NCBI GenBank assembly: GCA_042577285.1 | Contig: JBHPDM010000004.1 | Span: 1-52,881 of the forward strand | From: Candidatus Omnitrophota bacterium | GTDB lineage: Bacteria; Omnitrophota; Gorgyraeia; Gygaellales; Profunditerraquicolaceae | DNA length: 52,881 nt | Direction: 5' to 3' | In this document: one piece after another, positions 1 through 52,881 of the stretch | Layout of the letters: every line of letters begins with the position of its first letter | How positions within the stretch are numbered: the stretch's first letter is position 1 | The notes under the pieces: model-generated | Seen by the model: only the letters and a program-made list of their open reading frames with translations | Database searches by the model: none | Told to the model about the DNA's origin: nothing | Program-made: the position numbers and the translations under genes

Positions 1-17
1 ACCGCATCAGCAGACAT
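1..17 (-). CDS. 5' start of an unknown gene running off the window (MSADA...)
   Basis: Minus strand reads AGGAGGACGGT-ATG TCT GCT GAT GCG, a strong Shine-Dalgarno followed by ATG at 17. Confidence 0.4.
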
Positions 18-186
18 ACCGTCCTCCTATTGGCAAGAAACGATCAGTTAGAAATATGTTCTCCGAGAACAGACAATAAACGAAACCCTGCCTCACTGCA
101 GATATTTGATGATCTCCTACCGGCGCGTCTTTGCACCAATAAGCATGGGTTTTCAGGGTTTAGGCGGGATACAACGTTGTATCTTC

Positions 187-1479
187 CTATAAACCTAGTC
201 TCCTAAAGATCCTGTTCGTGTTGCGCAAATAATAATCCAGGTCAAAGATCTTCTCTATCTCTTTAGGCTTAAGGTAACGGGTGACTTTTTTATCCTTCAG
301 GAGATTATTCTTGTAATCTGAACCTTCCCTCCAGCTCTTCATCGCGCAGCCCTGAACAAGGTCATAGGCCTTGGCGCGAGGCAGGCCTTTATTCATCAGC
401 TCCACAAGCACTCTCTGCGAAAAGATCAACCCGTGCGTACGCACCAGATTGCTTAGCATATTATCCGGATAAACCATCAGCCCGCTGACCACCTCGATGA
501 ATTTATTAAGCATATAGTACAAAGCAAGAGTGGAGTCAGGAATGATCACCCGCTCGACTGAAGAATGGCTGATGTCACGCTCATGCCACAGGGAGACGTT
601 CTCCATCGCCGCTAAAGCATTAGCTCTTAAGATACGGCTCAGGCCGCAGATACGCTCGCAGATCACCGGGTTGCGCTTATGGGGCATGGCCGATGAACCC
701 TTCTGCCCCTTCCTAAAAGGCTCCTCTACCTCCAGGACCTCCGTCCTCTGCAGATGCCTGATCTCAGTAGCGAATTTCTCAAGCGAGGCCCCGATTATCG
801 CCAATGTCGCAAGATATTGTGCATGGACATCCCTCTGGATTACCTGCGTTGAGATCCTGGCCGCTTTTAGGCCGAGTTTATCGCAGACGTAGAGTTCGAC
901 CCGGGGATCGATATTTGAATAAGTTCCTACTGCGCCTGAGATCTTACCGACTGAAACCGCCTCCCTTGCCTGTTCCAAACGGACCAGGTTGCGCCTTGTC
1001 TCATCGTACCAGAGCGCAAGCTTCAGGCCAAATGTCATGGGTTCAGCATGGATGCCGTGGGTGCGGCCGATACAAACCATATCTTTATATCTTTTGGCTT
1101 TCTTAGCTAGTAAGTTGGAAACCTTAAGCAAAGAGCCCTGCAATAGGCGAGAAGCTTCCTTTAATTGTACACCGAGTGTTGTATCGAGGATATCTGAAGA
1201 GGTAAGCCCTAAATGCAGGTATTTAGCGTCCGACCCTATATTTTGTGCCACACAATTGACAAAAGCCACTACATCATGTTGTGTCCTGGCTTCTATTTTT
1301 TTGATCTTATCGATATTGAAACGGGCTTTTTTCTTGATCCGGCGCAGGGATTCCCTTGGTACCTTCTTCTGTTTAGCGAGGGCTTCTAGGGCTAGTATCT
1401 CGACCTGCAGCATGGTCTTAAACTTAAACTCATCCTGCCAGATCCGGGACATTTCAGGTAGGCTATAGCGTTCGATCAT
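187..1479 (-). CDS. purB: Adenylosuccinate lyase
   Basis: MIERYS N-terminus, GRTHG motif and fumarase-family signature SSAMPHKRNP; RBS AAGGAG upstream. Confidence 0.97.
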   Translation of the reverse strand: MIERYSLPEMSRIWQDEFKFKTMLQVEILALEALAKQKKVPRESLRRIKKKARFNIDKIKKIEARTQHDVVAFVNCVAQNIGSDAKYLHLGLTSSDILDTTLGVQLKEASRLLQGSLLKVSNLLAKKAKRYKDMVCIGRTHGIHAEPMTFGLKLALWYDETRRNLVRLEQAREAVSVGKISGAVGTYSNIDPRVELYVCDKLGLKAARISTQVIQRDVHAQYLATLAIIGASLEKFATEIRHLQRTEVLEVEEPFRKGQKGSSAMPHKRNPVICERICGLSRILRANALAAMENVSLWHERDISHSSVERVIIPDSTLALYYMLNKFIEVVSGLMVYPDNMLSNLVRTHGLIFSQRVLVELMNKGLPRAKAYDLVQGCAMKSWREGSDYKNNLLKDKKVTRYLKPKEIEKIFDLDYYLRNTNRIFRRLGL

Positions 1480-1512
1480 GGAGAGCTCCTTGCCATATTT
1501 CGCGGAAGCCCT

Positions 1513-1540
1513 ATTATAGCAGAAATCTAAGGTTTGGCAA
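1513..1540 (-). promoter_or_regulatory. Sigma70-type promoter of purB
   Basis: TTGCCA-N16-TATAAT with TG at the extended -10 position. Confidence 0.65.
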
Positions 1541-1571
1541 ATAAAAAAACCGCCGCAAGATGCGGCGGTTT
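1541..1571 (-). terminator. Intrinsic terminator after tRNA-Met
   Basis: AAACCGCCGCA/TGCGGCGGTTT stem with a 3-nt loop, followed by a T-run on the minus strand. Confidence 0.85.
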
Positions 1572-1574
1572 AAG

Positions 1575-1651
1575 TGGTTGCGGGGGGCAGATTTGAACTG
1601 CCGACCTTTAGGTTATGAGCCTAACGAGCTACCAGACTGCTCTACCCCGCG
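1575..1651 (-). tRNA. tRNA-fMet (CAT), initiator type
   Basis: 77-nt cloverleaf with CAT anticodon, C1xA72 mismatch, A11-U24 pair and encoded CCA. The anticodon stem is TTAGG/CCTAA. Confidence 0.93.
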
Positions 1652-1703
1652 ATATCTATAATAAGAAAGAGTGAAATTATTATACCACCTAAATTACAAG
1701 AAT

Positions 1704-3313
<1,610 letters not shown>

Positions 3314-3346
3314 GAATCGCTATAGCGCGCCTGCAGGAAATAGAAA

Positions 3347-3375
3347 TTGACTGCAACCGCCTTCTATGTTATTCT
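3347..3375 (+). promoter_or_regulatory. Sigma70-type promoter of ftsH, divergent from eno
   Basis: TTGACT-N17-TATTCT with extended -10 TG. Confidence 0.6.
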
Positions 3376-3394
3376 TGACGATAGAGGAGGAACT

Positions 3395-5092
3395 ATGAAC
3401 TCAAGAAAAATCAAACTCTTCATAAAATTCCACTGGATCACTATCTCTATATCAATATTCGCCCTACTTGTCGTTATTTCTTTATTCATCTTCCTGCGCA
3501 ACGCAATTATCGCCTGGACTACCTCTGAATCTTATGTGAAAAAGGCAGCCCTTGCTCAATACGCCTTGTTTTTCTATATTATCCTCGTGGTCCAGCTGAT
3601 CAGCTTGCCCTTAAGCGGTGCTCTCTGGATGTGGATCATGCGCGGCGGGTTTTCGAAATTTGCGCGCTTGCAAAAAAAAGCGGTCGAAGGAAAGGATATC
3701 GGCATCCACTGGGATGATGTCATCGGCATGGAGGAGGCTAAGCAGGAATCCCTGGAAGTAGTCCGCCTGATCACCGACCGGGCACAACTGCAGCGGATCG
3801 GTGGAAAGATCTTAAAAGGCATATTGATGCTGGGCCCGCCGGGCTGCGGCAAGACTTATCTGGCGAAGGCGATATCTACCGAGGCAGGCTTACCATTTAT
3901 TTCGATGTCCGGATCGGAGTTTATCGAGATGTTCGTCGGGGTAGGGGCAAGCCGTATCCGCAAGCTCTTTAAACAGGCACAGCAATTAGCCTACTCAGAT
4001 GGCGGATGCATCATCTTTATCGATGAGCTGGATGCCGTAGGGGCGCAGCGTGCGGCTGACCGCGGTTTCGGCGGCCAGAGGGAATCTAATACTACGCTTA
4101 ACCAGCTGCTTATAGAGATGGACGGCCTGAAAGAGAAAGATTACAACATCGTGGTGATCGGAGCGACCAATGCTCCGGAGGGATTCCTGGATCAGGCGCT
4201 GCTTCGCCCGGGCAGATTCGACCGTAAGATCTATGTCCAGCGCCCCAACCTGGAGGAGAGAGAAAAACTAATCGCCTATTACCTAAAAGGAGTAAAATAC
4301 GATCCCTCGCTGGACTACAAAAGGCTGGCCAGGCTTACCGTAGGAAGCACTCCTGCGGATATCGCAAACCTGGTCAAGGAAGCGGCGCTGATCGCCATAC
4401 GTAATAAGAAAGAATCGATCTCAATGGCGGAGATCTCAGAGGCATACGACCGGGTGGAAATGGGCATAAAGCACAAGGTGGTATTCGATCCGAAGCAGAA
4501 AGAAAAAGTCGCTTATCATGAAGCGGGACACGCCATCGCCATGTATCTTCTTGCTCCGCACGTAGATGTATTTAAAGCCACGCTGTTTGAGCGCGGCGGC
4601 GCCCTGGGATTTGTCCGTCCGCAATTGCGCGAAGATACCCATGTTCTCACTAAAGACTACTATCTCGGGCAGATAAAAACATTCCTCGGTTCCTATGCAG
4701 CAGAAAGAATAAAGTTTAACACCACCACCTCCGGCGTGAGCATGGATTTTACTTATGCCATGCGCACCGCCCACAGAATGGTCTGGGAGTGGGGAATGGG
4801 TAAATCGGGACTTATCGGAAACTACAGCATGTTAGAAAAGATGCCTTCCGATGCCGGCGTATTCAGGGGGGAATCTGCTTCCTTTGTCTCGGAAAAGATC
4901 AAAGAGCGTTTAAATAATGACGTAGACGAAATAATGCAGGAATGCCTTAAAGAGGCTGAAGGACTTTTAGTCAAAGAATCGGCCCTGCTTGAGCGATTTG
5001 CAAAGGAACTTATCCTGAAAGAAGAACTAAATTACGATGAGATCGAAGCAATCTTTAAGGAATTCGGCAAGGTCCGCCCTCCTCTTCTTTAG
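3395..5092 (+). CDS. ftsH: FtsH-family AAA+ zinc metalloprotease with two adjacent TMs and almost no periplasmic domain
   Basis: Walker A GPPGCGKT, Walker [22 protein letters not shown] and HEAGH zinc motif; GAGGAGG RBS before ATG 3395. Confidence 0.92.
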
Positions 5093-5900
5093 TCTTTTCG
5101 CTCTTTTAAGTCTCGCCGGATGTGAATACCGGATAGAGCCTACCTATAAAGAGAAAGATATCCCCCGGATCATCAAGAATATCTGCCAAGACGAGCTTGG
5201 CCTTGAAGTGGTCACTAAAAGGACGCATAATACGCTCTGGGTATATGCGCCGATGGCTAAGATACTGCATGAAGAATACGGCATAAAAGAAAATAAGTTT
5301 TTCGATGAGGGAATGTCGGAAAGGCTAAGGAATATCCTGATGACTATCGGCCGGGTGCTGATGAGCTCCGATAACGCACCGGAATTTTATGCGATCCTCG
5401 CCTCTGATATAAACTTAGGCATTGATTATACGATGATCGGATATCTCCTGGACCTGAAAAAATCATACGCCCAGGCGATACACTGGATGGAGGCGAACCG
5501 CAGGTATGTGATCAAGTTGGATGTCGCTCCTGATGCGATCGCAGATACTACGGGTGAGCACCTTAAGGCGTTTGATATAAAATTTACGGATTTTCTGGCT
5601 GCGCAGATCGGCCAAAGGATAGGCGCTAAATTCCAGGATGAGAATTGGAAGAATTATTTTTTAGTAGAGAAGACCGAAGGCCGGTTCTCTGAAGGAGTTT
5701 TTTCAATAGAATACTCTATTTCTCTGGTATCCCCCCTACAGCAAGAGATAGATATCAAAGAGGAAATATTAAATATAGTGACTTATTGTATAATGACTTA
5801 CGGATTTGAGGATTTCTCGCGGGTGGAATTGACCGATCTTCACAACGACGACCTGCTGATCCTGGGGAAGGATGCGATCATGACAAGACCTATGCCTTAA
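5037..5900 (+). CDS. Hypothetical lipoprotein
   Basis: 287-aa ORF with a basic N-terminus, hydrophobic stretch and lipobox LAGC; overlaps the end of ftsH by 56 nt. Confidence 0.7.
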   Translation: MRSKQSLRNSARSALLFFSLFALLSLAGCEYRIEPTYKEKDIPRIIKNICQDELGLEVVTKRTHNTLWVYAPMAKILHEEYGIKENKFFDEGMSERLRNILMTIGRVLMSSDNAPEFYAILASDINLGIDYTMIGYLLDLKKSYAQAIHWMEANRRYVIKLDVAPDAIADTTGEHLKAFDIKFTDFLAAQIGQRIGAKFQDENWKNYFLVEKTEGRFSEGVFSIEYSISLVSPLQQEIDIKEEILNIVTYCIMTYGFEDFSRVELTDLHNDDLLILGKDAIMTRPMP

Positions 5901-6495
5901 GGATCTTTACCCTTCTTGCTTCGATCTTCAGCCTGCCTTCTAAAAATAAACTTATCGCCTCAGGGTAAATCTTATGCTCGAGCTTATGGATCTTTGCCTC
6001 AAGGGTCTCTAGGGTATCATCTTCTTCGATCTTAACCTGCGCCTGCAGGATTATCGGCCCGTGGTCCATCTCTGCATCCACAAAGTGTACGGTAACACCC
6101 GTAATCTTTAATCCGTAGTCAAAGGCATCCTTTATCCCGTGTTCACCCTTAAACGAAGGAAGTATAGTCGGGTGGATATTCAGGATCTTATCTTTGTAGG
6201 CACTCACTAACTTAGGGCCGAGTATGCGCATAAAACCGGCCAGAACAATCAGGTCGATCTGATTCTCCGTCAAATGCTGAATGATCTTCTCTTCGAATTC
6301 ATCTTTGCCGGAAAAGTCATCCCTCTGGACTAAAACTACCTTCACTCCGGCTCTCTTTGCTCTGCCGATCACCCCGGCCTTAGGGTTATCGCAAACTAAC
6401 AAGGCCAAATCAGCCTTGACCTTCCCCTTCTTGACCGCCCTGCTGATCGCGCTGAAATTTGTCCCTCGCCCAGATGCGAAGACTGCTATTTTCAT
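5890..6495 (-). CDS. purN: Phosphoribosylglycinamide formyltransferase
   Basis: MKIAVFASGRGTN, LAGFMRIL, NIHP and GVTVHFVD...DHGPII motifs. Confidence 0.97.
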   Translation of the reverse strand: MKIAVFASGRGTNFSAISRAVKKGKVKADLALLVCDNPKAGVIGRAKRAGVKVVLVQRDDFSGKDEFEEKIIQHLTENQIDLIVLAGFMRILGPKLVSAYKDKILNIHPTILPSFKGEHGIKDAFDYGLKITGVTVHFVDAEMDHGPIILQAQVKIEEDDTLETLEAKIHKLEHKIYPEAISLFLEGRLKIEARRVKILKA

Positions 6496-6657
6496 ATCAA
6501 CCAACTCTTTCTATGTGGGCTCGGGATAAACCATGCAATTGATAGAAATGGTTTAATCCCTCGTCCGGAAGCGAAAACTGCTATTTTCATATCAACCAAC
6601 TCTTTCTATGTGGGCTCGGGATAAGCCATGCAACTTATAGAAATGGCTTAATCCCTC
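6462..6657. repeat. Diverged tandem duplication with a 95-bp period (6462-6562 and 6557-6657) covering the rnfB-purN spacer and the first 11 purN codons
   Basis: Direct alignment shows 8 differences per 95-bp unit; TCCCTC microhomology at the junctions. Confidence 0.93.
6492..6590 (-). CDS. 32-aa upstream ORF created by the duplication (MKIAVFASGRGIKPFLSIAWFIPSPHRKSWLI)
   Basis: The first 11 residues are identical to PurN, and its TGA overlaps the purN ATG (ATGA). Translation is not demonstrated. Confidence 0.45.
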   Translation of the reverse strand: MKIAVFASGRGIKPFLSIAWFIPSPHRKSWLI

Positions 6658-7436
6658 TGCCTGATGCATTTTGTAGGACAGACCTTCACGCATTCACCGC
6701 ACGAAGTACACTTATTATAATCTATTACCGCCAGATTATCAATAACATGTATAGCGTCAAACTTGCATGCCCTCTCGCATAATGTGCAGGCGATGCAGCC
6801 TACCGGACAGACTGCCTTTACCTCTTTCCCCAAATCCTGCGATTTGCAGGCGACAAATACCCTCCCGGTTACCGGAACCAGACTGAATAATTTCTTGGGG
6901 CAAGCTTCAACGCATTTATTGCAAGCCTTGCATTTGATTTCATCTACGGCCGGTAGGCCCTGATCAGACATCTTGATCGCGCCAAAGGGGCACACTCTTT
7001 CGCAAGTCCCAAAACCAAGACAGCCAAAAATACACTCCTTCTGGCCTCCTAAAAGCAGGTGCGCGGCGGTACAATCTTCTATTCCCCGGTAAAAGAACCG
7101 ATCCTTCACCTTGCTGCCGCCATTGCAATGCAGTACCGCAAGCTTCTTTACCTGTTTTTCAAGCGACTTACCTAATAACTGCGCGATCTTATGCTTTGCG
7201 TCCTCTTCACAGACCCTGCAGGCATCGATCACCGCTTTATCGCCGATCAGGGACTCGGCAAAACCGATGCATCCGGCGCAGCCGCAGGCGCCGCAATTTG
7301 AACCGGGAAGCAGGTCCTGCAGCTTGGCAAGGCGCGGATCAGTCTTAACCGCTAGCTTCCGGGAAGCAACGCTTAAGCTGACAGCAAATAAAACGCCTAA
7401 AAATCCGAGACTTAATATTGGAATTAATATATCCAT
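6648..7436 (-). CDS. rnfB: Rnf complex subunit B (FeS/polyferredoxin)
   Basis: N-terminal TM, LPGSNCGACG motif and several CxxCxxCxxxCP clusters. Confidence 0.95.
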   Translation of the reverse strand: MDILIPILSLGFLGVLFAVSLSVASRKLAVKTDPRLAKLQDLLPGSNCGACGCAGCIGFAESLIGDKAVIDACRVCEEDAKHKIAQLLGKSLEKQVKKLAVLHCNGGSKVKDRFFYRGIEDCTAAHLLLGGQKECIFGCLGFGTCERVCPFGAIKMSDQGLPAVDEIKCKACNKCVEACPKKLFSLVPVTGRVFVACKSQDLGKEVKAVCPVGCIACTLCERACKFDAIHVIDNLAVIDYNKCTSCGECVKVCPTKCIRQRD

Positions 7437-7437
7437 A

Positions 7438-8046
7438 TTAGAACTTGAATCCGTTAAATCCTAAGAAACTTAAGCCCATAAGTGCAGCAATAATGAAAGC
7501 GATCGGCGCGTCTTTGATTGCTTTGGGGATATTGCAAAAGTCCAGCCTCTCCCTGATCCCTGACATCAGTAGCATCGCCAGGGTAAAACCTATCCCCACG
7601 CAAACCCCCTGGAAAAGCGAATAGACAAAACTTCCCGCTAATGGCTTACTCCCCTTAAAGAACATATCTGAATTCAGGACTGCAACGCCCATCACAGCGC
7701 AATTTGTGGTGATCAATGCCAGATATATCCCGAAAAACCTGTGCATCGCCGGGCTTACCTTCCTGATCACCATCTCCACGAATTGTACGAAGGTAGCGAT
7801 CACCAGGATAAAAGATACAGTACGCAAATACTCCATATGGAAAGGGATCAAAAGGAACCTATAGATAAACCAGGTGATCATTGAGGACATCGTGATCACA
7901 AATGTAACCGCCAGGCTCATCGCCAGCGCCGGCTTAGTCTGTTTTGATATGGCGATAAATGGACACAGGCCTAAGAAACGCGAGAGGATTACATTGTTGA
8001 TAAAAACAGCTGAAATGAATATTGTAAGAAATTGCGCGATGCTCAT
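7438..8046 (-). CDS. rnfA: Rnf complex subunit A
   Basis: NNVILSRFLGLCPF and LITTNCAVMG motifs. Confidence 0.95.
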   Translation of the reverse strand: MSIAQFLTIFISAVFINNVILSRFLGLCPFIAISKQTKPALAMSLAVTFVITMSSMITWFIYRFLLIPFHMEYLRTVSFILVIATFVQFVEMVIRKVSPAMHRFFGIYLALITTNCAVMGVAVLNSDMFFKGSKPLAGSFVYSLFQGVCVGIGFTLAMLLMSGIRERLDFCNIPKAIKDAPIAFIIAALMGLSFLGFNGFKF

Positions 8047-8636
8047 GCTCTCCTACTCCTTAGTAAGTTAAAGAAACCTACTAGCAAACCGATCACCAAT
8101 AGGGCGCCTGCGGGCATGGCAAAAACGGATATCGGCTCAAAGCCCTTGATCAATGTAAACCCTAAGATCTTTCCTGAACCGAGGAATTCCCTTATTGCAG
8201 AGATCAAGATCAGGGCCAGAGAGAAACCTATCCCCATCCCTAAGCCGTCAAGTAAAGAATTTAAAAGCGAGTGCCTTGAGGCATAGGCTTCTGCGCGGGC
8301 CAGGACAATACAATTGACCACGATCAAAGGCACATATATCCCCAGGGCGCGGTTTAATGCCGGGCTATAAGCCTTAAGCATAAACTCTGCGATCGTGACA
8401 AAGGTAGCGATCACCACGATAAAACAGGGGATTCTGATCTTGTGAGGGATTACTCTTCTGATCGCGGAGACGATCAGATTGGAACCAATGATCACAAAGG
8501 TCGCGGCAAGCCCCATGCCGATGCCGTTGACCACGCTTACTGAAACCGCAAGTGTCGGACAAAGCCCGAGCAATAAAACAAAGGTGGGATTCTCTCTAAT
8601 GATCCCTTTTAAGAATTCATTAAATAATTTCTTCAT
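8043..8636 (-). CDS. rnfE: Rnf complex subunit E
   Basis: ENPTFVLLLGLCPTLA and PLIVVNCIVLARAE motifs. Confidence 0.95.
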   Translation of the reverse strand: MKKLFNEFLKGIIRENPTFVLLLGLCPTLAVSVSVVNGIGMGLAATFVIIGSNLIVSAIRRVIPHKIRIPCFIVVIATFVTIAEFMLKAYSPALNRALGIYVPLIVVNCIVLARAEAYASRHSLLNSLLDGLGMGIGFSLALILISAIREFLGSGKILGFTLIKGFEPISVFAMPAGALLVIGLLVGFFNLLRSRRA

Positions 8637-9574
8637 CTTTTTCCGTAAACTCTGGGCTTTGTATAACGGTCGATTATAGGAGTAGCCGCATTCATCATCA
8701 GGATCGCGTATGAGACGCCCTCAGGATAACCTCCCCAAATCCGGATGATCGCCGTAAGCAGGCCGCATCCGATGCCAAATATGATCTGTCCCTTCCTTGT
8801 CAAAGGGCAGGTGACATAATCCGTGGCCATAAAGAAAGCGCCCAAGATCAGGCCGCCGGTCAAAAGATGAAAGATCCAGTCACCGCTAAAATAGACATTG
8901 CCGCCAAAGATAAAAGTGAAGAGCCCGACGCTAAATATATATGTAAAAGGTACGTGCCAGGAGATGTAGCCCTTGATCAGAAGAAATAAGGCTCCTGCAA
9001 GAAGCGCGATAATGCAGACTTCACCGATACAGCCTCCCCTATTGCCTAAGAAGAGCTCCATGTATCCAAGATTCCCGATAGCGGCACCCTCCCTGGCTAA
9101 TGCAAGTGGCGTGGCAGAGGTCACGGCATCGTAACCAATAGGTGCGCTAAAATTAGTCATGTACTTTGGCCAGGAGGCCATCAGGAATACCCTGCCGACT
9201 AATGCCGGATTAAAGATGTTCTGTCCTAACCCGCCGAAGATCTGCTTTCCGATTGCTATGGCAAAGAAGGAACCGGCGATCGGCAGCCAGAAGGGGACCT
9301 GTGGAGGAAGATTATAGGCAAGCAGTAAGCCGGTAAGAAAGGCGCTCCCGTCAAAAGAAGTGACCTTTCTTTTCGTGGCAAGCTGTAATAGTGCCTCGGC
9401 AGCTAACGCTGAGATCACCCCTAAAACAATGACCTGCAGCGCATCTTTGCCGAAGATCCACACTCCTGCGGCGCCTGCCGGAATCAGACTGAGTGTCACC
9501 AGCCACATGATCTTACTCACGGATTCCGGCTTATGCAGGTGCGGAGAAGTTGCAACAATAAGTTTATCTACCAT
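8633..9574 (-). CDS. rnfD: Rnf complex subunit D
   Basis: SPH N-terminus, FGGLGQNIFNPA, SATPL FMN site, and FMATDYVTCP. Confidence 0.95.
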   Translation of the reverse strand: MVDKLIVATSPHLHKPESVSKIMWLVTLSLIPAGAAGVWIFGKDALQVIVLGVISALAAEALLQLATKRKVTSFDGSAFLTGLLLAYNLPPQVPFWLPIAGSFFAIAIGKQIFGGLGQNIFNPALVGRVFLMASWPKYMTNFSAPIGYDAVTSATPLALAREGAAIGNLGYMELFLGNRGGCIGEVCIIALLAGALFLLIKGYISWHVPFTYIFSVGLFTFIFGGNVYFSGDWIFHLLTGGLILGAFFMATDYVTCPLTRKGQIIFGIGCGLLTAIIRIWGGYPEGVSYAILMMNAATPIIDRYTKPRVYGKR

Positions 9575-10085
9575 CTCTGATCAGCTTTATTATTTGCGCG
9601 GATCTCTCTCTTATCGAATCTATCAGCGCGCTCGATGATATAGTCGCGCCGCTGATCGCCTCTACGCCTGAAAGCTGTGCCGCATCTCTTTCCTTAAACT
9701 GTTCCGTAAATCCAGGTTCAGTAACCCGGGAACCTAAACCAGGGGTCTCATTCTGACTCAATACCTTTATAGCTATGACCTTGCCACCCTTAGTCATCCC
9801 TACCATCGTTTCTATCACGCTGGAGTACCCCACAGCTTTCGCCTTGAAGGCTACTCCCGCAAGATCCCCCTTCTCGTCGTATGCCTTATAATAGACTAAA
9901 CCCTCTGCCTTAATTTCCTCAAAACGCCCTGCCTGCGGCACTACCTCTTTCAGGCTCTCCTCTTCTTCAGCCCTCGCCTGGGCGATGATCCTGGGTTTAG
10001 TCAAAAGATCTACGCCGCTTAAAAGGCCGGCAGAAATAACGCAGATTATCCCCAGGATAAAAGCATAACGAAGTATCTCCCTCAT
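9564..10085 (-). CDS. rnfG: Rnf complex subunit G
   Basis: N-terminal TM, ETPGLG and SGATISS FMN-binding motif. Confidence 0.93.
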   Translation of the reverse strand: MREILRYAFILGIICVISAGLLSGVDLLTKPRIIAQARAEEEESLKEVVPQAGRFEEIKAEGLVYYKAYDEKGDLAGVAFKAKAVGYSSVIETMVGMTKGGKVIAIKVLSQNETPGLGSRVTEPGFTEQFKERDAAQLSGVEAISGATISSSALIDSIRERSAQIIKLIRDGR

Positions 10086-11455
10086 CTTGCCGCCTCCAGC
10101 TTCGCTCTCTTTATTGACTGGACTAGATTCCTGTTTGCCGGGCAGACATAATTACATACCCCGCATTCAATGCAATCTAAAACTGAATCGTCTTTTGCCT
10201 GCGCCCAAAGCTCTTTCTCGCAAGCCAAATTCAAAAGACACGGCATCAGGCCCGCCGGACAATCTCTGACACAGGCGCCGCAGCGGATACAGGCCTCTTC
10301 TTCGTTTAGCGCGGCCTCTCTTTTGTTCAACAGGATAATACCGCTTGTAGTCTTTATCACCGGCACCGCATCCGTGCATTGCGCTATGCCCATCATCGGC
10401 CCACCGACCACAATTTTGGCCGGCTGATCCTTCAGGGGGCCGCAATGCCCGATTAACTCTCTTATCGGGGTACCTATCCTTGCCAGAATATTCTTCGGGC
10501 TTGATAGGCAGCTGCCGCTAACAGTCACAATCCGCTCGTACAGAGGTTTATTAAGATAAACCGCCTCGTAAACCGCAAAAGCCGTGGCTATGTTGTGCAC
10601 CACTACGCCGACGTCAAAGGGGAGCTTTCCGGAAGGGACCTCTCTGCCCAAGATATTCTTTATTAATTGTTTCTCTCCACCCTGGGGATACATGGATTTT
10701 AATATCCGTATTTCGTATCCCGCCTCTCCCGAGCGCAGCCGAGGGATATCTTGTATCTTGCTTTGGAAGGCCTTGATCGCCCCGGGCTTGTTATCCTCGA
10801 TCGCGATATACACCTGTTTTACGCCTAAACATCTTACTATCAGACCGACAGCTGAGATGATTTCGCTGGTTTTCTCAAGCATCAGGCAGTAATCGGCAGT
10901 CAGATACGGCTCGCACTCCGCACCGTTAACGATCAAAGAATCTACCGGCTTAGGCGGCTTGAGTTTTATGTGCGTAGGAAATCCCGCTCCCCCCATCCCT
11001 ACGATCCCGGCATCACCTACGATACCACGGATATCTTCGGGCCTTAACTTATCTATTTCGGTCTGCGCTCTGCTTGTCCCGCGAAGTCCCGAGCTAAACG
11101 AGGGAAGCGAAGCCGAGGGATGGTCTGTGGTCTGCCTGTCCTGAGCGGAGCCGAAGGATGGTCTATTCTCTCCATCGCCATTTATGACTATTGCCTTACA
11201 ACGGCCCAGCAGAGGATGCGGATGATCCCTTAAGCCCGTGACCTTTCCGGATATCGAGGCATGGATCGGAGCAAGGACATGGGCCTGGCAAGATGCGATC
11301 TTCTGCCCCAGGGATACTTGGTCTCCGACCCGGACTTGCGGTATGCAGGCCTTTCCCAGATGCTGGCTTAAAGGGATGTAAGCGATCTTTGGAGGCGCAA
11401 ATCTCTCTATGGGCAGGCCTCCCGTAAGATGTTTATGCTCCCTTAACTTGATCAT
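10082..11455 (-). CDS. rnfC: Rnf complex subunit C with in-frame palindromic insertions
   Basis: AGIVGMGGAGFPT, NGAECEPY, YPQGGEKQL and two C-terminal 4Fe-4S motifs. Confidence 0.95.
   Translation of the reverse strand: MIKLREHKHLTGGLPIERFAPPKIAYIPLSQHLGKACIPQVRVGDQVSLGQKIASCQAHVLAPIHASISGKVTGLRDHPHPLLGRCKAIVINGDGENRPSFGSAQDRQTTDHPSASLPSFSSGLRGTSRAQTEIDKLRPEDIRGIVGDAGIVGMGGAGFPTHIKLKPPKPVDSLIVNGAECEPYLTADYCLMLEKTSEIISAVGLIVRCLGVKQVYIAIEDNKPGAIKAFQSKIQDIPRLRSGEAGYEIRILKSMYPQGGEKQLIKNILGREVPSGKLPFDVGVVVHNIATAFAVYEAVYLNKPLYERIVTVSGSCLSSPKNILARIGTPIRELIGHCGPLKDQPAKIVVGGPMMGIAQCTDAVPVIKTTSGIILLNKREAALNEEEACIRCGACVRDCPAGLMPCLLNLACEKELWAQAKDDSVLDCIECGVCNYVCPANRNLVQSIKRAKLEAAR
10728..10746. repeat. 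Short palindromic element CCCGAGCGCAGCCGAGGGA inside rnfC (translated IPRLRSG)
   Basis: Same family as the elements at 11078-11158. Confidence 0.75.
11078..11165. repeat. Composite of nested short palindromic elements and TGGTCT(G/A) heptamers inside rnfC
   Basis: CCCG[24-nt insert]AGCGAAGCCGAGGGA at 11078-11120; heptamers at 11121, 11128 and 11159; CCTGTCCTGAGCGGAGCCGAAGGA at 11135-11158. Confidence 0.75.
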
Positions 11456-12708
11456 GCCGGCTGTTGCTTCTTAAACAGATTAAGCAATCCGAAAAACGCC
11501 AAAAATGTACCCACACTGATCATCACCCACATCGCATCCACTCGCTCCGCAATATAACTGCTGATAAACATAAAGATCAGGAAAGCCAAGTGGATTACTA
11601 TCTCCAGCGAGCTAAAGACTTTGCCGCGCATATGATCAATGCTTGCCTCATGGACTAGGGTATTTGCGATATTCATGATCGGCGAGACCGCCATTCCAAG
11701 CAACATCGCCAAGACTGCTGCCAGGTAAAAACTCTGGAACCTGTCTACGAGAAGGGTAAAAGCTACCAAAACAATACCTGATAAGGAAAGGCAGGCAAAG
11801 ATCGCCTTTTGATAAGGGATCTTCTGGCCGAACCTTCCGTAAAGCAGGGCGCCGAAGAAAAGCCCGAAAGCTAAAAACATGATCAAGAGCCCCAAATCCT
11901 TTGTTGCTGACTGAAGGCTGTTCTGCACAAAGATAATAAAGACGACATAGACCGAGCCCAGCGCCGACCAGAGAAGAAAAAGGATGCCGGTGGTGAAGCG
12001 CATCTTTTTCAGCCTGAAAAGGTAAAGCACCCCCTCCTTTATCTCCTCGATCACAGACTTACTGATCTCGCTTACCAGCTTTGTCCCCTCTATCGCCAGA
12101 TTCCTGGGATGCATAAATCTTATCCTCTTTGGCCTGATCAAAAATATCAATACCGCCGAGATCAGAAAGGTGAGCGCATCCAGGTAAAATCCGCCTTCGG
12201 CCTTCCACCATTCTACTAATAACCCGCCCAGCCCGAAGCCGATCACCGCAGCGATCATGCCGGTAACATTAACCAGGGAATTAGCTAATAAAAGATCCTT
12301 CTTCCGGGCTACCAGGTCCGGGATGATCGCAAGCTTCGCGGTGACAAAGAACCTTCCGATGCAGAAGACCAGGAATATGATAACATACAAAGGTATATTT
12401 GACCCTCTGCCCATCAAAAGTAACGGGATCGCCACCACCAGAATTGCACGCAGGAGGTCAGAGACGACCATTGTCCAGCGCCTGTCCCATCTATCGACAT
12501 ATACGCCTGCCAGCGGACCGATCAGAAATACCGGGATGATCGTAAAGGAGAGGATCTTGGCCATCTGCATCGCCGAACCCGGCGAACGCTCATAGACAAA
12601 GGCGATCAGGGCGATCTGACCCAGGCGGTCCCCCCACTGCGAGAGGATCTGGCCGAACCAGATCAGTGAAAAATTCCTGTTTTTAAGCACTTCTTTAAAT
12701 TTGACCAT
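11452..12708 (-). CDS. MFS transporter
   Basis: About 12 TMs and MFS motif A (GVYVDRWDRR); the stop overlaps the rnfC start. Confidence 0.9.
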   Translation of the reverse strand: MVKFKEVLKNRNFSLIWFGQILSQWGDRLGQIALIAFVYERSPGSAMQMAKILSFTIIPVFLIGPLAGVYVDRWDRRWTMVVSDLLRAILVVAIPLLLMGRGSNIPLYVIIFLVFCIGRFFVTAKLAIIPDLVARKKDLLLANSLVNVTGMIAAVIGFGLGGLLVEWWKAEGGFYLDALTFLISAVLIFLIRPKRIRFMHPRNLAIEGTKLVSEISKSVIEEIKEGVLYLFRLKKMRFTTGILFLLWSALGSVYVVFIIFVQNSLQSATKDLGLLIMFLAFGLFFGALLYGRFGQKIPYQKAIFACLSLSGIVLVAFTLLVDRFQSFYLAAVLAMLLGMAVSPIMNIANTLVHEASIDHMRGKVFSSLEIVIHLAFLIFMFISSYIAERVDAMWVMISVGTFLAFFGLLNLFKKQQPA

Positions 12709-12904
12709 AAGTCATAGGAGAGGTCTTACGATCCTTCGCCTCCATAACTAAAACGATTGAGACTCGGGATCCCTCAAGATTATGTCCCTCGCTACAATAG
12801 AATTCTTCTTCCATTTTTTTATCTATTTTTAAAAACTCCCCGTAATGCTTACACTTAATCGCCTCTTTCTTTATCTCTTCAGCACAAAGGAGACGTTTCT
12901 TCAT
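12695..12904 (-). CDS. Small hypothetical protein
   Basis: 69-aa ORF crossing the islet boundary repeat; no recognised motif. Confidence 0.35.
   Translation of the reverse strand: MKKRLLCAEEIKKEAIKCKHYGEFLKIDKKMEEEFYCSEGHNLEGSRVSIVLVMEAKDRKTSPMTYGQI
12753..12781. repeat. Direct repeat, copy 1 (islet boundary)
   Basis: ACGATT-N4-CTCGGGATCCCTCAAGATT matches 13626-13654, with the 19-bp core identical. Confidence 0.85.
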
Positions 12905-12923
12905 TTCTGAAGGTTAGACATTT

Positions 12924-13349
12924 TCACCTCACCCTAATTTCATACTTCTGAATACTATTCTGCAAGAAACCCCACCCCCAACCGATCAGTTTACCTTCGT
13001 CAAATACAAGAGGAGTCAAATCATCTTCCTTAACGGTAGGGACTTTGTGAGTAAAGCCATAAAATCTGTGAGGCTCCTTTATATCAGTATAATAATATAC
13101 GACTTTAAGCGTTTTATTTTTACCCTGTAAAATTTCGCTCTTATGGGGATTATTGACAGTAAACCTCTCCAAAAAGTTTCTGTCAGTAGCCGAGGCATCG
13201 CCCATAATATGCAAAACATCTACCTCGGCCATACCGATATTTAACCTGACCAATCTCCTGCCATTTGCAGCCCTTAATCTATCGACATTACCTAAAGAAA
13301 TACACCCAACTAAACCCAAACACAACAGCAATACTATAATCTTTTTCAT
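12924..13349 (-). CDS. Lipoprotein, DUF3192-like
   Basis: Lipobox LVGC; NNPHKSE...VYYYT...DDLTPLVFDEGKLIGWG pattern recalled from DUF3192. Confidence 0.65.
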   Translation of the reverse strand: MKKIIVLLLCLGLVGCISLGNVDRLRAANGRRLVRLNIGMAEVDVLHIMGDASATDRNFLERFTVNNPHKSEILQGKNKTLKVVYYYTDIKEPHRFYGFTHKVPTVKEDDLTPLVFDEGKLIGWGWGFLQNSIQKYEIRVR

Positions 13350-13401
13350 AACATCTCTCCTTTTAGCTTCTTAATCAGACAATATGTCTATAATGTATCG
13401 A

Positions 13402-13620
13402 TCAAATGCGAATAATTCCTTTTCCCTTTAATTTTGCTAATATAAATTCTTCCGTCAAAGGCTCTGTATATCTTATTCTCATTAATTTAATACCTTACTC
13501 ATCACAAAATTTTTATTTAATTAGGTTCCTCGCTTGTCCAGGACCAGTAAAGTGTTTAGGCTCATCGTATTCAAAGCCGAATCTCTTTGTTCTATTATAT
13601 ATATCTATCTCCCATCTGGA
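13402..13620 (-). pseudogene. Remnant of a Vsr/DUF559-like PD-(D/E)XK nuclease domain with two in-frame TAA stops
   Basis: One frame reads WEIDIYNRTKRFGFEYDEPKHFTGPGQARNLIK*KFCDE*GIKLMRIRYTEPLTEEFILAKLKGKGIIRI*; no start codon or RBS of its own. Confidence 0.55.
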
Positions 13621-13625
13621 ACTTG

Positions 13626-13654
13626 ACGATTTAAGCTCGGGATCCCTCAAGATT
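13626..13654. repeat. Direct repeat, copy 2, immediately 3' of tRNA-Thr
   Basis: Matches 12753-12781. Confidence 0.85.
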
Positions 13655-13655
13655 T

Positions 13656-13731
13656 TGGAGCCGATGAGAGGGATCGAACCTCCGACCCGCGCTTTACGAA
13701 AGCGCTGCTCTACCAACTGAGCTACATCGGC
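13656..13731 (-). tRNA. tRNA-Thr (CGT)
   Basis: 76-nt cloverleaf, anticodon arm GCGCT-TT CGT AA-AGCGC, GTTCGA T-loop, encoded CCA. Confidence 0.95.
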
Positions 13732-13765
13732 ATGCGAGGAATCCCGAGATTCAAAAACCCTGCCC

Positions 13766-13786
13766 CCTGCCTGCCGGTGAGGCAGG
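13766..13786. repeat. Short hairpin element CCTGCCTGCCGGTGAGGCAGG in the tRNA-Thr leader
   Basis: 7-bp perfect stem CCTGCCT/AGGCAGG. Confidence 0.6.
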
Positions 13787-13803
13787 TATAAACTAACGCC
13801 ATA

Positions 13804-13831
13804 ATTATATCAACTTTTCGCCAATAGTCAA
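13804..13831 (-). promoter_or_regulatory. Sigma70-type promoter of tRNA-Thr
   Basis: TTGACT-N16-TATAAT with extended -10 TG. Confidence 0.75.
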
Positions 13832-13876
13832 TCCATTCGCAGACGGAGAAGATGCTGATAATTTATAAGAATTCAT

Positions 13877-13904
13877 TTGACAAAATATGATTCTATGTTA
13901 TATT
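13877..13904 (+). promoter_or_regulatory. Sigma70-type promoter of the cold-shock gene
   Basis: TTGACA-N16-TATATT with extended -10 TG. Confidence 0.7.
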
Positions 13905-13952
13905 GATTAAGAATTTAGGTAAATCAATGAACGCGAAATCAAGAATACTGGG

Positions 13953-13994
13953 AACCGCAAAGGCAAAAGAAATGATTTGCTTTGCGGTTTTTTT
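13953..13994 (+). terminator. Terminator-like hairpin inside the csp 5' leader
   Basis: AACCGCAAAG/CTTTGCGGTT 10-bp perfect stem with a 7-T run overlapping its 3' end, 25 nt before the ATG. Confidence 0.7.
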
Positions 13995-14019
13995 ATCTAA
14001 AGGGGGTGAAAAGTAGCAA

Positions 14020-14235
14020 ATGGCAAAAGGTAAGGTAAAGTGGTTCAGCAATCAGAAAGGTTACGGCTTCGTTACTTCCGATGATGGCAAAGATATCTTT
14101 GTGCATTACAGCGCGATCCAGGGGGACGGTTACAAGACTCTGGAAGAGGGCGTGGAAGTAGAGTTTGAAGTCACACAGGGACCTAAGGGTGAGCAGGCAA
14201 CTAACGTAACCAAGACGTCCAGTAACCCTATGTAA
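14020..14235 (+). CDS. Cold-shock protein, CspA family
   Basis: GKVKWF, RNP1 KGYGFV and RNP2 IFVHYS motifs. Confidence 0.97.
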
Positions 14236-14254
14236 CCGTTAGGTTGTAAAAATT

Positions 14255-14316
14255 ACCCCCACACCGGTTGGGCTATAGCTTAAGCTATCAACCAATTGGT
14301 GTGGGGGTTTTTATTT
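14255..14316 (+). terminator. Long hairpin terminator after csp, probably bidirectional
   Basis: ACCCCCACACC/GGTGTGGGGGT stem extended by GGTTGG/CCAATT, enclosing the palindrome ATAGCTTAAGCTAT and followed by a T-run. Confidence 0.75.
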
Positions 14317-14499
14317 ATAGTGCCCGCGCACATATTGGGCACCAGATCTACTTGAACTGCTCCTTTACTTTGGGGTGATCCAATGTCTCTGCGGAATTGA
14401 TACAATCTGATAATCTTTCTTGAACACAATCGGGTATATCTTCAAACTGAACACCATGGAAGAATAAACAAGATTGCTGCCATATAAATGCTGCACGTA

Positions 14500-15534
14500 T
14501 CAACTTAATTCCCCCTTATTCATTTCAATGCGTATCCGCGGTAAACATTCTGGGAAGCGTTGTTGCAGAAACTCCAGGAGTTTTTCCCTGACTTCACAAC
14601 GTAAATTCCAAGCAGTAGGAGAATCCGCTGCGCTCATCAACGCTCGTAGTTCAACTGTTTTTTCGGTGGCATTAGTAACCTGCAGCACATTGACCTTTTT
14701 ATCCCACTTTGGGCAGTTTTGTAGAATACGCGTTAATTCATTACGTACTTCTTTCACGGGTACGCTGTAATCGGTATAGATAAAAACAGTTCCCAACAAA
14801 TCTGCTGAAGTCCGCGTCCAATTCTGAAACGATTTTTCGAGAAAATATGATATTGGAACTACTAAGCGCCTTAGGTCCCAGATGCGTACCACCACGAAAG
14901 TAAGGGTAATTTCCTCAATCCAGCCCCATTCATCCTCAATAATAACCACATCATCCAGCCGGATTGGCTGAGCAATGGCTATCTGAATACCGGCAATTAG
15001 GTTTCCCAGTGTTTTCTGCGCGGCAAAACCTATAACTATTCCCAAAACTCCTGCCGAAGCCAATATACTTACCCCTATATGCCTGACTTCTGAGAAGCTC
15101 ATCAGAATAAAAGAAACGGTTAACAAAACTATAGCCACGCTTATGATGTTTGCAATCATACGCATTTGTGTATGCATACTACGGGCATGCAGATTATCCC
15201 GAGTATTAATATCATAACGGTTCAAAAGCGCATCGCGAACAATGTAAACAACCTTTACGGCAACCCAACCAAACAACGCAATAAGCAATATTTGAATAAA
15301 ATGGCCAATAAAGCCGTGCACCTTTTCCGGTAGCCGTAATAAAGGGATAACCACCGAGATACACAAAACTGGTATCAAAAAACGTAACGGACTTTTAATA
15401 AGCCTCAAGTCGGCCTTAAGTCCTTTGGAAAAACCATCGCGCCGTTTAAGTAAAAATGAAACAAGAAGATAAAATATCCACCCGGCAGTAATACTAGAAA
15501 CCATTAAAATACTCGAAAACAAATAGTCGCTCAT
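14500..15534 (-). CDS. mscS: Small-conductance mechanosensitive channel
   Basis: TM helices, GFAAQKTLGNLIAGIQI, GWIEEITLTFVVVRIWDLRRLVVP. Confidence 0.92.
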   Translation of the reverse strand: MSDYLFSSILMVSSITAGWIFYLLVSFLLKRRDGFSKGLKADLRLIKSPLRFLIPVLCISVVIPLLRLPEKVHGFIGHFIQILLIALFGWVAVKVVYIVRDALLNRYDINTRDNLHARSMHTQMRMIANIISVAIVLLTVSFILMSFSEVRHIGVSILASAGVLGIVIGFAAQKTLGNLIAGIQIAIAQPIRLDDVVIIEDEWGWIEEITLTFVVVRIWDLRRLVVPISYFLEKSFQNWTRTSADLLGTVFIYTDYSVPVKEVRNELTRILQNCPKWDKKVNVLQVTNATEKTVELRALMSAADSPTAWNLRCEVREKLLEFLQQRFPECLPRIRIEMNKGELS

Positions 15535-15569
15535 GATTCTAAGTCCTTTCTTTACAAAATAATTCTATA

Positions 15570-15681
15570 CTGCTCCTATTTCTTAAAATAGCCCCCAGAT
15601 ACACCGGGCCCAATAAGGGCATGGTGAGTTTACTATAGACATTTGCCTCAGAAGCGCGAGGCTCAATAAGCACTATTACAT
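15570..15681 (-). pseudogene. N-terminal fragment of a B12-binding radical SAM protein
   Basis: IVLIEPRASEANVYSKLTMPLLGPVYLGAILRNR matches the typical N-terminus of such proteins, then breaks off. The ATG at 15681 is out of frame by 1 nt. Confidence 0.6.
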
Positions 15682-15813
15682 TGATTTTGCAGACGAAATA
15701 AGCGTTAAGACGCCTTTGCCAATTATCCATGCAATAGCGATGACTATCACCGCAATGATAAATGGCTTTAGAGATCCACCACTTGACTTCAATGGATTAT
15801 TCTTATCTTCCAT
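15676..15813 (-). CDS. 45-aa single-TM small protein, not in the ORF track
   Basis: RBS AAGGGGG; MEDKNNPLKSSGGSLKPFIIAVIVIAIAWIIGKGVLTLISSAKSM*. Confidence 0.6.
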   Translation of the reverse strand: MEDKNNPLKSSGGSLKPFIIAVIVIAIAWIIGKGVLTLISSAKSM

Positions 15814-15846
15814 ATTTTCATCCCCCTTTCTTCGGAATTTGCTTCA

Positions 15847-16776
15847 TTACAGTTTATCGACTATCTGATACAAAACCCCTCCTGCAATATCCATCTTGGG
15901 AAACATATATTTGCGCGCGGAAATTGTTATTTCAGTCTTATTGTCTGCGCCTTTCCTCAGCATAAGCGCCACCATCGCTCCGTCAATATTGGCTTTAATC
16001 ACCCCGCCTGACGCATCGTCTTTAGTAATCGTTCCCATGCGTTTTACCACCTCAAGACTTATTTCGTACACATGTTCAAACCTGGCATCAATAATCTGCT
16101 GCACATAATCTTTACCTATAAATGTTGCTGCGACCGCAGCCGGCAGCACCGCCACACCCGTAACAAGAGCAGCCCCGTAGATCTGGGCGTTTTTTATTGC
16201 TGCCGCCTTCATAGGCTCTGCCAACACAAGTAAAGCCAATTGTTGAGCCGTGGGAATACCCTTATAGCTTTTTTGCATATTAACATCGTAGACGTGCACG
16301 CTGGGTTCCGTGCCGGCCGTGTAGTCCTTGTAGACGATCTTGCCGATGCTTAAGGTGAGGAGATCGATTTGCATGGGGGTAGGCGGAGAAGACTTTGATT
16401 CTTTCGCTATTTTTAATGAATCCACGTTGAGAATTCCATCTTTGTTATTGGTAAGCCCCATCTCTTTTAATTCAATCTCCACAAGTAAGAAGTGACGTTT
16501 CTGCTTAAACAATGTAGCGCGATCATATATGACTTTTATTTTGGGGCAGGACACCAGTAAACCTTCCGGGAAGCCGCTGGGATTATACATTTTAAATCCG
16601 GATATGTGTATCGTTGAGCTGAAAATATTCAATGAAAAGCCGTCCATGTGGACCGGCGCTCCGGTGATGTCAGAGGAGACCTTTGTGACCACGGATTTAA
16701 TAATCGGATTTTTAAAAATTGTGCTACATACCAAAGATATGAGTACAATCCCGAGCGCTATAAGAAATTTCTTCAA
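15847..16776 (-). CDS. AsmA-like N-terminal domain fused to a DUF3568-like C-terminal domain
   Basis: N-terminal TM, beta-rich AsmA-type segment (DGILNVDSL) and a C-terminal alpha/beta domain. The start is probably TTG 16776 after GAGGGAGG; the ORF track starts at 16791. Confidence 0.55.
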   Translation of the reverse strand: MKKFLIALGIVLISLVCSTIFKNPIIKSVVTKVSSDITGAPVHMDGFSLNIFSSTIHISGFKMYNPSGFPEGLLVSCPKIKVIYDRATLFKQKRHFLLVEIELKEMGLTNNKDGILNVDSLKIAKESKSSPPTPMQIDLLTLSIGKIVYKDYTAGTEPSVHVYDVNMQKSYKGIPTAQQLALLVLAEPMKAAAIKNAQIYGAALVTGVAVLPAAVAATFIGKDYVQQIIDARFEHVYEISLEVVKRMGTITKDDASGGVIKANIDGAMVALMLRKGADNKTEITISARKYMFPKMDIAGGVLYQIVDKL

Positions 16777-16798
16777 AGGCACCTCCCTCATACCGACG

Positions 16799-16832
16799 AA
16801 CGCCCCTCACCAATCATCGGTGGGGGCGTTTT
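16799..16832. other. GC-rich hairpin upstream of the AsmA-like gene
   Basis: AACGCCCC...CACC/GGTG...GGGGCGTT stem. Confidence 0.5.
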
Positions 16833-16984
16833 GGGCACAAAATGAACTTTGCTTAATTTTGAGGTGGGGTTTTTTTCCTGTAATTAATGCTTTTGTTTAT
16901 TATCAATAAAATTATTTTTTTGATTCTTCATCATAAAAATTATTAACTCTTACTTTATCTTGATTAGAAACTATATATGAAAAA

Positions 16985-17059
16985 TGGTGCCGAGGAGAAG
17001 AATCGAACTTCCCACGCCGGCCTTTTCAGGGCCGCGCTCTACCACTGAGCTACCTCGGC
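16985..17059 (-). tRNA. tRNA-Phe (GAA)
   Basis: 75-nt cloverleaf, anticodon arm CGGCC-CT GAA AA-GGCCG, encoded CCA. Confidence 0.95.
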
Positions 17060-17142
17060 AATGTCGTTCGCTATAGCTTATTCTATGTTTGCAAGTAAAC
17101 TAGTTAAGCTCTTCGCTGTATCTATAGGTATCTTGCTATCTA

Positions 17143-17360
17143 TTGACGCTCACTCCCCATAGGGAAACCCATGTGGTTTCCCCTCTGGTAGACCCCAGTA
17201 GGCGATTCCAGGGGGCCATGTCACCCCTTCCTTAGCAATCAAAAAACTGCGAGCTTAAGGAGAGAACAGTCTTCTCTCCTTAATAATCCTCTTTTTAGGT
17301 TCTCGGCTCTTAAAAGCCTATCCCGCCTTCGGCGGGAGAGCCTCGAACCTCGTCCCGAGA
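17143..17360. repeat. Cluster of hairpins between pssA and tRNA-Phe
   Basis: GGGAAACC/GGTTTCCC (17162-17182), a 12-bp perfect stem TTAAGGAGAGAA/TTCTCTCCTTAA (17255-17283) and TCCCGCC-TTC-GGCGGGA (17321-17337). Confidence 0.6.
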
Positions 17361-17368
17361 TATATATT

Positions 17369-18061
17369 TTACACTAATTTTCTGGCAAAAAAAGGAGAAA
17401 ATACAAGGTATAGCAAAAATATTACAAAAAGCGTCGTGCCTGCCTTTCCTAGATACCCCGCCAGGATCAATAAGATCGCTGCAAATAATACTACCGAAAC
17501 CACCCTTTTGCCAAATAGCTGCTTTAAGCCATCCAGGTTTAGATATCTTACGCGGGAGACCATCAGAAAGCTAAGCAGTAATACTATAAACAGGAATATC
17601 GCCGGAATAAAATTCGAAAATGGCACATCCGGCTTCCTGCGGAAGATCAAGACAAAGGAAGCAAGCACTCCGCCGCTGACAGTAGTAGGCAGTCCGCAAA
17701 AGTGATTTGATAACTTCTCCTTAGGCGTTACATTGTATTTTGCTAACCTGAACACGCTGCAAATAAGATACACCAGCAATGCAAGCGTAGCCCAAAGATA
17801 AAAATCCTGATAGATAAAGATATAGCCTAAAACTGAAGGAGCGATCCCGAAAGAGATCCCATCGACTAAAGAATCTATTTCCTTACCGAATTCACTTGGT
17901 ACCGGGTTACGGCGGGCGATCTGGCCATCCAGGCCGTCAAAGACTACCGAAAGGAGTATTGCCCAGCAGGCAAAGGTAAAGTGGTGTTCCAGCGAGAAGA
18001 TTATCGACATAAAGCCGCCGACCAGAGCCAGCATTGTAATAGAATTCGCCAAAAAGTTCAT
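17369..18061 (-). CDS. pssA: CDP-diacylglycerol--serine O-phosphatidyltransferase
   Basis: CDP-alcohol motif DGLDGQIAR...FGKEIDSLVD, RLAKYNV, GLPTT. Confidence 0.88.
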   Translation of the reverse strand: MNFLANSITMLALVGGFMSIIFSLEHHFTFACWAILLSVVFDGLDGQIARRNPVPSEFGKEIDSLVDGISFGIAPSVLGYIFIYQDFYLWATLALLVYLICSVFRLAKYNVTPKEKLSNHFCGLPTTVSGGVLASFVLIFRRKPDVPFSNFIPAIFLFIVLLLSFLMVSRVRYLNLDGLKQLFGKRVVSVVLFAAILLILAGYLGKAGTTLFVIFLLYLVFSPFFARKLV

Positions 18062-18072
18062 CCTACCCCCCC

Positions 18073-19596
18073 TCACTCTTCTTGCTGTTTATGTATATCG
18101 ATCTTCCATGGATGCGCGGCAATGATCAAAGCGGCAAATAGCGTAAAGATCAACCAATCTCTACCGATAAGTATATTGGAAAGCCGGGGATAATCACCGT
18201 AAGGAGAGCTGATCTCCTTTGTCAGATCATTCAATAATATCACGATCAACAGGATCGGAGTCAAAAACTTAACCGAGAAATCCCACCAGCTGCCGATACG
18301 CAGGCCGCTGGAGATATGATTGATATATTCCCTCAATTTAGAAGCCTTTAAGACCCAGCCCACGAGTATACATTCCAGAATACCGACCACAACCAAACCG
18401 TAATGCGTAAGGAAATGATCCACTATATCAAGCCAAAAGAGGCCTCCCCTGGTGGCAAAGACCATCCCTCCGAAGAATCCCGCAGCAGAAAGAAAGGTCA
18501 CAACCTGCCGCCTGGAGTAATGGAACTTATCGGTTACTGCGCAGCTAAAGGCTTCAAGGATCGAGACGGCTGAGGAGAGACCGGCGACTACCAGGGTGAC
18601 AAAGAACATCACCCCGAAAAGCTGGGCCATTCCGGGAAGCAGGCTGATCGCCTTAGGATAGGCGACAAAGGCTAAACCGATAGATTCTGAGACTATTTCC
18701 CCCAAAGGTTCGCCTGTTGTCATCGCCATATAGCCCAGCGTGCCGAATACGGCGAATCCGGCAAAGATAGAATAAAAACAGTTGGCCAGGCTGATTGTGA
18801 TCGCGTCTTTAGCGATATCAGCCCTTCTCGGCAAGTATGATGCGTAGGCGATCATGATCCCAAAGCCGAGGCTTAGGGTAAAGAATATTTGAGAGAATGC
18901 GTCGATCCAGACCTGCGCCTTAGAAAGCGAAGAAAAGTCAGGACGCAGGTACCATTTGATACCCTCCTTTGCCCCGGGAAGATTGATGCTCCAGACCACT
19001 AAAACAGAAGTGAGGACAAAGAGCACCGGCATGAAGATCTTATTTGCCCGCTCCACGCCCCGCTGGATCCCGAAGAATACCACCAGCCAGTTAATAAACC
19101 AAACAAAGGCAAGGGCAAAGATGATGTTCGTTCGCACATCCCCTAATTGCGCCGGCCCGTCGCTTAACTGCAGAAACTCCTTAAAGAAAAAACCGTTGGG
19201 GTCTGCCCCCCAGGAGAGGTCAAAGGAGAAAAACAGGTAGTTCACGCACCAGGCGATCACTACCGAATAGTAGAGAACGATACCAAACATCACGAAATTT
19301 ACCGCCCACCACCCCAGCCACTCCCAGTGTTTGTTGACCTTGGCAAAACTCATCGGCGCTGAGCCGCGCATCCTCTGTCCCAGCCCGATCTCCAGGATCA
19401 TCAGGGGTATACCTACGACGATCAAGGCAATCCCATAGGGGATAAGAAACGCTCCGCCCCCGTTCTTATAGCAGAGGTAGGGGAAGCGCCAAATGTTGCC
19501 CAGGCCGATCGCAGAACCCACTGCCGCCAAAAGAAATCCCATATGACTCCTCCACTGGGCCCGGTGCGGCTGCATGATCTGATCAGTTTGCTTCAT
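18073..19596 (-). CDS. Sodium-dependent transporter, NSS/SNF family
   Basis: GSAIGLGNIWRFPY, NGGGAFLIPY and QIFFTLSLGFG motifs. Confidence 0.95.
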   Translation of the reverse strand: MKQTDQIMQPHRAQWRSHMGFLLAAVGSAIGLGNIWRFPYLCYKNGGGAFLIPYGIALIVVGIPLMILEIGLGQRMRGSAPMSFAKVNKHWEWLGWWAVNFVMFGIVLYYSVVIAWCVNYLFFSFDLSWGADPNGFFFKEFLQLSDGPAQLGDVRTNIIFALAFVWFINWLVVFFGIQRGVERANKIFMPVLFVLTSVLVVWSINLPGAKEGIKWYLRPDFSSLSKAQVWIDAFSQIFFTLSLGFGIMIAYASYLPRRADIAKDAITISLANCFYSIFAGFAVFGTLGYMAMTTGEPLGEIVSESIGLAFVAYPKAISLLPGMAQLFGVMFFVTLVVAGLSSAVSILEAFSCAVTDKFHYSRRQVVTFLSAAGFFGGMVFATRGGLFWLDIVDHFLTHYGLVVVGILECILVGWVLKASKLREYINHISSGLRIGSWWDFSVKFLTPILLIVILLNDLTKEISSPYGDYPRLSNILIGRDWLIFTLFAALIIAAHPWKIDIHKQQEE

Positions 19597-20054
19597 CTTT
19601 CTTGCTCCTTAAAAAATGAATCAAGCTTTTCTAACGCAGAAGTCAACTCAGGAGTCATTTTATCGCCGAAAGCGATACTCTTTGGCTGGATAATCAAAAC
19701 TATTATATCGGCCTTCAAATTGCTTTGCAAGTAATTAATGGTAAGCGAGATAGAAGCATTGTGGGTAGAAAATAAATTAGTAGTTTTAAGATCCCCTCCC
19801 TCGACTATCCTGCTGTCTCCCGGCTGACCCCCGAAATCGACCGCATCGATGATCACGATATTATCCGGTTTGTCCTTAATGATCTTACCCAGATAATTTT
19901 CGGGGGCGCTACCGGCATCATAAACCGTGTAAGGCACTCTATCTTTAAGCCGGCTTGCCAAAATCGAACCGATCCCGTCATCGCTACGCAGGGTGTTACC
20001 GATCCCCAATATCACCGCTTTGCCCGTAAGGTGCGCCCTCAAATGATCTAACAT
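19593..20054 (-). CDS. hycI: Hydrogenase maturation protease, HycI-like
   Basis: GIGNTLRSDDGIG, DAGSAPEN, IIDAVDFG and STHN motifs. The true start is MLDHL at 20054 (TGATG overlap with the upstream gene). Confidence 0.88.
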   Translation of the reverse strand: MLDHLRAHLTGKAVILGIGNTLRSDDGIGSILASRLKDRVPYTVYDAGSAPENYLGKIIKDKPDNIVIIDAVDFGGQPGDSRIVEGGDLKTTNLFSTHNASISLTINYLQSNLKADIIVLIIQPKSIAFGDKMTPELTSALEKLDSFFKEQER

Positions 20055-20512
20055 CACTTCTTCCTGATCTTGCCGATCTCCTCCTGCAGGGTACCCATCG
20101 GACAGACTGCGCACCACCCCCTGTGTTTGGTGGACACCCCTAAGATGATCGAGATGATCGTAGTCAAAAGGCACATCCCGACAAAAACATAGCCGATAGC
20201 AATAAGGCTGCCCCCTGTACCGCGTATGCGCAATATAAAAAATGCAATAAACAGGACAAATACCGACCAGCGGAACCACTGCTTTGTAAAGACTTTAGGC
20301 AGAGGCTTCTTAGCGCTGACCCTGGAAAGTGCAATATCCAGAAATGCCCCCCTGGGGCAGAGGTTCCAGCACCAATACCTCCCCTTGAAAAATGAGAGTA
20401 CAATAAAAAACGCCATCATCGCCAGGACTAAATATCCCAATAAAGGGTAAAATAGCCCCCCCATGACAATTACCGGAAGAAACCATACCATTATTGCTTG
20501 AGACTTCTTCAT
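20054..20512 (-). CDS. Membrane 4Fe-4S binding protein
   Basis: TM helices with GRYWCWNLCPRG and RGWCAVCPMG motifs. Confidence 0.8.
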   Translation of the reverse strand: MKKSQAIMVWFLPVIVMGGLFYPLLGYLVLAMMAFFIVLSFFKGRYWCWNLCPRGAFLDIALSRVSAKKPLPKVFTKQWFRWSVFVLFIAFFILRIRGTGGSLIAIGYVFVGMCLLTTIISIILGVSTKHRGWCAVCPMGTLQEEIGKIRKK

Positions 20513-20530
20513 TTATTCCTCCATTATTTT

Positions 20531-20597
20531 GCGGGTGGCTCGGACTGATTTTCGAGGTGCGTACTGCACCGAGAAAACAGTCCGAGACAGGACCCGC
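20531..20597. other. 67-nt imperfect long hairpin directly upstream of an RBS
   Basis: Nested stems GCGGGT/ACCCGC, TCGGACTG/CAGTCCGA, TTTTC/GAAAA and GGTGC/GCACC. Confidence 0.7.
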
Positions 20598-20626
20598 AAG
20601 ATTCGCTCGAAAACCGTCAGGTCCAT

Positions 20627-21283
20627 TTACAGAGGTATGCCTAGATCTCTTACAATAACTCGCCCGCAGAACTTTGGCCCATCACCGACAACCATCCCCC
20701 TCTTCTTCGCCACAAAAGTAACGGTTCTATCGGCTTTGATACAACACCCCAAAACCCTTCCTGTTGTTGCATCTAATCCGGATGGTATATCAACAGCTAA
20801 AACCTTAGCCGGCGACTTGTTAATCAACCCGATCAACTCTCGGTAAATTCCCCTGACCTCGCCCTTAAGCCCTACCCCTAAAAGCGCGTCAATTATCAGA
20901 GGGTATCTTGAAATCTTCCTTTTTATCCCGGCCAAATCGCGCTCTTTTATCTGAATAATCCCGTGCTTTAGCTTACGGAGGATCTCTAAATTAACCCGCG
21001 CTTCATTTTTTACATCCTTGATCGACCCTGCTAAAAAGATCTCTGCTTTTATGCCGGAAACTAAAAGATGGCGCGCCGCTACAAATCCATCCCCGCCGTT
21101 ATTACCCTTACCGCATAATATGGCAACCCGGACCTTTGCGCTCCGGATCCTTATTGCTTCTTCGGCTATCTCTCTGCCGGCATTCTCCATTAAAACCAGA
21201 GTGGATATACCGAGCATCTTTTGCGCCATAAGATCTATCGCCTTCGCTTCTTTGGCACTCAATAAATGTGACTTTAGCGCCAT
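20627..21283 (-). CDS. nnrE: NAD(P)H-hydrate epimerase (YjeF N-terminal domain)
   Basis: LMENAG, CGKGNNGGDG, IIDALLGVG and AVDIPSGLD motifs. Confidence 0.93.
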   Translation of the reverse strand: MALKSHLLSAKEAKAIDLMAQKMLGISTLVLMENAGREIAEEAIRIRSAKVRVAILCGKGNNGGDGFVAARHLLVSGIKAEIFLAGSIKDVKNEARVNLEILRKLKHGIIQIKERDLAGIKRKISRYPLIIDALLGVGLKGEVRGIYRELIGLINKSPAKVLAVDIPSGLDATTGRVLGCCIKADRTVTFVAKKRGMVVGDGPKFCGRVIVRDLGIPL

Positions 21284-21768
21284 TACTCTATGACCACCTT
21301 CTGGATGTCAAAAGAAACTCCCTGTTCCTGCGCTACCAGCCACTTCTCTAAGAAGGAAAACAGTTTTGTCGAAATAGTCTCCCTGGCAAAAGTACTGGGG
21401 GAGGATACCTCGATCAACGTGCTTTTTTCGTCGAACTTACTAAAAAAAACACCTACGGGAGTAGTGTCCTCCTCTGATAGAAATACTGCGATCATCTGCT
21501 TTGAGGCATCCCTGGCATAAGTGTATGTGCCGATACGCGCTAATATCTCTTCACTCTTCTTAAGGCAGGTATCGTAATCAGCGTTGAACTTCATACTGAT
21601 CGCTTCATCCCTGCCATCCTCAAGGACCTTAGTGGAGACACCGGCAAATCCCTTGCCCCATTCTTTTAGCGTCGCACAACCGGCTAATGTCAAAAATAAC
21701 CAGCAACTGATAATCAATGATAAGACTATTCTTTTGCCGCGCGCCACATGCCATAAGCGATTATGCAT
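21283..21768 (-). CDS. Hypothetical lipoprotein
   Basis: Lipobox LAGC and a small alpha/beta domain. Confidence 0.7.
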   Translation of the reverse strand: MHNRLWHVARGKRIVLSLIISCWLFLTLAGCATLKEWGKGFAGVSTKVLEDGRDEAISMKFNADYDTCLKKSEEILARIGTYTYARDASKQMIAVFLSEEDTTPVGVFFSKFDEKSTLIEVSSPSTFARETISTKLFSFLEKWLVAQEQGVSFDIQKVVIE

Positions 21769-21780
21769 CGTGCCTCCTTT

Positions 21781-23787
21781 TTATTCTTTTATAATACCTT
21801 TTAGATCTTTAAGTCTCCTGCGCGCTTCTTCTTCCCCTCTTTTTGCGAACTCACGCGCCTTATGCAGCTCAAGCCAATATAGCCCTTGCGTATTCGGATG
21901 TAATACGATATCCGCCAGCTGCGCCTCCTTCTCGGCCATCTCTGACTGCATCATCTCAATGGTGCTAAAGATAATATCAAGTATGTTGGTCTTAAAACGC
22001 TTTACTAAGAAACGCTTTAGGCTAAAACCTTTCCTCTCTTTATCCTGCTGAACCGTCCCCTGCTTGATCTTCTTCTGCTGCTTCAAGATATCATCCCGCG
22101 AGGGGGTCACGTTGACGGCGATTATCTTCTTCACCCCTGCCTTAAACAACGCCTCAGTGGGTAAAGGATTGAGTATCCCCCCGTCAAAGAGCATCTGTTC
22201 CTTTGACTTAAAAGGCGCAAATACCCCCGGCATACTGCAGCTGGCCATCACTGCATCCGCAAGTAACCCCTTATCTAAGAGCCTGATCTCCTTCTTTCTT
22301 ACGTTGCTGGCGATGATCTTCAGAGGCAATCTGACATCGCAGAAAGTCATACTGCCTAAGTGGCGCTTAAGGAATGCCCGCAGCTTCTTTCCTTTAATAA
22401 AACCAAGCCATGGAAAAGTAAGATCTATTATGCTCCAGAGGTATTGCGGCTTGCGGAACTCTTTCGTGATCTCAAGTATCTCTTTACTGGATCTTCCGAC
22501 CGCCCAAAGGGCGGCGACCAGTGCCCCGATGCTTGAACCAGAGATGATGTCAATCGGTATCTCCTCCTCTTCAATCACCTTCAATACACCGATATGACAG
22601 AAACCGTACGCCACCCCTACCCCCAACGCCAGGCCGATGCGGCAATCGCCCAGCTGGCGTGAGATCCTCCTGATCGCCTTGGCGTATTCGCAATCTGCGG
22701 CCTCCAGCACCAGCCTATCGCTGGCCCCCAGCTCTATTTTAGGCAGGGTGGCGAATATCGGATGCCCCAACAGATCCAACTGCTGCTGACAGGATAGCTT
22801 TGCAAGCTTATACTCATTGACGATCACCTTGATCTTGCCCGGTAAGAAATGAAAATCGCTGTGCAGCCTCATGATCAGACTATTGGTGCGCTTCAGGTCC
22901 ATGGTATCAGAACCGCTTAAGACATGTATAATGTCCGATTGGTTCAGGATCTCAAAGACCGTCTGATCCATCTTAGACGGCAGATCCAGTACTATGTAAT
23001 GGTAATCATTGACAAGCCGGCTTAAGACGTCTAACAGTCTTTTTATGTGGTCTGCATCATCCTCGCCCCATTTGAAAGACAACAAAAGCAGATCCACCCC
23101 AAAGGCGGAATTTACTATATAATCCCGGAACTCCGACGCATCCAAGGAAGCGCTGAGGTCAAAGGTCTTGCAATCGCCTTTGATCTCCATCTTCACCGGT
23201 TGGCTGTGAATATTATTATCGCTGCAGATATCCAGGATGATCACCGACTTGGAAGTCTCGCGACGCAAAGAGAGGGCCAGATTCAATGCATAAACGCTGC
23301 GTCCCGCCCTGGCATAAGAACTGAATACCGAGATGATCGTGCTCTCAAAGATGATCTTCTGATGTATATCCTTATCCTTCAATCGGCGCGAGAGAGTCCT
23401 GCTTAAATCAATGGCAAGGGTCGGGATCTTCTTAAGCAGAACAGTAAAATCATCCTTACTGATCACCAGGAGCAGGCAATCGTTTATCGTCTTAGCGGTC
23501 ACTGAATGCGGCTCTGAGGTAAGCAACGAGATGATCCCAAAATATTTGCCGCGGTGCAGGTATTCCAAAACCGTCTCTTCGCCGCTGTCCGCCTTCGTAA
23601 AAACTGCTGCCCGGCCCAGGATAACGCAATAGAAAGCATCGGGGGCATCACCCTCGGCATAAATCACCTGCCCCTTCTTATACTCCCTAAAGTGTGCTCT
23701 CTCCTTTACGATACGAAACTCCTCCGCGCTCAGGTCAGCGAATAAGGGAATCTCCTTTAGTATTGTCTCTTTATCGACTAACTGCAT
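21781..23787 (-). CDS. cNMP-binding + ParA/MinD-like + patatin phospholipase fusion
   Basis: N-terminal CAP domain (GKYFGIISLL), degenerate P-loop segment (SSYARAGRSVYALNLA), patatin GSSIG and DGG motifs. Confidence 0.85.
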   Translation of the reverse strand: MQLVDKETILKEIPLFADLSAEEFRIVKERAHFREYKKGQVIYAEGDAPDAFYCVILGRAAVFTKADSGEETVLEYLHRGKYFGIISLLTSEPHSVTAKTINDCLLLVISKDDFTVLLKKIPTLAIDLSRTLSRRLKDKDIHQKIIFESTIISVFSSYARAGRSVYALNLALSLRRETSKSVIILDICSDNNIHSQPVKMEIKGDCKTFDLSASLDASEFRDYIVNSAFGVDLLLLSFKWGEDDADHIKRLLDVLSRLVNDYHYIVLDLPSKMDQTVFEILNQSDIIHVLSGSDTMDLKRTNSLIMRLHSDFHFLPGKIKVIVNEYKLAKLSCQQQLDLLGHPIFATLPKIELGASDRLVLEAADCEYAKAIRRISRQLGDCRIGLALGVGVAYGFCHIGVLKVIEEEEIPIDIISGSSIGALVAALWAVGRSSKEILEITKEFRKPQYLWSIIDLTFPWLGFIKGKKLRAFLKRHLGSMTFCDVRLPLKIIASNVRKKEIRLLDKGLLADAVMASCSMPGVFAPFKSKEQMLFDGGILNPLPTEALFKAGVKKIIAVNVTPSRDDILKQQKKIKQGTVQQDKERKGFSLKRFLVKRFKTNILDIIFSTIEMMQSEMAEKEAQLADIVLHPNTQGLYWLELHKAREFAKRGEEEARRRLKDLKGIIKE

Positions 23788-25008
23788 TTAATCAAGCCTC
23801 CCCGTCCGGCAAACCCCGGCAAACCTTTTTGCGCTTTCCCTGACCGTCCGCTTAAAATCCCGGTAATCTACGTTGATCAGTCCGAAGCGCGGCCCAAAGC
23901 CTTGATCCCATTCAAAATTATCCATCAGCGACCAATAGATATAGCCCGATACCTTGCAGCCCTGCTTCATGGCGCAAGAGACGCTCTCGAGATGAGCGCG
24001 GATATACTCCCATCTTTGACGATCATCATTAGTGCAGATTCCGTTTTCAAGTATCATCACCGGCTTAGCGTATCTTTTTAGACTGAGTAGCACGTCAAAT
24101 AGGCCCTGGGGGTAAATATCCCAGCCCAGATAGTTCTTTTCAAAAACACTCCTGACTCTTTCATCGGTATCGACCAACATACTGCGCAGATTCCAGCCGC
24201 TTCCTCCCGCAACTCCGCGCGTATAATAGTTTAAGCCTATGAAATCAAGTGTCGAGCAACTCATTAGCCTTTCAAGAAACTCAAAGTTATAGAGTCTCCT
24301 CTTTAGCCTTAGCGCGAATTTATCCCGCAGTGACCCGGAGGTGGAAAAAAAAGCCTGCATATTCTTGGCAATACTCACCAAGGGAGAGCTCAATCCTGCC
24401 TTGCGATAAATACCGTGAATCTGATGGTAGACCCTCTTATGAGCCAAAAGCATATTCTGCCTTACCCTGAATGCCCGCAGAAATGACTTATCATGCGGAG
24501 GCCAGGCGCCCAGAATGTAAGAATGGTAGATATAAACTATTGGTTCGTTTATCGTCACCCAATATTTTACCTCCCCCGAGAGGCTTTCGACTACCTTCTC
24601 CGCAAAACGGCAGAAATATCCCTCCGCCTTCCGGCTGCCCCAACCCCCAAGCTTGGCGAACCACAAAGGGCTGGTAAAGTGATGCAGTGTGACTATGGGT
24701 TCTATATTGCGCTCTTTAAGGGCAAGGATGACATCCCGGTAATGCTCTATTTCCCGGCTGTCAAACCTGCCATCTTCGGGCTCTATACGGCTCCAGGGGA
24801 TAGAGAGCCGGTGGGCATTGTGAGATAGCGATTTAGCCAGATCGAAATCCTGCTTGAAGAGCTGATAATGACGGCATGCCTCCCCGGAGGGTTCGATCAG
24901 AGGGCTCTTCCTCTCCCAATCCCACCAGTCGCTGTGGATATTATTGCCTTCTACCTGGTGGGCGGATGTAGCCGCGCCCCAGAAAAATCCCTTAGGAAAC
25001 TCCTGCAT
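23788..25008 (-). CDS. Glycoside hydrolase family 1
   Basis: FFWGAATSAHQVEG, TINEP (acid/base), ILENG (nucleophile), WSLMDNFEW. Confidence 0.95.
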   Translation of the reverse strand: MQEFPKGFFWGAATSAHQVEGNNIHSDWWDWERKSPLIEPSGEACRHYQLFKQDFDLAKSLSHNAHRLSIPWSRIEPEDGRFDSREIEHYRDVILALKERNIEPIVTLHHFTSPLWFAKLGGWGSRKAEGYFCRFAEKVVESLSGEVKYWVTINEPIVYIYHSYILGAWPPHDKSFLRAFRVRQNMLLAHKRVYHQIHGIYRKAGLSSPLVSIAKNMQAFFSTSGSLRDKFALRLKRRLYNFEFLERLMSCSTLDFIGLNYYTRGVAGGSGWNLRSMLVDTDERVRSVFEKNYLGWDIYPQGLFDVLLSLKRYAKPVMILENGICTNDDRQRWEYIRAHLESVSCAMKQGCKVSGYIYWSLMDNFEWDQGFGPRFGLINVDYRDFKRTVRESAKRFAGVCRTGRLD

Positions 25009-25034
25009 AATAACCCTATTATAACATCCTCAAA

Positions 25035-25065
25035 TAAAAAAGCCCAACGAAAATGTCAGGCTTTT
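25035..25065 (-). terminator. Intrinsic terminator after the peptidoglycan-binding protein gene
   Basis: AAGCCTGAC/GTTGGGCTT stem followed by T6. Confidence 0.7.
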
Positions 25066-25095
25066 CAATAATAATCGGATCAAACCTCCTTAAGA

Positions 25096-25521
25096 CTACT
25101 CAGAAGCCTCCCCTTCCCTTAAATAACCGCTTAACTTTTCCCAGGTCTTAAGCCCGACCACGCCATCAACCTTAAGCCCGAGGCTCTCCTGAAAATCCCT
25201 GATCGCCTTTTCCGTCTTAGGTCCTCTTTTTCCGTCAATCTTTCCCTCATAAAGCCCGGCGCTCTTCAAGGCCATCTGGATCTTCCTGACCGTAGGCTTA
25301 TAAGGGGGCGCCGGAGGCAAAACACCCAGATCCTCTGTTACAGCCGCCGGCAGCGCCTCTTCCTGGACCTCAGGCGTAGCCTCGCCGATCTGGTCTATCC
25401 TGCTCAACTCCTCCATGGATACGGGCTCCTCCAGGCGCTCGGATTCCGCTCCTTGCCTGCCGCAGCCTGCCATACAGATAACAAAAAATATCGTCAAAAG
25501 AATAAAAAATTCTCTTTTCAT
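25096..25521 (-). CDS. Peptidoglycan-binding domain lipoprotein
   Basis: Lipobox MAGC; PG_binding_1 pattern IQMALKSAGLYEGKIDGKRGPKTEKAIRDFQ...VDGVVGLKTW. Confidence 0.85.
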   Translation of the reverse strand: MKREFFILLTIFFVICMAGCGRQGAESERLEEPVSMEELSRIDQIGEATPEVQEEALPAAVTEDLGVLPPAPPYKPTVRKIQMALKSAGLYEGKIDGKRGPKTEKAIRDFQESLGLKVDGVVGLKTWEKLSGYLREGEASE

Positions 25522-25543
25522 AGGTTGTCCCCTCTCCGCATGG

Positions 25544-26017
25544 CTAGCGGTCATAGGCCCTGATAATTTTGAAGATCTCTCTTTTATTGTCAGCTCGCTT
25601 CAGTAGCTCGATAATAAACTTATCCTTTATAAAAAATGCGATCTTGGCCAGGATCTTAAGATGCTCTCCTACGCAGTCCTTGGGTGAAGCAAGCAGAAAA
25701 AACAGGTAGACCTTTTCTCCGTCCAAAGCGCCGAAATCGATTCCCGCCTTGGATTTAGCAAAACAAAGGAGGATCTCCTTTACCGCCTTGGATCTGGCGT
25801 GAGGTATCGCCACGCCATTTCCTATGGCCGTCGATCCCAGCCTCTCCCTCTCCGATAAAGACCTGTGAAAGGCCTTCTTGTCACGGATCTTACCCGACCT
25901 GGCTGCTGCTGTCACTAACTCGGCGATCAGCCTTGCTTTGTTCTTCTCCTTTAAATCCAGTTCGATCGCCTTTTCTTTCAGGAGACCGGATATCTTAAAG
26001 TCTTTGCTTTTTGCCAT
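25544..26017 (-). CDS. PTS EIIA (PtsN/fructose-type) domain protein
   Basis: RERLGSTAIGNGVAIPHAR phospho-His motif. Confidence 0.9.
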   Translation of the reverse strand: MAKSKDFKISGLLKEKAIELDLKEKNKARLIAELVTAAARSGKIRDKKAFHRSLSERERLGSTAIGNGVAIPHARSKAVKEILLCFAKSKAGIDFGALDGEKVYLFFLLASPKDCVGEHLKILAKIAFFIKDKFIIELLKRADNKREIFKIIRAYDR

Positions 26018-26028
26018 CTATCCTGTCG

Positions 26029-27225
26029 TCAAATGCGCCTAATATCAGGAAAGCGCAGGTTTATGATTAAAAAGAATAATCCGCAAATCGCGCCGCCCAA
26101 TGCCACTGTCAGGGGAGCGCCTATTGCCTCTGCCAGGCTTCCCGCAAGTAGGTTACCGAAAGGCATGATCCCGGCAAAGGTAAACATGAAAGCGCTCATC
26201 ACCCTGCCTCTTACTTCATCCGGAGAGAGCCTCTGCAGCAGGCTATTGATTATCGCGGTAGTCGTCACCCCAGCCCAGCCTAATAATACCAAAAAACCCA
26301 AAGAAAATAAATAACTTTTTGAAAGCGAAAATAATATCAGGGAAATTGAAAATGTGATTGAGGAGAATACCAGGAGTCTTCCTTTGTGCGGGAAATCCCC
26401 CAGGCCAGCCAAGATCAGCCCGGCGATAAGCGCTCCGATACCTACCGCAGACATAAGAAATCCCAGGCCCTTCATTCCCACTAATAAAACATTGCGCGCG
26501 AAGACCGGCATCAGGATCATATAAGATATGCCGAAGAGACTGGTCACCCCCACCATACTGATCAATATAAGTATGGCGCGGTGGCGCCTGATAAACTCAA
26601 GCCCCTCGGCCAGATCCTTCGACAAGGAATTTTTAGCGGCCCCCATCCTGCCGCTATCTATCCTGATCGCCAGAAGTGCCACGATCATCGCCAGGAAACT
26701 TATTCCGTTTATGTAGAAACAACCGCTCATGCCGATAGTAGCCACCAGGATCCCGGCAAGGGCAGGACCGATCATCCGGCTGGAATTAAAAGCGACCGCA
26801 TTAAGCGCCACTGCATTCAATAGATACCTCTTGCCTACCAGCTCTACTATTATCGCTTGGCGGCTTGGGGCATCAAATGCCATCACCACGCCGCTTAGAA
26901 GAGCAATAAACATGATGTGCGGGACCCTGACTATCTGCAGATGAGTCAGAGCCGCCAGAATAAAAGCCAGACACATGAAGACGGTCTGGGTAAAAAGCAG
27001 AATACTCCTCTTATTCATCCTGTCGGCGGCCACTCCGCCGAATAAAGAAAGCAAAAATACCGGGATGAAACTCAAGAACCCGGTCACGCCAAGCAAAAAT
27101 TCCGAATCAGTCAATTGGAAGACCAGCCAGCTGAGAGCGATGATCTGGATCCAGGTACCGACCAATGAAACAAACATGCCGATCCAGTAGATACGGAAGT
27201 TTCTAATGCTCAGGGAGGAAAACAT
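26029..27225 (-). CDS. MFS transporter
   Basis: About 12 TMs, GGVAADRMNKR motif A, AFDAPSRQA. Confidence 0.9.
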   Translation of the reverse strand: MFSSLSIRNFRIYWIGMFVSLVGTWIQIIALSWLVFQLTDSEFLLGVTGFLSFIPVFLLSLFGGVAADRMNKRSILLFTQTVFMCLAFILAALTHLQIVRVPHIMFIALLSGVVMAFDAPSRQAIIVELVGKRYLLNAVALNAVAFNSSRMIGPALAGILVATIGMSGCFYINGISFLAMIVALLAIRIDSGRMGAAKNSLSKDLAEGLEFIRRHRAILILISMVGVTSLFGISYMILMPVFARNVLLVGMKGLGFLMSAVGIGALIAGLILAGLGDFPHKGRLLVFSSITFSISLILFSLSKSYLFSLGFLVLLGWAGVTTTAIINSLLQRLSPDEVRGRVMSAFMFTFAGIMPFGNLLAGSLAEAIGAPLTVALGGAICGLFFLIINLRFPDIRRI

Positions 27226-27226
27226 C

Positions 27227-27835
27227 TTAGGATTTAAGTGCTGCTTCTCGGCGGCAGCGCGGGCATAGGATCTTGATGCGGTCGGAACGTGCCTTTTTAG
27301 TTTCTTTTGATGGAGATGCCTCTTTTTTAGCGAGTTCCAAATCCTTCAAATAAGCAATCATCAAGGAGGGGTTTGAAAAAGAGAGCGGACCGAGGCGCTT
27401 AGCTACCCAGATTATCTGTTCATAGGGAGCGATCACCTCACCACAACATTCACAGAGCAGGAGTTTCTTTTCTACGCTCTGCTTTAACTCCTCTCTCTTT
27501 CCTGTGGTCGCCAGGTCAAACTCCTTGGAGAGCGTGATCCCCTTTTCAGTAGGACAATTGGCCTGGCACTGGCCGCAGAATATACAGGTATCCCAACTGA
27601 AAGTCAGAGTCCTTTTGGCTCCCTCGCTCCTGACTTCATCCTTAAACTCGATCGCCTTAGCGGGACACACCTGAGCGCAGGCGCCGCAGCCGATACAATC
27701 ATCATCGTGGAACTCGGGCTTACCCTTGAATCCTTCAAAAGGCTCATGCGCTTCAAAGGGAAACTTTGAGGTATACGGCCCCTTGATCAGTGCTTTGACC
27801 GCTTCCTTTAATTCTCTTAATTTCGGGTATCGCAT
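27227..27835 (-). CDS. NuoI/MbhN-like 2x[4Fe-4S] subunit with an extra Cys-rich C-terminus
   Basis: GPYTSKFPF, CIGCGACAQVCP and CIFCGQCQANCP; additional CECC and CPRC. Confidence 0.88.
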   Translation of the reverse strand: MRYPKLRELKEAVKALIKGPYTSKFPFEAHEPFEGFKGKPEFHDDDCIGCGACAQVCPAKAIEFKDEVRSEGAKRTLTFSWDTCIFCGQCQANCPTEKGITLSKEFDLATTGKREELKQSVEKKLLLCECCGEVIAPYEQIIWVAKRLGPLSFSNPSLMIAYLKDLELAKKEASPSKETKKARSDRIKILCPRCRREAALKS

Positions 27836-28176
27836 CAGCTTTTACCCTCTAATTCCTTATCCTCGGCGTATTTATCGCAAAGAGAGCCCTTCCACAACTT
27901 TACTCCTGCCCTGTGAGCGGCGCGGGAGAGCGCGTGCGCCGAAACCGGTGCTGTAAGGATCAAAAACAAAATACACAAGAGCGCCTTTATGCCTGCGGCA
28001 CTCACACCCTTAAAGAGGAATAGGCCAAAGAGGATGCTACAGGTCCCCAGGGTAACGCATTTTGTCGAAGCCTGCAGGCGGTTGTATACATCCGGGAGCC
28101 TGATCAGCCCCAGGCAGCCAAAAAGGTTGAAGGTAAGGCCGATCACTATAAATATGTAGCCGAGTATCTCACTCAT
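27835..28176 (-). CDS. MrpG/MbhC-like subunit
   Basis: GLIRLPDVYNRLQASTK and APVSAHAL; start corrected to MSEIL at 28176. Confidence 0.9.
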   Translation of the reverse strand: MSEILGYIFIVIGLTFNLFGCLGLIRLPDVYNRLQASTKCVTLGTCSILFGLFLFKGVSAAGIKALLCILFLILTAPVSAHALSRAAHRAGVKLWKGSLCDKYAEDKELEGKS

Positions 28177-28528
28177 CAAAGTTTCTTCCTTCCAGGTACT
28201 TTGCCAGGGCAAGTGTCGAGATAAAGCTCTGCAGGGCCCAGGCGATGCCGATGTCAATATACCAATCCCTGCCGGTTGCAATCCCTAATATCGCGCAGAA
28301 ACCTAAAATAAGTATGCCTAGAATATCGATAGCTACCGCCCTATCAGCAGGTGTAGGACCGCGTATGATCCGCCAGAGGCAGAAGAGCGCAGAGAAGAAA
28401 AGCACGCAAAATGCGCGCCTTAAAAATGGAGACTGCCACTCAATCACAGAAGGAAAAGCGCAATAGATCACTCCTGCCAGGGCTGCGATAAACACTAATA
28501 ATCCTATCAACCAGCGTAAGCGCCTCAT
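28169..28528 (-). CDS. MrpF/MbhB-like subunit
   Basis: RIIRGPTPADRAVAID. Confidence 0.88.
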   Translation of the reverse strand: MRRLRWLIGLLVFIAALAGVIYCAFPSVIEWQSPFLRRAFCVLFFSALFCLWRIIRGPTPADRAVAIDILGILILGFCAILGIATGRDWYIDIGIAWALQSFISTLALAKYLEGRNFDE

Positions 28529-29022
28529 TCAAATACCCTCTTTAATATGCGTTCAAAACGCGACACGATCATCTCTGTTGCCCTCTCTAGGTCCTTACTC
28601 TTGACATCTATCCAATGCACGTAAATAAAACCGCTTTCGGCATCGATATCAACGCTCATCGTGCCGGGGGTCAGAGTAATGGAATTTGCAAGGAAAGTCA
28701 AGGCAGTATCGGATTTCAAGACAGTCTTTACCTTTACGATGCCGGGATTGATCGGCAGGTCCGGGTGACTGACCCTGTAAGCAACGTCGATATTAGCCTT
28801 CAGGCACTCCCAGATAAAAACAGGAATATAATATAAGAACCAGACGTAGCGAGAGAGATGTTTAAATATATGCGGCCTCTTCACAAACATATCTCCGGTC
28901 ATAAATGCCGCAAAAGCTGCGACCAGGATCCCGACCAATAAATGTTCCAGGTCTATCGGCCAGGAGAGGAACGTCCAGACCAAAAAGGCAAGCGCAAAGA
29001 GGATCAACTGGCTTTTTCTCAT
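28525..29022 (-). CDS. MrpE/MbhA-like subunit
   Basis: INPGIVKV and LANSITLTPGT. Confidence 0.92.
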   Translation of the reverse strand: MRKSQLILFALAFLVWTFLSWPIDLEHLLVGILVAAFAAFMTGDMFVKRPHIFKHLSRYVWFLYYIPVFIWECLKANIDVAYRVSHPDLPINPGIVKVKTVLKSDTALTFLANSITLTPGTMSVDIDAESGFIYVHWIDVKSKDLERATEMIVSRFERILKRVFE

Positions 29023-30509
29023 CTTATCGCTCCGAATACCTGCCCGGCATACCCATTACCGGCCAATAAGACATCAGCTGCCGACTGGAGAAATCCCCTT
29101 ACCCCGGGGATCAGCATTAAACCGCCGAAAACACAGATCAAAGCCATGATGATCATAGATAATCTCATAAGAAACGGGACTTCTTTTACCGCCTGCAACG
29201 CCTTGTCTAATTTACCAAAAAAAGCAAACTTCTGCACCTTCATAAATGATGCCAGTGTCAGGATACTCGCCAATACCGCCAATAAGGCATAACCAATACG
29301 GTCAGCCTGAATACAGGCCAGGATGATCAGCAGCTTGCTGAAGAAACCGTTAAAGGGCGGGATACCGGCGATGGACATAGATGCTATGATATTAGTGCCT
29401 GCGGTCGCCGGCAACTTCTTGCGCAAACCACCCATCCTGCGTAGATCCCTTGTCCCGGTAGAATACTCTACGGCTCCAGAGTTAAGAAAAAGCAATGATT
29501 TAAATATCGAATGGTTAAAGAGGTGGAACAACCCGCCTAATATGCCCAGGGGCGTACCAAGGCCTATCCCGAGAATCACGTAACCGATCTGGCTGATCGA
29601 GTGATACGCCAGGAGGCGCTTGAAATCCCACTGCCCTATCGCCAGAAAAACCCCCACTAACATAGAAATAGTCCCCAGAAACATCAGTACCAGAAGCAGC
29701 TGAGGGTTAACGCCGAAGATATTAAAAAGCACCCTGATTATCGCATAGATCCCCAACACTTTGATCAAGACACCTGAGAGCATCGCTGATATCGGAGCCG
29801 GGGCAGAAGGGTGAGCATCGGGAAGCCAGGCGTGGAAGGGGACTAACGCTCCCTTTAAGCCGAAGCCGGCAAGGAATAGCACCGTTACGAAACTAACTAA
29901 TACCCCCGAGCCCTTCTCGGCCAAAACCTGTGAGATATCCGCCATATTCAGAGTAGAGGTATAACTATATAGGAGGCCTATCCCCAGAAGTATAAAACAA
30001 GATGTTACCGACCCCATGATCCCGTATTTAAATGATGCCTCAAGTTCTTCCGCCTCTGTGCCGAAGGCGACCAGGGCGTAACTTGAGATCGAAGCGATCT
30101 CTAAAAAGACAAAGAGATTAAACAGGTCTCCGGTGATGATCACGCCGTTCATCCCTGCAAGCATCAGCATAAATAGTGTATAAAACTTAGACTTATCGGT
30201 GAACTTCTCCATATACCTGACCGAGTACAGCGTCACCATTAAGCTGACCAGGCTTACCGTCACCAGCATAAAACTGGAGAGGCCGTCAAGTACCATCGAT
30301 ATACCTATAGGCGGGATCCAGCCTCCGACTTTATAGACCAAGACCTTTTGCGCGCTTACTAAAGGAATAGAATACAGCGAAAGGGCCAATAGCGCCAGCG
30401 CTGCCAGGTTACTTAATACATCCCCCAGGCCGCGCAGCCTCTTGCCAAAAAGCGAGACCAGAAAAGCTGCAGCCAAAGGTATGATCACAAAAAACGGTAT
30501 CAGCTTCAC
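29019..30509 (-). CDS. MrpD/MbhH-like antiporter subunit
   Basis: DLFNLFVFLEI, PFHAWLPDAHPSAP, KRLLAYHSISQIGY, GIPPFNGFFSK. Confidence 0.92.
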   Translation of the reverse strand: MKLIPFFVIIPLAAAFLVSLFGKRLRGLGDVLSNLAALALLALSLYSIPLVSAQKVLVYKVGGWIPPIGISMVLDGLSSFMLVTVSLVSLMVTLYSVRYMEKFTDKSKFYTLFMLMLAGMNGVIITGDLFNLFVFLEIASISSYALVAFGTEAEELEASFKYGIMGSVTSCFILLGIGLLYSYTSTLNMADISQVLAEKGSGVLVSFVTVLFLAGFGLKGALVPFHAWLPDAHPSAPAPISAMLSGVLIKVLGIYAIIRVLFNIFGVNPQLLLVLMFLGTISMLVGVFLAIGQWDFKRLLAYHSISQIGYVILGIGLGTPLGILGGLFHLFNHSIFKSLLFLNSGAVEYSTGTRDLRRMGGLRKKLPATAGTNIIASMSIAGIPPFNGFFSKLLIILACIQADRIGYALLAVLASILTLASFMKVQKFAFFGKLDKALQAVKEVPFLMRLSMIIMALICVFGGLMLIPGVRGFLQSAADVLLAGNGYAGQVFGAIR

Positions 30510-30844
30510 CCTCTTAACCTCCGGATCTTAGTGATATCAAAAGTGCCGTATTTCTCGTAGATCCTTATTGCGATCGCAACCAATAAGGCTGTGGTCGCCA
30601 GGCCTATGACGATAGCGGTCAGGATCAACGCCTGCGGCAGGGGATCTACCATATTCGCGACTATCTCACCCTCAGCCAGTATAGGCGCCCTGCCATGGGA
30701 GCGGTAGGCGACCAAGATAAAGAAAAGATTTACCGCATACTCGATGATCCCCAGACCGATAATGATCTTGATGATATTCCTCTTTCTTAATACACAGAAG
30801 AGGCCGATAGAAAACAGGATAAAACACAATACATATTCGCTCAT
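30506..30844 (-). CDS. MrpC/MbhG-like subunit
   Basis: DPLPQALILTAIVIG. Confidence 0.92.
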   Translation of the reverse strand: MSEYVLCFILFSIGLFCVLRKRNIIKIIIGLGIIEYAVNLFFILVAYRSHGRAPILAEGEIVANMVDPLPQALILTAIVIGLATTALLVAIAIRIYEKYGTFDITKIRRLRG

Positions 30845-31290
30845 TCTTCTTTTCCTGACGCCCTGAATAAGATCAGAGCTGCAAAGATAGCAAAGAGTCC
30901 CGCCCCGACCTTAAGCGATATAGCAATATTAGCTAGAGGAATAAAACCGGCACTAAAGAGTTTAAATGGTTCACCCTTATCGGCAAAAAAGTTCAGGAAG
31001 AAGTAGCCGCCGGCAAAACCCAAGAGTGCTATTGATAAAAACATCACTGCGCCCAGGCTTTCAACAAAAGAAGCGCGCGCCTGACTTAACTTTTTAAGCA
31101 CTGTCTCCCTGCCAAAAGCCAGCATCAGATGGATAAAAGAGAGCGCGATGATCACCCCTCCGGCAAATCCCCCTCCCGGAGAAATATGCCCGTGCAGGAC
31201 TATATAAATTCCATAAAGTAGGATTATCCCCACGGTAAGCTTAGTCACCGTCTTTACGATCAGGGTCATTCCTCTTTCAGATCTCTTCAT
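30841..31290 (-). CDS. MrpB/MbhF-like subunit
   Basis: HGHISPGGGFAGG. Confidence 0.92.
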   Translation of the reverse strand: MKRSERGMTLIVKTVTKLTVGIILLYGIYIVLHGHISPGGGFAGGVIIALSFIHLMLAFGRETVLKKLSQARASFVESLGAVMFLSIALLGFAGGYFFLNFFADKGEPFKLFSAGFIPLANIAISLKVGAGLFAIFAALILFRASGKEE

Positions 31291-31805
31291 CGCTTGATCC
31301 TTCCCACTCTTCTGACCACCGCTAACACTCCCATCACCGCGGTAAATAATATAGTCGCCTCACCCAAGGTATCGTAGGCCCTAAAATCCAGGATCACCGA
31401 GCTGACCAGGTTTGTGGCGCCAGTTTTGGCAAGGCCGTTGCGTATGTACTCTCCCGCTACCCTCATGATCGGAGCGCCGAACCTGGGCAACTCCTGCAAG
31501 GCAAAGTAGGCGCAGATCAAAAAGAGGCCGATAAAAGCGAAGGTGGAGAAAGTATTAAAATGCCAGCGCCCGTCTTTAAGTAACGGCAGGTCCTTCTTGA
31601 TCGTGGCCCGGATCAGGATGATCAGGCAGAGGATCTCGACCACCAGCTGTGCAATCGCCAGGTCCGGCGCCTTCAGAACAAGAAAAGCCATCGACAACCC
31701 TAATCCGGCAGCGCCTACAGCGATCACGCTTGAGAGCAGGTCTTCGATCGCAACCGCCGCAACCGCCGCAATAATCATGAACAATAAGATGATATTAAGT
31801 TCCAT
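31287..31805 (-). CDS. Fused MbhD (DUF4040) + MbhE-like subunit
   Basis: APDLAIAQLVVE and NLVSSVILDFRAYDTLGE; start corrected to MELN at 31805 (TAATG overlap). Confidence 0.88.
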   Translation of the reverse strand: MELNIILLFMIIAAVAAVAIEDLLSSVIAVGAAGLGLSMAFLVLKAPDLAIAQLVVEILCLIILIRATIKKDLPLLKDGRWHFNTFSTFAFIGLFLICAYFALQELPRFGAPIMRVAGEYIRNGLAKTGATNLVSSVILDFRAYDTLGEATILFTAVMGVLAVVRRVGRIKR

Positions 31806-33463
31806 TATTTTAATATAATAAAGGTAAAGAATAACCCCAGCATACCTAATAGACACCAGACCATATAAGTAGGAAGCACTCCGTTATGCAGATACTGGAA
31901 TACTCCGGAAAGAGAAAAAACAAAGCGCTTGCCCTGGGTATAGATATCAAATAGACCCGCCTCTGCCCTGGCATATATCGCACGTAAAACCTTAAGCTCC
32001 TTTATGCTGTTGTAAAATTCTGTCCCACTGACCATTTTGTGCTCGACCTCAGTGGTCTCGGCACCGGTAAATGGCGCATCCCTGCGCAGGGTAGGCTTTA
32101 TTGCTTTTAACCTAAATATCAATACTCCCAGGACCAGCCCGATCACGATCAAGGCCGTAGATAACCCGGCATACCAGGTGCCATTAAAGACTACCCCTTC
32201 TACTGCCGGAAGGATAAAATATCTAAGCGGCAACTGCCGCGCAAATACACCGAAGAATACGCATATCGCTGCTAATACAGCTGCCGGCAACCACATCTGC
32301 CAGGGGACCTCGCTGATCCGCTTTCTCTCTCTTGAGGCTTCACCCAGGAATGCGGCATGGATCAACTTCATAAAACTTGCCAAAGTAAGGCCTGAACCGA
32401 ACATCGCCGCTACCAGGCAGATCACCGTAACCGGCCCCATACCGTTAAGCGTTAGCCTGCCGATCAATCCCTGATAGACCATCCACTTTGAAACAAAACC
32501 ATTAAAAGGCGGAACCCCGGATATCGATAGAGCAGCGATCAAGCAGCAGATATAGGTGATCGGCATCGCCCTGCCTAAACCGCCTAATTCATCGAGCTCC
32601 GTTGTCTTTGTACGGTATTCGACATTACCGGCAGTAAAAAATAGACACGACTTATAGATCGCATGGTTGAGCATATGAAACATTCCGCCGGCTATACCGA
32701 TCGGTATCCCTGTGCCTATACCTAATATCATGTATCCGACCTGTGAGACGGCGTGATACCCTAAGAGCCGCTTCATATTATGCTGCACCAGGGCCATCAT
32801 CACCGCCGCGATTATGGTAAATGCTCCGATCAGCATGAGAAATATGCGTATCCCCTCGTTCATCGTAAAGATATGTAAGGATACGCGCGCCAAAAGATAG
32901 ATCCCCAGAAGTTTATCTAGGGAAGCGGGTAGAAAAGCCACTACCGGAACGGGGGCATCTTTTGCGCAATCAGGGATCCAGGAATGAAATGGCATCGCCC
33001 CTGCCTTGGCAAAACAGGCCAAAGCGACACAAATATAAGCAAAGAGCGCGAGATTATTATCAAGTGCCAGCTTGACCGCATCCATCTGCAGGCTGCCGGA
33101 TAAAGAATAGATTATACCTATACCCAAAAGCATCAGCGCGTCGGTTCCCCCGACGATGATAAAGGTCTTCTTTGCAGTAGCCGAAGCCTCATCACCCATA
33201 TTGATCAACAGATACAGCGTTATACCTAAGAAACCCCAGAGGATCAAGAGCAGAAGCAGGTTATTAGATAGCGCTACCCCGATCGAAGCGATCGCAGTAA
33301 GAACTATATAAGAATAATACTGCCAGGGTGAATCCTTATCCCTTATGAACTTAGATGAATAAAGAATGGTTAAGATGCTAAAAAGGCCTATAGCCATGAC
33401 CACGAAACCGTTCAGTGAATCCAGCTTAAGCCAGGGATATAATGAAGAGATAAAATCAGTCAT
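31805..33463 (-). CDS. NuoL/MrpA-like antiporter subunit with a C-terminal lateral-helix extension
   Basis: PFHSWIPD, KRLLGYHAVSQVGY, GVPPFNGFVSKW and a C-terminal LHNGVLPTY. Confidence 0.9.
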   Translation of the reverse strand: MTDFISSLYPWLKLDSLNGFVVMAIGLFSILTILYSSKFIRDKDSPWQYYSYIVLTAIASIGVALSNNLLLLLILWGFLGITLYLLINMGDEASATAKKTFIIVGGTDALMLLGIGIIYSLSGSLQMDAVKLALDNNLALFAYICVALACFAKAGAMPFHSWIPDCAKDAPVPVVAFLPASLDKLLGIYLLARVSLHIFTMNEGIRIFLMLIGAFTIIAAVMMALVQHNMKRLLGYHAVSQVGYMILGIGTGIPIGIAGGMFHMLNHAIYKSCLFFTAGNVEYRTKTTELDELGGLGRAMPITYICCLIAALSISGVPPFNGFVSKWMVYQGLIGRLTLNGMGPVTVICLVAAMFGSGLTLASFMKLIHAAFLGEASRERKRISEVPWQMWLPAAVLAAICVFFGVFARQLPLRYFILPAVEGVVFNGTWYAGLSTALIVIGLVLGVLIFRLKAIKPTLRRDAPFTGAETTEVEHKMVSGTEFYNSIKELKVLRAIYARAEAGLFDIYTQGKRFVFSLSGVFQYLHNGVLPTYMVWCLLGMLGLFFTFIILK

Positions 33464-34649
33464 CTAAGCCCATTTCTTTCTTTAATCGCTCGGTCTTCTC
33501 CTGCGATAACTTTATCAGATCCCAACCGTTGAGCACCTTCTCGTCAGTTGCCTTATTGATCACCGCCACCCTCTCGGTACAGCAATAACAGGGATCGACC
33601 GCCGCCAGGGTGATCGTGGCATCAGATATCGTCCCGCCCACGGCAGCATCTTTATTGGAAGCCACATTCATATAGCTTGGGGCGCGAATCTTATGCCTGA
33701 CCGGACGGTTTGTCCCGTCAGACTTAACATAGTGAAAACATTCACCGCGGGGTGCCTCAACATGGCCAATACCCTCTCCGGGAGGGATATCTTTTACATT
33801 GGCGTCAATCTCGCCCTTCGGCATCTTATCCAGGCACTGCTTGATTATACTGACCGATTCATAAAGCTCTAAGATCCTTACCACTGCCTTGGCAAATACG
33901 TCCCCCTCCTGCTGCACGATCACATTCCACTTCACCCTATCGTATGCTCCGTAGGGATCATCCTTACGCACATCAATATTTAATCCGGAGGCCCTTCCTG
34001 TCGGCCCCTCCACACACCAATCGATCGCCTGCTGTTTAGTCAAAATACCGATTCCTTTAAGCCGGGTGTGGATCACCGGGTCATCCAGAACCGCACCCTT
34101 AAACATATCCGTTACCGGAACAAGGTCATCGAGGATCTTCTTTAGCGCAGGTATATCCTCATCTCTTATATCACGCCGCACACCACCCGGCTTCATCATC
34201 GCGTAGTGATTGCGATTTCCGGTGATCAACTCGAACATATCCAGCACCGGCTCACGGTAACGCCAGGCCCACATCCATACTGTATTATATCCGATAAAGT
34301 GGCCTGCTAATCCCAACCATAAAAGGTGGCTGTGGATCCTTTCAAGCTCCGCAATAATAGTACGGATATAAAGCGCCCTCTCCGGGACCTTGATCTTAGC
34401 CAGATCCTCGACGGCATTAACATAAGCAAAGGGGTGGCTGGTGGAGCAGATCCCGCAGATACGCTCAACCAAAAAGGCGACCTGATCCCAATGCTTAGAT
34501 TCAGAAAGCTTCTCTATTCCCCGGTGCATATAACCGATGACTATATCTATATCCTTAACCCGCTCCCCATCTACATAAAGACGGAAGAACTCCGGCTCCT
34601 CCTGCAGCGGATGATAAGGACCTATAGGTACTATTACTCTGTGTGACAT
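33456..34649 (-). CDS. Group 4 [NiFe]-hydrogenase large subunit (MbhL-like)
   Basis: L1 motif ERICGICSTSH, L2 motif DPCYCCTER followed by a C-terminal extension, and N-terminal GPYHPLQEEP. Confidence 0.9.
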   Translation of the reverse strand: MSHRVIVPIGPYHPLQEEPEFFRLYVDGERVKDIDIVIGYMHRGIEKLSESKHWDQVAFLVERICGICSTSHPFAYVNAVEDLAKIKVPERALYIRTIIAELERIHSHLLWLGLAGHFIGYNTVWMWAWRYREPVLDMFELITGNRNHYAMMKPGGVRRDIRDEDIPALKKILDDLVPVTDMFKGAVLDDPVIHTRLKGIGILTKQQAIDWCVEGPTGRASGLNIDVRKDDPYGAYDRVKWNVIVQQEGDVFAKAVVRILELYESVSIIKQCLDKMPKGEIDANVKDIPPGEGIGHVEAPRGECFHYVKSDGTNRPVRHKIRAPSYMNVASNKDAAVGGTISDATITLAAVDPCYCCTERVAVINKATDEKVLNGWDLIKLSQEKTERLKKEMGLDD

Positions 34650-34652
34650 ATC

Positions 34653-35096
34653 TTAATCCTTGTCCTGGTCATGCCTTAAAGGGTACTTTCCCTTCGGCCA
34701 GTCATCGACCAATAAAAGATGAGTTAAGTTCGGATGGCCCTCGAAGTCGATCCCTAAAAGCTCCCACATCTCCCGCTCGATCCATTCCGCTCCTCTGATT
34801 ATCGGGGTAATCGACGTGATCTGGGGATGCTTTTTGTCTGCGATCAGGGTGCGCAGACTAATCATCTTACCCGTTGCATCATGCGAGAAATGATAGAGTA
34901 TCTCGATGCCCTGCGGCGTATCAGTTCCTGAGGCAATCACAAAGCGCGCCCCTATATCCCTGAAGATAAATCGCGCCGCTTCCGGTATATCCTTAGGATC
35001 AAAGCCGATATAGATCCTAAGAGGATTATGCTCGTAGAACTCAAGGATCCTCTCTGCGAATTTATCCTTTATCCTGCTGATAACATCTTTCATCAC
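34653..35096 (-). CDS. NuoC/MbhK-like subunit
   Basis: SITPIIRGAEWIEREMWELLGIDFEGHPNL. Confidence 0.9.
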   Translation of the reverse strand: MMKDVISRIKDKFAERILEFYEHNPLRIYIGFDPKDIPEAARFIFRDIGARFVIASGTDTPQGIEILYHFSHDATGKMISLRTLIADKKHPQITSITPIIRGAEWIEREMWELLGIDFEGHPNLTHLLLVDDWPKGKYPLRHDQDKD

Positions 35097-35518
35097 TTTT
35101 TTCCTTGCAGCTTCTGGATCAATTTCACAACTCCGGCGATCATCGCCTCAGGCTTTGGCGGACAACCCGGGATGTAGGCGCTCACCGGGACTATATCATC
35201 GACATTGCAGGGGCTGTTATAGGAATCCTTAAACATCACTCTTCCGCAGGCGCAGCTTCCCACAGCTATCACCAGGCAGGGCTGAGGCGCCTGTTCATAA
35301 AGCTTCTTTAGCCTCTCCTTTGTCTTCATGTTGGGGACACCGGTGACTAAAAGCACATCGGCATGCCGCACGCTTCCTACCAGGACTATCCCGAACCTCT
35401 CTACGTCAAACCTCGGAGTCAAAAGGTCGAGGATCTCGATATCGCAGTTATTACACGGTGAGCAGGCAGCGTGAAATACCCAGATCGATTTAGTAAGTGC
35501 TTTAAGTTTTGTATTCAT
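35093..35518 (-). CDS. NuoB/MbhJ-like hydrogenase small subunit
   Basis: CNNCDIE, RHADVLLVTG, GSCACG, PGCPPKPE. Confidence 0.92.
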   Translation of the reverse strand: MNTKLKALTKSIWVFHAACSPCNNCDIEILDLLTPRFDVERFGIVLVGSVRHADVLLVTGVPNMKTKERLKKLYEQAPQPCLVIAVGSCACGRVMFKDSYNSPCNVDDIVPVSAYIPGCPPKPEAMIAGVVKLIQKLQGKK

Positions 35519-35519
35519 T

Positions 35520-36431
35520 TTATAATCCTAATAGGGATAAAATAACCGCTACAACAGCCAAAAAAGTGACCGGTCCCCAGAAAAACTTCAATGCCTGGTC
35601 GATCCGCAATCTCGGGTTAGTATTCTTGATCAGAATGATTACCACTAATAATGCTACGTACTTGCCGGCTAATGCCAAGGGGCTTAAATTACCGGCCCAA
35701 AATAAACTGATCAAAAATAGCGGCATCGTATAAAGCATCAGCGCCTTAGTCAATTTAAACACAGCTAAGGGCAGGCCGGAATATTCGATTAAAGTCCCTC
35801 CCATTATCTCCTGCTCTGCTTCAGCGGCATCAAAGGGAACAAGGCCCAGCTTCGCCTGCATACAGAGTATTGCTACGATAAAAGCGATGATTCCGGAGAG
35901 CGAAGCAGCATTGGAACCTGCGCTGATCTGATGAGTTACAATCGAACCTATCCGGATCGCTCCTGCCGACCTTACGATCACAGCGATCATAGCTAATATA
36001 AATGGCAGCTCGTATGCAAGCACCATCTTCATCTCGCGCGAGACGCCCACAGAGGCGAGGGGATTACCGGATGATGAGCCGCCGATGATCAGGGCGATCG
36101 CCGGCACCACTAAAAGGTAGATCAACACGATCAGATCACCACTGAAACCCTCTAGAGGCGAGATCAATCCTAACCCTAAGATCGTCGCCACCAAAGTAAC
36201 GCTCAAAAGCCCGAGATATGGCGCAAATAAAAAGGTAAGCCTTGATCCCTGCGGCAGGATCGTCTCCTTACCGGTAAGCTTGACGATATCGATAAAATTC
36301 TGATACCAGGGAGGGCCAACGCGCCACTGGACGCGAGCGGTTACCTTTCTATCCACCCAGCCGGATATTAGGCCGATCACCGCGCTAAATAAGAAACCCG
36401 GAAATATCAAATAATTGAATAATAACTTCAT
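35520..36431 (-). CDS. NuoH/MbhM-like membrane subunit
   Basis: DRKVTARVQWRVGPP, PFDAAEAEQEIMGGTLIEYSG, NPRLRIDQ. Confidence 0.92.
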   Translation of the reverse strand: MKLLFNYLIFPGFLFSAVIGLISGWVDRKVTARVQWRVGPPWYQNFIDIVKLTGKETILPQGSRLTFLFAPYLGLLSVTLVATILGLGLISPLEGFSGDLIVLIYLLVVPAIALIIGGSSSGNPLASVGVSREMKMVLAYELPFILAMIAVIVRSAGAIRIGSIVTHQISAGSNAASLSGIIAFIVAILCMQAKLGLVPFDAAEAEQEIMGGTLIEYSGLPLAVFKLTKALMLYTMPLFLISLFWAGNLSPLALAGKYVALLVVIILIKNTNPRLRIDQALKFFWGPVTFLAVVAVILSLLGL

Positions 36432-36919
36432 TTCTTCTTAATCTGAATATCCTCTTTTGACCATTTACGGGAATGCACGGCCAAGCTCTCCCCGACAAAA
36501 TAAATATTTTCCTGCGGGTTCTCTTCGACATCTTTTATCTCTATCGCCTTTTCAGGACAGCTGCCTATACATTTAGGCTGTTTACGCGTAACTCCAGCGC
36601 AATAATCACAGCTTGAATCCAGGTATGGAATAAAATCAGGAAATATCGTACCAAAGGGACAGGCGATCGAACAGGATTTACAACTTGTACAGCGCATCTT
36701 ATAACGCTTCAGGATCCCGTCTTCCTGTTTTTCCAATGCATCCCTGTAACAGGCATTCACGCAAGGAGCTTCTTCGCAGTGGCGGCAGAAGAGGGCCAAT
36801 GTCGCGTATTCTCTTAAAGAAGTAATGCCGTTGTTCTGCGGGTGATAGAAGTAATCGCAAGCTGCTTTACATTCGAGGCAGCGATCACACAGGTCTAAGT
36901 CGATAAATAGGCGCTTCAT
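36428..36919 (-). CDS. 4Fe-4S polyferredoxin (HydN/CooF-like)
   Basis: Four Cys clusters including CRHCEEAPCVNAC and CTSCKSCSIACPFG. Confidence 0.85.
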   Translation of the reverse strand: MKRLFIDLDLCDRCLECKAACDYFYHPQNNGITSLREYATLALFCRHCEEAPCVNACYRDALEKQEDGILKRYKMRCTSCKSCSIACPFGTIFPDFIPYLDSSCDYCAGVTRKQPKCIGSCPEKAIEIKDVEENPQENIYFVGESLAVHSRKWSKEDIQIKKK

Positions 36920-36920
36920 C

Positions 36921-37736
36921 TTAATCCCAGATCTCCGGTATATCCCTTAACTGTTCGTATGTAAAGACCGGACCGTCCTTACAGGCATAGTATTTGCCGA
37001 CTCGGCAATGGCCGCACTTCCCCAACCCGCAGGACATATTCTTCTCCATAGACAGATAGATATCCTCAGGCTTATATCCTAGTTCCAGCAACTTAAGGGT
37101 AGAGAACTTCATCATGATCGGTGGCCCGCAGACTATCGCCACCGACTTCTTCAGGTTCACGGGAAGGTCCTTCAGGATCGTCGTAACTAATCCTACATTG
37201 CCCCGCCAGCCCTTCTCACCCAGATCAACGGTAGTGACTAGATCCACCTTCTTCTTCCTCGCCCACCTAGGCAGGGAATCTTTATAAACGATATCCTGCG
37301 GGCTGCGCGCTCCGTAGCGCAGCACCACCTTATTGAATCTATCGATCTCACCAAAGAGAGCAAATAATAAAGAACGCAGGGGAGCAAGGCCAACACCTCC
37401 GCCGACGATCAAGACATCTTTTCCGGCAAACTTATCTAACGGATACCCCGCACCATACGGCCCCCTGATGCCTACTAAAGCTTTCTTCTTAAGACCGTGC
37501 ATGATATCTGTGACCCTGCCGGCCTTCATGATCGTGACTTCGATATTATCCTTTATCTTAGGGTCTGATGAAGGCGTAAAGGGTGCCTCGCCTACCCCCG
37601 GGACTGTGATCTCGATAAACTGCCCGGTTTTAAAACTAAAGTCTTCCTTAGGCTTAAGTACGAAGGTCTTGATCGTCGGGGTCTCAACCTTCACCTGTTC
37701 GATTGTCGCCTCAAATGGTTTATAGATATTCTTCAT
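36921..37736 (-). CDS. AsrB/HydG-like FAD/NAD(P)-binding subunit
   Basis: RGPYG, GGGVGLAPLRS, VCGPPIMM and the 2Fe-2S motif EKNMSCGLGKCGHC...CKDGPV. Confidence 0.9.
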   Translation of the reverse strand: MKNIYKPFEATIEQVKVETPTIKTFVLKPKEDFSFKTGQFIEITVPGVGEAPFTPSSDPKIKDNIEVTIMKAGRVTDIMHGLKKKALVGIRGPYGAGYPLDKFAGKDVLIVGGGVGLAPLRSLLFALFGEIDRFNKVVLRYGARSPQDIVYKDSLPRWARKKKVDLVTTVDLGEKGWRGNVGLVTTILKDLPVNLKKSVAIVCGPPIMMKFSTLKLLELGYKPEDIYLSMEKNMSCGLGKCGHCRVGKYYACKDGPVFTYEQLRDIPEIWD

Positions 37737-38797
37737 CCGCTTATGCGCAGCTTATTCTCCAGATCCTTCAACACTTCTCTGATGTCGATCTTCCCCGGGC
37801 AGACCTCGATACATCTGCCGCAGCCGCAGCAGGCAGGTAACCCTAGATTATCTATAAAGAAATCGAATTTCTTCAAGAATCTGTTGCGCAGCCTCTGAGT
37901 CCGCGACTTTAGGGGATTTGCTCCGCCTGCTACCCGGGCAAAATTTGCGTACTGGCAGGAATCCCAGACCTTAAACCGCCCGTTCTTCTTGTCCTGCGAC
38001 TCATCCACCAACAAGAAACAATGACAGGTATCGCAGATCATATTGCAGCCGCCGCACTCTACGCAATCCGCCATAAACTTCTCCCAGGTATCCAGAGAAT
38101 ACCCCTGCCTGACCAGTCTCTGGACGGAATTCTTAGAGACCAGTCCCTGCGCATCGATATGCTGCTTGAGGCGTTCAAGGAACTTTTCTCTCTTTTCGCG
38201 GCGGGCTGAGATCTGCGCACCCCTGGCAGGCACAAAGTATTCCTCGTGCTTCTTTAAAAGCTCGCTACCTCTTTCTGAGCCGACCTCAACCAGATAACCG
38301 TCGTTTAAGGGGGTAAGATTTAAATCAAAATCCTCAACCGGCGATGGCTTGATATCCCAGGCAAGGCAGTGGCAGACTTCCCTGAATCCCGTACAATCGC
38401 CTGAGACGAGAATCGTATTCTCCCTCCTTGCGCGGTAGAAGGTATCCTCCTCGACGCCCTCTAAGAACACGAAATCCTGGATCTTGTGAGCCGCGAGGTC
38501 GCAATTCTTAAGCCCAAAGATGATCGTCTTATCCAGATCAACGACCCCTTTCTCTTTGACGTCAAAATACTCGGATACCTCTTCCTTAGGCAGCGTGAAG
38601 AAATTCTTCAGCGGTTCAGTGGCACGGTAGGGATTAAAGATGATGGAGTCATCCTCAGCCAGTTTCTTGTAAGAATAATCTTTCTCCCCGGCGGGATTCT
38701 CTTGGCGCAAGACTGGGGCGAAGACCCGGTAGGACTCTTTGAGCCAGCTGACTAACTCAGCGAACTGTTGTCTGTTAATATAGAAAGTCGTAGGCAT
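37733..38797 (-). CDS. AsrA/HydB-like 4Fe-4S subunit
   Basis: GLKNCD, CVECGGCNMICDTCHCF, WDSC, CCGCGRCIEVCP. Confidence 0.88.
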   Translation of the reverse strand: MPTTFYINRQQFAELVSWLKESYRVFAPVLRQENPAGEKDYSYKKLAEDDSIIFNPYRATEPLKNFFTLPKEEVSEYFDVKEKGVVDLDKTIIFGLKNCDLAAHKIQDFVFLEGVEEDTFYRARRENTILVSGDCTGFREVCHCLAWDIKPSPVEDFDLNLTPLNDGYLVEVGSERGSELLKKHEEYFVPARGAQISARREKREKFLERLKQHIDAQGLVSKNSVQRLVRQGYSLDTWEKFMADCVECGGCNMICDTCHCFLLVDESQDKKNGRFKVWDSCQYANFARVAGGANPLKSRTQRLRNRFLKKFDFFIDNLGLPACCGCGRCIEVCPGKIDIREVLKDLENKLRISG

Positions 38798-38838
38798 CTG
38801 GTTTTACTTTTAAAGAAAATCAATCTGGCGGGGAGTTA

Positions 38839-38860
38839 CTTTGTGAAAATAATCACAAAG
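38839..38860. promoter_or_regulatory. Palindromic operator (Rex- or CRP/FNR-type) upstream of the hydrogenase operon
   Basis: CTTTGTGA-AAATAA-TCACAAAG has perfect 8-bp arms. It matches TGTGA-N6-TCACA exactly and TTGTGAA-N4-TTCACAA with one mismatch. Confidence 0.7.
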
Positions 38861-38889
38861 ATGCCATAAAAAAAACAAATCGATAAGAT

Positions 38890-38918
38890 AAATTACTACG
38901 GATGCCTCTTATTGTCAA
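38890..38918 (-). promoter_or_regulatory. Candidate promoter of the hydrogenase operon
   Basis: TTGACA-N17-TAATTT. Confidence 0.5.
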
Positions 38919-38929
38919 GCAAAATTAAT

Positions 38930-39412
38930 CTAGTCTTCCTCAGGCTCCCCCTTAGGCTCAGCAGCGGGCCTTACCAGGCGCTCTTTAACCAAGGCGCTGA
39001 CTATTTTTCCATCTGCCTCGCCTGCGACCTTAGCATTTACCTCCTTCATCACCTTGCCCATATCCTTCAAATCTATTGCCCCGAGGGCAGTGATCACCTC
39101 TTCGATTATCTCTTTGATCTTTTCAGGCGGCAACTCCGCAGGAAGATATGCCTTTAGAATCTCAAGCTCCCTTGCCTCTTTATCTACCAGGTCCTGCCTG
39201 TTGCCCTTCTTAAACTGCTCGATAGAATCCTGGCGCGCCTTGACCTGTTTCCTGATCACCAAAACTACTTCTTTATCGTCAAGGCCCTTCTTTTTCTTGG
39301 CAGTGGCCACATTATTAAGTTCTGCGCGCAGAAAACTTAAGGCCGAACTCTTTAAGGCGTCCTTTGACTTCATCGCTTCCTTGTAATCACTAAAGATCTT
39401 CTCCTCGAGCAT
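38930..39412 (-). CDS. GatB/YqeY domain protein
   Basis: KEAMKSKD...RQDSIEQFKKGNRQDL...DMGKVMK pattern. Confidence 0.92.
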   Translation of the reverse strand: MLEEKIFSDYKEAMKSKDALKSSALSFLRAELNNVATAKKKKGLDDKEVVLVIRKQVKARQDSIEQFKKGNRQDLVDKEARELEILKAYLPAELPPEKIKEIIEEVITALGAIDLKDMGKVMKEVNAKVAGEADGKIVSALVKERLVRPAAEPKGEPEED

Positions 39413-39425
39413 GGCTACCTCCTCC

Positions 39426-40325
39426 TCAAAATGAAAAACAATTCTTAAATCGGTTAAGCCTCGCCTTTAAATCTTTGATTGTAAGCCGCGCAGTTCTCTC
39501 CACTCCGAATCCCTCGATATTAAAGGAGGCGGCGACTGTGCCAAGGGCAAGCGCCCTCTTAATACTTACTGCGGTTATGCTCTTGTCTTGACTTAAAGAA
39601 CCCATAAATCCTCCGGCAAATGTATCACCTGCTCCGGTGGGATCGATCACCTTAGCGATTGGAAATGCGGGCAGGGAAAGGATAAATCTGTCGCTGTAAA
39701 ACAGGACCCCGTGCTGGCCCTTCTTGACCAGGACCATCTTCGGCCCCAATGAGCGCAGGCGTTTTGCCGCCCTGACTAAATTGCTCTCTCCGGAGAGATC
39801 CCTTGCCTCCTGGTCATTGGCCACATAGATATCCACCTTCTTTAATATGCGCAGTAAAGCTTTTCTTTTGTGTTTTATCCAGTAATTCATGCTGTCCAGC
39901 GCAATAAGATCCGGCGAGCGCACCTGAGAGAGCAGATCGCGCTGGATGTCGGGATCGACATTGGCAAGAAACACATAATTTATATTCTTTTGCCTCTGGG
40001 TGATCTTCGGCTTAAAGGAGAGTAATACTCCCAGCTGGGTGCGCAAGGTAACAGCAGTATTCAAGTCCCCTGAATATTTACCCTCCCACCTGAAACTCTT
40101 ATCAGGCAACTGCATCAACGAACTCAAATCTATTCCCCTGCGGCGCAGAAGATCGATATGCCTTCGGGGAAAATCCTCTCCTACGGCGGCAACCAGATTT
40201 ACCTTGTTAAACAGGCGCGCCGCCATGGCAAAGTGGGCTGCCGAACCGCCCAGCATATCCTTACGCGCTCCCGCAGGTGTCCTTACCGTATCAAGCGCGA
40301 CTGTACCTAAAACTAATACACTCAT
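39426..40325 (-). CDS. PfkB-family carbohydrate/nucleoside kinase
   Basis: GGSAAHFAMAA and DPTGAGDTFAGG. Confidence 0.92.
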   Translation of the reverse strand: MSVLVLGTVALDTVRTPAGARKDMLGGSAAHFAMAARLFNKVNLVAAVGEDFPRRHIDLLRRRGIDLSSLMQLPDKSFRWEGKYSGDLNTAVTLRTQLGVLLSFKPKITQRQKNINYVFLANVDPDIQRDLLSQVRSPDLIALDSMNYWIKHKRKALLRILKKVDIYVANDQEARDLSGESNLVRAAKRLRSLGPKMVLVKKGQHGVLFYSDRFILSLPAFPIAKVIDPTGAGDTFAGGFMGSLSQDKSITAVSIKRALALGTVAASFNIEGFGVERTARLTIKDLKARLNRFKNCFSF

Positions 40326-41056
40326 CTAATAAATAATAATGTGATTATTGCGATAAAAAAACAATAATATCCAAAGAGATACAGCTTCCCGTTTTTTATG
40401 ACTGTTTTTAACATCCGAAGCGCGATCAACCCGGTAAGGAAACTAAATACCAGGCCGACGGATAAATCTATATTCCAGATCAGGCTTATCTTTCTAGTCT
40501 CAAGCAGGACCGCCCCTAAGACAGCCGGGATCGAGGCCAGGAACGATAACCTGAATGCAGCATCTCTATTTAGTTTTCGAAATAATAGGGCGCAGATCGT
40601 GATGCCGGAGCGAGAGATCCCGGGAATAATCGCAACACCCTGGGCGATCCCTAAAATAAAAGAATCCCCGCTCCTGGGAGAATCTTTACGCTGGTCCATG
40701 AATCTACGGGATAGTAAAAGGATCGCTCCTGTAAAAACTAATGCGGCGCTGACCAGGATAGGAGAACTGAACAGGCTTTCAAAGAAATCCTTGCCGGCAA
40801 TTGCGATCGCTCCGGTGATCAAGCTGACGATGAAGATAAACTTAAGCAGCTTTAAACTGCGCATTGCCAGCAATATATCCTTAAAGAAGAATATCACCAG
40901 AGCCAAGACCGTACCTAAATGTAGGATAACCACGGTCTCTACCTCCTGTCCATTCATACCAAAAATCCTCTGCAGGATCACCAGGTGTCCGGAGCTGCTT
41001 ACAGGAAGAAATTCAGTCAGGCCCTGGACTATACCTAATACTGCTGACTTCAACAT
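40322..41056 (-). CDS. uppP: Undecaprenyl-diphosphate phosphatase
   Basis: GIVQGLTEFLPVSSSGHL and PGISRSG. Confidence 0.95.
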   Translation of the reverse strand: MLKSAVLGIVQGLTEFLPVSSSGHLVILQRIFGMNGQEVETVVILHLGTVLALVIFFFKDILLAMRSLKLLKFIFIVSLITGAIAIAGKDFFESLFSSPILVSAALVFTGAILLLSRRFMDQRKDSPRSGDSFILGIAQGVAIIPGISRSGITICALLFRKLNRDAAFRLSFLASIPAVLGAVLLETRKISLIWNIDLSVGLVFSFLTGLIALRMLKTVIKNGKLYLFGYYCFFIAIITLLFIR

Positions 41057-43671
41057 GAAAGCTTTAAGACCTCCTCCCTGATAGCATTAGCGATCGCCTG
41101 GTAATCATCCAATACGCCCCTCTTGCTGCCTGCCTTGATCAGATCCCTGGCGCTCATGGGGCTGCCGAAAGTAACCCTTAAAGGATACGGCCGGGGCAGA
41201 CGCTCTGTTCTCGGCCAGGAGCAATGTGAGCCTTTGATATATGCTGGGATCACCGGAACATCCAGCTCCTTGACCAAAATACCGATTCCTTTTTTAAATT
41301 CTGCTACCTTTTCATCGACTGCACGGCGGCCTTCGGGGAATATGCAGATGATTTTATTATTACGCAGGACCAGGGCAGCTGCCTGCATCGCCTCGCAGAG
41401 TTGGGAACTGGAATCTATGGAGATCAACCTTGCAATTTTAGCTGACCAGCTGACTGAGGGGTGCTCAAAGATCTGGCTATAAACCAAAAAGAATGTCTTT
41501 TGCGCAACGCCTAAAGGGATCCCGCAAAAGAGCACGAATGGATCAAGATAGCTGGCGTGATTTGCGCAGATGATATAGGGGCCGTCTGCCGGCAGAGGGT
41601 TCTTCATCTTTATGCGTAAAAACCAGAAGATCTTAAAAATGATCATAAAGAAAACTTTAAACAGCCCGTTAAAGAGCTTATCCGCAAACCCTATGCGCAG
41701 CCTGATCTTCCTTTCCAAGAGCTCATCAGGAAGAGCCTGCCTGATAATCTTCCCCCAATCCTTCTCTCTGCCTGCATAGGGCACGGCAGCTCCGGCCTTG
41801 ATGATCCCGGAAACGATCAGTAATACCTCTCTTACCGTCGATGCCTCGGATAACGAGCCGTCGGGTATAGTTATCCCCAATTTTCTCTCAAGCCCTAAGA
41901 ATAACTCGACCTTGCCCAATGAATCTATGCCCAGATCGATCTCCAGATGGCTATCCGGGTTGACCGGTTTCTTTAACTCTTTGCTGATAAAACCGATCAG
42001 ATTATCGGCGAGCGCCTGGTCTACGCCCGGCAGGTTTCTCTCAGCGGGTGGCTCTTTCGTTACTTCAGGATCAGGCAGGCTCTGGCTAAAGTAAAGTTCA
42101 CGCACCTGGTACCTCTTGATCTTATTAAGCGCGGTGCGCGGAAGATCCTCCTTTACGACCTTAAAACCCATAATATGATTGTAGGAGGCCAACTCCTTGC
42201 CCAGATTCTCCAGCTCCCAGCGGATCTTCTCACCTATGCCTATGCCGGTTTCTTTAGTCTTACGCAAATATTCCAGATCCGGAACCACCACCGCGGCGAG
42301 TTTCTCATCTTTAGATAAAACGCAGATCTCTTTGATATAGGGGCTCTGCAGATAATGCTCCTCCAGCTCTTGGGGATAAATATTCTTACCCGAAGCCAGG
42401 ACGATGACCTCTTTCTCTCTGCCGACGAGAAATAGATAACCCTCCTTGTCAAGATAGCCTGAATCCCCGGAGTAAAACCATCCATCCCTTATCGCCTCGC
42501 GCGTTAAGTCCGGCCGCTTGAAATATCCCTGCATTACATTGGGCCCCTTGATCAAGACCTGACCCACGCCCGAGTCATTGGGATTGAGTATCTTTATCTT
42601 GACACCCGGTAAAGGCCTCCCTACTGATCCGGGCTTCACTTTTTGATGAGAATTAAGCGTTGCTATCGGGCTGGTCTCGGTCAAGCCGTAACCTTCGATC
42701 ATTCTGAAACCCAGCCTTGATAATCCCCGCACTACCGCCGGATCGATCCTTGCTCCGCCGCTGACCAAGAGCCTCAAGTCATTGCCCAGGCGCTTGCGCA
42801 GGCTTGACTTTACAAATGGTAAAGCAAACGGCCTAAAAAAGAATGGGATCTTGCTTATCTTATCGGCTATTGATTTATAAAGAAGCGAAAAGAGCTGCGG
42901 CACGCCCATCAGGACCGAGACCCTCCCCTCTTTTATCGTCTCGATCATATCCTTGGATTTAAGGCTGGGGCAATAGGTGACCTTAGCACCCAACAAAAGC
43001 GGGACCAGCAGCGTGCCCATAAAGGCATAAGTATGATGCAGGGGTAAAAGCGAGATCAGGTTGTCTGAAGAAGAACAGACATCTAATTGCGTGATCGCCG
43101 CAAAGTTAGAACAGAAGTTCCGGTGCGTCAAGATCACGCCCTTGGGATTTGAGGTCGTGCCTGATGTATAGACAAGCGAAGCAATATCCTGCGGCAGAAC
43201 CTGGGGCAGGTCGAGCTTTCCCTGGCCAGCGCTCTTGCTCTTTAAAAAGGAGGCATCGACTGCAACGCACTCAAGATGCAACTCATCGGCTATCCCCCTT
43301 AACTCTTCAGAGAGGATCTGCCGGGAGGAGAATATCACCTTTGCCGAACTGTCACTAAGTAAGTTCTTTAGGGCCTTGCAGCTTAATTGAATATCCAGCG
43401 GCACGCAGGCCAATCCGGCGTAGCTGATCCCCAGGTAGATAACCGCCCACTCAGGAGAATTCTCCAAGAGCAGCGCGACAAAATCACCCTTCTTCAGGCC
43501 CTCTGCAAGCAGGAAGCCAGCCACCCTGATAGCGCCAGCCTTAACCTCTTCATAAGTCAAGGCCTGCCAAAGACCCTCTCTCTTGATCTGCAGGGCTATC
43601 CCTTTAGGATTACCCGAAGAGGCCCGGTCGAACAACTCCGGGATGACTAGTGCGCCTTCTCGCTTAGGCAT
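41050..43671 (-). CDS. Trifunctional acyl-AMP ligase + ACP + PlsC-type acyltransferase (Aas-like)
   Basis: YTSGTTSNPKG, GYGLTETSP, ACP serine motif LGIDSLG, NHASYLD and FPEGRR; the start is probably MPKRE at 43671. Confidence 0.88.
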   Translation of the reverse strand: MPKREGALVIPELFDRASSGNPKGIALQIKREGLWQALTYEEVKAGAIRVAGFLLAEGLKKGDFVALLLENSPEWAVIYLGISYAGLACVPLDIQLSCKALKNLLSDSSAKVIFSSRQILSEELRGIADELHLECVAVDASFLKSKSAGQGKLDLPQVLPQDIASLVYTSGTTSNPKGVILTHRNFCSNFAAITQLDVCSSSDNLISLLPLHHTYAFMGTLLVPLLLGAKVTYCPSLKSKDMIETIKEGRVSVLMGVPQLFSLLYKSIADKISKIPFFFRPFALPFVKSSLRKRLGNDLRLLVSGGARIDPAVVRGLSRLGFRMIEGYGLTETSPIATLNSHQKVKPGSVGRPLPGVKIKILNPNDSGVGQVLIKGPNVMQGYFKRPDLTREAIRDGWFYSGDSGYLDKEGYLFLVGREKEVIVLASGKNIYPQELEEHYLQSPYIKEICVLSKDEKLAAVVVPDLEYLRKTKETGIGIGEKIRWELENLGKELASYNHIMGFKVVKEDLPRTALNKIKRYQVRELYFSQSLPDPEVTKEPPAERNLPGVDQALADNLIGFISKELKKPVNPDSHLEIDLGIDSLGKVELFLGLERKLGITIPDGSLSEASTVREVLLIVSGIIKAGAAVPYAGREKDWGKIIRQALPDELLERKIRLRIGFADKLFNGLFKVFFMIIFKIFWFLRIKMKNPLPADGPYIICANHASYLDPFVLFCGIPLGVAQKTFFLVYSQIFEHPSVSWSAKIARLISIDSSSQLCEAMQAAALVLRNNKIICIFPEGRRAVDEKVAEFKKGIGILVKELDVPVIPAYIKGSHCSWPRTERLPRPYPLRVTFGSPMSARDLIKAGSKRGVLDDYQAIANAIREEVLKLSC

Positions 43672-44923
43672 ATTTATTGACTTTGTTATTTTTTGGAATA
43701 CGTAAAAGAAATATAAGCCCCACGACCACAAATAGTGCTAAACTTCCTAATGCCAGGCGGTACCCCAGGACCCCTAAAGGAGAAAGAAACAAAAGAACTA
43801 TCCCCCAAAACATAGATCCGATTATAGCTGCAAGATAACCCACAAGGCTGAATAAACCAAAGACCTTTGCGATCTCTGCTTCAGGAACAAGCTTTATTGC
43901 CAGCGCCCTTGTCACCACCCAGGTGGAACCCAGGGAGAATCCTGCTAATGCCCCCACGGCCCAATAGAGCCGGGGATCCCTGACCAGGGCGCCCCCCAGA
44001 AGACAGATTATCCAGAGGATGTAAACCGCAGCCAGGCTCTGCTTGTGCCCGACGTAGTCGCTGATGAAGCCGGATGAGATACTGCCGATTATGGCAAAGA
44101 GGGTCGAGAATGCGATCAGGTTGATCACCTCTGATTCACCCATCCCGAATGCGCGGGTTGCATATATAGACATAAAGAGTATGATCACATTTACCGCACA
44201 AAGGCCGAAGAAGGCCGCCCTTAAGAAGTCGGCAAGGCCGGGGAAGCGCCGCGCATCCAGGGCCATCGCCCTTAGATCAGCAAAGACCTGACGCACCTTA
44301 GCCCTGCTTAAGAAAGACCTCAAAGATACATTCGCCTTGACAAACCTGTCCTTGACAAAAATCAGGCAGGGCAGGGAGAAGAGTAGGAAAAGGATCCCGG
44401 TTGGCAGGAACGTCGCCTTATAGCCGCTCCTTAAGACCACTGGTTTGATAAAATACAGCGCCAGGACCGCTCCGATATAACCGAACATCTTTCCTAACCC
44501 CGATACAAGGCCGATCCTGGCCCTTGGCGCTATTCCGGTCATCAGCGCATTGTAAAATACGATCGCTGTCTGGCAGCCGAAGTTAGCGATCACAAAAAAT
44601 ATCAATCCCAATAAAATGCTGTTTCCAAGCCCTAAGAGCATAGTAAAGAACACCGCGATCAGCGTAAGGTAGATCAGGAAGGGGCGGCGCCTGCCGTTAA
44701 TATCCGAAAGAGCACCTAAAACCGGGGAAGAGGCAGCAATCAGAAAAGTGGAGATACCGTATGCGACGCTATAGAGGATCTCCGGCTGACCCATCTCCAG
44801 CGTCAACCAGCGGACAAAATATAAAGAGACGACGTTTAAAGCAAAAAACTGGTTAGCCAGATCATACAGCGACCAGGAGAGTATCAGGGAAGGCTTTCTT
44901 AAACTCTCCTTATTCAGTCTCAC
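43664..44923 (-). CDS. MFS transporter, Atg22/UMF1-like
   Basis: SWSLYDLANQFF and PVLGALSD; about 12 TMs. Confidence 0.85.
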   Translation of the reverse strand: MRLNKESLRKPSLILSWSLYDLANQFFALNVVSLYFVRWLTLEMGQPEILYSVAYGISTFLIAASSPVLGALSDINGRRRPFLIYLTLIAVFFTMLLGLGNSILLGLIFFVIANFGCQTAIVFYNALMTGIAPRARIGLVSGLGKMFGYIGAVLALYFIKPVVLRSGYKATFLPTGILFLLFSLPCLIFVKDRFVKANVSLRSFLSRAKVRQVFADLRAMALDARRFPGLADFLRAAFFGLCAVNVIILFMSIYATRAFGMGESEVINLIAFSTLFAIIGSISSGFISDYVGHKQSLAAVYILWIICLLGGALVRDPRLYWAVGALAGFSLGSTWVVTRALAIKLVPEAEIAKVFGLFSLVGYLAAIIGSMFWGIVLLFLSPLGVLGYRLALGSLALFVVVGLIFLLRIPKNNKVNKYA

Positions 44924-46749
44924 TTTGGACCTTTCTTAAAAATATGATCAAGCGCAAGATCCGCCAGATCGACATCCCAGTTGTGCGCCAGAAGCTGGCC
45001 CCTGATCTCCTCAGGACTCAAGCCCTCTGAACTTTTGACAGATATAAAGGCCTCGAGAACACCCAGATTGTACTTCTGTATCGGATCCAGCAGCTTCCCC
45101 ACTTCCCTCTCCCGCTCATCTTTATTGGCAAAATAAGCGAAGAGAGCGTAAACAAGGGGTATGGCTAAAACCACGACCGAGCCGATAAATAGATGCGGCT
45201 GGCTGCGCCCCAGGATATAGGCTGCAGTCCCCCAGAATACGTCAAAGAGGTAGTGCGCCACAAGTACCGCGATCAGGCCGTAGCGCAAAAATAAGAAACT
45301 GAATATTATCCCCAGAATACTCACCTCCAGCGCCCTGAACCAGACGGGAAAGATTGCGTATTCAGAATGCCCCAGCCCCCAGACTACAGAGATCAATACC
45401 ACTGCGATCAGCGTATTCTTTAAATATCTCTTGGCAAGGCTCAGGCCAAAGAGCCTAAACATCACCTCTTCGCTTAAAGCAGCCCTTGAGCCGATGATGA
45501 ATGCGCCCAAAAAGGGAAGATATGCTGAAGAGTACCTGGTAAGTTTGATCCATTCCGTCCAGACGCCCAGGTGCTTCTGTCCGAGATGAAACATCACCGC
45601 CTGTACACCTAAGAGTATAATGAAGATCAGGTATCCTAAGGCTATAGAGTGCGCCAGGCTGCGGCCAAGGAAAGTCGATTTAATATAACTTAAAAATGAA
45701 GCGCTCCTCTTGCTGTCAAAGACCTCATTGTGCAGTGATTCACCGGCGATACCGGGCAACATGAAGGTCACGCTTAAAAATATGATATTGATCAAGAGCT
45801 TTGTAAAGTAAACGCCGATGAAGGAGGCCCGGGTGGCGCTGGTGGGATAACTGATGATCAGTTCCTGGAAGTTGTTGAAGATATACACTAAGGCCATCGC
45901 CGCCAAAAAACTGCCAAAATAAATATAGTATTTCTTGGAGAGCCTCACTGCCAGGGCATATCTTCTCTTGACCACTATAGTTATGGCGCACATCAACAGG
46001 AATATAAAGGAGAGGAATGAGAAACTTGAGAGATACTCCCCGAAGATCAACTGTCTTTCTATATAACGGTGAAACTTCTCCGGAATATCTAAATTTCCCT
46101 GATAGAACTCTCTGACCTCATCCCCTGATACGGTCGCACCGACCAAAAGCTTGGCTCCCCCCTGATCCTCGCCCCAGGGGATGTATACGCCGTTCTTCTC
46201 CCAGGAGAAAGCATAGTCGACCCTCTTCTCAAAACGCTTCTCCTTTTCTTCGTGCAGGGTGTAATCCGCCATATCCAGGCCAAACTTGAGTTTTAAAAAC
46301 TCTGCTCCCCTGGCTCTGGCCGCAGCCTTACCGGGAGATCTTCTTGGTTCAATATCCTCGATAAAATGCCTGAATCCGATCACCCTGCCGGATTTGGAGC
46401 TTACATCTACGAAATATTCCTCCTTCTGAAGCTCCTTAAAGAACCTGATCCGCCAGGCAAAGAGTTCGTAATCATGCTTCCTGACGAACTCTTCTTCGGC
46501 ATCTGAGCCGAGTGTCTTTTGCAGATACCTGTCAGCCCAATTATCACTGACAAAGACCATCGCTTTAGAATACCCCGCGGCATCAACGCCCAGAGAATCA
46601 AGATACCCCCCTGCGATACTTTGTGCCTCAGCCCTATTTACGCTTAAGTCTACAAAGGCAAAGCGCGAATAACCCAACCTTAACCAAAGGGCAAAGCAAA
46701 AGAGCGCGATCAGGAAAAATACTACCCATTCTTTTAAAGAAAGTCTCAT
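44920..46749 (-). CDS. CPBP (CAAX/Abi) intramembrane metalloprotease with a large extracytoplasmic domain
   Basis: EEVMFRL, WGLGH and AHYLFD motifs. Confidence 0.82.
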   Translation of the reverse strand: MRLSLKEWVVFFLIALFCFALWLRLGYSRFAFVDLSVNRAEAQSIAGGYLDSLGVDAAGYSKAMVFVSDNWADRYLQKTLGSDAEEEFVRKHDYELFAWRIRFFKELQKEEYFVDVSSKSGRVIGFRHFIEDIEPRRSPGKAAARARGAEFLKLKFGLDMADYTLHEEKEKRFEKRVDYAFSWEKNGVYIPWGEDQGGAKLLVGATVSGDEVREFYQGNLDIPEKFHRYIERQLIFGEYLSSFSFLSFIFLLMCAITIVVKRRYALAVRLSKKYYIYFGSFLAAMALVYIFNNFQELIISYPTSATRASFIGVYFTKLLINIIFLSVTFMLPGIAGESLHNEVFDSKRSASFLSYIKSTFLGRSLAHSIALGYLIFIILLGVQAVMFHLGQKHLGVWTEWIKLTRYSSAYLPFLGAFIIGSRAALSEEVMFRLFGLSLAKRYLKNTLIAVVLISVVWGLGHSEYAIFPVWFRALEVSILGIIFSFLFLRYGLIAVLVAHYLFDVFWGTAAYILGRSQPHLFIGSVVVLAIPLVYALFAYFANKDEREREVGKLLDPIQKYNLGVLEAFISVKSSEGLSPEEIRGQLLAHNWDVDLADLALDHIFKKGPK

Positions 46750-46750
46750 C

Positions 46751-47422
46751 TTACCTTCTGTTTTTCTTCAAAAAACTCTCCATATCACTTGGTAATTTAG
46801 AATCTATCTTCAGGTGCTCGCCGGTAACTGGGTGCGGAAACTCAAGAACCTTTGCGTGTAGGCAGGTCCTTTTGGCTTTAAGCCTGAAGTCCCTGCGGAA
46901 GGCAAACCTCGACTCTCCTACCAGCGGGTGTCCGATCCCCTTAAAGTGTATCCTGATCTGATTCTTGCGCCCGCTAAGGCAAGAAACCTCTACTACGTCA
47001 AAATCATTCGCCTTCTCGATCACCCTGTAATCGGTAATAGCGTTTTTTCCGTTAACCGGGCGCTTGATAGATCCCCGGGGATGACGCAGATTCTTCTGCA
47101 CAAAGGCCAAATAGGTCTTCTTTACCTGCCTCTCCCTAAAAAGGTCCATGACCTTCTTCTGAAGAGACTTTCCTTTAGCATAAATGATCAACCCGGAGGT
47201 CTCTCTATCCAGGCGGTGGCACGGATGAAAATTGTAAGCAAGGCCCGCCTGCTTCACGTAGGCATTCAGGATCCCGGTCAAGGTGCGCGACTTATCATCC
47301 GGAGCCGGTATTGTCAATAGGCCCGGCGGTTTATCCACAACCGCCAGCCATCGGTCCTCAAAAGCCACAGGGATATTACTTATTTTATCTGTGAGGTCTC
47401 TGTCCATTTGCAGAAACTGCAA
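46751..47422 (-). CDS. RluA-family pseudouridine synthase
   Basis: DKPPGL, HRLDRETSG, GRKNQIRIH, GHPLVG; the start may be 47407. Confidence 0.92.
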   Translation of the reverse strand: MQFLQMDRDLTDKISNIPVAFEDRWLAVVDKPPGLLTIPAPDDKSRTLTGILNAYVKQAGLAYNFHPCHRLDRETSGLIIYAKGKSLQKKVMDLFRERQVKKTYLAFVQKNLRHPRGSIKRPVNGKNAITDYRVIEKANDFDVVEVSCLSGRKNQIRIHFKGIGHPLVGESRFAFRRDFRLKAKRTCLHAKVLEFPHPVTGEHLKIDSKLPSDMESFLKKNRR

Positions 47423-48021
47423 TCCTTTTGCAGCGAAGGCAGGCCCCCCTTTAAGACCTCCAGCGCTTTATAAAAAACGGTCCTGGCGCGTTCCGGATCG
47501 GTACTAATCTCCTTGATCAAGACCTCAAAATTAAAATCAGACCCTGAAATTATCTTCTTCGGGATATAGTATGCCAGATAAGCGCTCCTGCGGGTAGGAT
47601 ATTTGTTTTTTTCTAATAAAAGGGTATAGGCGTCCATCTGAAACTGGTAGGCCGGATGTACGCTATCCGGAGCCCTCCCCCGGGTCTTATGGTCTAATAC
47701 GGCGTAATTGCCGTCGTCGAGCTTAATGCACTCATCAAGATATCCCCCCAGCTTTGCGCCTGGCAACGGATCTATATATTCCAACCAGCCCTTCTTGGGA
47801 AAATCCTTCATCAATTTACCGGGAATCTTACCCTCCAGGAATGAGGGTAAGATATTTTTGCTGCGGAATTCATCCAGGTATTCTTTGACCACCCTGTCTA
47901 AACCACTGGTGATCGTCGCCACCGGCATCCCCGGCCGCTTTAACTCCTTATTTATCTGCAGCCAGAAACAGCGCGGGCAATCTAAAAAACGGTTTAACGA
48001 TGAAGGGGAGAGTTTGACCAT
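47380..48021 (-). CDS. PD-(D/E)XK nuclease, Cas4/AddB-like
   Basis: LSPSSL...CPRCFW, GYLD...VLDHKT, QMDAY and a C-terminal CSFC. Confidence 0.8.
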   Translation of the reverse strand: MVKLSPSSLNRFLDCPRCFWLQINKELKRPGMPVATITSGLDRVVKEYLDEFRSKNILPSFLEGKIPGKLMKDFPKKGWLEYIDPLPGAKLGGYLDECIKLDDGNYAVLDHKTRGRAPDSVHPAYQFQMDAYTLLLEKNKYPTRRSAYLAYYIPKKIISGSDFNFEVLIKEISTDPERARTVFYKALEVLKGGLPSLQKDCSFCKWTETSQIK

Positions 48022-48022
48022 A

Positions 48023-48943
48023 CTAGATTATCTCAAGCATCTTGTCTATCGCGCGTTTGGCGCGGCGGCGGATGGCATCAGGTACCCTGACCTCCTCCTT
48101 AAGTCCCTCCAGGCTCATGAGGATCTTCTCCTGGGTGATCAGCTTCATGTTAGGGCATACTGCCCGCTCCGAAGCAGGATAAAACTCTTTTGTAGGGTTA
48201 TCCTCCTTCAAGCGATAGACCAGGCCTACCTCTGTGCCGATGATCATTTCTTCTGCATCTGTCTCCTTGGCGAACTTACACATCTTACTCGTTGAACAAA
48301 CAACATCTGCCATAGCCACTACCTCAGGCAGACATTCCGGATGCACCAGGACTTTTGCCTTAGGATGAAACCTCTTCTCCCTCTTGATATCCTCCGGCAA
48401 TATCCTGATATGCGTGGGGCAGAATCCGTGCCAGGCGATCAACTTCCTCTTGGTTTGTTTAGAGACATAATCAGCCAGGTACTTATCCGGAACAAAGATC
48501 ACCTCTTCCCTGTCATTAAAGGCATTTACTACTGCTACCGCATTAGTCGAGGTACAGCAGACATCCAGTTCTGCCTTGACCTCTGCGGAGGTGTTCACGT
48601 AGCCAACTACTACCGCCTGCGGATGCTCCTTCTTTAGCTTCCTCAGGTCATCGGCGTTCATCATATCAGCCATTGGACACCCTGAATTCACATCCGGCAT
48701 AATCACCTTCTTATCCGGACAGAGGATCGAAGCGGTCTCGGCCATAAAATGCACCCCGCAGAATACGATTACCTCGGCCTCGGTCTTTGCCGCGATGCGG
48801 CTTAATTCTAGTGAATCCCCGCCGAAATCAGCCACCTCCTGGACCTCAGACAGCTGGTAATTATGCGCCAGGATCACGGCATTGCGCTTCTTCTTAAGCT
48901 GCGCTATCCGCGCTTCTAAATCATCACTAGTCTTTCTTGCCAT
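48023..48943 (-). CDS. nadA: Quinolinate synthase
   Basis: AHNYQ, CGVHFMAE, GCPMA, CPTH, HPEC, CPNM. Confidence 0.97.
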   Translation of the reverse strand: MARKTSDDLEARIAQLKKKRNAVILAHNYQLSEVQEVADFGGDSLELSRIAAKTEAEVIVFCGVHFMAETASILCPDKKVIMPDVNSGCPMADMMNADDLRKLKKEHPQAVVVGYVNTSAEVKAELDVCCTSTNAVAVVNAFNDREEVIFVPDKYLADYVSKQTKRKLIAWHGFCPTHIRILPEDIKREKRFHPKAKVLVHPECLPEVVAMADVVCSTSKMCKFAKETDAEEMIIGTEVGLVYRLKEDNPTKEFYPASERAVCPNMKLITQEKILMSLEGLKEEVRVPDAIRRRAKRAIDKMLEII

Positions 48944-48956
48944 CGTATTATTCCTT

Positions 48957-50024
48957 TCAAACTATCACTCTATCGATGATCCCTCCGCCGACCACCGTCT
49001 CCCCGTCGTAGAAAACGGCGGACTGACCCGGAGTGATCGCAAACTGTGGCTGCTTAAACTCGACCCTGATCTTACCGCTTAAAGGCACGAGCGTTGCCGC
49101 AACTTGCTTTTGATTATATCTGATTCTCGCAGAAAGCACAACCTTCTTCTTTAAGGGTTCTGCTATGAAATGCTTATCCCTGATCAGGAAAACCCTCCCA
49201 GAGGCATCTTCCCGCCTGCCCACGACTATCCGGTTTCCTTTAGGCTCGATCTTTGTCACATACAAAGGATACCCCCTGGCAATACCTAAACCGCTGCGCT
49301 GGCCGATCGTATAGAGCGCAATTCCTCGGTGCCTGGCTAAGATATCTCCCCCCTTACCGACAATCGGCCCGGACTTGAGCTTGCCCTTTAGCCTCTGACG
49401 TAGAAATCCGCGGTAATCATCCTGCGGCAGGAAGCAGATCTCCTGACTTGCCTTTTTATCCGCGACCGAAAGGGAGAATCTCTTGGCCAATCTTCTGACC
49501 TGAAGCTTGCTGTAGCCTGCTAAAGGAAAGATTATGTGCCGCATCTGTCTTTGACTCAGACGGTAGAGGAAATACGATTGGTCTTTCCTGCGGTCTTTAC
49601 CTTTTTTCAGCCGAAAACCATCTCTTGTCTTTACGATCCCGGCGTAATGCCCGGTAGCCAGTGATCCTATCCCCAGGGCCAGGACTTTCTTCAGCAACAT
49701 ATCAAATTTTATGAACTGATTGCATCTTATGCATGGGTTTGGTGTACGGCCAAGAGAATATTCGCTTAGGAAATCATTGATCACCAACCTCTCAAGCTCC
49801 TTGCCAAAATTCAAAACGAAGTGCCTGATCTTCAATTTCCGGGCCACCCGCCTGGCATCATTTATACCCTGCGCTCCGCAACAGGCAGGCTTCCTGCGCT
49901 TTGAAGCAGGGATGCCAAAGCACATGGTGATCCCGGTCACATCATACCCCTGTCGTTTAAGCAGAAGAGCCGCCACAGAAGAATCCACCCCTCCGCTCAT
50001 AGCAACAGCGACCCGCTTCTTCAT
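48957..50024 (-). CDS. mnmA: tRNA-specific 2-thiouridylase
   Basis: SGGVDSS, TPNPCIRCN, ATGHYA, KDQSYFL, SQEICF, PGQSAVFY. Confidence 0.97.
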   Translation of the reverse strand: MKKRVAVAMSGGVDSSVAALLLKRQGYDVTGITMCFGIPASKRRKPACCGAQGINDARRVARKLKIRHFVLNFGKELERLVINDFLSEYSLGRTPNPCIRCNQFIKFDMLLKKVLALGIGSLATGHYAGIVKTRDGFRLKKGKDRRKDQSYFLYRLSQRQMRHIIFPLAGYSKLQVRRLAKRFSLSVADKKASQEICFLPQDDYRGFLRQRLKGKLKSGPIVGKGGDILARHRGIALYTIGQRSGLGIARGYPLYVTKIEPKGNRIVVGRREDASGRVFLIRDKHFIAEPLKKKVVLSARIRYNQKQVAATLVPLSGKIRVEFKQPQFAITPGQSAVFYDGETVVGGGIIDRVIV

Positions 50025-51877
50025 TCCTTAAGCCCCCTGATCTTGACCTGGGTCAATCCACGCACAGAATTACAGAGGAATATCTTATCCGCTCGCAAGA
50101 GGTCCTCCGGATAGATCACCTGCTCCTTTGCCCGGTACTTCTTGATCAGGAAATCCCGGAAGATCCCCGGAAGCAACCCGCAGGAGACAGGAGGTGTGAA
50201 AAATTTCCTACCCTTCTTTATCACTAAGTTAGAAACAGCGCCCTCGGTGACCTCACCCCTGGTATTAAGGAAGATCACGTCAAGATACCCCTCCTTGAGA
50301 TGGCTGCGGTATTCCCGGTCATACAACTGGCGGTTGGTCGTCTTGTGATAGCAAAAGACGTCCTGCGGGTTCCTGCGGTAGCGCGAGAAAGCGATATACT
50401 TCTCTTGAGGCTTCGGACCCTGCCTGGCGATCGGAAAACATTCTACGCGCAGATCCCCATGCTGATCAAGCAAGAGACGGACTCTATATCCCCTCCATCT
50501 CTGGAATCCCTTTTCTGAAGAGCGCAACACACCTGTTATCCTCTTACGGTCAAAGGAAAAACCAAAGTATTTTGCTGAATCTTCCATCCTCTTTAAGTGT
50601 TCTTTGAGAAATCTATACCTGCCATTCCAGGCGATCGTCTCCAAGAGATAGAAAGAACTGTACTTTTCGGTGAGAAAGCGGGCCTTTAAAATACACTCCC
50701 GGAATTCACTTTGCGCCTTAGAATCATAGACTATGCCGCTTCCCGTGCCCATTTCACCCTTGCCCCCGGCCAGAGTGATCGTCCTGATCGGCATATTAAA
50801 CACAGCTTTCTTGCCAGGCGAGATCAATCCTAAAGCCCCGCAGTATACCTTTCTCGGAGAATCCTCTAATTCCCTGATTATCTGCATCGTCCTGATCTTA
50901 GGTGCACCGGTGACCGAACCCCCGGGAAAGATATTCCTGAAGATCTCAAAATAGGTAGTATCCTTCTTCAGCCTGCTCTTAACGGTAGAGGTCATCTGAA
51001 ATAAGGTATTGTATTTTTCAATATCGAACATCCCGGCTACGGCGACACTCCCGGTCTTAGAAATCCTGCCCAGGTCGTTACGGATAAGATCGACGATCAT
51101 CAGGTTCTCCGCCCGGTCTTTAAGGCTGCTGCTTAAACTATCTGAACGTTCTTTATCCTCCCGGGCGCTCTTGCCCCTGTTGATCGTGCCCTTCATCGGT
51201 TTAGAGTAGATATCTAAACCGTTTCTTTTAAAAAAGAGCTCAGGAGAAAGAGAGATCACATGCTCACTTTTAAGTTTGCAGAAGGAGGCATATGGGACGC
51301 TCTGCCTGTTCTTCAAATACTGATAAAGAGAGAATGCGCTACCCTGGAAATCAAAAAGATACTTTCCGGTGAAGTTGACCTGATAGGCATCTCCGCATCT
51401 GATATACTCCTTTAGGCGCCGGATCTTCTTGGCGTACCGGGTTCCATCAAAGCTCAGCCGCAGATGCCTGATACTGAAATCATCCTGCTTTCTCCCCCGG
51501 TCAAAAAGCCCGGGAACCTCCTTGCTTATCCTGCCCGTCTTGTGGTTGAAGACCGTAGGCTGCTTGAAAGCGCAGAGATAGATCAGCGGGTAGCTGAAAT
51601 CCTGGTTGTGCCGAAAGAGGGTGTTCTCGAAATAATAACCTAATTCATAAGAGAAATAACCGGCAAGATAGTGGTCGCGGGATAACTCCTCGATCCTGGC
51701 AAAGGCAGGCTTTACATCTTGATAGCGCATAACCCTGATCACCTTCACCGGATCGGTAAAGATATAGCTTTGGAAATCCTCCCGGCTAAAAAGGCCGGTC
51801 TCAAAGAGCAGGAAATGCTCCTTGGAATCGATGAACTCCGGATTTAAGGCAGGAAGCCTGTGGTATTTGGTTTGCAT
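50021..51877 (-). CDS. pabB: Aminodeoxychorismate synthase component I fused to a class IV aminotransferase/ADC lyase domain
   Basis: GDAYQVN, SPELF, KPMKGT, ENLMIVDLIRND and PGGSVTGAPK, followed by HKTT...EGAVSN...GLLPG. Confidence 0.9.
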   Translation of the reverse strand: MQTKYHRLPALNPEFIDSKEHFLLFETGLFSREDFQSYIFTDPVKVIRVMRYQDVKPAFARIEELSRDHYLAGYFSYELGYYFENTLFRHNQDFSYPLIYLCAFKQPTVFNHKTGRISKEVPGLFDRGRKQDDFSIRHLRLSFDGTRYAKKIRRLKEYIRCGDAYQVNFTGKYLFDFQGSAFSLYQYLKNRQSVPYASFCKLKSEHVISLSPELFFKRNGLDIYSKPMKGTINRGKSAREDKERSDSLSSSLKDRAENLMIVDLIRNDLGRISKTGSVAVAGMFDIEKYNTLFQMTSTVKSRLKKDTTYFEIFRNIFPGGSVTGAPKIRTMQIIRELEDSPRKVYCGALGLISPGKKAVFNMPIRTITLAGGKGEMGTGSGIVYDSKAQSEFRECILKARFLTEKYSSFYLLETIAWNGRYRFLKEHLKRMEDSAKYFGFSFDRKRITGVLRSSEKGFQRWRGYRVRLLLDQHGDLRVECFPIARQGPKPQEKYIAFSRYRRNPQDVFCYHKTTNRQLYDREYRSHLKEGYLDVIFLNTRGEVTEGAVSNLVIKKGRKFFTPPVSCGLLPGIFRDFLIKKYRAKEQVIYPEDLLRADKIFLCNSVRGLTQVKIRGLKE

Positions 51878-51922
51878 GATAATATATTATAACGCATATT
51901 TCCGTTTAATAAAAGGGCTGGC

Positions 51923-52837
51923 TTACCAGGCAAACCTACAGCCGGCTTCGATCCATCTTCCCGGCGCAGGGATCCCTTCGATCTCCTGGTATTCTACGTT
52001 GAAGAGGTTTGAGACCTGCAGAAAGACCTGCGATGTCCTATTCAGATCGTAAGAGCTGCGTAACCCAAAAAGAAACCAACCATCGCGGCGGGGTTTCTTT
52101 TTATAGGTAAGAGTGATGCTTTGTGTCCCAAAGGGCAGATCCAGCCTGAGGATCGCGCTGGCCAGATGCCGGATATAATTAGGTCCGTATTTATAGAGAT
52201 AGCCTATGTCATTTAGACGTTTATCAATATAGGTATAATTAGATTCTAAATTCAGGAATCCGTTGACCTTAGCTTTTAGGTAATTTTCTACACCAAATAC
52301 AGCTGCCTCCCCGATATTCTCTGCCTGCCACTTTGCCTGTGACGCGCTGCGCTTTACCCAATCGATCATATCCTCCTCTTCCCTGAAGAAGAGAGCCATC
52401 CCTAAAGAGAGGCCGTCCTTCTTAAAATCATAACCGCCCTGATAATTGACCGTCTCACCTTCGCTGAGGTTGGCATTACCAATTGTCGTCGGATCATTGT
52501 AATAAAGTTCAGTAAAAGAAGGGATGCGGATGTTTTTGGCTATGCCCAGATTCAATGAATCTCTGGCAGAAACTTTGAATCTTAAGTTCGCTGCCCCGGT
52601 AAAAACTTCGCTAAACCCGTCGAAATCATCCATCCTTGCCGATGCCCCCACGGAGAGTCTGGAGTTAAGCTTCTTGCTGGAGTCGGTAAATATGCTCTTG
52701 TGGCCGCGGTTATATTGCCCCAGATTAGTAGAGGTGATCCGCTCCTCGCCGTATTCTATCCCTAATCCGGTCCTGCCAAAAATATCAGTCGTTTTTTGAA
52801 GATAGAGGTTAGAGGTATAAATATCAGTGCGGTTATG
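51923..52837 (-). CDS. TonB-dependent receptor, C-terminal part (5' end missing)
   Basis: RIPSFTELYY, NLFNVEYQ...PAPGR and a C-terminal aromatic residue (RFAW). The frame is open from 52837 (HNRTDIY...). Confidence 0.88.
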   Translation of the reverse strand, partial: HNRTDIYTSNLYLQKTTDIFGRTGLGIEYGEERITSTNLGQYNRGHKSIFTDSSKKLNSRLSVGASARMDDFDGFSEVFTGAANLRFKVSARDSLNLGIAKNIRIPSFTELYYNDPTTIGNANLSEGETVNYQGGYDFKKDGLSLGMALFFREEEDMIDWVKRSASQAKWQAENIGEAAVFGVENYLKAKVNGFLNLESNYTYIDKRLNDIGYLYKYGPNYIRHLASAILRLDLPFGTQSITLTYKKKPRRDGWFLFGLRSSYDLNRTSQVFLQVSNLFNVEYQEIEGIPAPGRWIEAGCRFAW

Positions 52838-52881
52838 ATTTTAAGAAGGACGGCCTCTCTTTAGGGATGGCTCTCTTCTTC
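52385..52881. repeat. 53-bp perfect inverted duplication (52385-52437 versus 52829-52881), probably an artefact
   Basis: The reverse complement of the last 53 nt equals 52385-52437; CATAACCGC microhomology at the junction. Confidence 0.9.

What the first reader, a model, noticed from the sequence alone, without database searches (positions are those of the whole stretch)
6462..6657. Diverged 95-bp tandem duplication ahead of purN with a compensatory base pair and only synonymous coding changes
The two copies differ at 8 of 95 positions. Four differences are third-codon synonymous changes in the duplicated MKIAVFASGRG (GTT/GTC, GCT/GCA, TCC/TCT, GGA/GGG). Two form a compensatory pair in an 8-bp stem (TAAACCAT/ATGGTTTA versus TAAGCCAT/ATGGCTTA), and two fall in the loop. 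The loop segment TTCTAT and the downstream ATAGAA are invariant and could form a pseudoknot helix next to the purN ribosome-binding region. This pattern suggests selection on both an RNA structure and a peptide. Possible readings are a tandem cis-regulatory RNA controlling purN translation, or a scar of allele replacement from a related strain. Amplification artefacts give identical copies, so that explanation is unlikely.
Basis: partly seen in the sequence, partly recalled or inferred. Interest (0 to 1): 0.72.

Follow-up and report, generated by a model that had tools for sequence, protein, structure and literature searches.

The report
Diverged tandem duplication at purN start
A 95-base stretch joining the end of rnfB to the start of purN is present twice in a row in this uncultured Omnitrophota genome; it is most likely a slippage or recombination scar and not a conserved metabolite-sensing RNA, so it is a modest curiosity.

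Summary
Bases 6462-6657 are a gap-free 95-bp tandem repeat (2.06 copies, 8/95 differences) on the minus strand. Each unit carries the rnfB stop codon, a hairpin, the purN ribosome-binding region and purN codons 1-11. The array is bounded by a G-rich GAGGGA direct repeat, the usual signature of a slippage or template-switch duplication.

The differences are non-random: 4/4 coding changes fall at four-fold sites (P about 0.003), one stem pair is compensated (P about 0.02), and a 48-nt core is identical (P about 0.02).

The riboswitch reading fails. The only same-genus genome has a 20-nt spacer with no hairpin and no duplication. 234 genomes of the order lack the spacer, and Rfam gives nothing.

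The two genomes are a recombination mosaic (53-96% identity at four-fold sites, gene by gene). I therefore favour a real duplication whose copies carry alleles shaped in different lineages.

The hairpin is built from parts of a dispersed tandem-G.A hairpin repeat of this genome, but in permuted order, and the family model does not match it.

A by-product is a 32-codon upstream ORF whose stop overlaps the purN start (ATGA).

Interest is low to moderate.

The parts
6648..7436 (-). rnfB (262 aa); its last codons ...AGG CAG AGG GAT TAA supply the upstream GAGGGA repeat and the 5' foot of hairpin B
   Evidence: ORF list; Pfam Fer4/FeS hits; nearest relatives are annotated RnfB
6557..6651 (-). Copy B (distal unit): rnfB stop TAA, hairpin with a G-C pair, leader, ATG and 11 purN-like codons (GTT GCT TCC GGA alleles)
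6462..6556 (-). Copy A (proximal unit): hairpin with an A-U pair, leader, and the real purN start with codons 1-11 (GTC GCA TCT GGG alleles, identical to G001 at the three comparable sites)
6652..6657 (-). GAGGGA, upstream copy of the bounding direct repeat. The extended imperfect match is rnfB GGCAGAGGGA against purN GGGCGAGGGA
6557..6562 (-). GAGGGA at the B/A junction (the novel joint ...GGACGAGGGA|TTAAACC...)
6462..6467 (-). GAGGGA at the end of copy A (purN codons 10-11, native; also present in G001)
6618..6655 (-). Hairpin B: GGGAUUAAGCCAU-loop-AUGGCUUAUCCC (-14.1 kcal/mol; -20.3 with the extension); it encloses the rnfB stop codon
6523..6560 (-). Hairpin A: GGGAUUAAACCAU-loop-AUGGUUUAUCCC (-11.7 kcal/mol; -16.7 with the extension); its 5' foot comes from the duplicated purN fragment
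6614..6622 (-). ATCCCGAGC in copy B, the C-rich half-site of the genome's tandem-G.A hairpin family
6519..6527 (-). ATCCCGAGC in copy A. It can pair either with the upstream GGGA or, 49 nt downstream, with GCGAGGGA in purN codons 8-11
6492..6590 (-). Upstream ORF of 32 codons, created by the duplication (MKIAVFASGRGIKPFLSIAWFIPSPHRKSWLI). It has the same ribosome-binding region and ATG as purN. Its TGA stop overlaps the purN ATG (ATGA)
5890..6495 (-). purN (201 aa, phosphoribosylglycinamide formyltransferase)
   Evidence: Pfam PF00551, E 6e-57; homologues named PurN
6714..6742 (-). Promoter-like TTGATA-17-TATAAT (11/12) inside the rnfB 3' end, facing purN. It lies in codons for the conserved IDNLAVIDYNK motif, so it may be coincidental
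   Evidence: sequence conservation visible

Best explanation
This is a real, lineage-specific structural variant and not a conserved regulatory RNA.

Step 1 (partly shown). The rnfB-stop / hairpin-leader / purN-start segment was duplicated head to tail by misalignment between two G-rich short direct repeats. These are GAGGGA, extended imperfectly as GGC(A)GAGGGA, at the end of rnfB and in purN codons 9-11. This is the classic route of replication slippage or template switching.

Step 2 (inferred). The two copies differ because they carry alleles shaped by purifying selection in different lineages of a heavily recombining population. Two routes would give this. The join itself may have been made between a resident and an imported diverged allele (homology-facilitated illegitimate recombination). 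Alternatively, after a clean duplication, imported homologous DNA overwrote the outer ends of the array, with tracts stopping where homology breaks. This accounts for synonymous-only coding changes, a compensated stem pair and an untouched 48-nt core, without any selection on the duplicate itself.

Step 3 (shown from sequence). Copy B now starts a 32-codon ORF with purN's own ribosome-binding region. Its TGA stop overlaps the purN ATG (ATGA), and its translation would run through hairpin A.

Step 4 (inferred). The effect on purN expression is probably small. Any benefit would come from re-initiation and hairpin melting, which would restore the tight rnfB-purN coupling seen in relatives.

The hairpin itself is assembled from parts of a dispersed hairpin repeat of this genome and is not a ligand-binding fold.
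For: Anatomy: gap-free period 95, 2.06 copies, GAGGGA at all three boundaries. Six extra matching bases have a chance of about 2e-4.

Both GAGGGA sites are native. They stand 52 nt apart in single copy in G001. G001 is single-copy and about 90% identical on both flanks.

G-rich junctions of 4-15 bp, with further interrupted identity, are the documented signature of template-switch tandem duplications (PMC1428787).

The differences are non-neutral.

G001 matches copy A at all four comparable sites: stem position 5, and the GCA, TCT and GGG codons. Copy B is therefore the odd allele.

G000 and G001 are a recombination mosaic. Identity at four-fold sites is 83% in purN and 88% in its neighbour, 66/53/67/62% in rnfB/A/E and the next gene, then 86-96%. 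Copy A and B differ at 4 of 7 four-fold sites, which is the range of the divergent blocks, while 48 nt of non-coding core are identical. A uniform in-situ clock does not predict that combination.

Against the riboswitch reading.

Short palindromic indels and about 100-bp tandem duplications are common in this genome.

Homology-facilitated illegitimate recombination at 3-10 bp microhomologies is documented in transformable bacteria (PMC6382021).
Against: No reads could be examined, so the b|a junction and the phasing of the eight variants are unverified.

No donor allele was found. The genus has only two sampled genomes, and the next PurN and RnfB relatives are at 78% and 75% identity.

The change in divergence from G001 lies about 100-170 nt upstream of the array, not at it. 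With about one block boundary per 1.4 kb, that proximity is not significant.

The same pattern (changes only at synonymous sites, in the loop and in a compensated pair) is also what long-term selection on two functional copies would give.

The direction of the 33-nt hairpin indel (gain in G000 or loss in G001) is unresolved.
Confidence: 0.5

Rival explanations
1. Functional tandem leader. The duplication is old and both copies are maintained by selection. The two hairpins, with the C-rich segment AUCCCGAGCCCA toggling between an upstream and a downstream G-rich partner, together with the leader ORF, form a translational control element for purN. In this reading each translating ribosome melts the next hairpin in a relay from rnfB to the upstream ORF to purN.
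For: The difference pattern is what purifying selection on an RNA plus a reading frame predicts. Every segment of the 33-nt G000-specific stretch is complementary to something nearby: the 3' arm, TTCTAT/ATAGAA, and AUCCCGAGCCCA against UGGGCGAGGGA. The upstream ORF stop overlaps the purN start. Relatives keep rnfB and purN tightly coupled.
Against: The element is absent from the only congener and from 234 genomes of the order, and there is no Rfam match. There is no evident reason why the first 11 residues of a leader peptide should be conserved. Copy B's changes at positions 85 and 88 weaken the GCCCA/UGGGC extension of hairpin A (-16.7 against -24.7 kcal/mol for an a-type foot). Divergence at 4 of 7 four-fold sites implies a very old tandem repeat, which should be recombinationally unstable. 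The whole-region fold is not unusual (z = -1.6).
Confidence: 0.15
2. Assembly or consensus artefact in a metagenome-assembled genome with co-occurring strains. Either the tandem arrangement does not exist, or a real duplication has identical copies and variants of a second strain were written into one copy through the 48-nt identical core or during polishing.
For: The genome is a 62-contig, 78%-complete metagenome bin. The eight variants fall in two clusters separated by 48 identical bases, which short k-mers cannot phase. Several other two-copy repeats of about 100 bp occur in the same assembly.
Against: The joint needs a k-mer that links variant 88 of B to variant 5 of A, only 12 nt apart. 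A de Bruijn assembler cannot invent that, and a 6-nt overlap cannot create a false join. A boundary at a 6-nt microhomology is not expected from juxtaposed contig ends (about 2e-4 by chance). One of the other duplications (C3, 92 bp) has a clean empty site in G001, as real insertion polymorphisms do.
Confidence: 0.15
3. Hairpin-repeat-mediated event. The joint was made by breakage or template switching at the foot of a tandem-G.A hairpin of the family ATCCCGAG-N21-25-CGAGGGA, possibly by the small GIY-YIG nucleases encoded next to arrays of that repeat. The duplication would then be a by-product of that repeat system and not of plain slippage.
For: The unit contains the exact C-rich half-site ATCCCGAGC (32 copies against 8.4 expected, most of them in the family). 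It is bounded by the G-rich half-site, and copy A's loop carries CTATCAATTGC, a motif whose other three genomic copies are all in family apexes. The family has 21 copies in G000, 9 in G001, 13 in G021 and none for the reversed control pattern, and its apical stems covary. It forms tandem arrays beside a GIY-YIG gene. Ssn-type GIY-YIG nucleases cut ssDNA at repeats and modulate transformation (PMC11893778).
Against: The family covariance model does not hit the locus at E <= 10. The parts are in permuted order (G-half, apex, C-half) and the C-half to G-half spacing is 49 nt instead of 21-25. Both GAGGGA sites are ordinary coding sequence that G001 also has. No nuclease activity or cut site is known for this family.
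Confidence: 0.12
4. Neutral decay. Copy B is a functionless duplicate drifting freely, and the pattern of differences is coincidence.
For: All four sites that G001 can polarise place the change on copy B, as expected if only copy A is constrained.
Against: The probability that at least 4 coding hits are all synonymous is 0.003, that of a compensated pair 0.02, and that of a 48-nt unchanged run 0.02. No simulated case out of 200,000 showed the first two together.
Confidence: 0.03

Closest known systems
Microhomology-bounded tandem duplications formed by slippage or template switching (for example E. coli lac amplification junctions, PMC1428787)
   Same: Direct head-to-tail repeat with no filler. 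The junction lies at a short G-rich identity (6 bp here, 4-15 bp there) with further interrupted identity nearby. A relative holds the single-copy state with both short repeats.
   Different: The unit is only 95 bp, against kilobases. The copies are 8% diverged in a selection-like pattern, whereas fresh duplications are identical.
Homology-facilitated illegitimate recombination during natural transformation (de Vries & Wackernagel 2002, Prudhomme et al. 2002, as summarised in PMC6382021)
   Same: One homologous anchor plus one end joined at 3-10 bp of microhomology would place a foreign allele beside the resident one. The genome shows a strong recombination mosaic.
   Different: No donor was identified, competence is not shown for this organism, and the nearest mosaic boundary lies about 100-170 nt from the array.
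ZTP (pfl), purine, PRPP and THF riboswitches upstream of purine and folate genes (Rfam; from my own knowledge of the field)
   Same: Position in the leader of a purine-biosynthesis gene. A hairpin plus a possible loop-to-downstream helix next to the ribosome-binding site.
   Different: No covariance-model match, no conservation even within the genus, and no conserved ligand-pocket nucleotides can be defined.
Translational coupling through overlapping stop and start codons (ATGA) and leader ORFs (textbook operon biology, my own knowledge)
   Same: The upstream ORF stop TGA overlaps the purN ATG. Relatives couple rnfB and purN by ATGA/TAATG overlaps or very short spacers.
   Different: Here the upstream ORF is an accidental copy of the gene's own start and is not a conserved leader peptide. 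Its translation is untested.
Dispersed hairpin repeats and MITE-like elements of bacteria (REP/BIME, Correia, and the NTS/SRM repeats partnered with Ssn GIY-YIG nucleases, PMC11893778)
   Same: The locus hairpin shares half-sites and a loop motif with a 21-copy hairpin family that has a conserved foot and covarying apex. That family is patchily distributed among genera and forms arrays beside a small GIY-YIG gene.
   Different: The locus is not a canonical copy: order is permuted, the model gives no hit, and no other copy of the 95-bp unit exists anywhere searched.
Evolutionary unit made of an ORF 3' end, the intergenic region and the next ORF's 5' end, in tandem paralog clusters (PMC2568036, abstract seen)
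   Same: The repeated and exchanged unit spans a gene end, the spacer and the next gene's start.
   Different: That case concerns whole paralogous genes in Staphylococcus. Here only 95 bp are repeated, once.

Membership tests
Known riboswitch / cis-regulatory RNA classes (Rfam 15, incl. ZTP, purine, PRPP, THF) | Match to a family covariance model | tested here: not met
   cmscan of 5800-7500 at E <= 10 returned only two chance hits, a plant miRNA and a Caulobacter sRNA, both far below their gathering scores
Known riboswitch / cis-regulatory RNA classes (Rfam 15, incl. ZTP, purine, PRPP, THF) | Conservation of the structure in orthologous leaders | tested here: not met
   G001 has a 20-nt spacer without the hairpin's 3' arm. 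29 other relatives have short or non-homologous spacers. There is no copy in 234 genomes of the order or in metagenome contigs
Microhomology-mediated tandem duplication | Head-to-tail copies without filler, bounded by a short direct repeat that pre-exists in the single-copy state | tested here: met
   Period 95, no indels, GAGGGA at all three boundaries. G001 carries both GAGGGA sites in single copy
Microhomology-mediated tandem duplication | Novel joint present in physical molecules (reads) | not testable with these tools
No independent assembly of this population is on record
Heteroallelic recombination scar (HFIR or conversion by diverged DNA) | Flanks or copies of different ancestry | tested here: inconclusive
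   There is a strong gene-by-gene mosaic against G001, and copy A is G001-like at 4/4 comparable sites. However, the block boundary is about 100-170 nt from the array and only one comparison genome exists
Heteroallelic recombination scar (HFIR or conversion by diverged DNA) | A donor lineage carrying the b allele in single copy | tested here: not met
   None was found: the b/a-degenerate 25-mer scan gave 0 hits, and the nearest PurN and RnfB outside the genus are at 78% and 75% identity
Omnitrophota tandem-G.A hairpin repeat (ATCCCGAG-N21-25-CGAGGGA) | Canonical architecture: C-half, covarying apex of 21-25 nt, G-half | tested here: not met
   Model R1, built from 24 copies, gives no hit at 6462-6657 at E <= 10, while it finds 12732-12770 at E 1e-4. 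At the locus the order is G-half, apex, C-half, and the C-half to G-half spacing is 49 nt
Omnitrophota tandem-G.A hairpin repeat (ATCCCGAG-N21-25-CGAGGGA) | Family-specific sequence parts (half-sites, apical loop motif) | tested here: met
   Exact ATCCCGAGC and GCGAGGGA. The loop motif CTAT[CT]AAT[CT]GC occurs 4 times in the genome, 3 of them in family apexes and 1 in copy A.
Leader-ORF translational coupling | Upstream ORF with its own ribosome-binding site whose stop overlaps or abuts the downstream start | tested here: met
   ATG 6590, stop TGA 6494-6492 overlapping the purN ATG at 6495-6493. The upstream region is identical to that of purN over 48 nt
Leader-ORF translational coupling | Conservation or demonstrated translation of the leader ORF | tested here: not met
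   Absent in G001 and all other relatives. Translation cannot be tested with these tools

The most novel reading that the evidence does not exclude
The duplication is a footprint of a hairpin-repeat / small GIY-YIG (Ssn-like) nuclease system of Omnitrophota. On this reading, single-stranded DNA is cut or switches template at the foot of tandem-G.A hairpins (the ...GAGGGA|T half-site). Imported or nascent strands therefore end there and are rejoined at look-alike coding sequences. The result is heteroallelic tandem duplications, and the recombination tracts that make these genomes mosaic are delimited in the same way. The purN leader would be a case in which parts of the repeat were captured between two native GAGGGA sites.
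Probability: 0.12. Interest if true: 0.6.

Novelty: new member of a known kind. Interest (0 to 1): 0.3.

Why it matters
On the favoured reading this is an ordinary mutational product, with two instructive lessons.

First, a 'selection signature' between two tandem copies (synonymous-only and compensatory changes) need not mean that the duplicate is functional. It can be inherited from alleles that evolved apart and were then brought together. This is a caution for covariation-based RNA discovery in recombining, metagenome-derived genomes.

Second, it adds a data point on how small Omnitrophota genomes remodel operon junctions. rnfB-purN junctions in several genera have independently acquired hairpin-rich inserts. 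This genome carries a dispersed tandem-G.A hairpin family that is absent from Rfam, and the locus reuses its parts.

If the rival functional reading were true, this would be a very young, lineage-specific translational control element born from repeat parts and a duplication. That would be of interest for how regulatory RNAs originate.

Tried and rejected

2. Independent assemblies: exact look-ups of PurN and RnfB found no record. Metagenome scans found nothing, neither with the invariant 23-mer nor with an a/b-degenerate 25-mer of the purN start.

3. Closer relatives: PurN drops from 92% identity (G001) to 78%, and RnfB from 79% to 75%. No donor lineage is available.

4. Rfam, on the locus and on 12 family hairpin loci: only tRNAs and an rRNA start matched.

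5. The spacer as a multi-copy element: blastn-short against the genome found nothing beyond words of 15 nt or fewer. BLAST against 234 genomes of the order found only chance-level short matches.

6. Simple inverted-copy (template-switch) origin of the 33-nt G000-specific stretch: considered, then set aside. A plain inverted copy of the flank would read ATCCCTCGC, not ATCCCGAGC. The observed GA is the hallmark of the dispersed hairpin family.

7. Canonical membership in that family: rejected, because the covariance model gives no hit.

8. A mosaic boundary exactly at the array: rejected. The drop in identity to G001 begins about 100-170 nt upstream, at a 69-nt insert in G001's rnfB.

9. Intrinsic terminator role for the hairpins: rejected. 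There is no U-tract and no terminator-like hit at the hairpins.

10. Whole-region thermodynamic signal: weak (z = -1.6).
Full report
**What is there**

The window belongs to a 1.25-Mb, 62-contig, 78%-complete metagenome bin. Its PurN and RnfB relatives are annotated as Candidatus Omnitrophota. The relevant genes are on the minus strand: rnfB at 7436..6648 and purN at 6495..5890.

Tandem Repeats Finder reports 6462-6657 as a repeat of period 95, 2.1 copies, 92% matches and no indels. The gap-free alignment of copy A (6462-6556, continuous with purN) and copy B (6557-6651, next to rnfB) shows 8 differences, 6 of them transitions.

Read on the minus strand, each unit contains, in order:
- TTAA (the rnfB stop in copy B)
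- a hairpin
- ATCCCGAGCCCAC
- ATAGAAAGAG (SD-like)
- TTGGTTGAT
- ATG and ten further purN codons, ending ...CGAGGGA.

Two points are added. First, the stem is 12 bp with one bulge (GGGAU-U-UAARCCAU / AUGGYUUA-UCCC), not 8 bp. Second, the hexamer GAGGGA stands before copy B (the rnfB codons AGG GAT), at the end of B and at the end of A. The longer imperfect match is GGCAGAGGGA against GGGCGAGGGA.

**Is the pattern more than chance?**

I placed 8 substitutions at random on the unit 200,000 times.
- Given at least four hits in the 33 coding bases, all were synonymous in 0.3% of trials.
- A two-sided compensated stem pair arose in 2%.
- An unchanged run of 48 nt or more arose in 2%.
- No trial combined the first two.

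The A-U to G-C change is energetically graded, because the G.U intermediate costs nothing (-11.7, -11.7 and -14.1 kcal/mol), whereas the A.C hybrid costs 4 kcal/mol. The pattern was, however, spotted after the fact.

**Is it a conserved regulatory RNA?**

No.
- Rfam gives nothing at E <= 10.
- rnfB-purN adjacency is widespread in the order, but typically with overlapping or abutting genes (ATGA, TAATG, 0-25 nt).
- The only other genome of the genus, G001, is about 90% identical on both flanks. It reads GGGATTAAACCAT|ATAAAGGAAGCTGGT|ATG, a 20-nt spacer with no loop, no 3' arm and no duplication.
- The 68-nt spacer has no relative in 234 genomes of the order.
- Two metagenome scans found nothing.
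- The whole-region fold is unremarkable (z = -1.6), and the hairpins have no U-tract.

The proposed pseudoknot (UUCUAU/AUAGAA) is six mostly A-U pairs. I estimate that a 13-nt loop and a 30-nt tail would offer such a match by chance about 5-10% of the time. Its loop half also belongs to a motif explained below.

**How the duplication arose**

Two copies with no filler, bounded by a 6-nt G-rich identity that exists at both sites in the single-copy relative, are the textbook footprint of misalignment or template switching between short direct repeats. E. coli amplification junctions are 4-15 bp of G-rich identity, often with further interrupted identity nearby (PMC1428787).

A boundary at a 6-nt identity is not what juxtaposed contig ends would give (about 2e-4 by chance). 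A 6-nt overlap cannot mislead a k-mer assembler either. In addition, variant 88 of copy B and variant 5 of copy A are only 12 nt apart, so the b|a joint must exist in reads if the assembly is k-mer based.

This genome holds other two-copy repeats of about 100 bp. For one of them, 92 bp between tmRNA and an amidase gene, G001 has a clean empty site. I take this to mean that such polymorphisms are biological.

**Why the copies differ**

G001 can polarise four of the eight sites: stem position 5 and the codons GCA, TCT and GGG. All four agree with copy A, so copy B is the odd one.

Plain neutral decay of B is rejected by the statistics above. Two explanations remain: selection on both copies in place, or alleles that evolved under selection as single-copy functional sequences in different lineages and were then brought together. 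I favour the second, for three reasons.

1. G000 and G001 are a striking recombination mosaic. Identity at four-fold degenerate sites runs gene by gene as 87-88% on the far side, 63% in ftsH, 88% in the next gene, 83% in purN, 66% in rnfB, 53% in rnfA, 67% in rnfE, 62% in the next gene, then 86-96%.
2. Copies A and B differ at 4 of 7 four-fold sites, the level of the most divergent blocks. Yet 48 nt of non-coding core are identical, even though that same region differs freely between G000 and G001. A single in-situ clock does not give both.
3. The variants sit at the two ends of the unit. That is where tracts anchored in rnfB or in purN would have to stop, because homology breaks at the array.

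The join may itself have been heteroallelic. Homology-facilitated illegitimate recombination uses 3-10 bp microhomologies (PMC6382021). Alternatively, a clean duplication may have been partly overwritten later.

The caveats are real. No donor allele exists in any collection searched. The drop in identity to G001 begins about 100-170 nt upstream of the array, at a 69-nt insert in G001's rnfB, and not at the array. With one block boundary per about 1.4 kb, that proximity is not significant. Finally, the in-place selection model predicts the same kinds of change.

**Consequences**

Copy B supplies a complete ribosome-binding region and an ATG (6590). The frame runs through hairpin A and ends at TGA 6494-6492, overlapping the purN ATG as ATGA. 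This 32-codon ORF (MKIAVFASGRGIKPFLSIAWFIPSPHRKSWLI) is a mechanical result of 95 = 3n+2 and of purN's second codon being AAA. Its translation would melt hairpin A and could deliver ribosomes to the purN start. That would mimic the tight rnfB-purN coupling of relatives. This step is inferred, not shown.

**What the hairpin is made of**

The 9-mer ATCCCGAGC, just 3' of each hairpin, occurs 32 times in the genome against 8.4 expected. Most copies belong to a hairpin family, ATCCC-GA-G...C-GA-GGGAT, with tandem G.A mismatches and an apex of 21-25 nt.

- The exact pattern occurs 21 times in G000, 9 in G001, 13 in G021 and 5 in G039, with single copies in six further genomes. The reversed control pattern occurs nowhere.
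- In 24 copies the apical stem covaries: both-sided changes in 5, 8 and 14 sequences at three pairs, and no shuffle out of 500 reached the observed score.
- The family is not in Rfam.
- It forms 41-bp arrays on both sides of a small GIY-YIG gene.

Our unit has the exact C-rich half. It is bounded by the G-rich half, GCGAGGGA in copy A. Copy A's loop carries CTATCAATTGC, a motif whose only other three occurrences in the genome are family apexes.

The order, however, is permuted: G-half, apex, C-half, then 49 nt of leader, then G-half. A covariance model of the family finds a canonical copy in the window at 12732-12770 but nothing at the locus. The hairpin is thus built from family parts without being a family member.

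Both G-halves are ordinary coding sequence that G001 also has. G001 also retains the apex's 5' arm (TTAAACCAT), so it may have lost the 33 nt by deletion between CCA repeats, as an alternative to G000 having gained them. This stays open.

Earlier notes of this scan proposed mobile hairpin elements at gene starts in Omnitrophota, and they led me to look for this. I confirmed the existence of the family, its covariation and its patchy distribution. I did not test its mobility mechanism.

**Verdict**

This is a real, diverged, microhomology-bounded tandem duplication at an operon junction. The selection-like differences are most economically read as inherited from recombining alleles. It is not a riboswitch. 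I put 0.5 on that composite.

The rivals are a functional tandem leader (0.15), an assembly or consensus artefact (0.15), a hairpin-repeat or nuclease-mediated origin (0.12, partly overlapping the main reading) and pure drift (0.03). Read mapping across the joint is the decisive missing test.

Noticed in passing
window 12732-12770 (-); genome-wide in G000 (e.g. C42:1614-1652, C48:92-130, C30:9509-9547, C9:16614-16651): A dispersed hairpin family, ATCCCGAG-N21-25-CGAGGGA(T), with tandem G.A mismatches, an invariant foot and a covarying apex. It has 21 exact copies in G000, 9 in G001, 13 in G021, 5 in G039 and none for the reversed control pattern. It is not in Rfam. Several copies sit just upstream of start codons or just after tRNA genes.
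   Followed up: partly
window 10726-10746 (+) and 11086-11105 (+), inside rnfC: Mini-palindromes with the same foot (TCCCGAG...CGAGGGA) and apexes of only 5-6 nt lie inside the rnfC reading frame. G000 and G001 differ here by 24-nt and 27-nt palindromic indels.
   Followed up: partly
G000 contig C3:25566-25767; G001 C20:8578-8894 (L046, L047): A perfect 92-bp tandem duplication between tmRNA and an amidase start. Each unit ends in the amidase's 18-nt leader TTTCCGACAAGGAAAAAT. G001 has a clean empty site with one copy of the leader, so this is an insertion polymorphism that duplicates a ribosome-binding leader.
   Followed up: partly
L032 (G001:C3) 8540-8608, orthologous to window ~6743: G001's rnfB carries a 69-nt in-frame insert rich in inverted and direct repeats (CTTCGGC/GCCGAAG, CTGAGCG/CGCTCAG, TCGAGGGG twice). 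It coincides with the point where G000-G001 identity drops from about 95% to about 80%.
   Followed up: no
window 1-12900 against L032: G000 and G001 are a fine-scale recombination mosaic. Identity at four-fold sites ranges from 53% (rnfA) to 96% between adjacent genes, and blocks of 97-98% nucleotide identity alternate with blocks of about 80%.
   Followed up: partly
L017, L021, L026, L029 (rnfB-purN junctions of four other genera): Where the rnfB-purN spacer is long (63-104 nt), it is filled by non-homologous, strongly folding hairpins (-27 to -48 kcal/mol). In L021 the 3' arm contains the SD and the GTG start. These are independent hairpin insertions at the same junction.
   Followed up: partly
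window 6714-6742 (-): A near-consensus promoter-like site, TTGATA-17-TATAAT (11/12), inside the rnfB 3' end and pointing at purN. It is encoded by the conserved IDNLAVIDYNK motif, so it is possibly fortuitous.
   Followed up: no
G000 contigs C22:16914-17163, C28:6624-6863, C44:6059-6329, C1:42969-43136 and 43480-43614: Further tandem repeats: 132 bp x1.9 (100% identical, containing hairpin-element sequence), 117 bp x2.1 (97%, bounded by GCCGCC), 108 bp x2.5, and 41-bp hairpin arrays flanking a GIY-YIG gene at C1:43143-43361.
   Followed up: no

Follow-up and report, generated by a model that had tools for sequence, protein, structure and literature searches.

Copies of a probable small hairpin repeat element in two predicted loops of RnfC from an uncultured Omnitrophota bacterium

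The rnfC locus and its two variable loops

The window is the whole stretch of 52,881 nucleotides that was analysed (contig JBHPDM010000004.1, Candidatus Omnitrophota bacterium). On its minus strand, positions 10082-11455 encode RnfC (rnfC, rsxC; 457 aa), as identified from the open reading frame, the Pfam domains and the names RnfC/RsxC carried by the Omnitrophota homologues. Pfam places RnfC_N at aa 2-96 and Complex1_51K at aa 146-297, together with an SLBB domain and 2x[4Fe-4S] (E-values 6e-51 to 3e-10). The protein matches two solved RnfC structures, 7ZC6_C (E = 2e-104) and 9ERI_C, and FMN_bind, RnfD and Rnf-Nqr genes lie downstream, i.e., both the domains and the rnfCDGEA(B) operon place it in the RnfC/RsxC family. 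The host gene is an essential respiratory gene of an uncultured Omnitrophota bacterium. Across 121 RnfC sequences, indels of at least 3 aa are confined to aa 90-130 (site 1) and aa 233-247 (site 2). Both sites are predicted to be disordered loops: in the predicted structure, residues 96-125 and 240-243 have pLDDT values under 50. Both are also gaps against the solved RnfC structures. The initial annotation had regarded the repeat-bearing segments as insertions in two tolerant loops and proposed an orthologue alignment as the check; that alignment, the structural gaps and the pLDDT values all bear this out. About 75-80% of the RnfC orthologues are free of inserts, and site 2 is 23 aa long here against a modal 15 in the 121 orthologues. 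The closest RnfC after that of a genome of the same genus (G001) is only 65% identical. A search of genome contigs for related loci found mostly distant RnfC genes without the insert.

The pattern CCYGAGCGNAGCCGARGGA is matched exactly where it was first noticed, at 10728-10746 (CCCGAGCGCAGCCGAGGGA) and 11140-11158 (CCTGAGCGGAGCCGAAGGA); dinucleotide shuffles gave a mean of 0.12 matches, with two or more in 0/100 shuffles. All of the features below are read on the plus strand. At site 2, the hairpin TCCC-GAGCGCAGCCGA-GGGA (10727-10746, exact motif) is antisense to rnfC and encodes PRLRSG(E) within Complex1_51K, between helix 224-235 and strand 246-252, where the insert is a 7-residue gap against 7ZC6 and 9ERI. 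Site 1 holds two units. The outer hairpin of unit 1 (11075-11123) reads TGTCCC-G and then, after an interruption between core bases 1 and 2, AGCGAAGCCGA-GGGATG. The split copy at 11078-11120 consists of CCCG (11078-11081), the insert CGAAGTCCCGAGCTAAACGAGGGA (11082-11105) and AGCGAAGCCGAGGGA (11106-11120), and excision of the 24 nt, which had been suspected to interrupt this copy, restores TGTCCCGAGCGAAGCCGAGGGATG, identical to a copy on another contig of this genome (G000:C18:7240-7263). The nested 24-nt insert is itself a variant hairpin with an 11-nt core, CGAAG-TCCC-GAGCTAAACGA-GGGA, and its placement is unambiguous because neither junction shares a base. Unit 2 (11134-11164), GCCTGTCCT-GAGCGGAGCCGA-AGGATGGTCT, has a 7-bp stem including two G-T pairs. 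Translation confirms that the frame is kept and that peptides such as PRLRSG and PSFGSAQD are added to the protein. A 24-nt unit at 11135-11158 had been proposed; the segment that the DNA alignment shows here and not in the same-genus genome is instead 27 nt long (11143-11169, encoding NRPSFGSAQ), or alternatively 11141-11167, since a CT repeat at both edges leaves a 2-nt ambiguity.

Between the two units of site 1 lies the heptamer pair TGGTCTG-TGGTCT (11121-11133), found elsewhere only at C18:7267-7279. These two are the only TGGTCT-N-TGGTCT pairs in the genome, and both adjoin a hairpin, as parts of a composite unit TGGTCTRTGGTCTGCCTGTCCY-core-RGGATGSTCT. TGGTCT indeed follows directly after both site-1 copies (11121, 11159), as had been observed; the target preference read from this is not supported, as TGGTCT alone is not enriched in the genome (563 observed versus ~609 expected) and belongs to the composite unit. 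In other genomes the hairpin is surrounded by 7-8-mers of another sequence, e.g., repeats of GGTGACTT in G002 and of TGTGGAC in G029. Since the pairs occur only beside the element and other genomes differ, the heptamers travel with the unit.

A conserved core in a variable stem and its distribution

The element, hereafter mini-hairpin, has at its center a conserved 12-nt core, GAGCGNAGYCGA, enclosed by a variable stem of 3-14 bp whose arms covary. It had been described as palindromic; its true form in rnfC is a stem of 3-7 bp around a core that is not palindromic, and elsewhere the stem reaches 14 bp. Units measure 18-27 nt and doublets 45-54 nt. Unique core matches number 56, of which 48 have a stem of at least 3 bp, the criterion by which the 48 were selected for analysis. 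At stem position 1 these have TA (36) or CG (12), so that the covarying T-A/C-G pair first noticed in rnfC is real and general across the stemmed matches. Stem pairs seen covarying are CCT/AGG, CCC/GGG, GGT/ACC, GCT/AGC and ACT/AGT; the CCT/AGG form can be written d(CCT-GAGCGAAGTCGA-AGG). Within the core, positions 4 and 8 covary (CG 39, TA 6, TG 2, CA 1), and the core may fold with two G.A pairs, a G-C pair, a C-G pair closing a GNA triloop, and one bulged pyrimidine. In ViennaRNA DNA folding, the rnfC copies (stems of 4-7 bp) do not fold more stably than shuffled sequences (z +0.5 to +2), so the support for the hairpin comes from covariation and not from energy; the intergenic clusters fold very stably (z -5.8 and -3.6). 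Stem mismatches of the G.T (2) and A.C (3) types are equally rare, with no bias, and therefore no strand of action can be named.

The pattern CCYGAGYGNARYCGARGG is present in 104 of 301 Omnitrophota genomes and in 13 of 31 relatives, with the reversed control pattern in 0 of either set. Copy number in the Omnitrophota set is 0-22 per genome, a low figure unlike the burst of a classical MITE, and as such a point against a mobile element. In addition, 101 IMG/VR viral contigs of 36-73% GC contain one version of it as an exact 18-mer, where about 1 contig would be expected by chance on our rough estimate. Of the copies examined, about half are in frame within long ORFs with Pfam domains, and the host genes include those for ArgRS, a MiaB-like enzyme, HflX, WaaA, TsaD, TGT and DegT. 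A family dispersed in coding and intergenic DNA, as initially supposed, is what the genome-wide counts bear out; the supposition would have fallen had the motif been confined to rnfC, and it recurs across the genome and the phylum. Intragenic copies have both orientations and different frames, and one DNA motif yields at least six kinds of peptide (PERSRR, SRAKSRD, PSAVEG, PSTSLR, PRLRSG, SFDSAQD), i.e., conservation is at the DNA level rather than the peptide level. The copies are often inverted doublets or sit inside short 7-8-mer direct repeats. The copy at C21:18609 is the tip of a 23S rRNA helix, and a similar hairpin, CCCCGAGCGTAAGCGAGGGG, is found in 23S rRNA. An Rfam scan (E <= 1) of six motif or near-match loci other than rnfC returned rRNA and tRNA and no hairpin family. 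There is in addition a long form of the hairpin, essentially all copies of which are intergenic; its sole match in an ORF is a chance resemblance to an HD-GYP motif. The exact element string was not found in the literature searched, and a search of the Omnitrophota literature returned no paper on such repeats.

Gain, loss and nesting among relatives

The rnfC genes of this genome and G001 align with 94% mean column identity, indel columns included, and differ by in-frame indels of 27 and 24 nt. The 27-nt difference may be either a gain here or a loss in G001. The 24-nt difference is an extra mini-hairpin at site 2 of G001 (TGGTTCGACTTCGCTCACCACAAG), of a subfamily with a GGT...ACC stem, located at the apex of the site-2 copy. 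Unit 1 of site 1 shows the same nested state in G001, i.e., in two independent assemblies. Relative to G001, there are three further insertions. One of 99 nt keeps the frame of a dCTP-deaminase-like ORF and has a repeat of TCGGC at its junction; another, of 149 nt, lies at the 3' end of dxr and has a repeat of ATTGAT; the third, of 73 nt, has a repeat of TTTA. Such filled and empty sites within one genus show recent gain or loss. Insert length modulo 3, which had been suggested as a check, separates the events: mid-gene events are all multiples of 3 (24, 24, 27, 45 and 99 nt) and those at gene ends or in intergenic DNA are not (149 and 73 nt). The orthologue of the C18 copy was not seen in G001, an assembly that is 65% complete and from which this region is absent.

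The genome L082 has a 45-nt doublet inside the loop of an element that is intact in L083 and L084, and L085, an independent lineage, has a different repeat of 32-45 nt at both RnfC sites, with a tandem duplication at site 1. The nested insertion first suspected in rnfC is accordingly seen at 11082-11105, at G001 site 2 and in L082. Junction repeats measure 0, 1, 2, 4, 5 or 6 nt; because this length varies, there is no fixed target-site duplication. These comparisons show that copies come and go over the time that separates species of one genus and can land inside one another.

Origin, possible movement and likeness to known repeats

We consider it likely, with a probability of about 70%, that the segments in rnfC represent copies of a repeat element that is very small and non-autonomous and consists of the 12-nt core and a variable stem. 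The proposal of a non-autonomous mobile DNA that recurs in the same tolerant loops is largely supported, apart from the target preference, the energy of the local stems and the mobiliser. That the resemblance is due to chance or to the assembly is hardly credible; short stems without significant folding energy speak for it, but the shuffles and reversed-pattern controls, at about 0, refute this reading, and the identical nested state was recovered from two independent assemblies. Another account does without transposition. The two RnfC loops would be unconstrained linkers in which short GC-rich sequences appear and spread through local slippage, through duplication or gene conversion within the gene, and through deletion, the rnfC copies being copies only of each other and G001 having lost 27 nt. 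Unit 2 indeed resembles unit 1, 38 nt away (82% over 28 nt), the minority base C at core position 9 is common to the rnfC copies, site 1 of L085 contains a tandem duplication, and a 2-nt repeat delimits the 27-nt difference. The left arm GCCTGTCCT that G001 retains belongs to the unit, as at C18, which makes a deletion in G001 plausible. We nevertheless find this account as a whole unlikely, as the same core with different stems is found in unrelated genes and intergenic DNA of 104/301 genomes, G001 gained a different subfamily (GGT...ACC stem) in the site-2 copy, and three more filled/empty sites are at unrelated loci. Local copying probably contributes, yet it is not the whole story.

The hairpin may otherwise be a selected functional cis element, i.e., a protein-binding, RNA-processing or DNA-structural signal, or its peptides may serve as functional RnfC linkers. 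A core conserved at low copy number across the phylum and beyond, the great stability of the intergenic clusters and the similar hairpin in 23S rRNA are in line with selection. We hold this explanation to be rather improbable, since copies inside genes vary in orientation and frame, so that neither a peptide nor an mRNA structure is conserved; presence varies between genomes of the same genus, most RnfC orthologues do without the insert, and the Rfam scan outside rnfC had no corresponding match.

Taking the segments as copies of a small repeat element, selection within genes would let only those in-frame copies survive that fall in tolerant disordered loops. If RnfC has exactly two such loops, different Omnitrophota lineages would for that reason have come to hold small repeats of their own at the same two positions. 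The rnfC copies may also have been copied locally between the two loops, as their shared minority C at core position 9 suggests; the C18 copy has this variant too. All resolvable junctions but one, that of the nested 24-nt insert, have 1-6 nt of identity between insert end and target, and on this ground we favor a copy-and-paste movement via single-stranded DNA with microhomology. It may proceed by template switching of replication at hairpins or through a structure-specific nuclease or transposase that acts in trans. That the core is conserved across the phylum and beyond argues for some protein reading it.

A mobiliser gene flanked by the motif, of the RAYT/IS200 or GIY-YIG type as had been envisaged, was not found among the RAYT-like, IS200-like and small GIY-YIG genes examined. 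The RAYT-like Y1 transposase gene of this genome (C31) is flanked by inverted repeats of a separate family with 63 copies, GGGACGCTCTTTTTGC, and was rejected as the mobiliser for now. As for the IS200-like genes of relatives, neither mini nor long hairpins lie within 1.5 kb of four strong Y1 genes. Across 31 genomes, the presence or absence of the motif does not clearly follow that of Y1 or small GIY-YIG genes; in ten motif-rich genomes, a hairpin lies within 1.5 kb at only 3 of the 27 loci with a small GIY-YIG gene, and G029 has 10 motif copies and no small GIY-YIG gene. One small GIY-YIG gene here, C1:43143, is bracketed by long-form hairpins with a CCCGAG...CGAGGG signature (G000:C1:42.7-43.7 kb), and the local small GIY-YIG nucleases resemble the UPF0213 structures 1ZG2 and 1YWL. 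The link of the element to these nucleases is weak. No parent IS was identified.

The closest likeness in behavior is to the Rickettsia palindromic elements (RPE; Ogata et al. 2000, 2002), which are palindromic repeats of ~100-150 bp inserted in frame in unrelated housekeeping genes, with about half of the copies in ORFs, at fold-compatible positions, an unknown mobiliser, and one conserved peptide in one frame for each family (PMC10969869). Mini-hairpins are likewise in frame inside unrelated protein-coding genes, with about half of the copies in ORFs, and the comparison drawn at the outset is apt in this respect. They differ from RPE in their size of 18-27 nt, in having at least six peptides, different frames and both orientations, in a conserved loop with variable stems, and in the phylum; the two are compared by behavior, not sequence. 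REP/REPIN-RAYT sequences are short hairpin repeats, often inverted doublets that fold into one long hairpin; REPs are extragenic, flank the RAYT gene and form clusters by insertion into or beside existing copies (PMC3116915). Mini-hairpins also form inverted doublets able to make one long hairpin (the C9 doublet); unlike REPs, about half of them are intragenic, and the RAYT-like gene here is flanked by its own repeats and not by the mini-hairpin. Ssn GIY-YIG nucleases, stand-alone proteins of ~90 aa, read dispersed NTS/SRM hairpin repeats as single-stranded DNA, and NTS repeats are rarely intragenic (2%) (PMC11893778). The bracketed gene C1:43143 is reminiscent of this system. The published SRM pattern, however, has 8 matches here versus 8 in the reversed genome, none overlapping the core and none in rnfC.

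The SDR repeats of Nostoc and other cyanobacteria, said to have been described by Elhai et al. in Genome Res in 2008, are reportedly 21-27 nt long and share a secondary structure supported by compensatory changes. They are said to lie often within tandem heptamers or inside other repeats, and to occupy some orthologous sites while missing from others. Mini-hairpins have units of 24/27 nt, covariation in stem and core, tandem heptamers (TGGTCTN x2 in G000) and nesting, and are likened to SDR by description. They are from a different phylum, with a sequence set apart by description rather than direct comparison, their core extends beyond one lineage (viral contigs of 36-73% GC), and in-frame copies in essential genes are frequent. 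Double-hairpin elements of fungal mitochondria were reportedly described as mobile by Paquin, Laforest and Lang in 2000; these and the yeast var1 GC clusters are small, GC-rich and tolerated in coding and variable rRNA regions of AT-richer genomes. Compared by description, they differ from the mini-hairpin in being organellar and larger (26-79 bp), with unrelated sequences. Unlike a classical MITE, the mini-hairpin has no fixed-length target-site duplication and no identified parent IS with matching terminal inverted repeats. In our rating it resembles RPE, SDR and REPIN in kind.

To our knowledge, in-frame "selfish DNA" in essential proteins has so far been treated as a peculiarity of Rickettsia. 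RPE-like behavior is now seen in an unrelated uncultured phylum. The element there is ~5 times smaller; it is found repeatedly in the same two loops of one respiratory enzyme, and also in enzymes of tRNA modification, translation and the envelope. The tag CCYGAGYGNARYCGARGG finds such insertions and flags odd metagenome peptides (PERSRR, PSTSLR, PRLRSG), and the analysis provides a map of insertion-tolerant RnfC loops and a set of filled/empty sites from which insertion rules, and eventually the enzyme, can be derived. The family may extend far beyond Omnitrophota, because the core occurs in viral contigs of very different base composition. Speculatively, a pan-bacterial mobile system that is guided by DNA structure and has so far escaped description could have the 12-nt core as its minimal recognition module, a reading that we hold only tentatively. 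A trans-acting ssDNA-hairpin enzyme, possibly an unrecognised protein or a stand-alone GIY-YIG nuclease of the UPF0213 type, would then copy mini-hairpins into other hairpin loops and into sites that match the end of the element over 4-6 nt. If this is true, small genomes such as those of Omnitrophota would routinely obtain from it new surface-loop peptides in essential proteins, and even gene fusions.

Copies in rnfC and anatomy of the element

The rnfC gene lies at 10082-11455 on the minus strand of the window, which is contig C4 of the Omnitrophota MAG studied (G000; 1.25 Mb, 62 contigs, 48% GC), and encodes a 457-aa protein with the full set of RnfC domains. The initial annotation claimed three copies of one small repeat in this gene, here called the mini-hairpin, and all three were found: exact motif matches at 10728-10746 and 11140-11158, and a third copy at 11078-11120 in which CCCG (11078-11081) is separated by a 24-nt insert (11082-11105) from AGCGAAGCCGAGGGA (11106-11120). 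Dinucleotide shuffles gave a mean of 0.12 matches to the initial pattern, with two or more matches in 0 of 100. The claimed split also holds, since removal of the 24 nt restores TGTCCCGAGCGAAGCCGAGGGATG, letter-identical to the copy at 7240-7263 of contig C18. This C18 copy and the unit at 11121-11164 also have their flanks in common, TGGTCTRTGGTCTGCCTGTCCY on the left and RGGATGSTCT on the right.

We collected 56 unique core matches from G000 and 37 loci of relatives and analysed the 48 with a stem of at least 3 bp. The 12-nt core GAGCGNAGYCGA is constant across these copies, and the flanking stem, 3 to 14 bp long, is variable and covarying: position 1 is TA in 36 and CG in 12, position 2 CG in 43 and GC in 5, and position 3 CG in 40, GC in 6 and AT in 2. 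Core positions 4 and 8 covary as well (CG 39, TA 6, TG 2, CA 1), a pattern consistent with a GNA triloop closed by their C-G pair and with a bulge at position 9; the core includes GCGNAGC, which we take to be the known, very stable DNA mini-hairpin. G.T and A.C mismatches in the stem are equally rare and therefore do not reveal which strand is the acting one. The term "palindromic" is only loosely true of the rnfC copies, because nearest-neighbour folding favours them no more than shuffles (z +0.5 to +2); intergenic mini-hairpin doublets are strongly favoured (z -3.6 and -5.8). A hairpin in the 23S rRNA gene (C21, 18609-18628; CCCC-GAGCGTAAGCGA-GGGG), forming a helix tip a few bases longer than the Rfam consensus, has the same GA/GA-plus-loop design as the element, which may reflect either coincidence or an insertion.

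Two loops of RnfC

Among 121 Omnitrophota RnfC proteins, indels of at least 3 aa are confined to aa 90-130 and aa 233-247 (query numbering), except for one sequence with three extra residues at its N terminus. The modal lengths of these segments are 23 and 15 aa; in the query they are 47 and 23. When compared with the solved chains 7ZC6_C and 9ERI_C, query residues 97-132 are unaligned and a 7-residue gap falls at PRLRSGE. The AlphaFold2 model has pLDDT below 50 at residues 96-125 and 240-243, both predicted as coil linking secondary-structure elements. Alignment and model together agree with the earlier claim of insertion in tolerant loops, referred to here as site 1 (about 11075-11169) and site 2 (about 10727-10746).

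Inserts are present at site 1 in roughly one-fifth of the orthologues and at site 2 in about one-quarter, and the insert peptides reveal several repeat families. Peptides of the mini-hairpin family are LTINPERSRGIE, PSTALRAG, TPRLRSGQAG and PSASLG, and the rnfC DNA of three relatives' loci (L082, L083, L084) contains mini-hairpin cores in both orientations. The rnfC of another Omnitrophota genome (L085) has a distinct 32-45-nt repeat, AAGGTCAGTGCGCAAGCCTCCCCGAAGGGGAC, as a tandem pair at site 1 (2308-2384) and a single copy at site 2 (2685-2729), 96% identical, and is thus an independent lineage repeating the pattern of one family in both loops. A second recurrent insert at both loops encodes CLPAGRQAG, ACRPGR or CLSGRQAK (P0005, P0014, P0019, P0043, P0072, P0079, P0096, P0109 and other orthologues); as read from the peptides, it is probably a GC-rich palindrome of the CCTGCC..GGCAGG kind.

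Gain, loss and distribution

The same-genus genome G001 (GCA_042570405.1) has an RnfC 92% identical to the query, and its DNA here is a close match apart from the indels (94% mean column identity, indels included); the two genes differ by two indels, both in frame. At site 2, G001 has 24 nt more, TGGTTCGACTTCGCTCACCACAAG, at the hairpin apex, which is a mini-hairpin of another subfamily with a GGT...ACC stem. At site 1 the window has 27 nt more (11143-11169, each edge carrying a CT repeat); G001 keeps the left arm GCCTGTCCT, part of the unit as found at C18, and gain in the window and deletion in G001 are therefore equally likely explanations. Three more element-bearing G001 insertions have empty sites in G000: an in-frame one of 99 nt within a dCTP-deaminase-like ORF (junction repeat TCGGC); one of 149 nt, five codons upstream of the dxr stop (ATTGAT); and one of 73 nt in a region that is either non-coding or N-terminal (TTTA). 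L082 has a 45-nt reverse-plus-forward doublet in the loop of an element intact in L083 and L084, which, with the window's 24-nt insert and the G001 apex, bears out the nesting first proposed. Every mid-gene event has a length that is a multiple of three and the remaining events do not, which is the prediction of a selective filter.

At several junctions the repeated bases are the end of the element's own terminal arm (e.g., AGGATTGAT, recurring in L103 and L132), which points to microhomology between element end and target, not to a fixed target-site duplication. A target preference for TGGTCT, hinted at earlier, finds no support: TGGTCT-N-TGGTCT occurs twice in G000, each time beside a hairpin, TGGTCT alone is not enriched there, and the mini-hairpin lies between GGTGACTT repeats in three genes of one relative (G002) and between TGTGGAC repeats in another (G029). 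Because the TGGTCT pair is confined to hairpin copies, TGGTCT alone is unenriched and other genomes' repeats differ, we regard the flank repeats as parts of a composite unit and not a genomic target. Short direct repeats are reported to form part of a composite unit in cyanobacterial SDRs.

G000 has 7 matches to the relaxed 18-mer CCYGAGYGNARYCGARGG, which is also present in 13 of the 31 relatives and 104 of the 301 phylum genomes (0-22 copies each), both within genes and between them; the reversed pattern gave zero matches in G000, the 31 relatives or the 301 genomes. The exact 18-mer CCTGAGCGAAGTCGAAGG is found on 101 viral or proviral IMG/VR contigs (L136-L236; 36-73% GC, varied stems), and the family therefore extends well beyond Omnitrophota. 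High-GC copies there are often CCGTTC-GCCCT-core-AGGGC. About half of the relatives' copies examined lie within long ORFs; both orientations are seen there, and the frames differ. Hosts include arginyl-tRNA synthetase, MiaB-like methylthiotransferase, HflX, Kdo transferase, TsaD, tRNA-guanine transglycosylase and DegT aminotransferase.

Two further copies in G000 are worth recording. A 679-aa ORF on C18 (6274-8313; L088, 1274-3313) consists of two complete GT9 heptosyltransferase units with the mini-hairpin and heptamers (ASLGFARDRQTIDQ) exactly where these units meet; the element may have joined two neighbouring genes in a single reading frame. On C30 (9373-9460), a tRNA gene has the mini-hairpin ATCC-TTCGATTTCACTC-AGGAT upstream of it, and ahead of this hairpin stand 13 nt that duplicate the tRNA 5' end, GGGCCATTAGCTC; G001 shares the arrangement.

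Candidate mobilisers and known systems

The suggestion of a motif-flanked mobiliser was not supported for the RAYT-like gene, and for small GIY-YIG genes a general link was not confirmed. G000 encodes one RAYT-like Y1 transposase of about 160 aa (C31, 2600-3240), and its gene lies between the arms of a perfect 23-nt inverted repeat, AAAAGGGACGCTCTTTTTGCTAA. The genome contains 63 copies of the 16-mer GGGACGCTCTTTTTGC from this repeat, most of them in inverted pairs spaced by about 78 nt. We provisionally rejected this transposase as the mobiliser on account of this separate REPIN-like family; gene and repeats together resemble an Omnitrophota REPIN-RAYT system that is distinct from the rnfC element. 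A UPF0213-like 91-aa GIY-YIG gene (C1, 42700-43700), between tRNA genes and beside tRNA-Met, is bracketed by a longer hairpin, CCCGAG-N24-CGAGGG, with a 41-bp tandem array on both sides. Searching CCYGAG-N(4-70)-CGARGG gave 70 matches in G000 and 6 in the reversed genome (34 and 2 when an inner stem of 2 bp or more is required). About 30-35 of the 70 are 36-nt long-form hairpins with a variable inner stem and a loop resembling AGCTATTAAT, often inverted pairs and essentially all intergenic (e.g., C9, 16616-16691; C42, 1616-1691; C3, 64073-64147), and at C9 and C32 they adjoin mini-hairpin doublets. In ten motif-rich genomes, a hairpin lies within 1.5 kb of only 3 of the 27 small GIY-YIG loci, G029 has 10 motif copies and lacks a small GIY-YIG gene, and across 31 genomes the motif showed no clear presence/absence correlation with Y1 or small GIY-YIG genes. 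The mini-hairpin did not match the SRM pattern published for the Ssn system.

The reading of in-frame, nested, non-autonomous small elements in tolerant RnfC loops is largely supported. Cyanobacterial SDRs may be counted among the closest known things in behaviour. The same holds for the Rickettsia palindromic elements, RPEs, as proposed at the outset (PMC10969869), and for REPINs (PMC3116915). Our literature search found no description of the mini-hairpin, and an earlier one may exist. The element differs from RPEs, SDRs and REPINs in size, and is set apart by its design of conserved core and variable stem, its frequent residence in essential genes and the breadth of its distribution.

Follow-up and report, generated by a model that had tools for sequence, protein, structure and literature searches.

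A Hun-type [NiFe] hydrogenase operon in an uncultured Omnitrophota bacterium: a candidate NAD(P)H-linked, ion-coupled enzyme with a predicted Rex operator

Results

The window, a 52,881-nt stretch of DNA from an uncultured Omnitrophota bacterium, carries 16 abutting or overlapping open reading frames (ORFs) at 27227-38797, all on the minus strand, the first starting at 38797 and the last ending at 27227. An earlier, sequence-only reading of this DNA had placed the cluster at exactly these coordinates but counted 14 genes; there are 16, which is also the sum of its own component list. The list itself (AsrA/AsrB-like subunits, polyferredoxin, NuoH/B/C/D/I-like subunits, antiporters, MbhD/E, and MrpB/C/E/F/G) was confirmed with Pfam and NCBIfam. 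Most gene junctions are 4-nt overlaps, the hunC/hunD junction among them, or gaps of 1-3 nt, and both flanks hold housekeeping genes unrelated to hydrogenase. The 16 ORFs are one intact operon, collinear with the published hunA-P, which Glass et al. (2021) named from genomes with the same CGIC/CYCC motif and for which they predicted ferredoxin as the donor to HunABC (bioRxiv 10.1101/536078). A similar module was noted in 2019 (PMC6349859), and a 2026 paper linked NADP(H) to clusters of a related type (PMC13582414). The hun architecture is already known and is not a discovery; the Omnitrophota operon joins the known Hun family.

The first three genes encode an NAD(P)H-type module. hunA (37733-38797) encodes a HydB/AsrA-like Fe-S subunit of 354 aa with 16 Cys (Pfam Fer4_22, 4.3e-28), for which the NCBIfam scores rank ShyB (178 bits) above HydB (158) and AsrA (132), all under the family cut-offs. 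HunA aligns over its full length with the beta subunit of Pyrococcus furiosus SHI (9NEZ_B, 1.5e-39), and the Cys-rich cluster motifs line up and are conserved. hunB (36921-37736) encodes a HydG/AsrB-like flavoprotein of 271 aa (Pfam FAD_binding_6, NAD_binding_1, and DHODB_Fe-S_bind) with predicted FAD, NAD(P)H, and [2Fe-2S] sites; it is a full-length homologue of SHI gamma (9NEZ_C, 2.4e-54) and carries the motifs GGGVGLAP and CGPP and Cys236/241/244/252. HunA and HunB, with cluster Cys residues and NAD(P)-binding motifs intact, are homologues of the NADPH-oxidizing beta and gamma subunits of SHI (9NEZ). hunC (36428-36919) encodes a HycB/CooF-like ferredoxin of 163 aa with four [4Fe-4S] motifs (16 Cys in four CxxC...C groups); among solved chains, HunC is most similar to HycB4/HycB3 of HDCR (7QV7) and to HycB of E. 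coli FHL (7Z0S_B).

The hydrogenase core follows, with the NuoH/MbhM-like membrane subunit hunD (35520-36431; Pfam NADHdh, 1e-60), the NuoB-like small subunit hunE (35093-35518; Oxidored_q6, 8.9e-27; Cys19/22/25 and Cys119-Pro-Pro), and the NuoC-like hunF (34653-35096; Complex1_30kDa, 4e-26). hunG (33456-34649) encodes the NuoD-like [NiFe] large subunit of 397 aa (Complex1_49kDa and NiFeSe_Hases), closest among solved chains to MbhL (6CFW_L, 7.6e-86) and HycE (7Z0S_E, 6.8e-78). Since its translation reads ERICGICSTSH (CGIC motif) and DPCYCCTER (CYCC motif), the latter followed by a 37-aa C-terminal extension, all four Ni-ligating Cys are present, as the sequence-only reading had claimed and unlike in sulfur-reducing MBS. 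The last gene, hunP (27227-27835), encodes a HycF/NuoI-like subunit of 202 aa (Pfam Fer4 families) with two [4Fe-4S] motifs and a Cys-rich C-terminal extension, scoring better against HycF (7Z0S_F, 1.4e-19) than against MbhN (6CFW_N, 7e-13). HunC and HunP together are nearest HycB and HycF, the pair through which electrons pass from donor enzyme to hydrogenase in E. coli FHL.

Between hunG and hunP lies the membrane arm. It comprises hunH (31805-33463), an antiporter-like subunit of 552 aa (Proton_antipo_M, 2.7e-59); hunI (31287-31856), a fused MbhD/MbhE-like subunit (MbhD and MbhE); hunJ (30841-31290), MnhB/MrpB-like (MnhB, 3.3e-26); hunK (30506-30844), NuoK/MrpC-like (Oxidored_q2, 4e-28); hunL (29019-30509), an MrpD/NuoL-like antiporter subunit of 496 aa (Proton_antipo_M, 6.4e-69; NCBIfam MrpD-type models); hunM (28525-29022), MrpE-like (MNHE, 3.9e-45); hunN (28169-28528), MrpF-like (MrpF_PhaF, 9.2e-17); and hunO (27835-28281), MrpG-like (PhaG_MnhG_YufB, 9.5e-26, residues 44-123), for which the listed TTG is probably too far upstream to be the true start.

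Among 80 species-level loci, identical collinear gene order was found in every one with enough DNA, a recurrence far beyond chance. Of 401 Omnitrophota species genomes surveyed, 102 have the HydB-like clade, 104 have the HunG large-subunit clade, and 101 have both. The association of an asrAB-like pair with a group 4 core, suggested by the sequence-only reading, therefore recurs in 101 of 102 genomes; in 88 of them, the two genes share a strand, with the large-subunit gene 3.1-4.1 kb downstream of the HydB-like one, and the 13 co-occurrences on separate contigs are probably assembly breaks. This near-obligate co-inheritance holds across three variants of the membrane arm, one of them a short form that has no Mrp module.

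The genome carrying the operon spans 1.25 Mb and is 78% complete, so gene absences are provisional. Within it, we found no group 3b or other second [NiFe] large subunit, no [FeFe] hydrogenase, no AsrC-type sulfite reductase or NIR_SIR domain, and no Fer4_22 protein besides HunA; the group 3b enzyme and asrC were the other partners that the sequence-only reading had considered for the module. Neither the synteny survey nor this search for another partner spoke against its interpretation. Relatives that do have a group 3b enzyme possess a distinct, more distant HydB/HydG pair for it (27-35% identity). At least 32 hun-bearing genomes hold a second group 4 hydrogenase of 11 subunits that is AsrAB-less, with the Ni-ligating Cys intact in one translated copy (L088).

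Upstream of hunA, we read a candidate sigma-70-type promoter, TTGACA-17 nt-TAATTT (38890-38918, minus strand), which the consensus scanner omitted because the -10 hexamer fell under its rule. Downstream of this hexamer and 43 nt upstream of the hunA ATG lies a predicted Rex-type operator matching TGTGA-N6-TCACA (38841-38858, no strand assigned; plus-strand sequence TTGTGAAAATAATCACAA). It is the sole perfect copy in the 1.25-Mb genome, where no one-mismatch sites were found and the 30 two-mismatch sites are at about background level. Among 73 relatives, 28 have a Rex box with at most two mismatches upstream of asrA, against a chance expectation of about 0.005 per locus. Perfect boxes number 28 in 1.1 Mb of loci, and 27 of them lie 14-63 nt upstream of asrA. 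A recognizable box was not found in the other 45 relatives, which counts against Rex control. The genome has a rex gene of its own, adjoining hypE, and in five relatives rex immediately precedes asrA. No CRP/FNR-type HTH scored above the cut-off.

Discussion

Homology, gene order, and the predicted Rex operator point to NAD(P)H coupling and to a single complex. On balance, we favor the reading that Hun is an NAD(P)H:H+ oxidoreductase, controlled by Rex and coupled to ion movement, which would chiefly vent NADH, rather than NADPH, as H2. The 16 genes would encode one complex-I-like membrane enzyme, in which the FAD of HunB would oxidize NAD(P)H and pass electrons through its [2Fe-2S] cluster to the [4Fe-4S] clusters of HunA, then via the four clusters of HunC and the two of HunP to the proximal cluster of HunE and the [NiFe] site of HunG, which would reduce protons to H2. 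The NuoH-like subunit, the two antiporter-like subunits, and the MrpB/C/E/F/G and MbhD/E equivalents would couple this redox chemistry to H+ or Na+ movement. Counting against this reading, H2 formation from NADH costs energy under standard conditions (+18 kJ/mol from textbook potentials). With the NAD(P)H/H2 reaction nearly isoenergetic, ions may be pumped at very low H2, while at higher H2 the ion gradient made by Rnf, encoded in the same window 16 kb from the hun operon, could drive electrons from NADH to H2. Since Rex would repress hun transcription and release it when NADH/NAD+ rises, we propose NADH disposal as H2 as the main direction. The sequence-only reading had put H2 uptake first, and the putative Rex control speaks against that order; the reverse reaction, which it also allowed, is the one that we favor.

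It is possible, if unlikely, that Hun is instead a ferredoxin-dependent Mbh-type hydrogenase, with HunABC a mere Fe-S antenna fed by reduced ferredoxin, the HunB nucleotide site vestigial or regulatory, and H2 evolution pumping ions as in Pyrococcus MBH. This is the published Hun prediction, HydDB assigns the same by default to group 4g, and HunG is nearest MbhL. The large pumping arm is easier to rationalize with a low-potential donor, which counts against the NAD(P)H reading, and would energetically suit one near -500 mV. Rex control is no proof of NADH use either, since in Caldicellulosiruptor bescii Rex controls a ferredoxin-dependent membrane [NiFe] hydrogenase (PMC6391272). However, the FNR-type FAD/NAD(P)H domain of HunB, related to NADPH-oxidizing SHI gamma, is complete, and accepting electrons from ferredoxin takes no flavoprotein; MBH and Ech do without such a module. 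In addition, the module is strictly kept across about 100 species, including those whose separate, module-less group 4 hydrogenase could already serve ferredoxin.

Both donors might also be used, HunC/HunP taking electrons from reduced ferredoxin and HunB from NAD(P)H, either in a confurcating hydrogenase or in an ion-coupled ferredoxin:NAD(P)+ oxidoreductase that also vents to H2. HycB-like polyferredoxins can take electrons from soluble ferredoxin too, as HycB-type wires do in other enzymes, and the metabolism of this organism yields reduced ferredoxin as well as NADH, with Hun the only hydrogenase found in its 78%-complete genome. In AlphaFold 3 models of related clusters, an SHI-gamma homologue sits on the Fe-S network of a group 4 enzyme, which also speaks for the NAD(P)H reading; the network is branched, and bifurcation or confurcation with NADP(H) was proposed (PMC13582414). 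We consider such a hub rather improbable here, as the third, Fdh-like branch is missing from the Omnitrophota operon, as is any candidate bifurcating flavin (no GltD/NfnB-, HdrA-, or Bfu-type subunit), and Rnf already provides a link between ferredoxin and NAD.

That genes are adjacent is not in itself proof of a complex, and hunP, the predicted docking subunit, lies about 9 kb from hunC; the operon could then encode two co-transcribed but physically separate enzymes, with HunABC forming a soluble NAD(P)H:ferredoxin-type oxidoreductase and the other subunits an ordinary Mbh/Mrp hydrogenase. This is very doubtful, since across the 401 genomes the two parts are essentially never uncoupled and the hunC/hunD overlap suggests translational coupling. 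Moreover, HunC is a four-cluster HycB-type protein and no small soluble ferredoxin, and the hycB-first order is that of FHL, whose HycB is a bound subunit. A membrane-bound sulfhydrogenase or sulfur reductase, with HunA as a polysulfide-reducing site and H2 or ferredoxin linked to sulfur reduction, would draw on the homology of HunA to SHI beta and the sulfur reductase activity of P. furiosus SHI (cited in PMC8542988), but is highly improbable given the complete set of Ni ligands, the lack of sulfur-handling genes found in the operon or window, and the nicotinamide cofactors indicated by Rex control and the flavoprotein.

Maturation proteins also speak for the reading that we favor, with HypD, HypE, HypF-C, and HycI found in the genome. 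The accessory HycI-type maturation endopeptidase is encoded in the window at 19593-20279 on the minus strand (PF01750, 1.3e-17 and 4.8e-17); its domain lies within the C-terminal half of the ORF, and the enzyme fits the C-terminal extension of HunG.

The hun operon encodes a group 4 [NiFe]-hydrogenase core and an electron-input module

The hun operon (27227-38797, minus strand) consists of 16 ORFs, most of which overlap the next by 4 nt or stand 1-3 nt away from it. The sequence-only reading had described the gene content of this region correctly, as judged by Pfam and NCBIfam, but had counted 14 genes, although its own list of components comes to 16. Gene 1 (HunA, 354 aa) is of the HydB/ShyB/AsrA type with a Fer4_22 domain (Pfam, NCBIfam); gene 2 (HunB, 271 aa) is an AsrB/HydG-type flavoprotein with FAD_binding_6, NAD_binding_1, and DHODB_Fe-S_bind domains; and gene 3 (HunC, 163 aa) is a ferredoxin. 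These are followed, in order of transcription, by NuoH-, NuoB-, and NuoC-like subunits (genes 4-6), the NuoD/[NiFe] large subunit (gene 7, HunG), a 552-aa antiporter-like subunit (gene 8), an MbhD/E fusion, MnhB, and NuoK/MrpC (genes 9-11), a 496-aa MrpD-like subunit (gene 12), MrpE, MrpF, and MrpG (genes 13-15), and a 202-aa NuoI-like subunit (gene 16, HunP).

The large subunit had been said to keep all four Ni-ligating cysteines, and this is borne out by the motifs RICGICSTSH and DPCYCCTER in HunG, which extends 37 residues beyond the second motif at its C-terminus. Features of group 4 [NiFe]-hydrogenases are present in the four L1/L2 Cys ligands and in the NuoB-, NuoC-, NuoH-, and NuoI-like partners. 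Respiratory complex I was ruled out, since HunG retains the Ni ligands and NuoE/F/G are absent from the operon; the only Complex1_51K domain in the window belongs to RnfC. HunP also carries a C-terminal extension (residues 128-194) with five cysteines (C128, C130, C131, C191, and C194) besides its two [4Fe-4S] motifs, which may bind a further metal or serve in docking.

The input module is homologous to the NADPH-oxidizing half of a soluble hydrogenase

Soluble hydrogenase I (SHI) of Pyrococcus furiosus has a beta subunit (9NEZ_B, 1.5e-39) with which HunA aligns nearly end to end, the Cys-rich cluster motifs being aligned and conserved. HunB matches SHI gamma (9NEZ_C, 2.4e-54), and its GGGVGLAP and CGPP motifs are intact, as is the [2Fe-2S] motif C-x4-C-x2-C-x7-C. 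HunC, which has 16 Cys and four [4Fe-4S] motifs, has its nearest counterparts in HycB of HDCR and of Escherichia coli formate hydrogenlyase (FHL), while HunP matches HycF (1.4e-19) better than MbhN (7e-13), and the closest solved chain to HunG is MbhL (6CFW_L, 7.6e-86), with HycE second. The predicted wiring therefore resembles that of FHL, which leads from the donor enzyme through HycB and HycF to the small and large subunits, but with an SHI beta/gamma pair as the donor enzyme and an Mbh/Mrp-type membrane arm.

Each of the three reference enzymes shares part of this arrangement. Like SHI (group 3b; 9NEZ/9NF0, Xiao et al. 2025, as cited in PMC13582414), the operon encodes full-length homologues of beta and gamma, the NADPH-oxidizing half of that enzyme; unlike SHI, it joins them to a membrane group 4 core via a HycB-like wire. 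A group 3b sulfhydrogenase (SHI/SHII) was ruled out, since no large (alpha) or small (delta) group 3 subunit is encoded alongside the pair. The P. furiosus membrane-bound hydrogenase (MBH; 6CFW, HydDB 4d) has the same MbhJ/K/L/M/N-equivalent core and Mrp-derived membrane subunits (MbhA-H equivalents), which are represented here by the MrpB/C/D/E/F/G and MbhD/E families. On the other hand, MBH has no flavoprotein or HycB-like subunits, takes ferredoxin directly, and has one antiporter-like subunit, whereas hun has two and a different gene order. We did not assign hun to the ferredoxin-coupled MBH type, with 14 subunits and direct ferredoxin docking, because hunA-C are invariably attached. The wiring logic in common with E. 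coli FHL (7Z0S; group 4a) runs from the donor through HycB, HycF, and HycG to HycE, but the FHL donor is FdhF and its arm is HycC/HycD only, whereas hun has a flavoprotein pair and an Mrp-type arm.

Formate hydrogenlyase itself (group 4a/4b) was ruled out, as the cluster has no molybdopterin formate dehydrogenase subunit. Among the window ORFs scanned (nearly all of at least 100 aa) there was no molybdopterin protein, and none of the upstream ORFs inspected by eye in 14 loci of relatives (in 10 of them, just the one closest to asrA) resembled one. Thermococcus onnurineus Fdh3 was rejected as a precedent for a HydB/HydG module elsewhere because its NAD(P) subunit is modelled on NfnI and is not HydG-like.

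The NCBIfam scores of HunA and HunB fall below the equivalog cut-offs of the HydB/HydG-type models, and their AsrA and AsrB model scores are also under the respective cut-offs. We searched the genome, an Omnitrophota MAG of 1.25 Mb in 62 contigs that is 78% complete, for other partners of the pair. At this completeness, its single [NiFe] large subunit is the group 4 HunG, the NIR_SIR domain of AsrC is not found, and no [FeFe] hydrogenase is found; one Fer4_22 protein scores above the cut-off. The anaerobic sulfite reductase AsrABC was ruled out, since its sirohaem subunit AsrC was not found in this 78%-complete genome.

The input module and the hydrogenase core are inherited together

Scanning a single genome for each GTDB species gave 80 loci. 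Nearly all bear the label Omnitrophota, and Planctomycetota, Brocadiaceae, Margulisiibacteriota, and Patescibacteria also occur as record labels. The order AsrA-AsrB-Fd-NuoH-B-C-D-antiporter is kept in these 80 loci wherever the contig is long enough. The membrane arm occurs in three variants, namely the form in the window, a form with an extra antiporter-like gene, and a short form without Mrp subunits (eight loci), and the input module is constant across all three. Unusually for a hydrogenase operon, the short form at L061 has a 205-aa PhoU-domain ORF (15338-15955, plus strand) that separates the large-subunit gene from the only antiporter-like gene.

When 401 Omnitrophota genomes were compared, 102 had a member of the HydB-like clade (at least 37% identity), 104 had one of the large-subunit clade (at least 65% identity), and 101 had both. 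The asrAB-like pair is syntenic with the group 4 core in 88 of these 101 genomes, with the large subunit 3057-4080 nt downstream on the same strand; in the remaining 13, the HydB-like protein and the large subunit lie on different contigs, which are probably assembly breaks. The proposal of the sequence-only reading that the two modules may form one enzyme was overturned neither by synteny nor by the search for alternative partners. Other HydB-like hits, at 27-35% identity, form a second class that is part of canonical group 3b operons, and a group 3b control locus of one relative has the order HydB-HydG-small-large-HycI. Downstream of a canonical group 3b operon (L089, G043:C9), directly after the HycI-type protease gene, is a gene (1310-2608, minus strand) in which a HypC/HupF domain is fused to radical-SAM and BATS domains (HydE/BioB-like).

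The order BacA-PfkB-YqeY-[hun operon]-MFS-(EIIA)-peptidoglycan-binding protein is kept across dozens of Omnitrophota species (38930-41056 in the window), a conserved neighborhood which suggests that the operon was inherited vertically at a fixed site.

Of the 401 Omnitrophota genomes sampled, at least 44 encode a second group 4 hydrogenase, with 11 subunits and no donor module, and at least 32 genomes carry it together with Hun. The paralogue follows a complex I gene order, with three NuoL/M/N-like subunits, NuoJ, NuoK, a 110-aa ORF, and NuoB, C, D, H, and I, as in L088 (G197:C6, 931-10299) and also L086 and L087. In the single copy read (L088), the large subunit has intact Ni-ligating Cys (RVCGICSHSH and DPCFSCTDR, the latter in place of the DPCYCCTER of HunG). 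Since the two group 4 enzymes coexist, this argues for different jobs. An H+-pyrophosphatase gene lies about 1.8 kb downstream of the L088 hydrogenase.

The hun promoter carries a predicted Rex operator

A predicted promoter, TTGACA-17-TAATTT (38918-38890), precedes TTGTGATTATTTTCACAA (38858-38841), the end of which is 43 nt from the ATG. Downstream of the -10 hexamer, TTGTGAAAATAATCACAA fits the Rex consensus TTGTGAA-N4-TTCACAA (PMC2883068, PMC6391272) at 17 of 18 positions. The hun operator is the sole TGTGA-N6-TCACA in the genome; genome-wide, there are no sites with one mismatch, and sites with two mismatches are at background level. In relatives, 27 of the 28 perfect boxes within 1.11 Mb of loci sit 14-63 nt upstream of asrA, and a box with at most two mismatches occurs in 28 of 73 loci, compared to about 0.005 expected per locus.

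The genome encodes Rex (C9:22902-23531; Put_DNA-bind_N and CoA_binding, that is, a winged-helix N-terminus and a Rossmann domain) about 950 nt downstream of hypE on the same strand. Five relatives have rex immediately upstream of asrA and in the same orientation, and a sixth has it 5 kb upstream. A CRP/FNR-type regulator is less likely than Rex to bind the hun box; HTH_Crp_2 (CRP/FNR-type HTH) has no match above the cut-off in the genome. Predicted Rex control suggests that the operon is induced as NADH accumulates, which fits an NADH-disposing, H2-evolving role. Such control is no proof of an NADH role, however, because Rex in C. bescii also controls a ferredoxin-dependent [NiFe] enzyme (PMC6391272).

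Hun belongs to a named family with a different proposed donor

On the basis of its sequence, the operon is a further case of a named but biochemically uncharacterized family. Glass et al. 2021 (bioRxiv 10.1101/536078 / Environ Microbiol) described a 16-subunit hunA-P in Atribacteria, Firmicutes, Omnitrophica, Elusimicrobia, Bacteroidetes, and Kosmotoga, in which HunAB are AsrAB-like, AsrC is absent, and ferredoxin was proposed to feed electrons into HunABC. They classed HunG as 4g, distant from other 4g enzymes and with CGIC/CYCC in place of the CxxC of other group 4 enzymes. The operon in the window equals the published one in its 16-gene order (with P- and Na-module subunits after the large subunit and NuoI-like last), the absence of AsrC, and the CGIC...CYCC pair. 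There is no structural difference between them, and only the reading of the donor differs, with ferredoxin proposed there and NAD(P)H favored here. In surveys of Omnitrophota (PMC8542988, PMC10066038), an enzyme is likewise listed as "4g, Mrp-linked" with ferredoxin as its assumed donor, and our literature search found no biochemical work on Hun or on the Kosmotoga copy.

Related clusters have been described before, and published work in part anticipates the NAD(P)H idea. Saganbacteria RX5A has an "enigmatic" group 4 hydrogenase with Mrp-like subunits and asrA-, asrB-, and cooF-like genes (Matheus Carnevali et al. 2019, PMC6349859); its nearest relatives were placed in Omnitrophica and Zixibacteria, and the extra genes were proposed to be an oxidoreductase module. 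The Saganbacteria cluster includes a molybdopterin (FdhH/NapA-like) protein, whereas the Omnitrophota operons examined have none. Homologues of SHI beta/gamma also occur in group 4b-type clusters with a Cys/Sec-less Fdh (PMC13582414, Front Microbiol 2026), for which the authors, using AlphaFold 3 models, suggested that H2 and NADP(H) are coupled to an unknown substrate, with bifurcation proposed. Those class 4b clusters have an Fdh-like third branch, whereas hun has two ends only (HunB and HunG) and a full Mrp set.

A candidate NAD(P)H-oxidizing, ion-coupled hydrogenase

We lean towards reading Hun as one complex, an NAD(P)H-oxidizing, ion-coupled hydrogenase running from HunB to the [NiFe] site. 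HunB would oxidize NAD(P)H, electrons would pass through about ten Fe-S clusters in HunB, A, C, P, and E to the [NiFe] site, and the Mrp-type arm would couple the redox reaction to ion movement. The potentials are -414 mV for H+/H2 and -320 mV for NAD(P)+/NAD(P)H. From these textbook values, electron transfer from NADH to H2 costs about 18 kJ/mol at 1 atm H2 and is roughly neutral near 10 Pa H2 (E' about -296 mV), so we infer that the arm may act as a reversible gear. At high H2, it would be driven by the gradient that Rnf builds from ferredoxin oxidation, and at very low H2, it would conserve a little energy.

We favor NAD(P)H over ferredoxin because of the homology to SHI gamma, the intact NAD(P)H site, the predicted Rex control, and the module-less paralogue. 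The large pumping arm speaks for the published alternative, in which ferredoxin is the only donor; against it, the nucleotide site is intact, the flavoprotein is strictly retained, and the module-less paralogue coexists with Hun, such that we consider it unlikely. We regard a hub that accepts several donors as slightly less probable still, and it is improbable that the operon encodes two separate, co-transcribed enzymes. A sulfur reductase is the least probable of these readings.

A more tentative extension of the NAD(P)H-oxidizing hydrogenase is that Hun and Rnf together could be a chemiosmotic substitute for flavin-based electron confurcation, in which Rnf would oxidize reduced ferredoxin to yield NADH and an ion gradient, and Hun would spend part of that gradient pushing NADH electrons uphill onto protons. 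If this is true, a fermenter or acetogen with a tiny genome would vent all of its reducing equivalents as H2 via a single Rex-gated hydrogenase, and Hun would be the first NAD(P)H:H+ oxidoreductase coupled to an ion gradient, equivalent to a proton-reducing complex I with its NADH module from a sulfhydrogenase instead of NuoEFG.

Group 4g/Hun occurs in about a quarter of the sampled Omnitrophota species (102 of 401), and its spread beyond them to Atribacteria, Elusimicrobia, Bacteroidetes, Firmicutes, Saganbacteria, and cultured Kosmotoga rests on the literature. Metabolic reconstructions routinely give Hun a ferredoxin donor. An NAD(P)H donor would alter how redox balance, H2 thresholds, and syntrophy are modelled for many uncultured anaerobes, and would add to the complex I superfamily a new type of coupling site with an NAD(P)H module gained independently of NuoEFG. 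Our analysis adds the near-obligate linkage of module and core in about 100 species, an input module that is constant over membrane-arm variants, the paralogue argument, and a predicted single-site Rex regulon with rex adjoining the operon in relatives. Since Kosmotoga isolates reportedly carry the hun operon, the donor question is directly testable.

Rnf, maturation genes, and other neighbors

A complete Rnf operon (6648-11455, minus strand) lies 16 kb from the hydrogenase operon and encodes, on that strand, an RnfC-like protein (10082-11455), an FMN_bind subunit (9564-10085), RnfD (8633-9574), two Rnf-Nqr membrane subunits (7438-8636), and an RnfB-like protein (6648-7436). It is abutted by an MFS gene (11452-12708). 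The genome also encodes AcsB and hence some or all of the Wood-Ljungdahl pathway.

HypD, HypE, and a HypF C-terminal protein are encoded on contig C9, where the hyp/rex region comprises 24479-25492, 31577-32674, and 32874-33992 in addition to rex. The only HypF-like ORF nearby has 372 aa and C-terminal Kae1-like domains alone, which may reflect a split or truncated HypF in this lineage. A HycI-type protease is encoded in the window (19593-20279), and a Fer4_5 iron-sulfur protein gene on the minus strand (20054-20512) overlaps the upstream part of its ORF. The window also has NAD-related genes, for a YjeF_N protein of the NAD(P)HX epimerase type and for quinolinate synthase (NadA); together with the Fer4_5 gene, they occupy 20054-20512, 20627-21283, and 48023-48943 (minus strand), and their presence is probably coincidental.

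The genes flanking hun are unrelated to it: upstream lie YqeY, PfkB, BacA, and an acyl-ligase, and downstream lie an MFS transporter, PTS EIIA, a peptidoglycan-binding protein, and GH1. The MFS_3-family transporter gene (26029-27225, minus strand) begins 1 nt after the hunP stop, with no terminator predicted between the two, and may be co-transcribed with the operon; six loci of the short form (L033, L061, L062, L071, L077, and L082) also have an MFS gene, 62-64% identical to this one, after the NuoI-like gene. Further along the minus strand, a gene at 21781-23787 encodes a 668-aa protein with cyclic-nucleotide-binding and patatin-like phospholipase domains.
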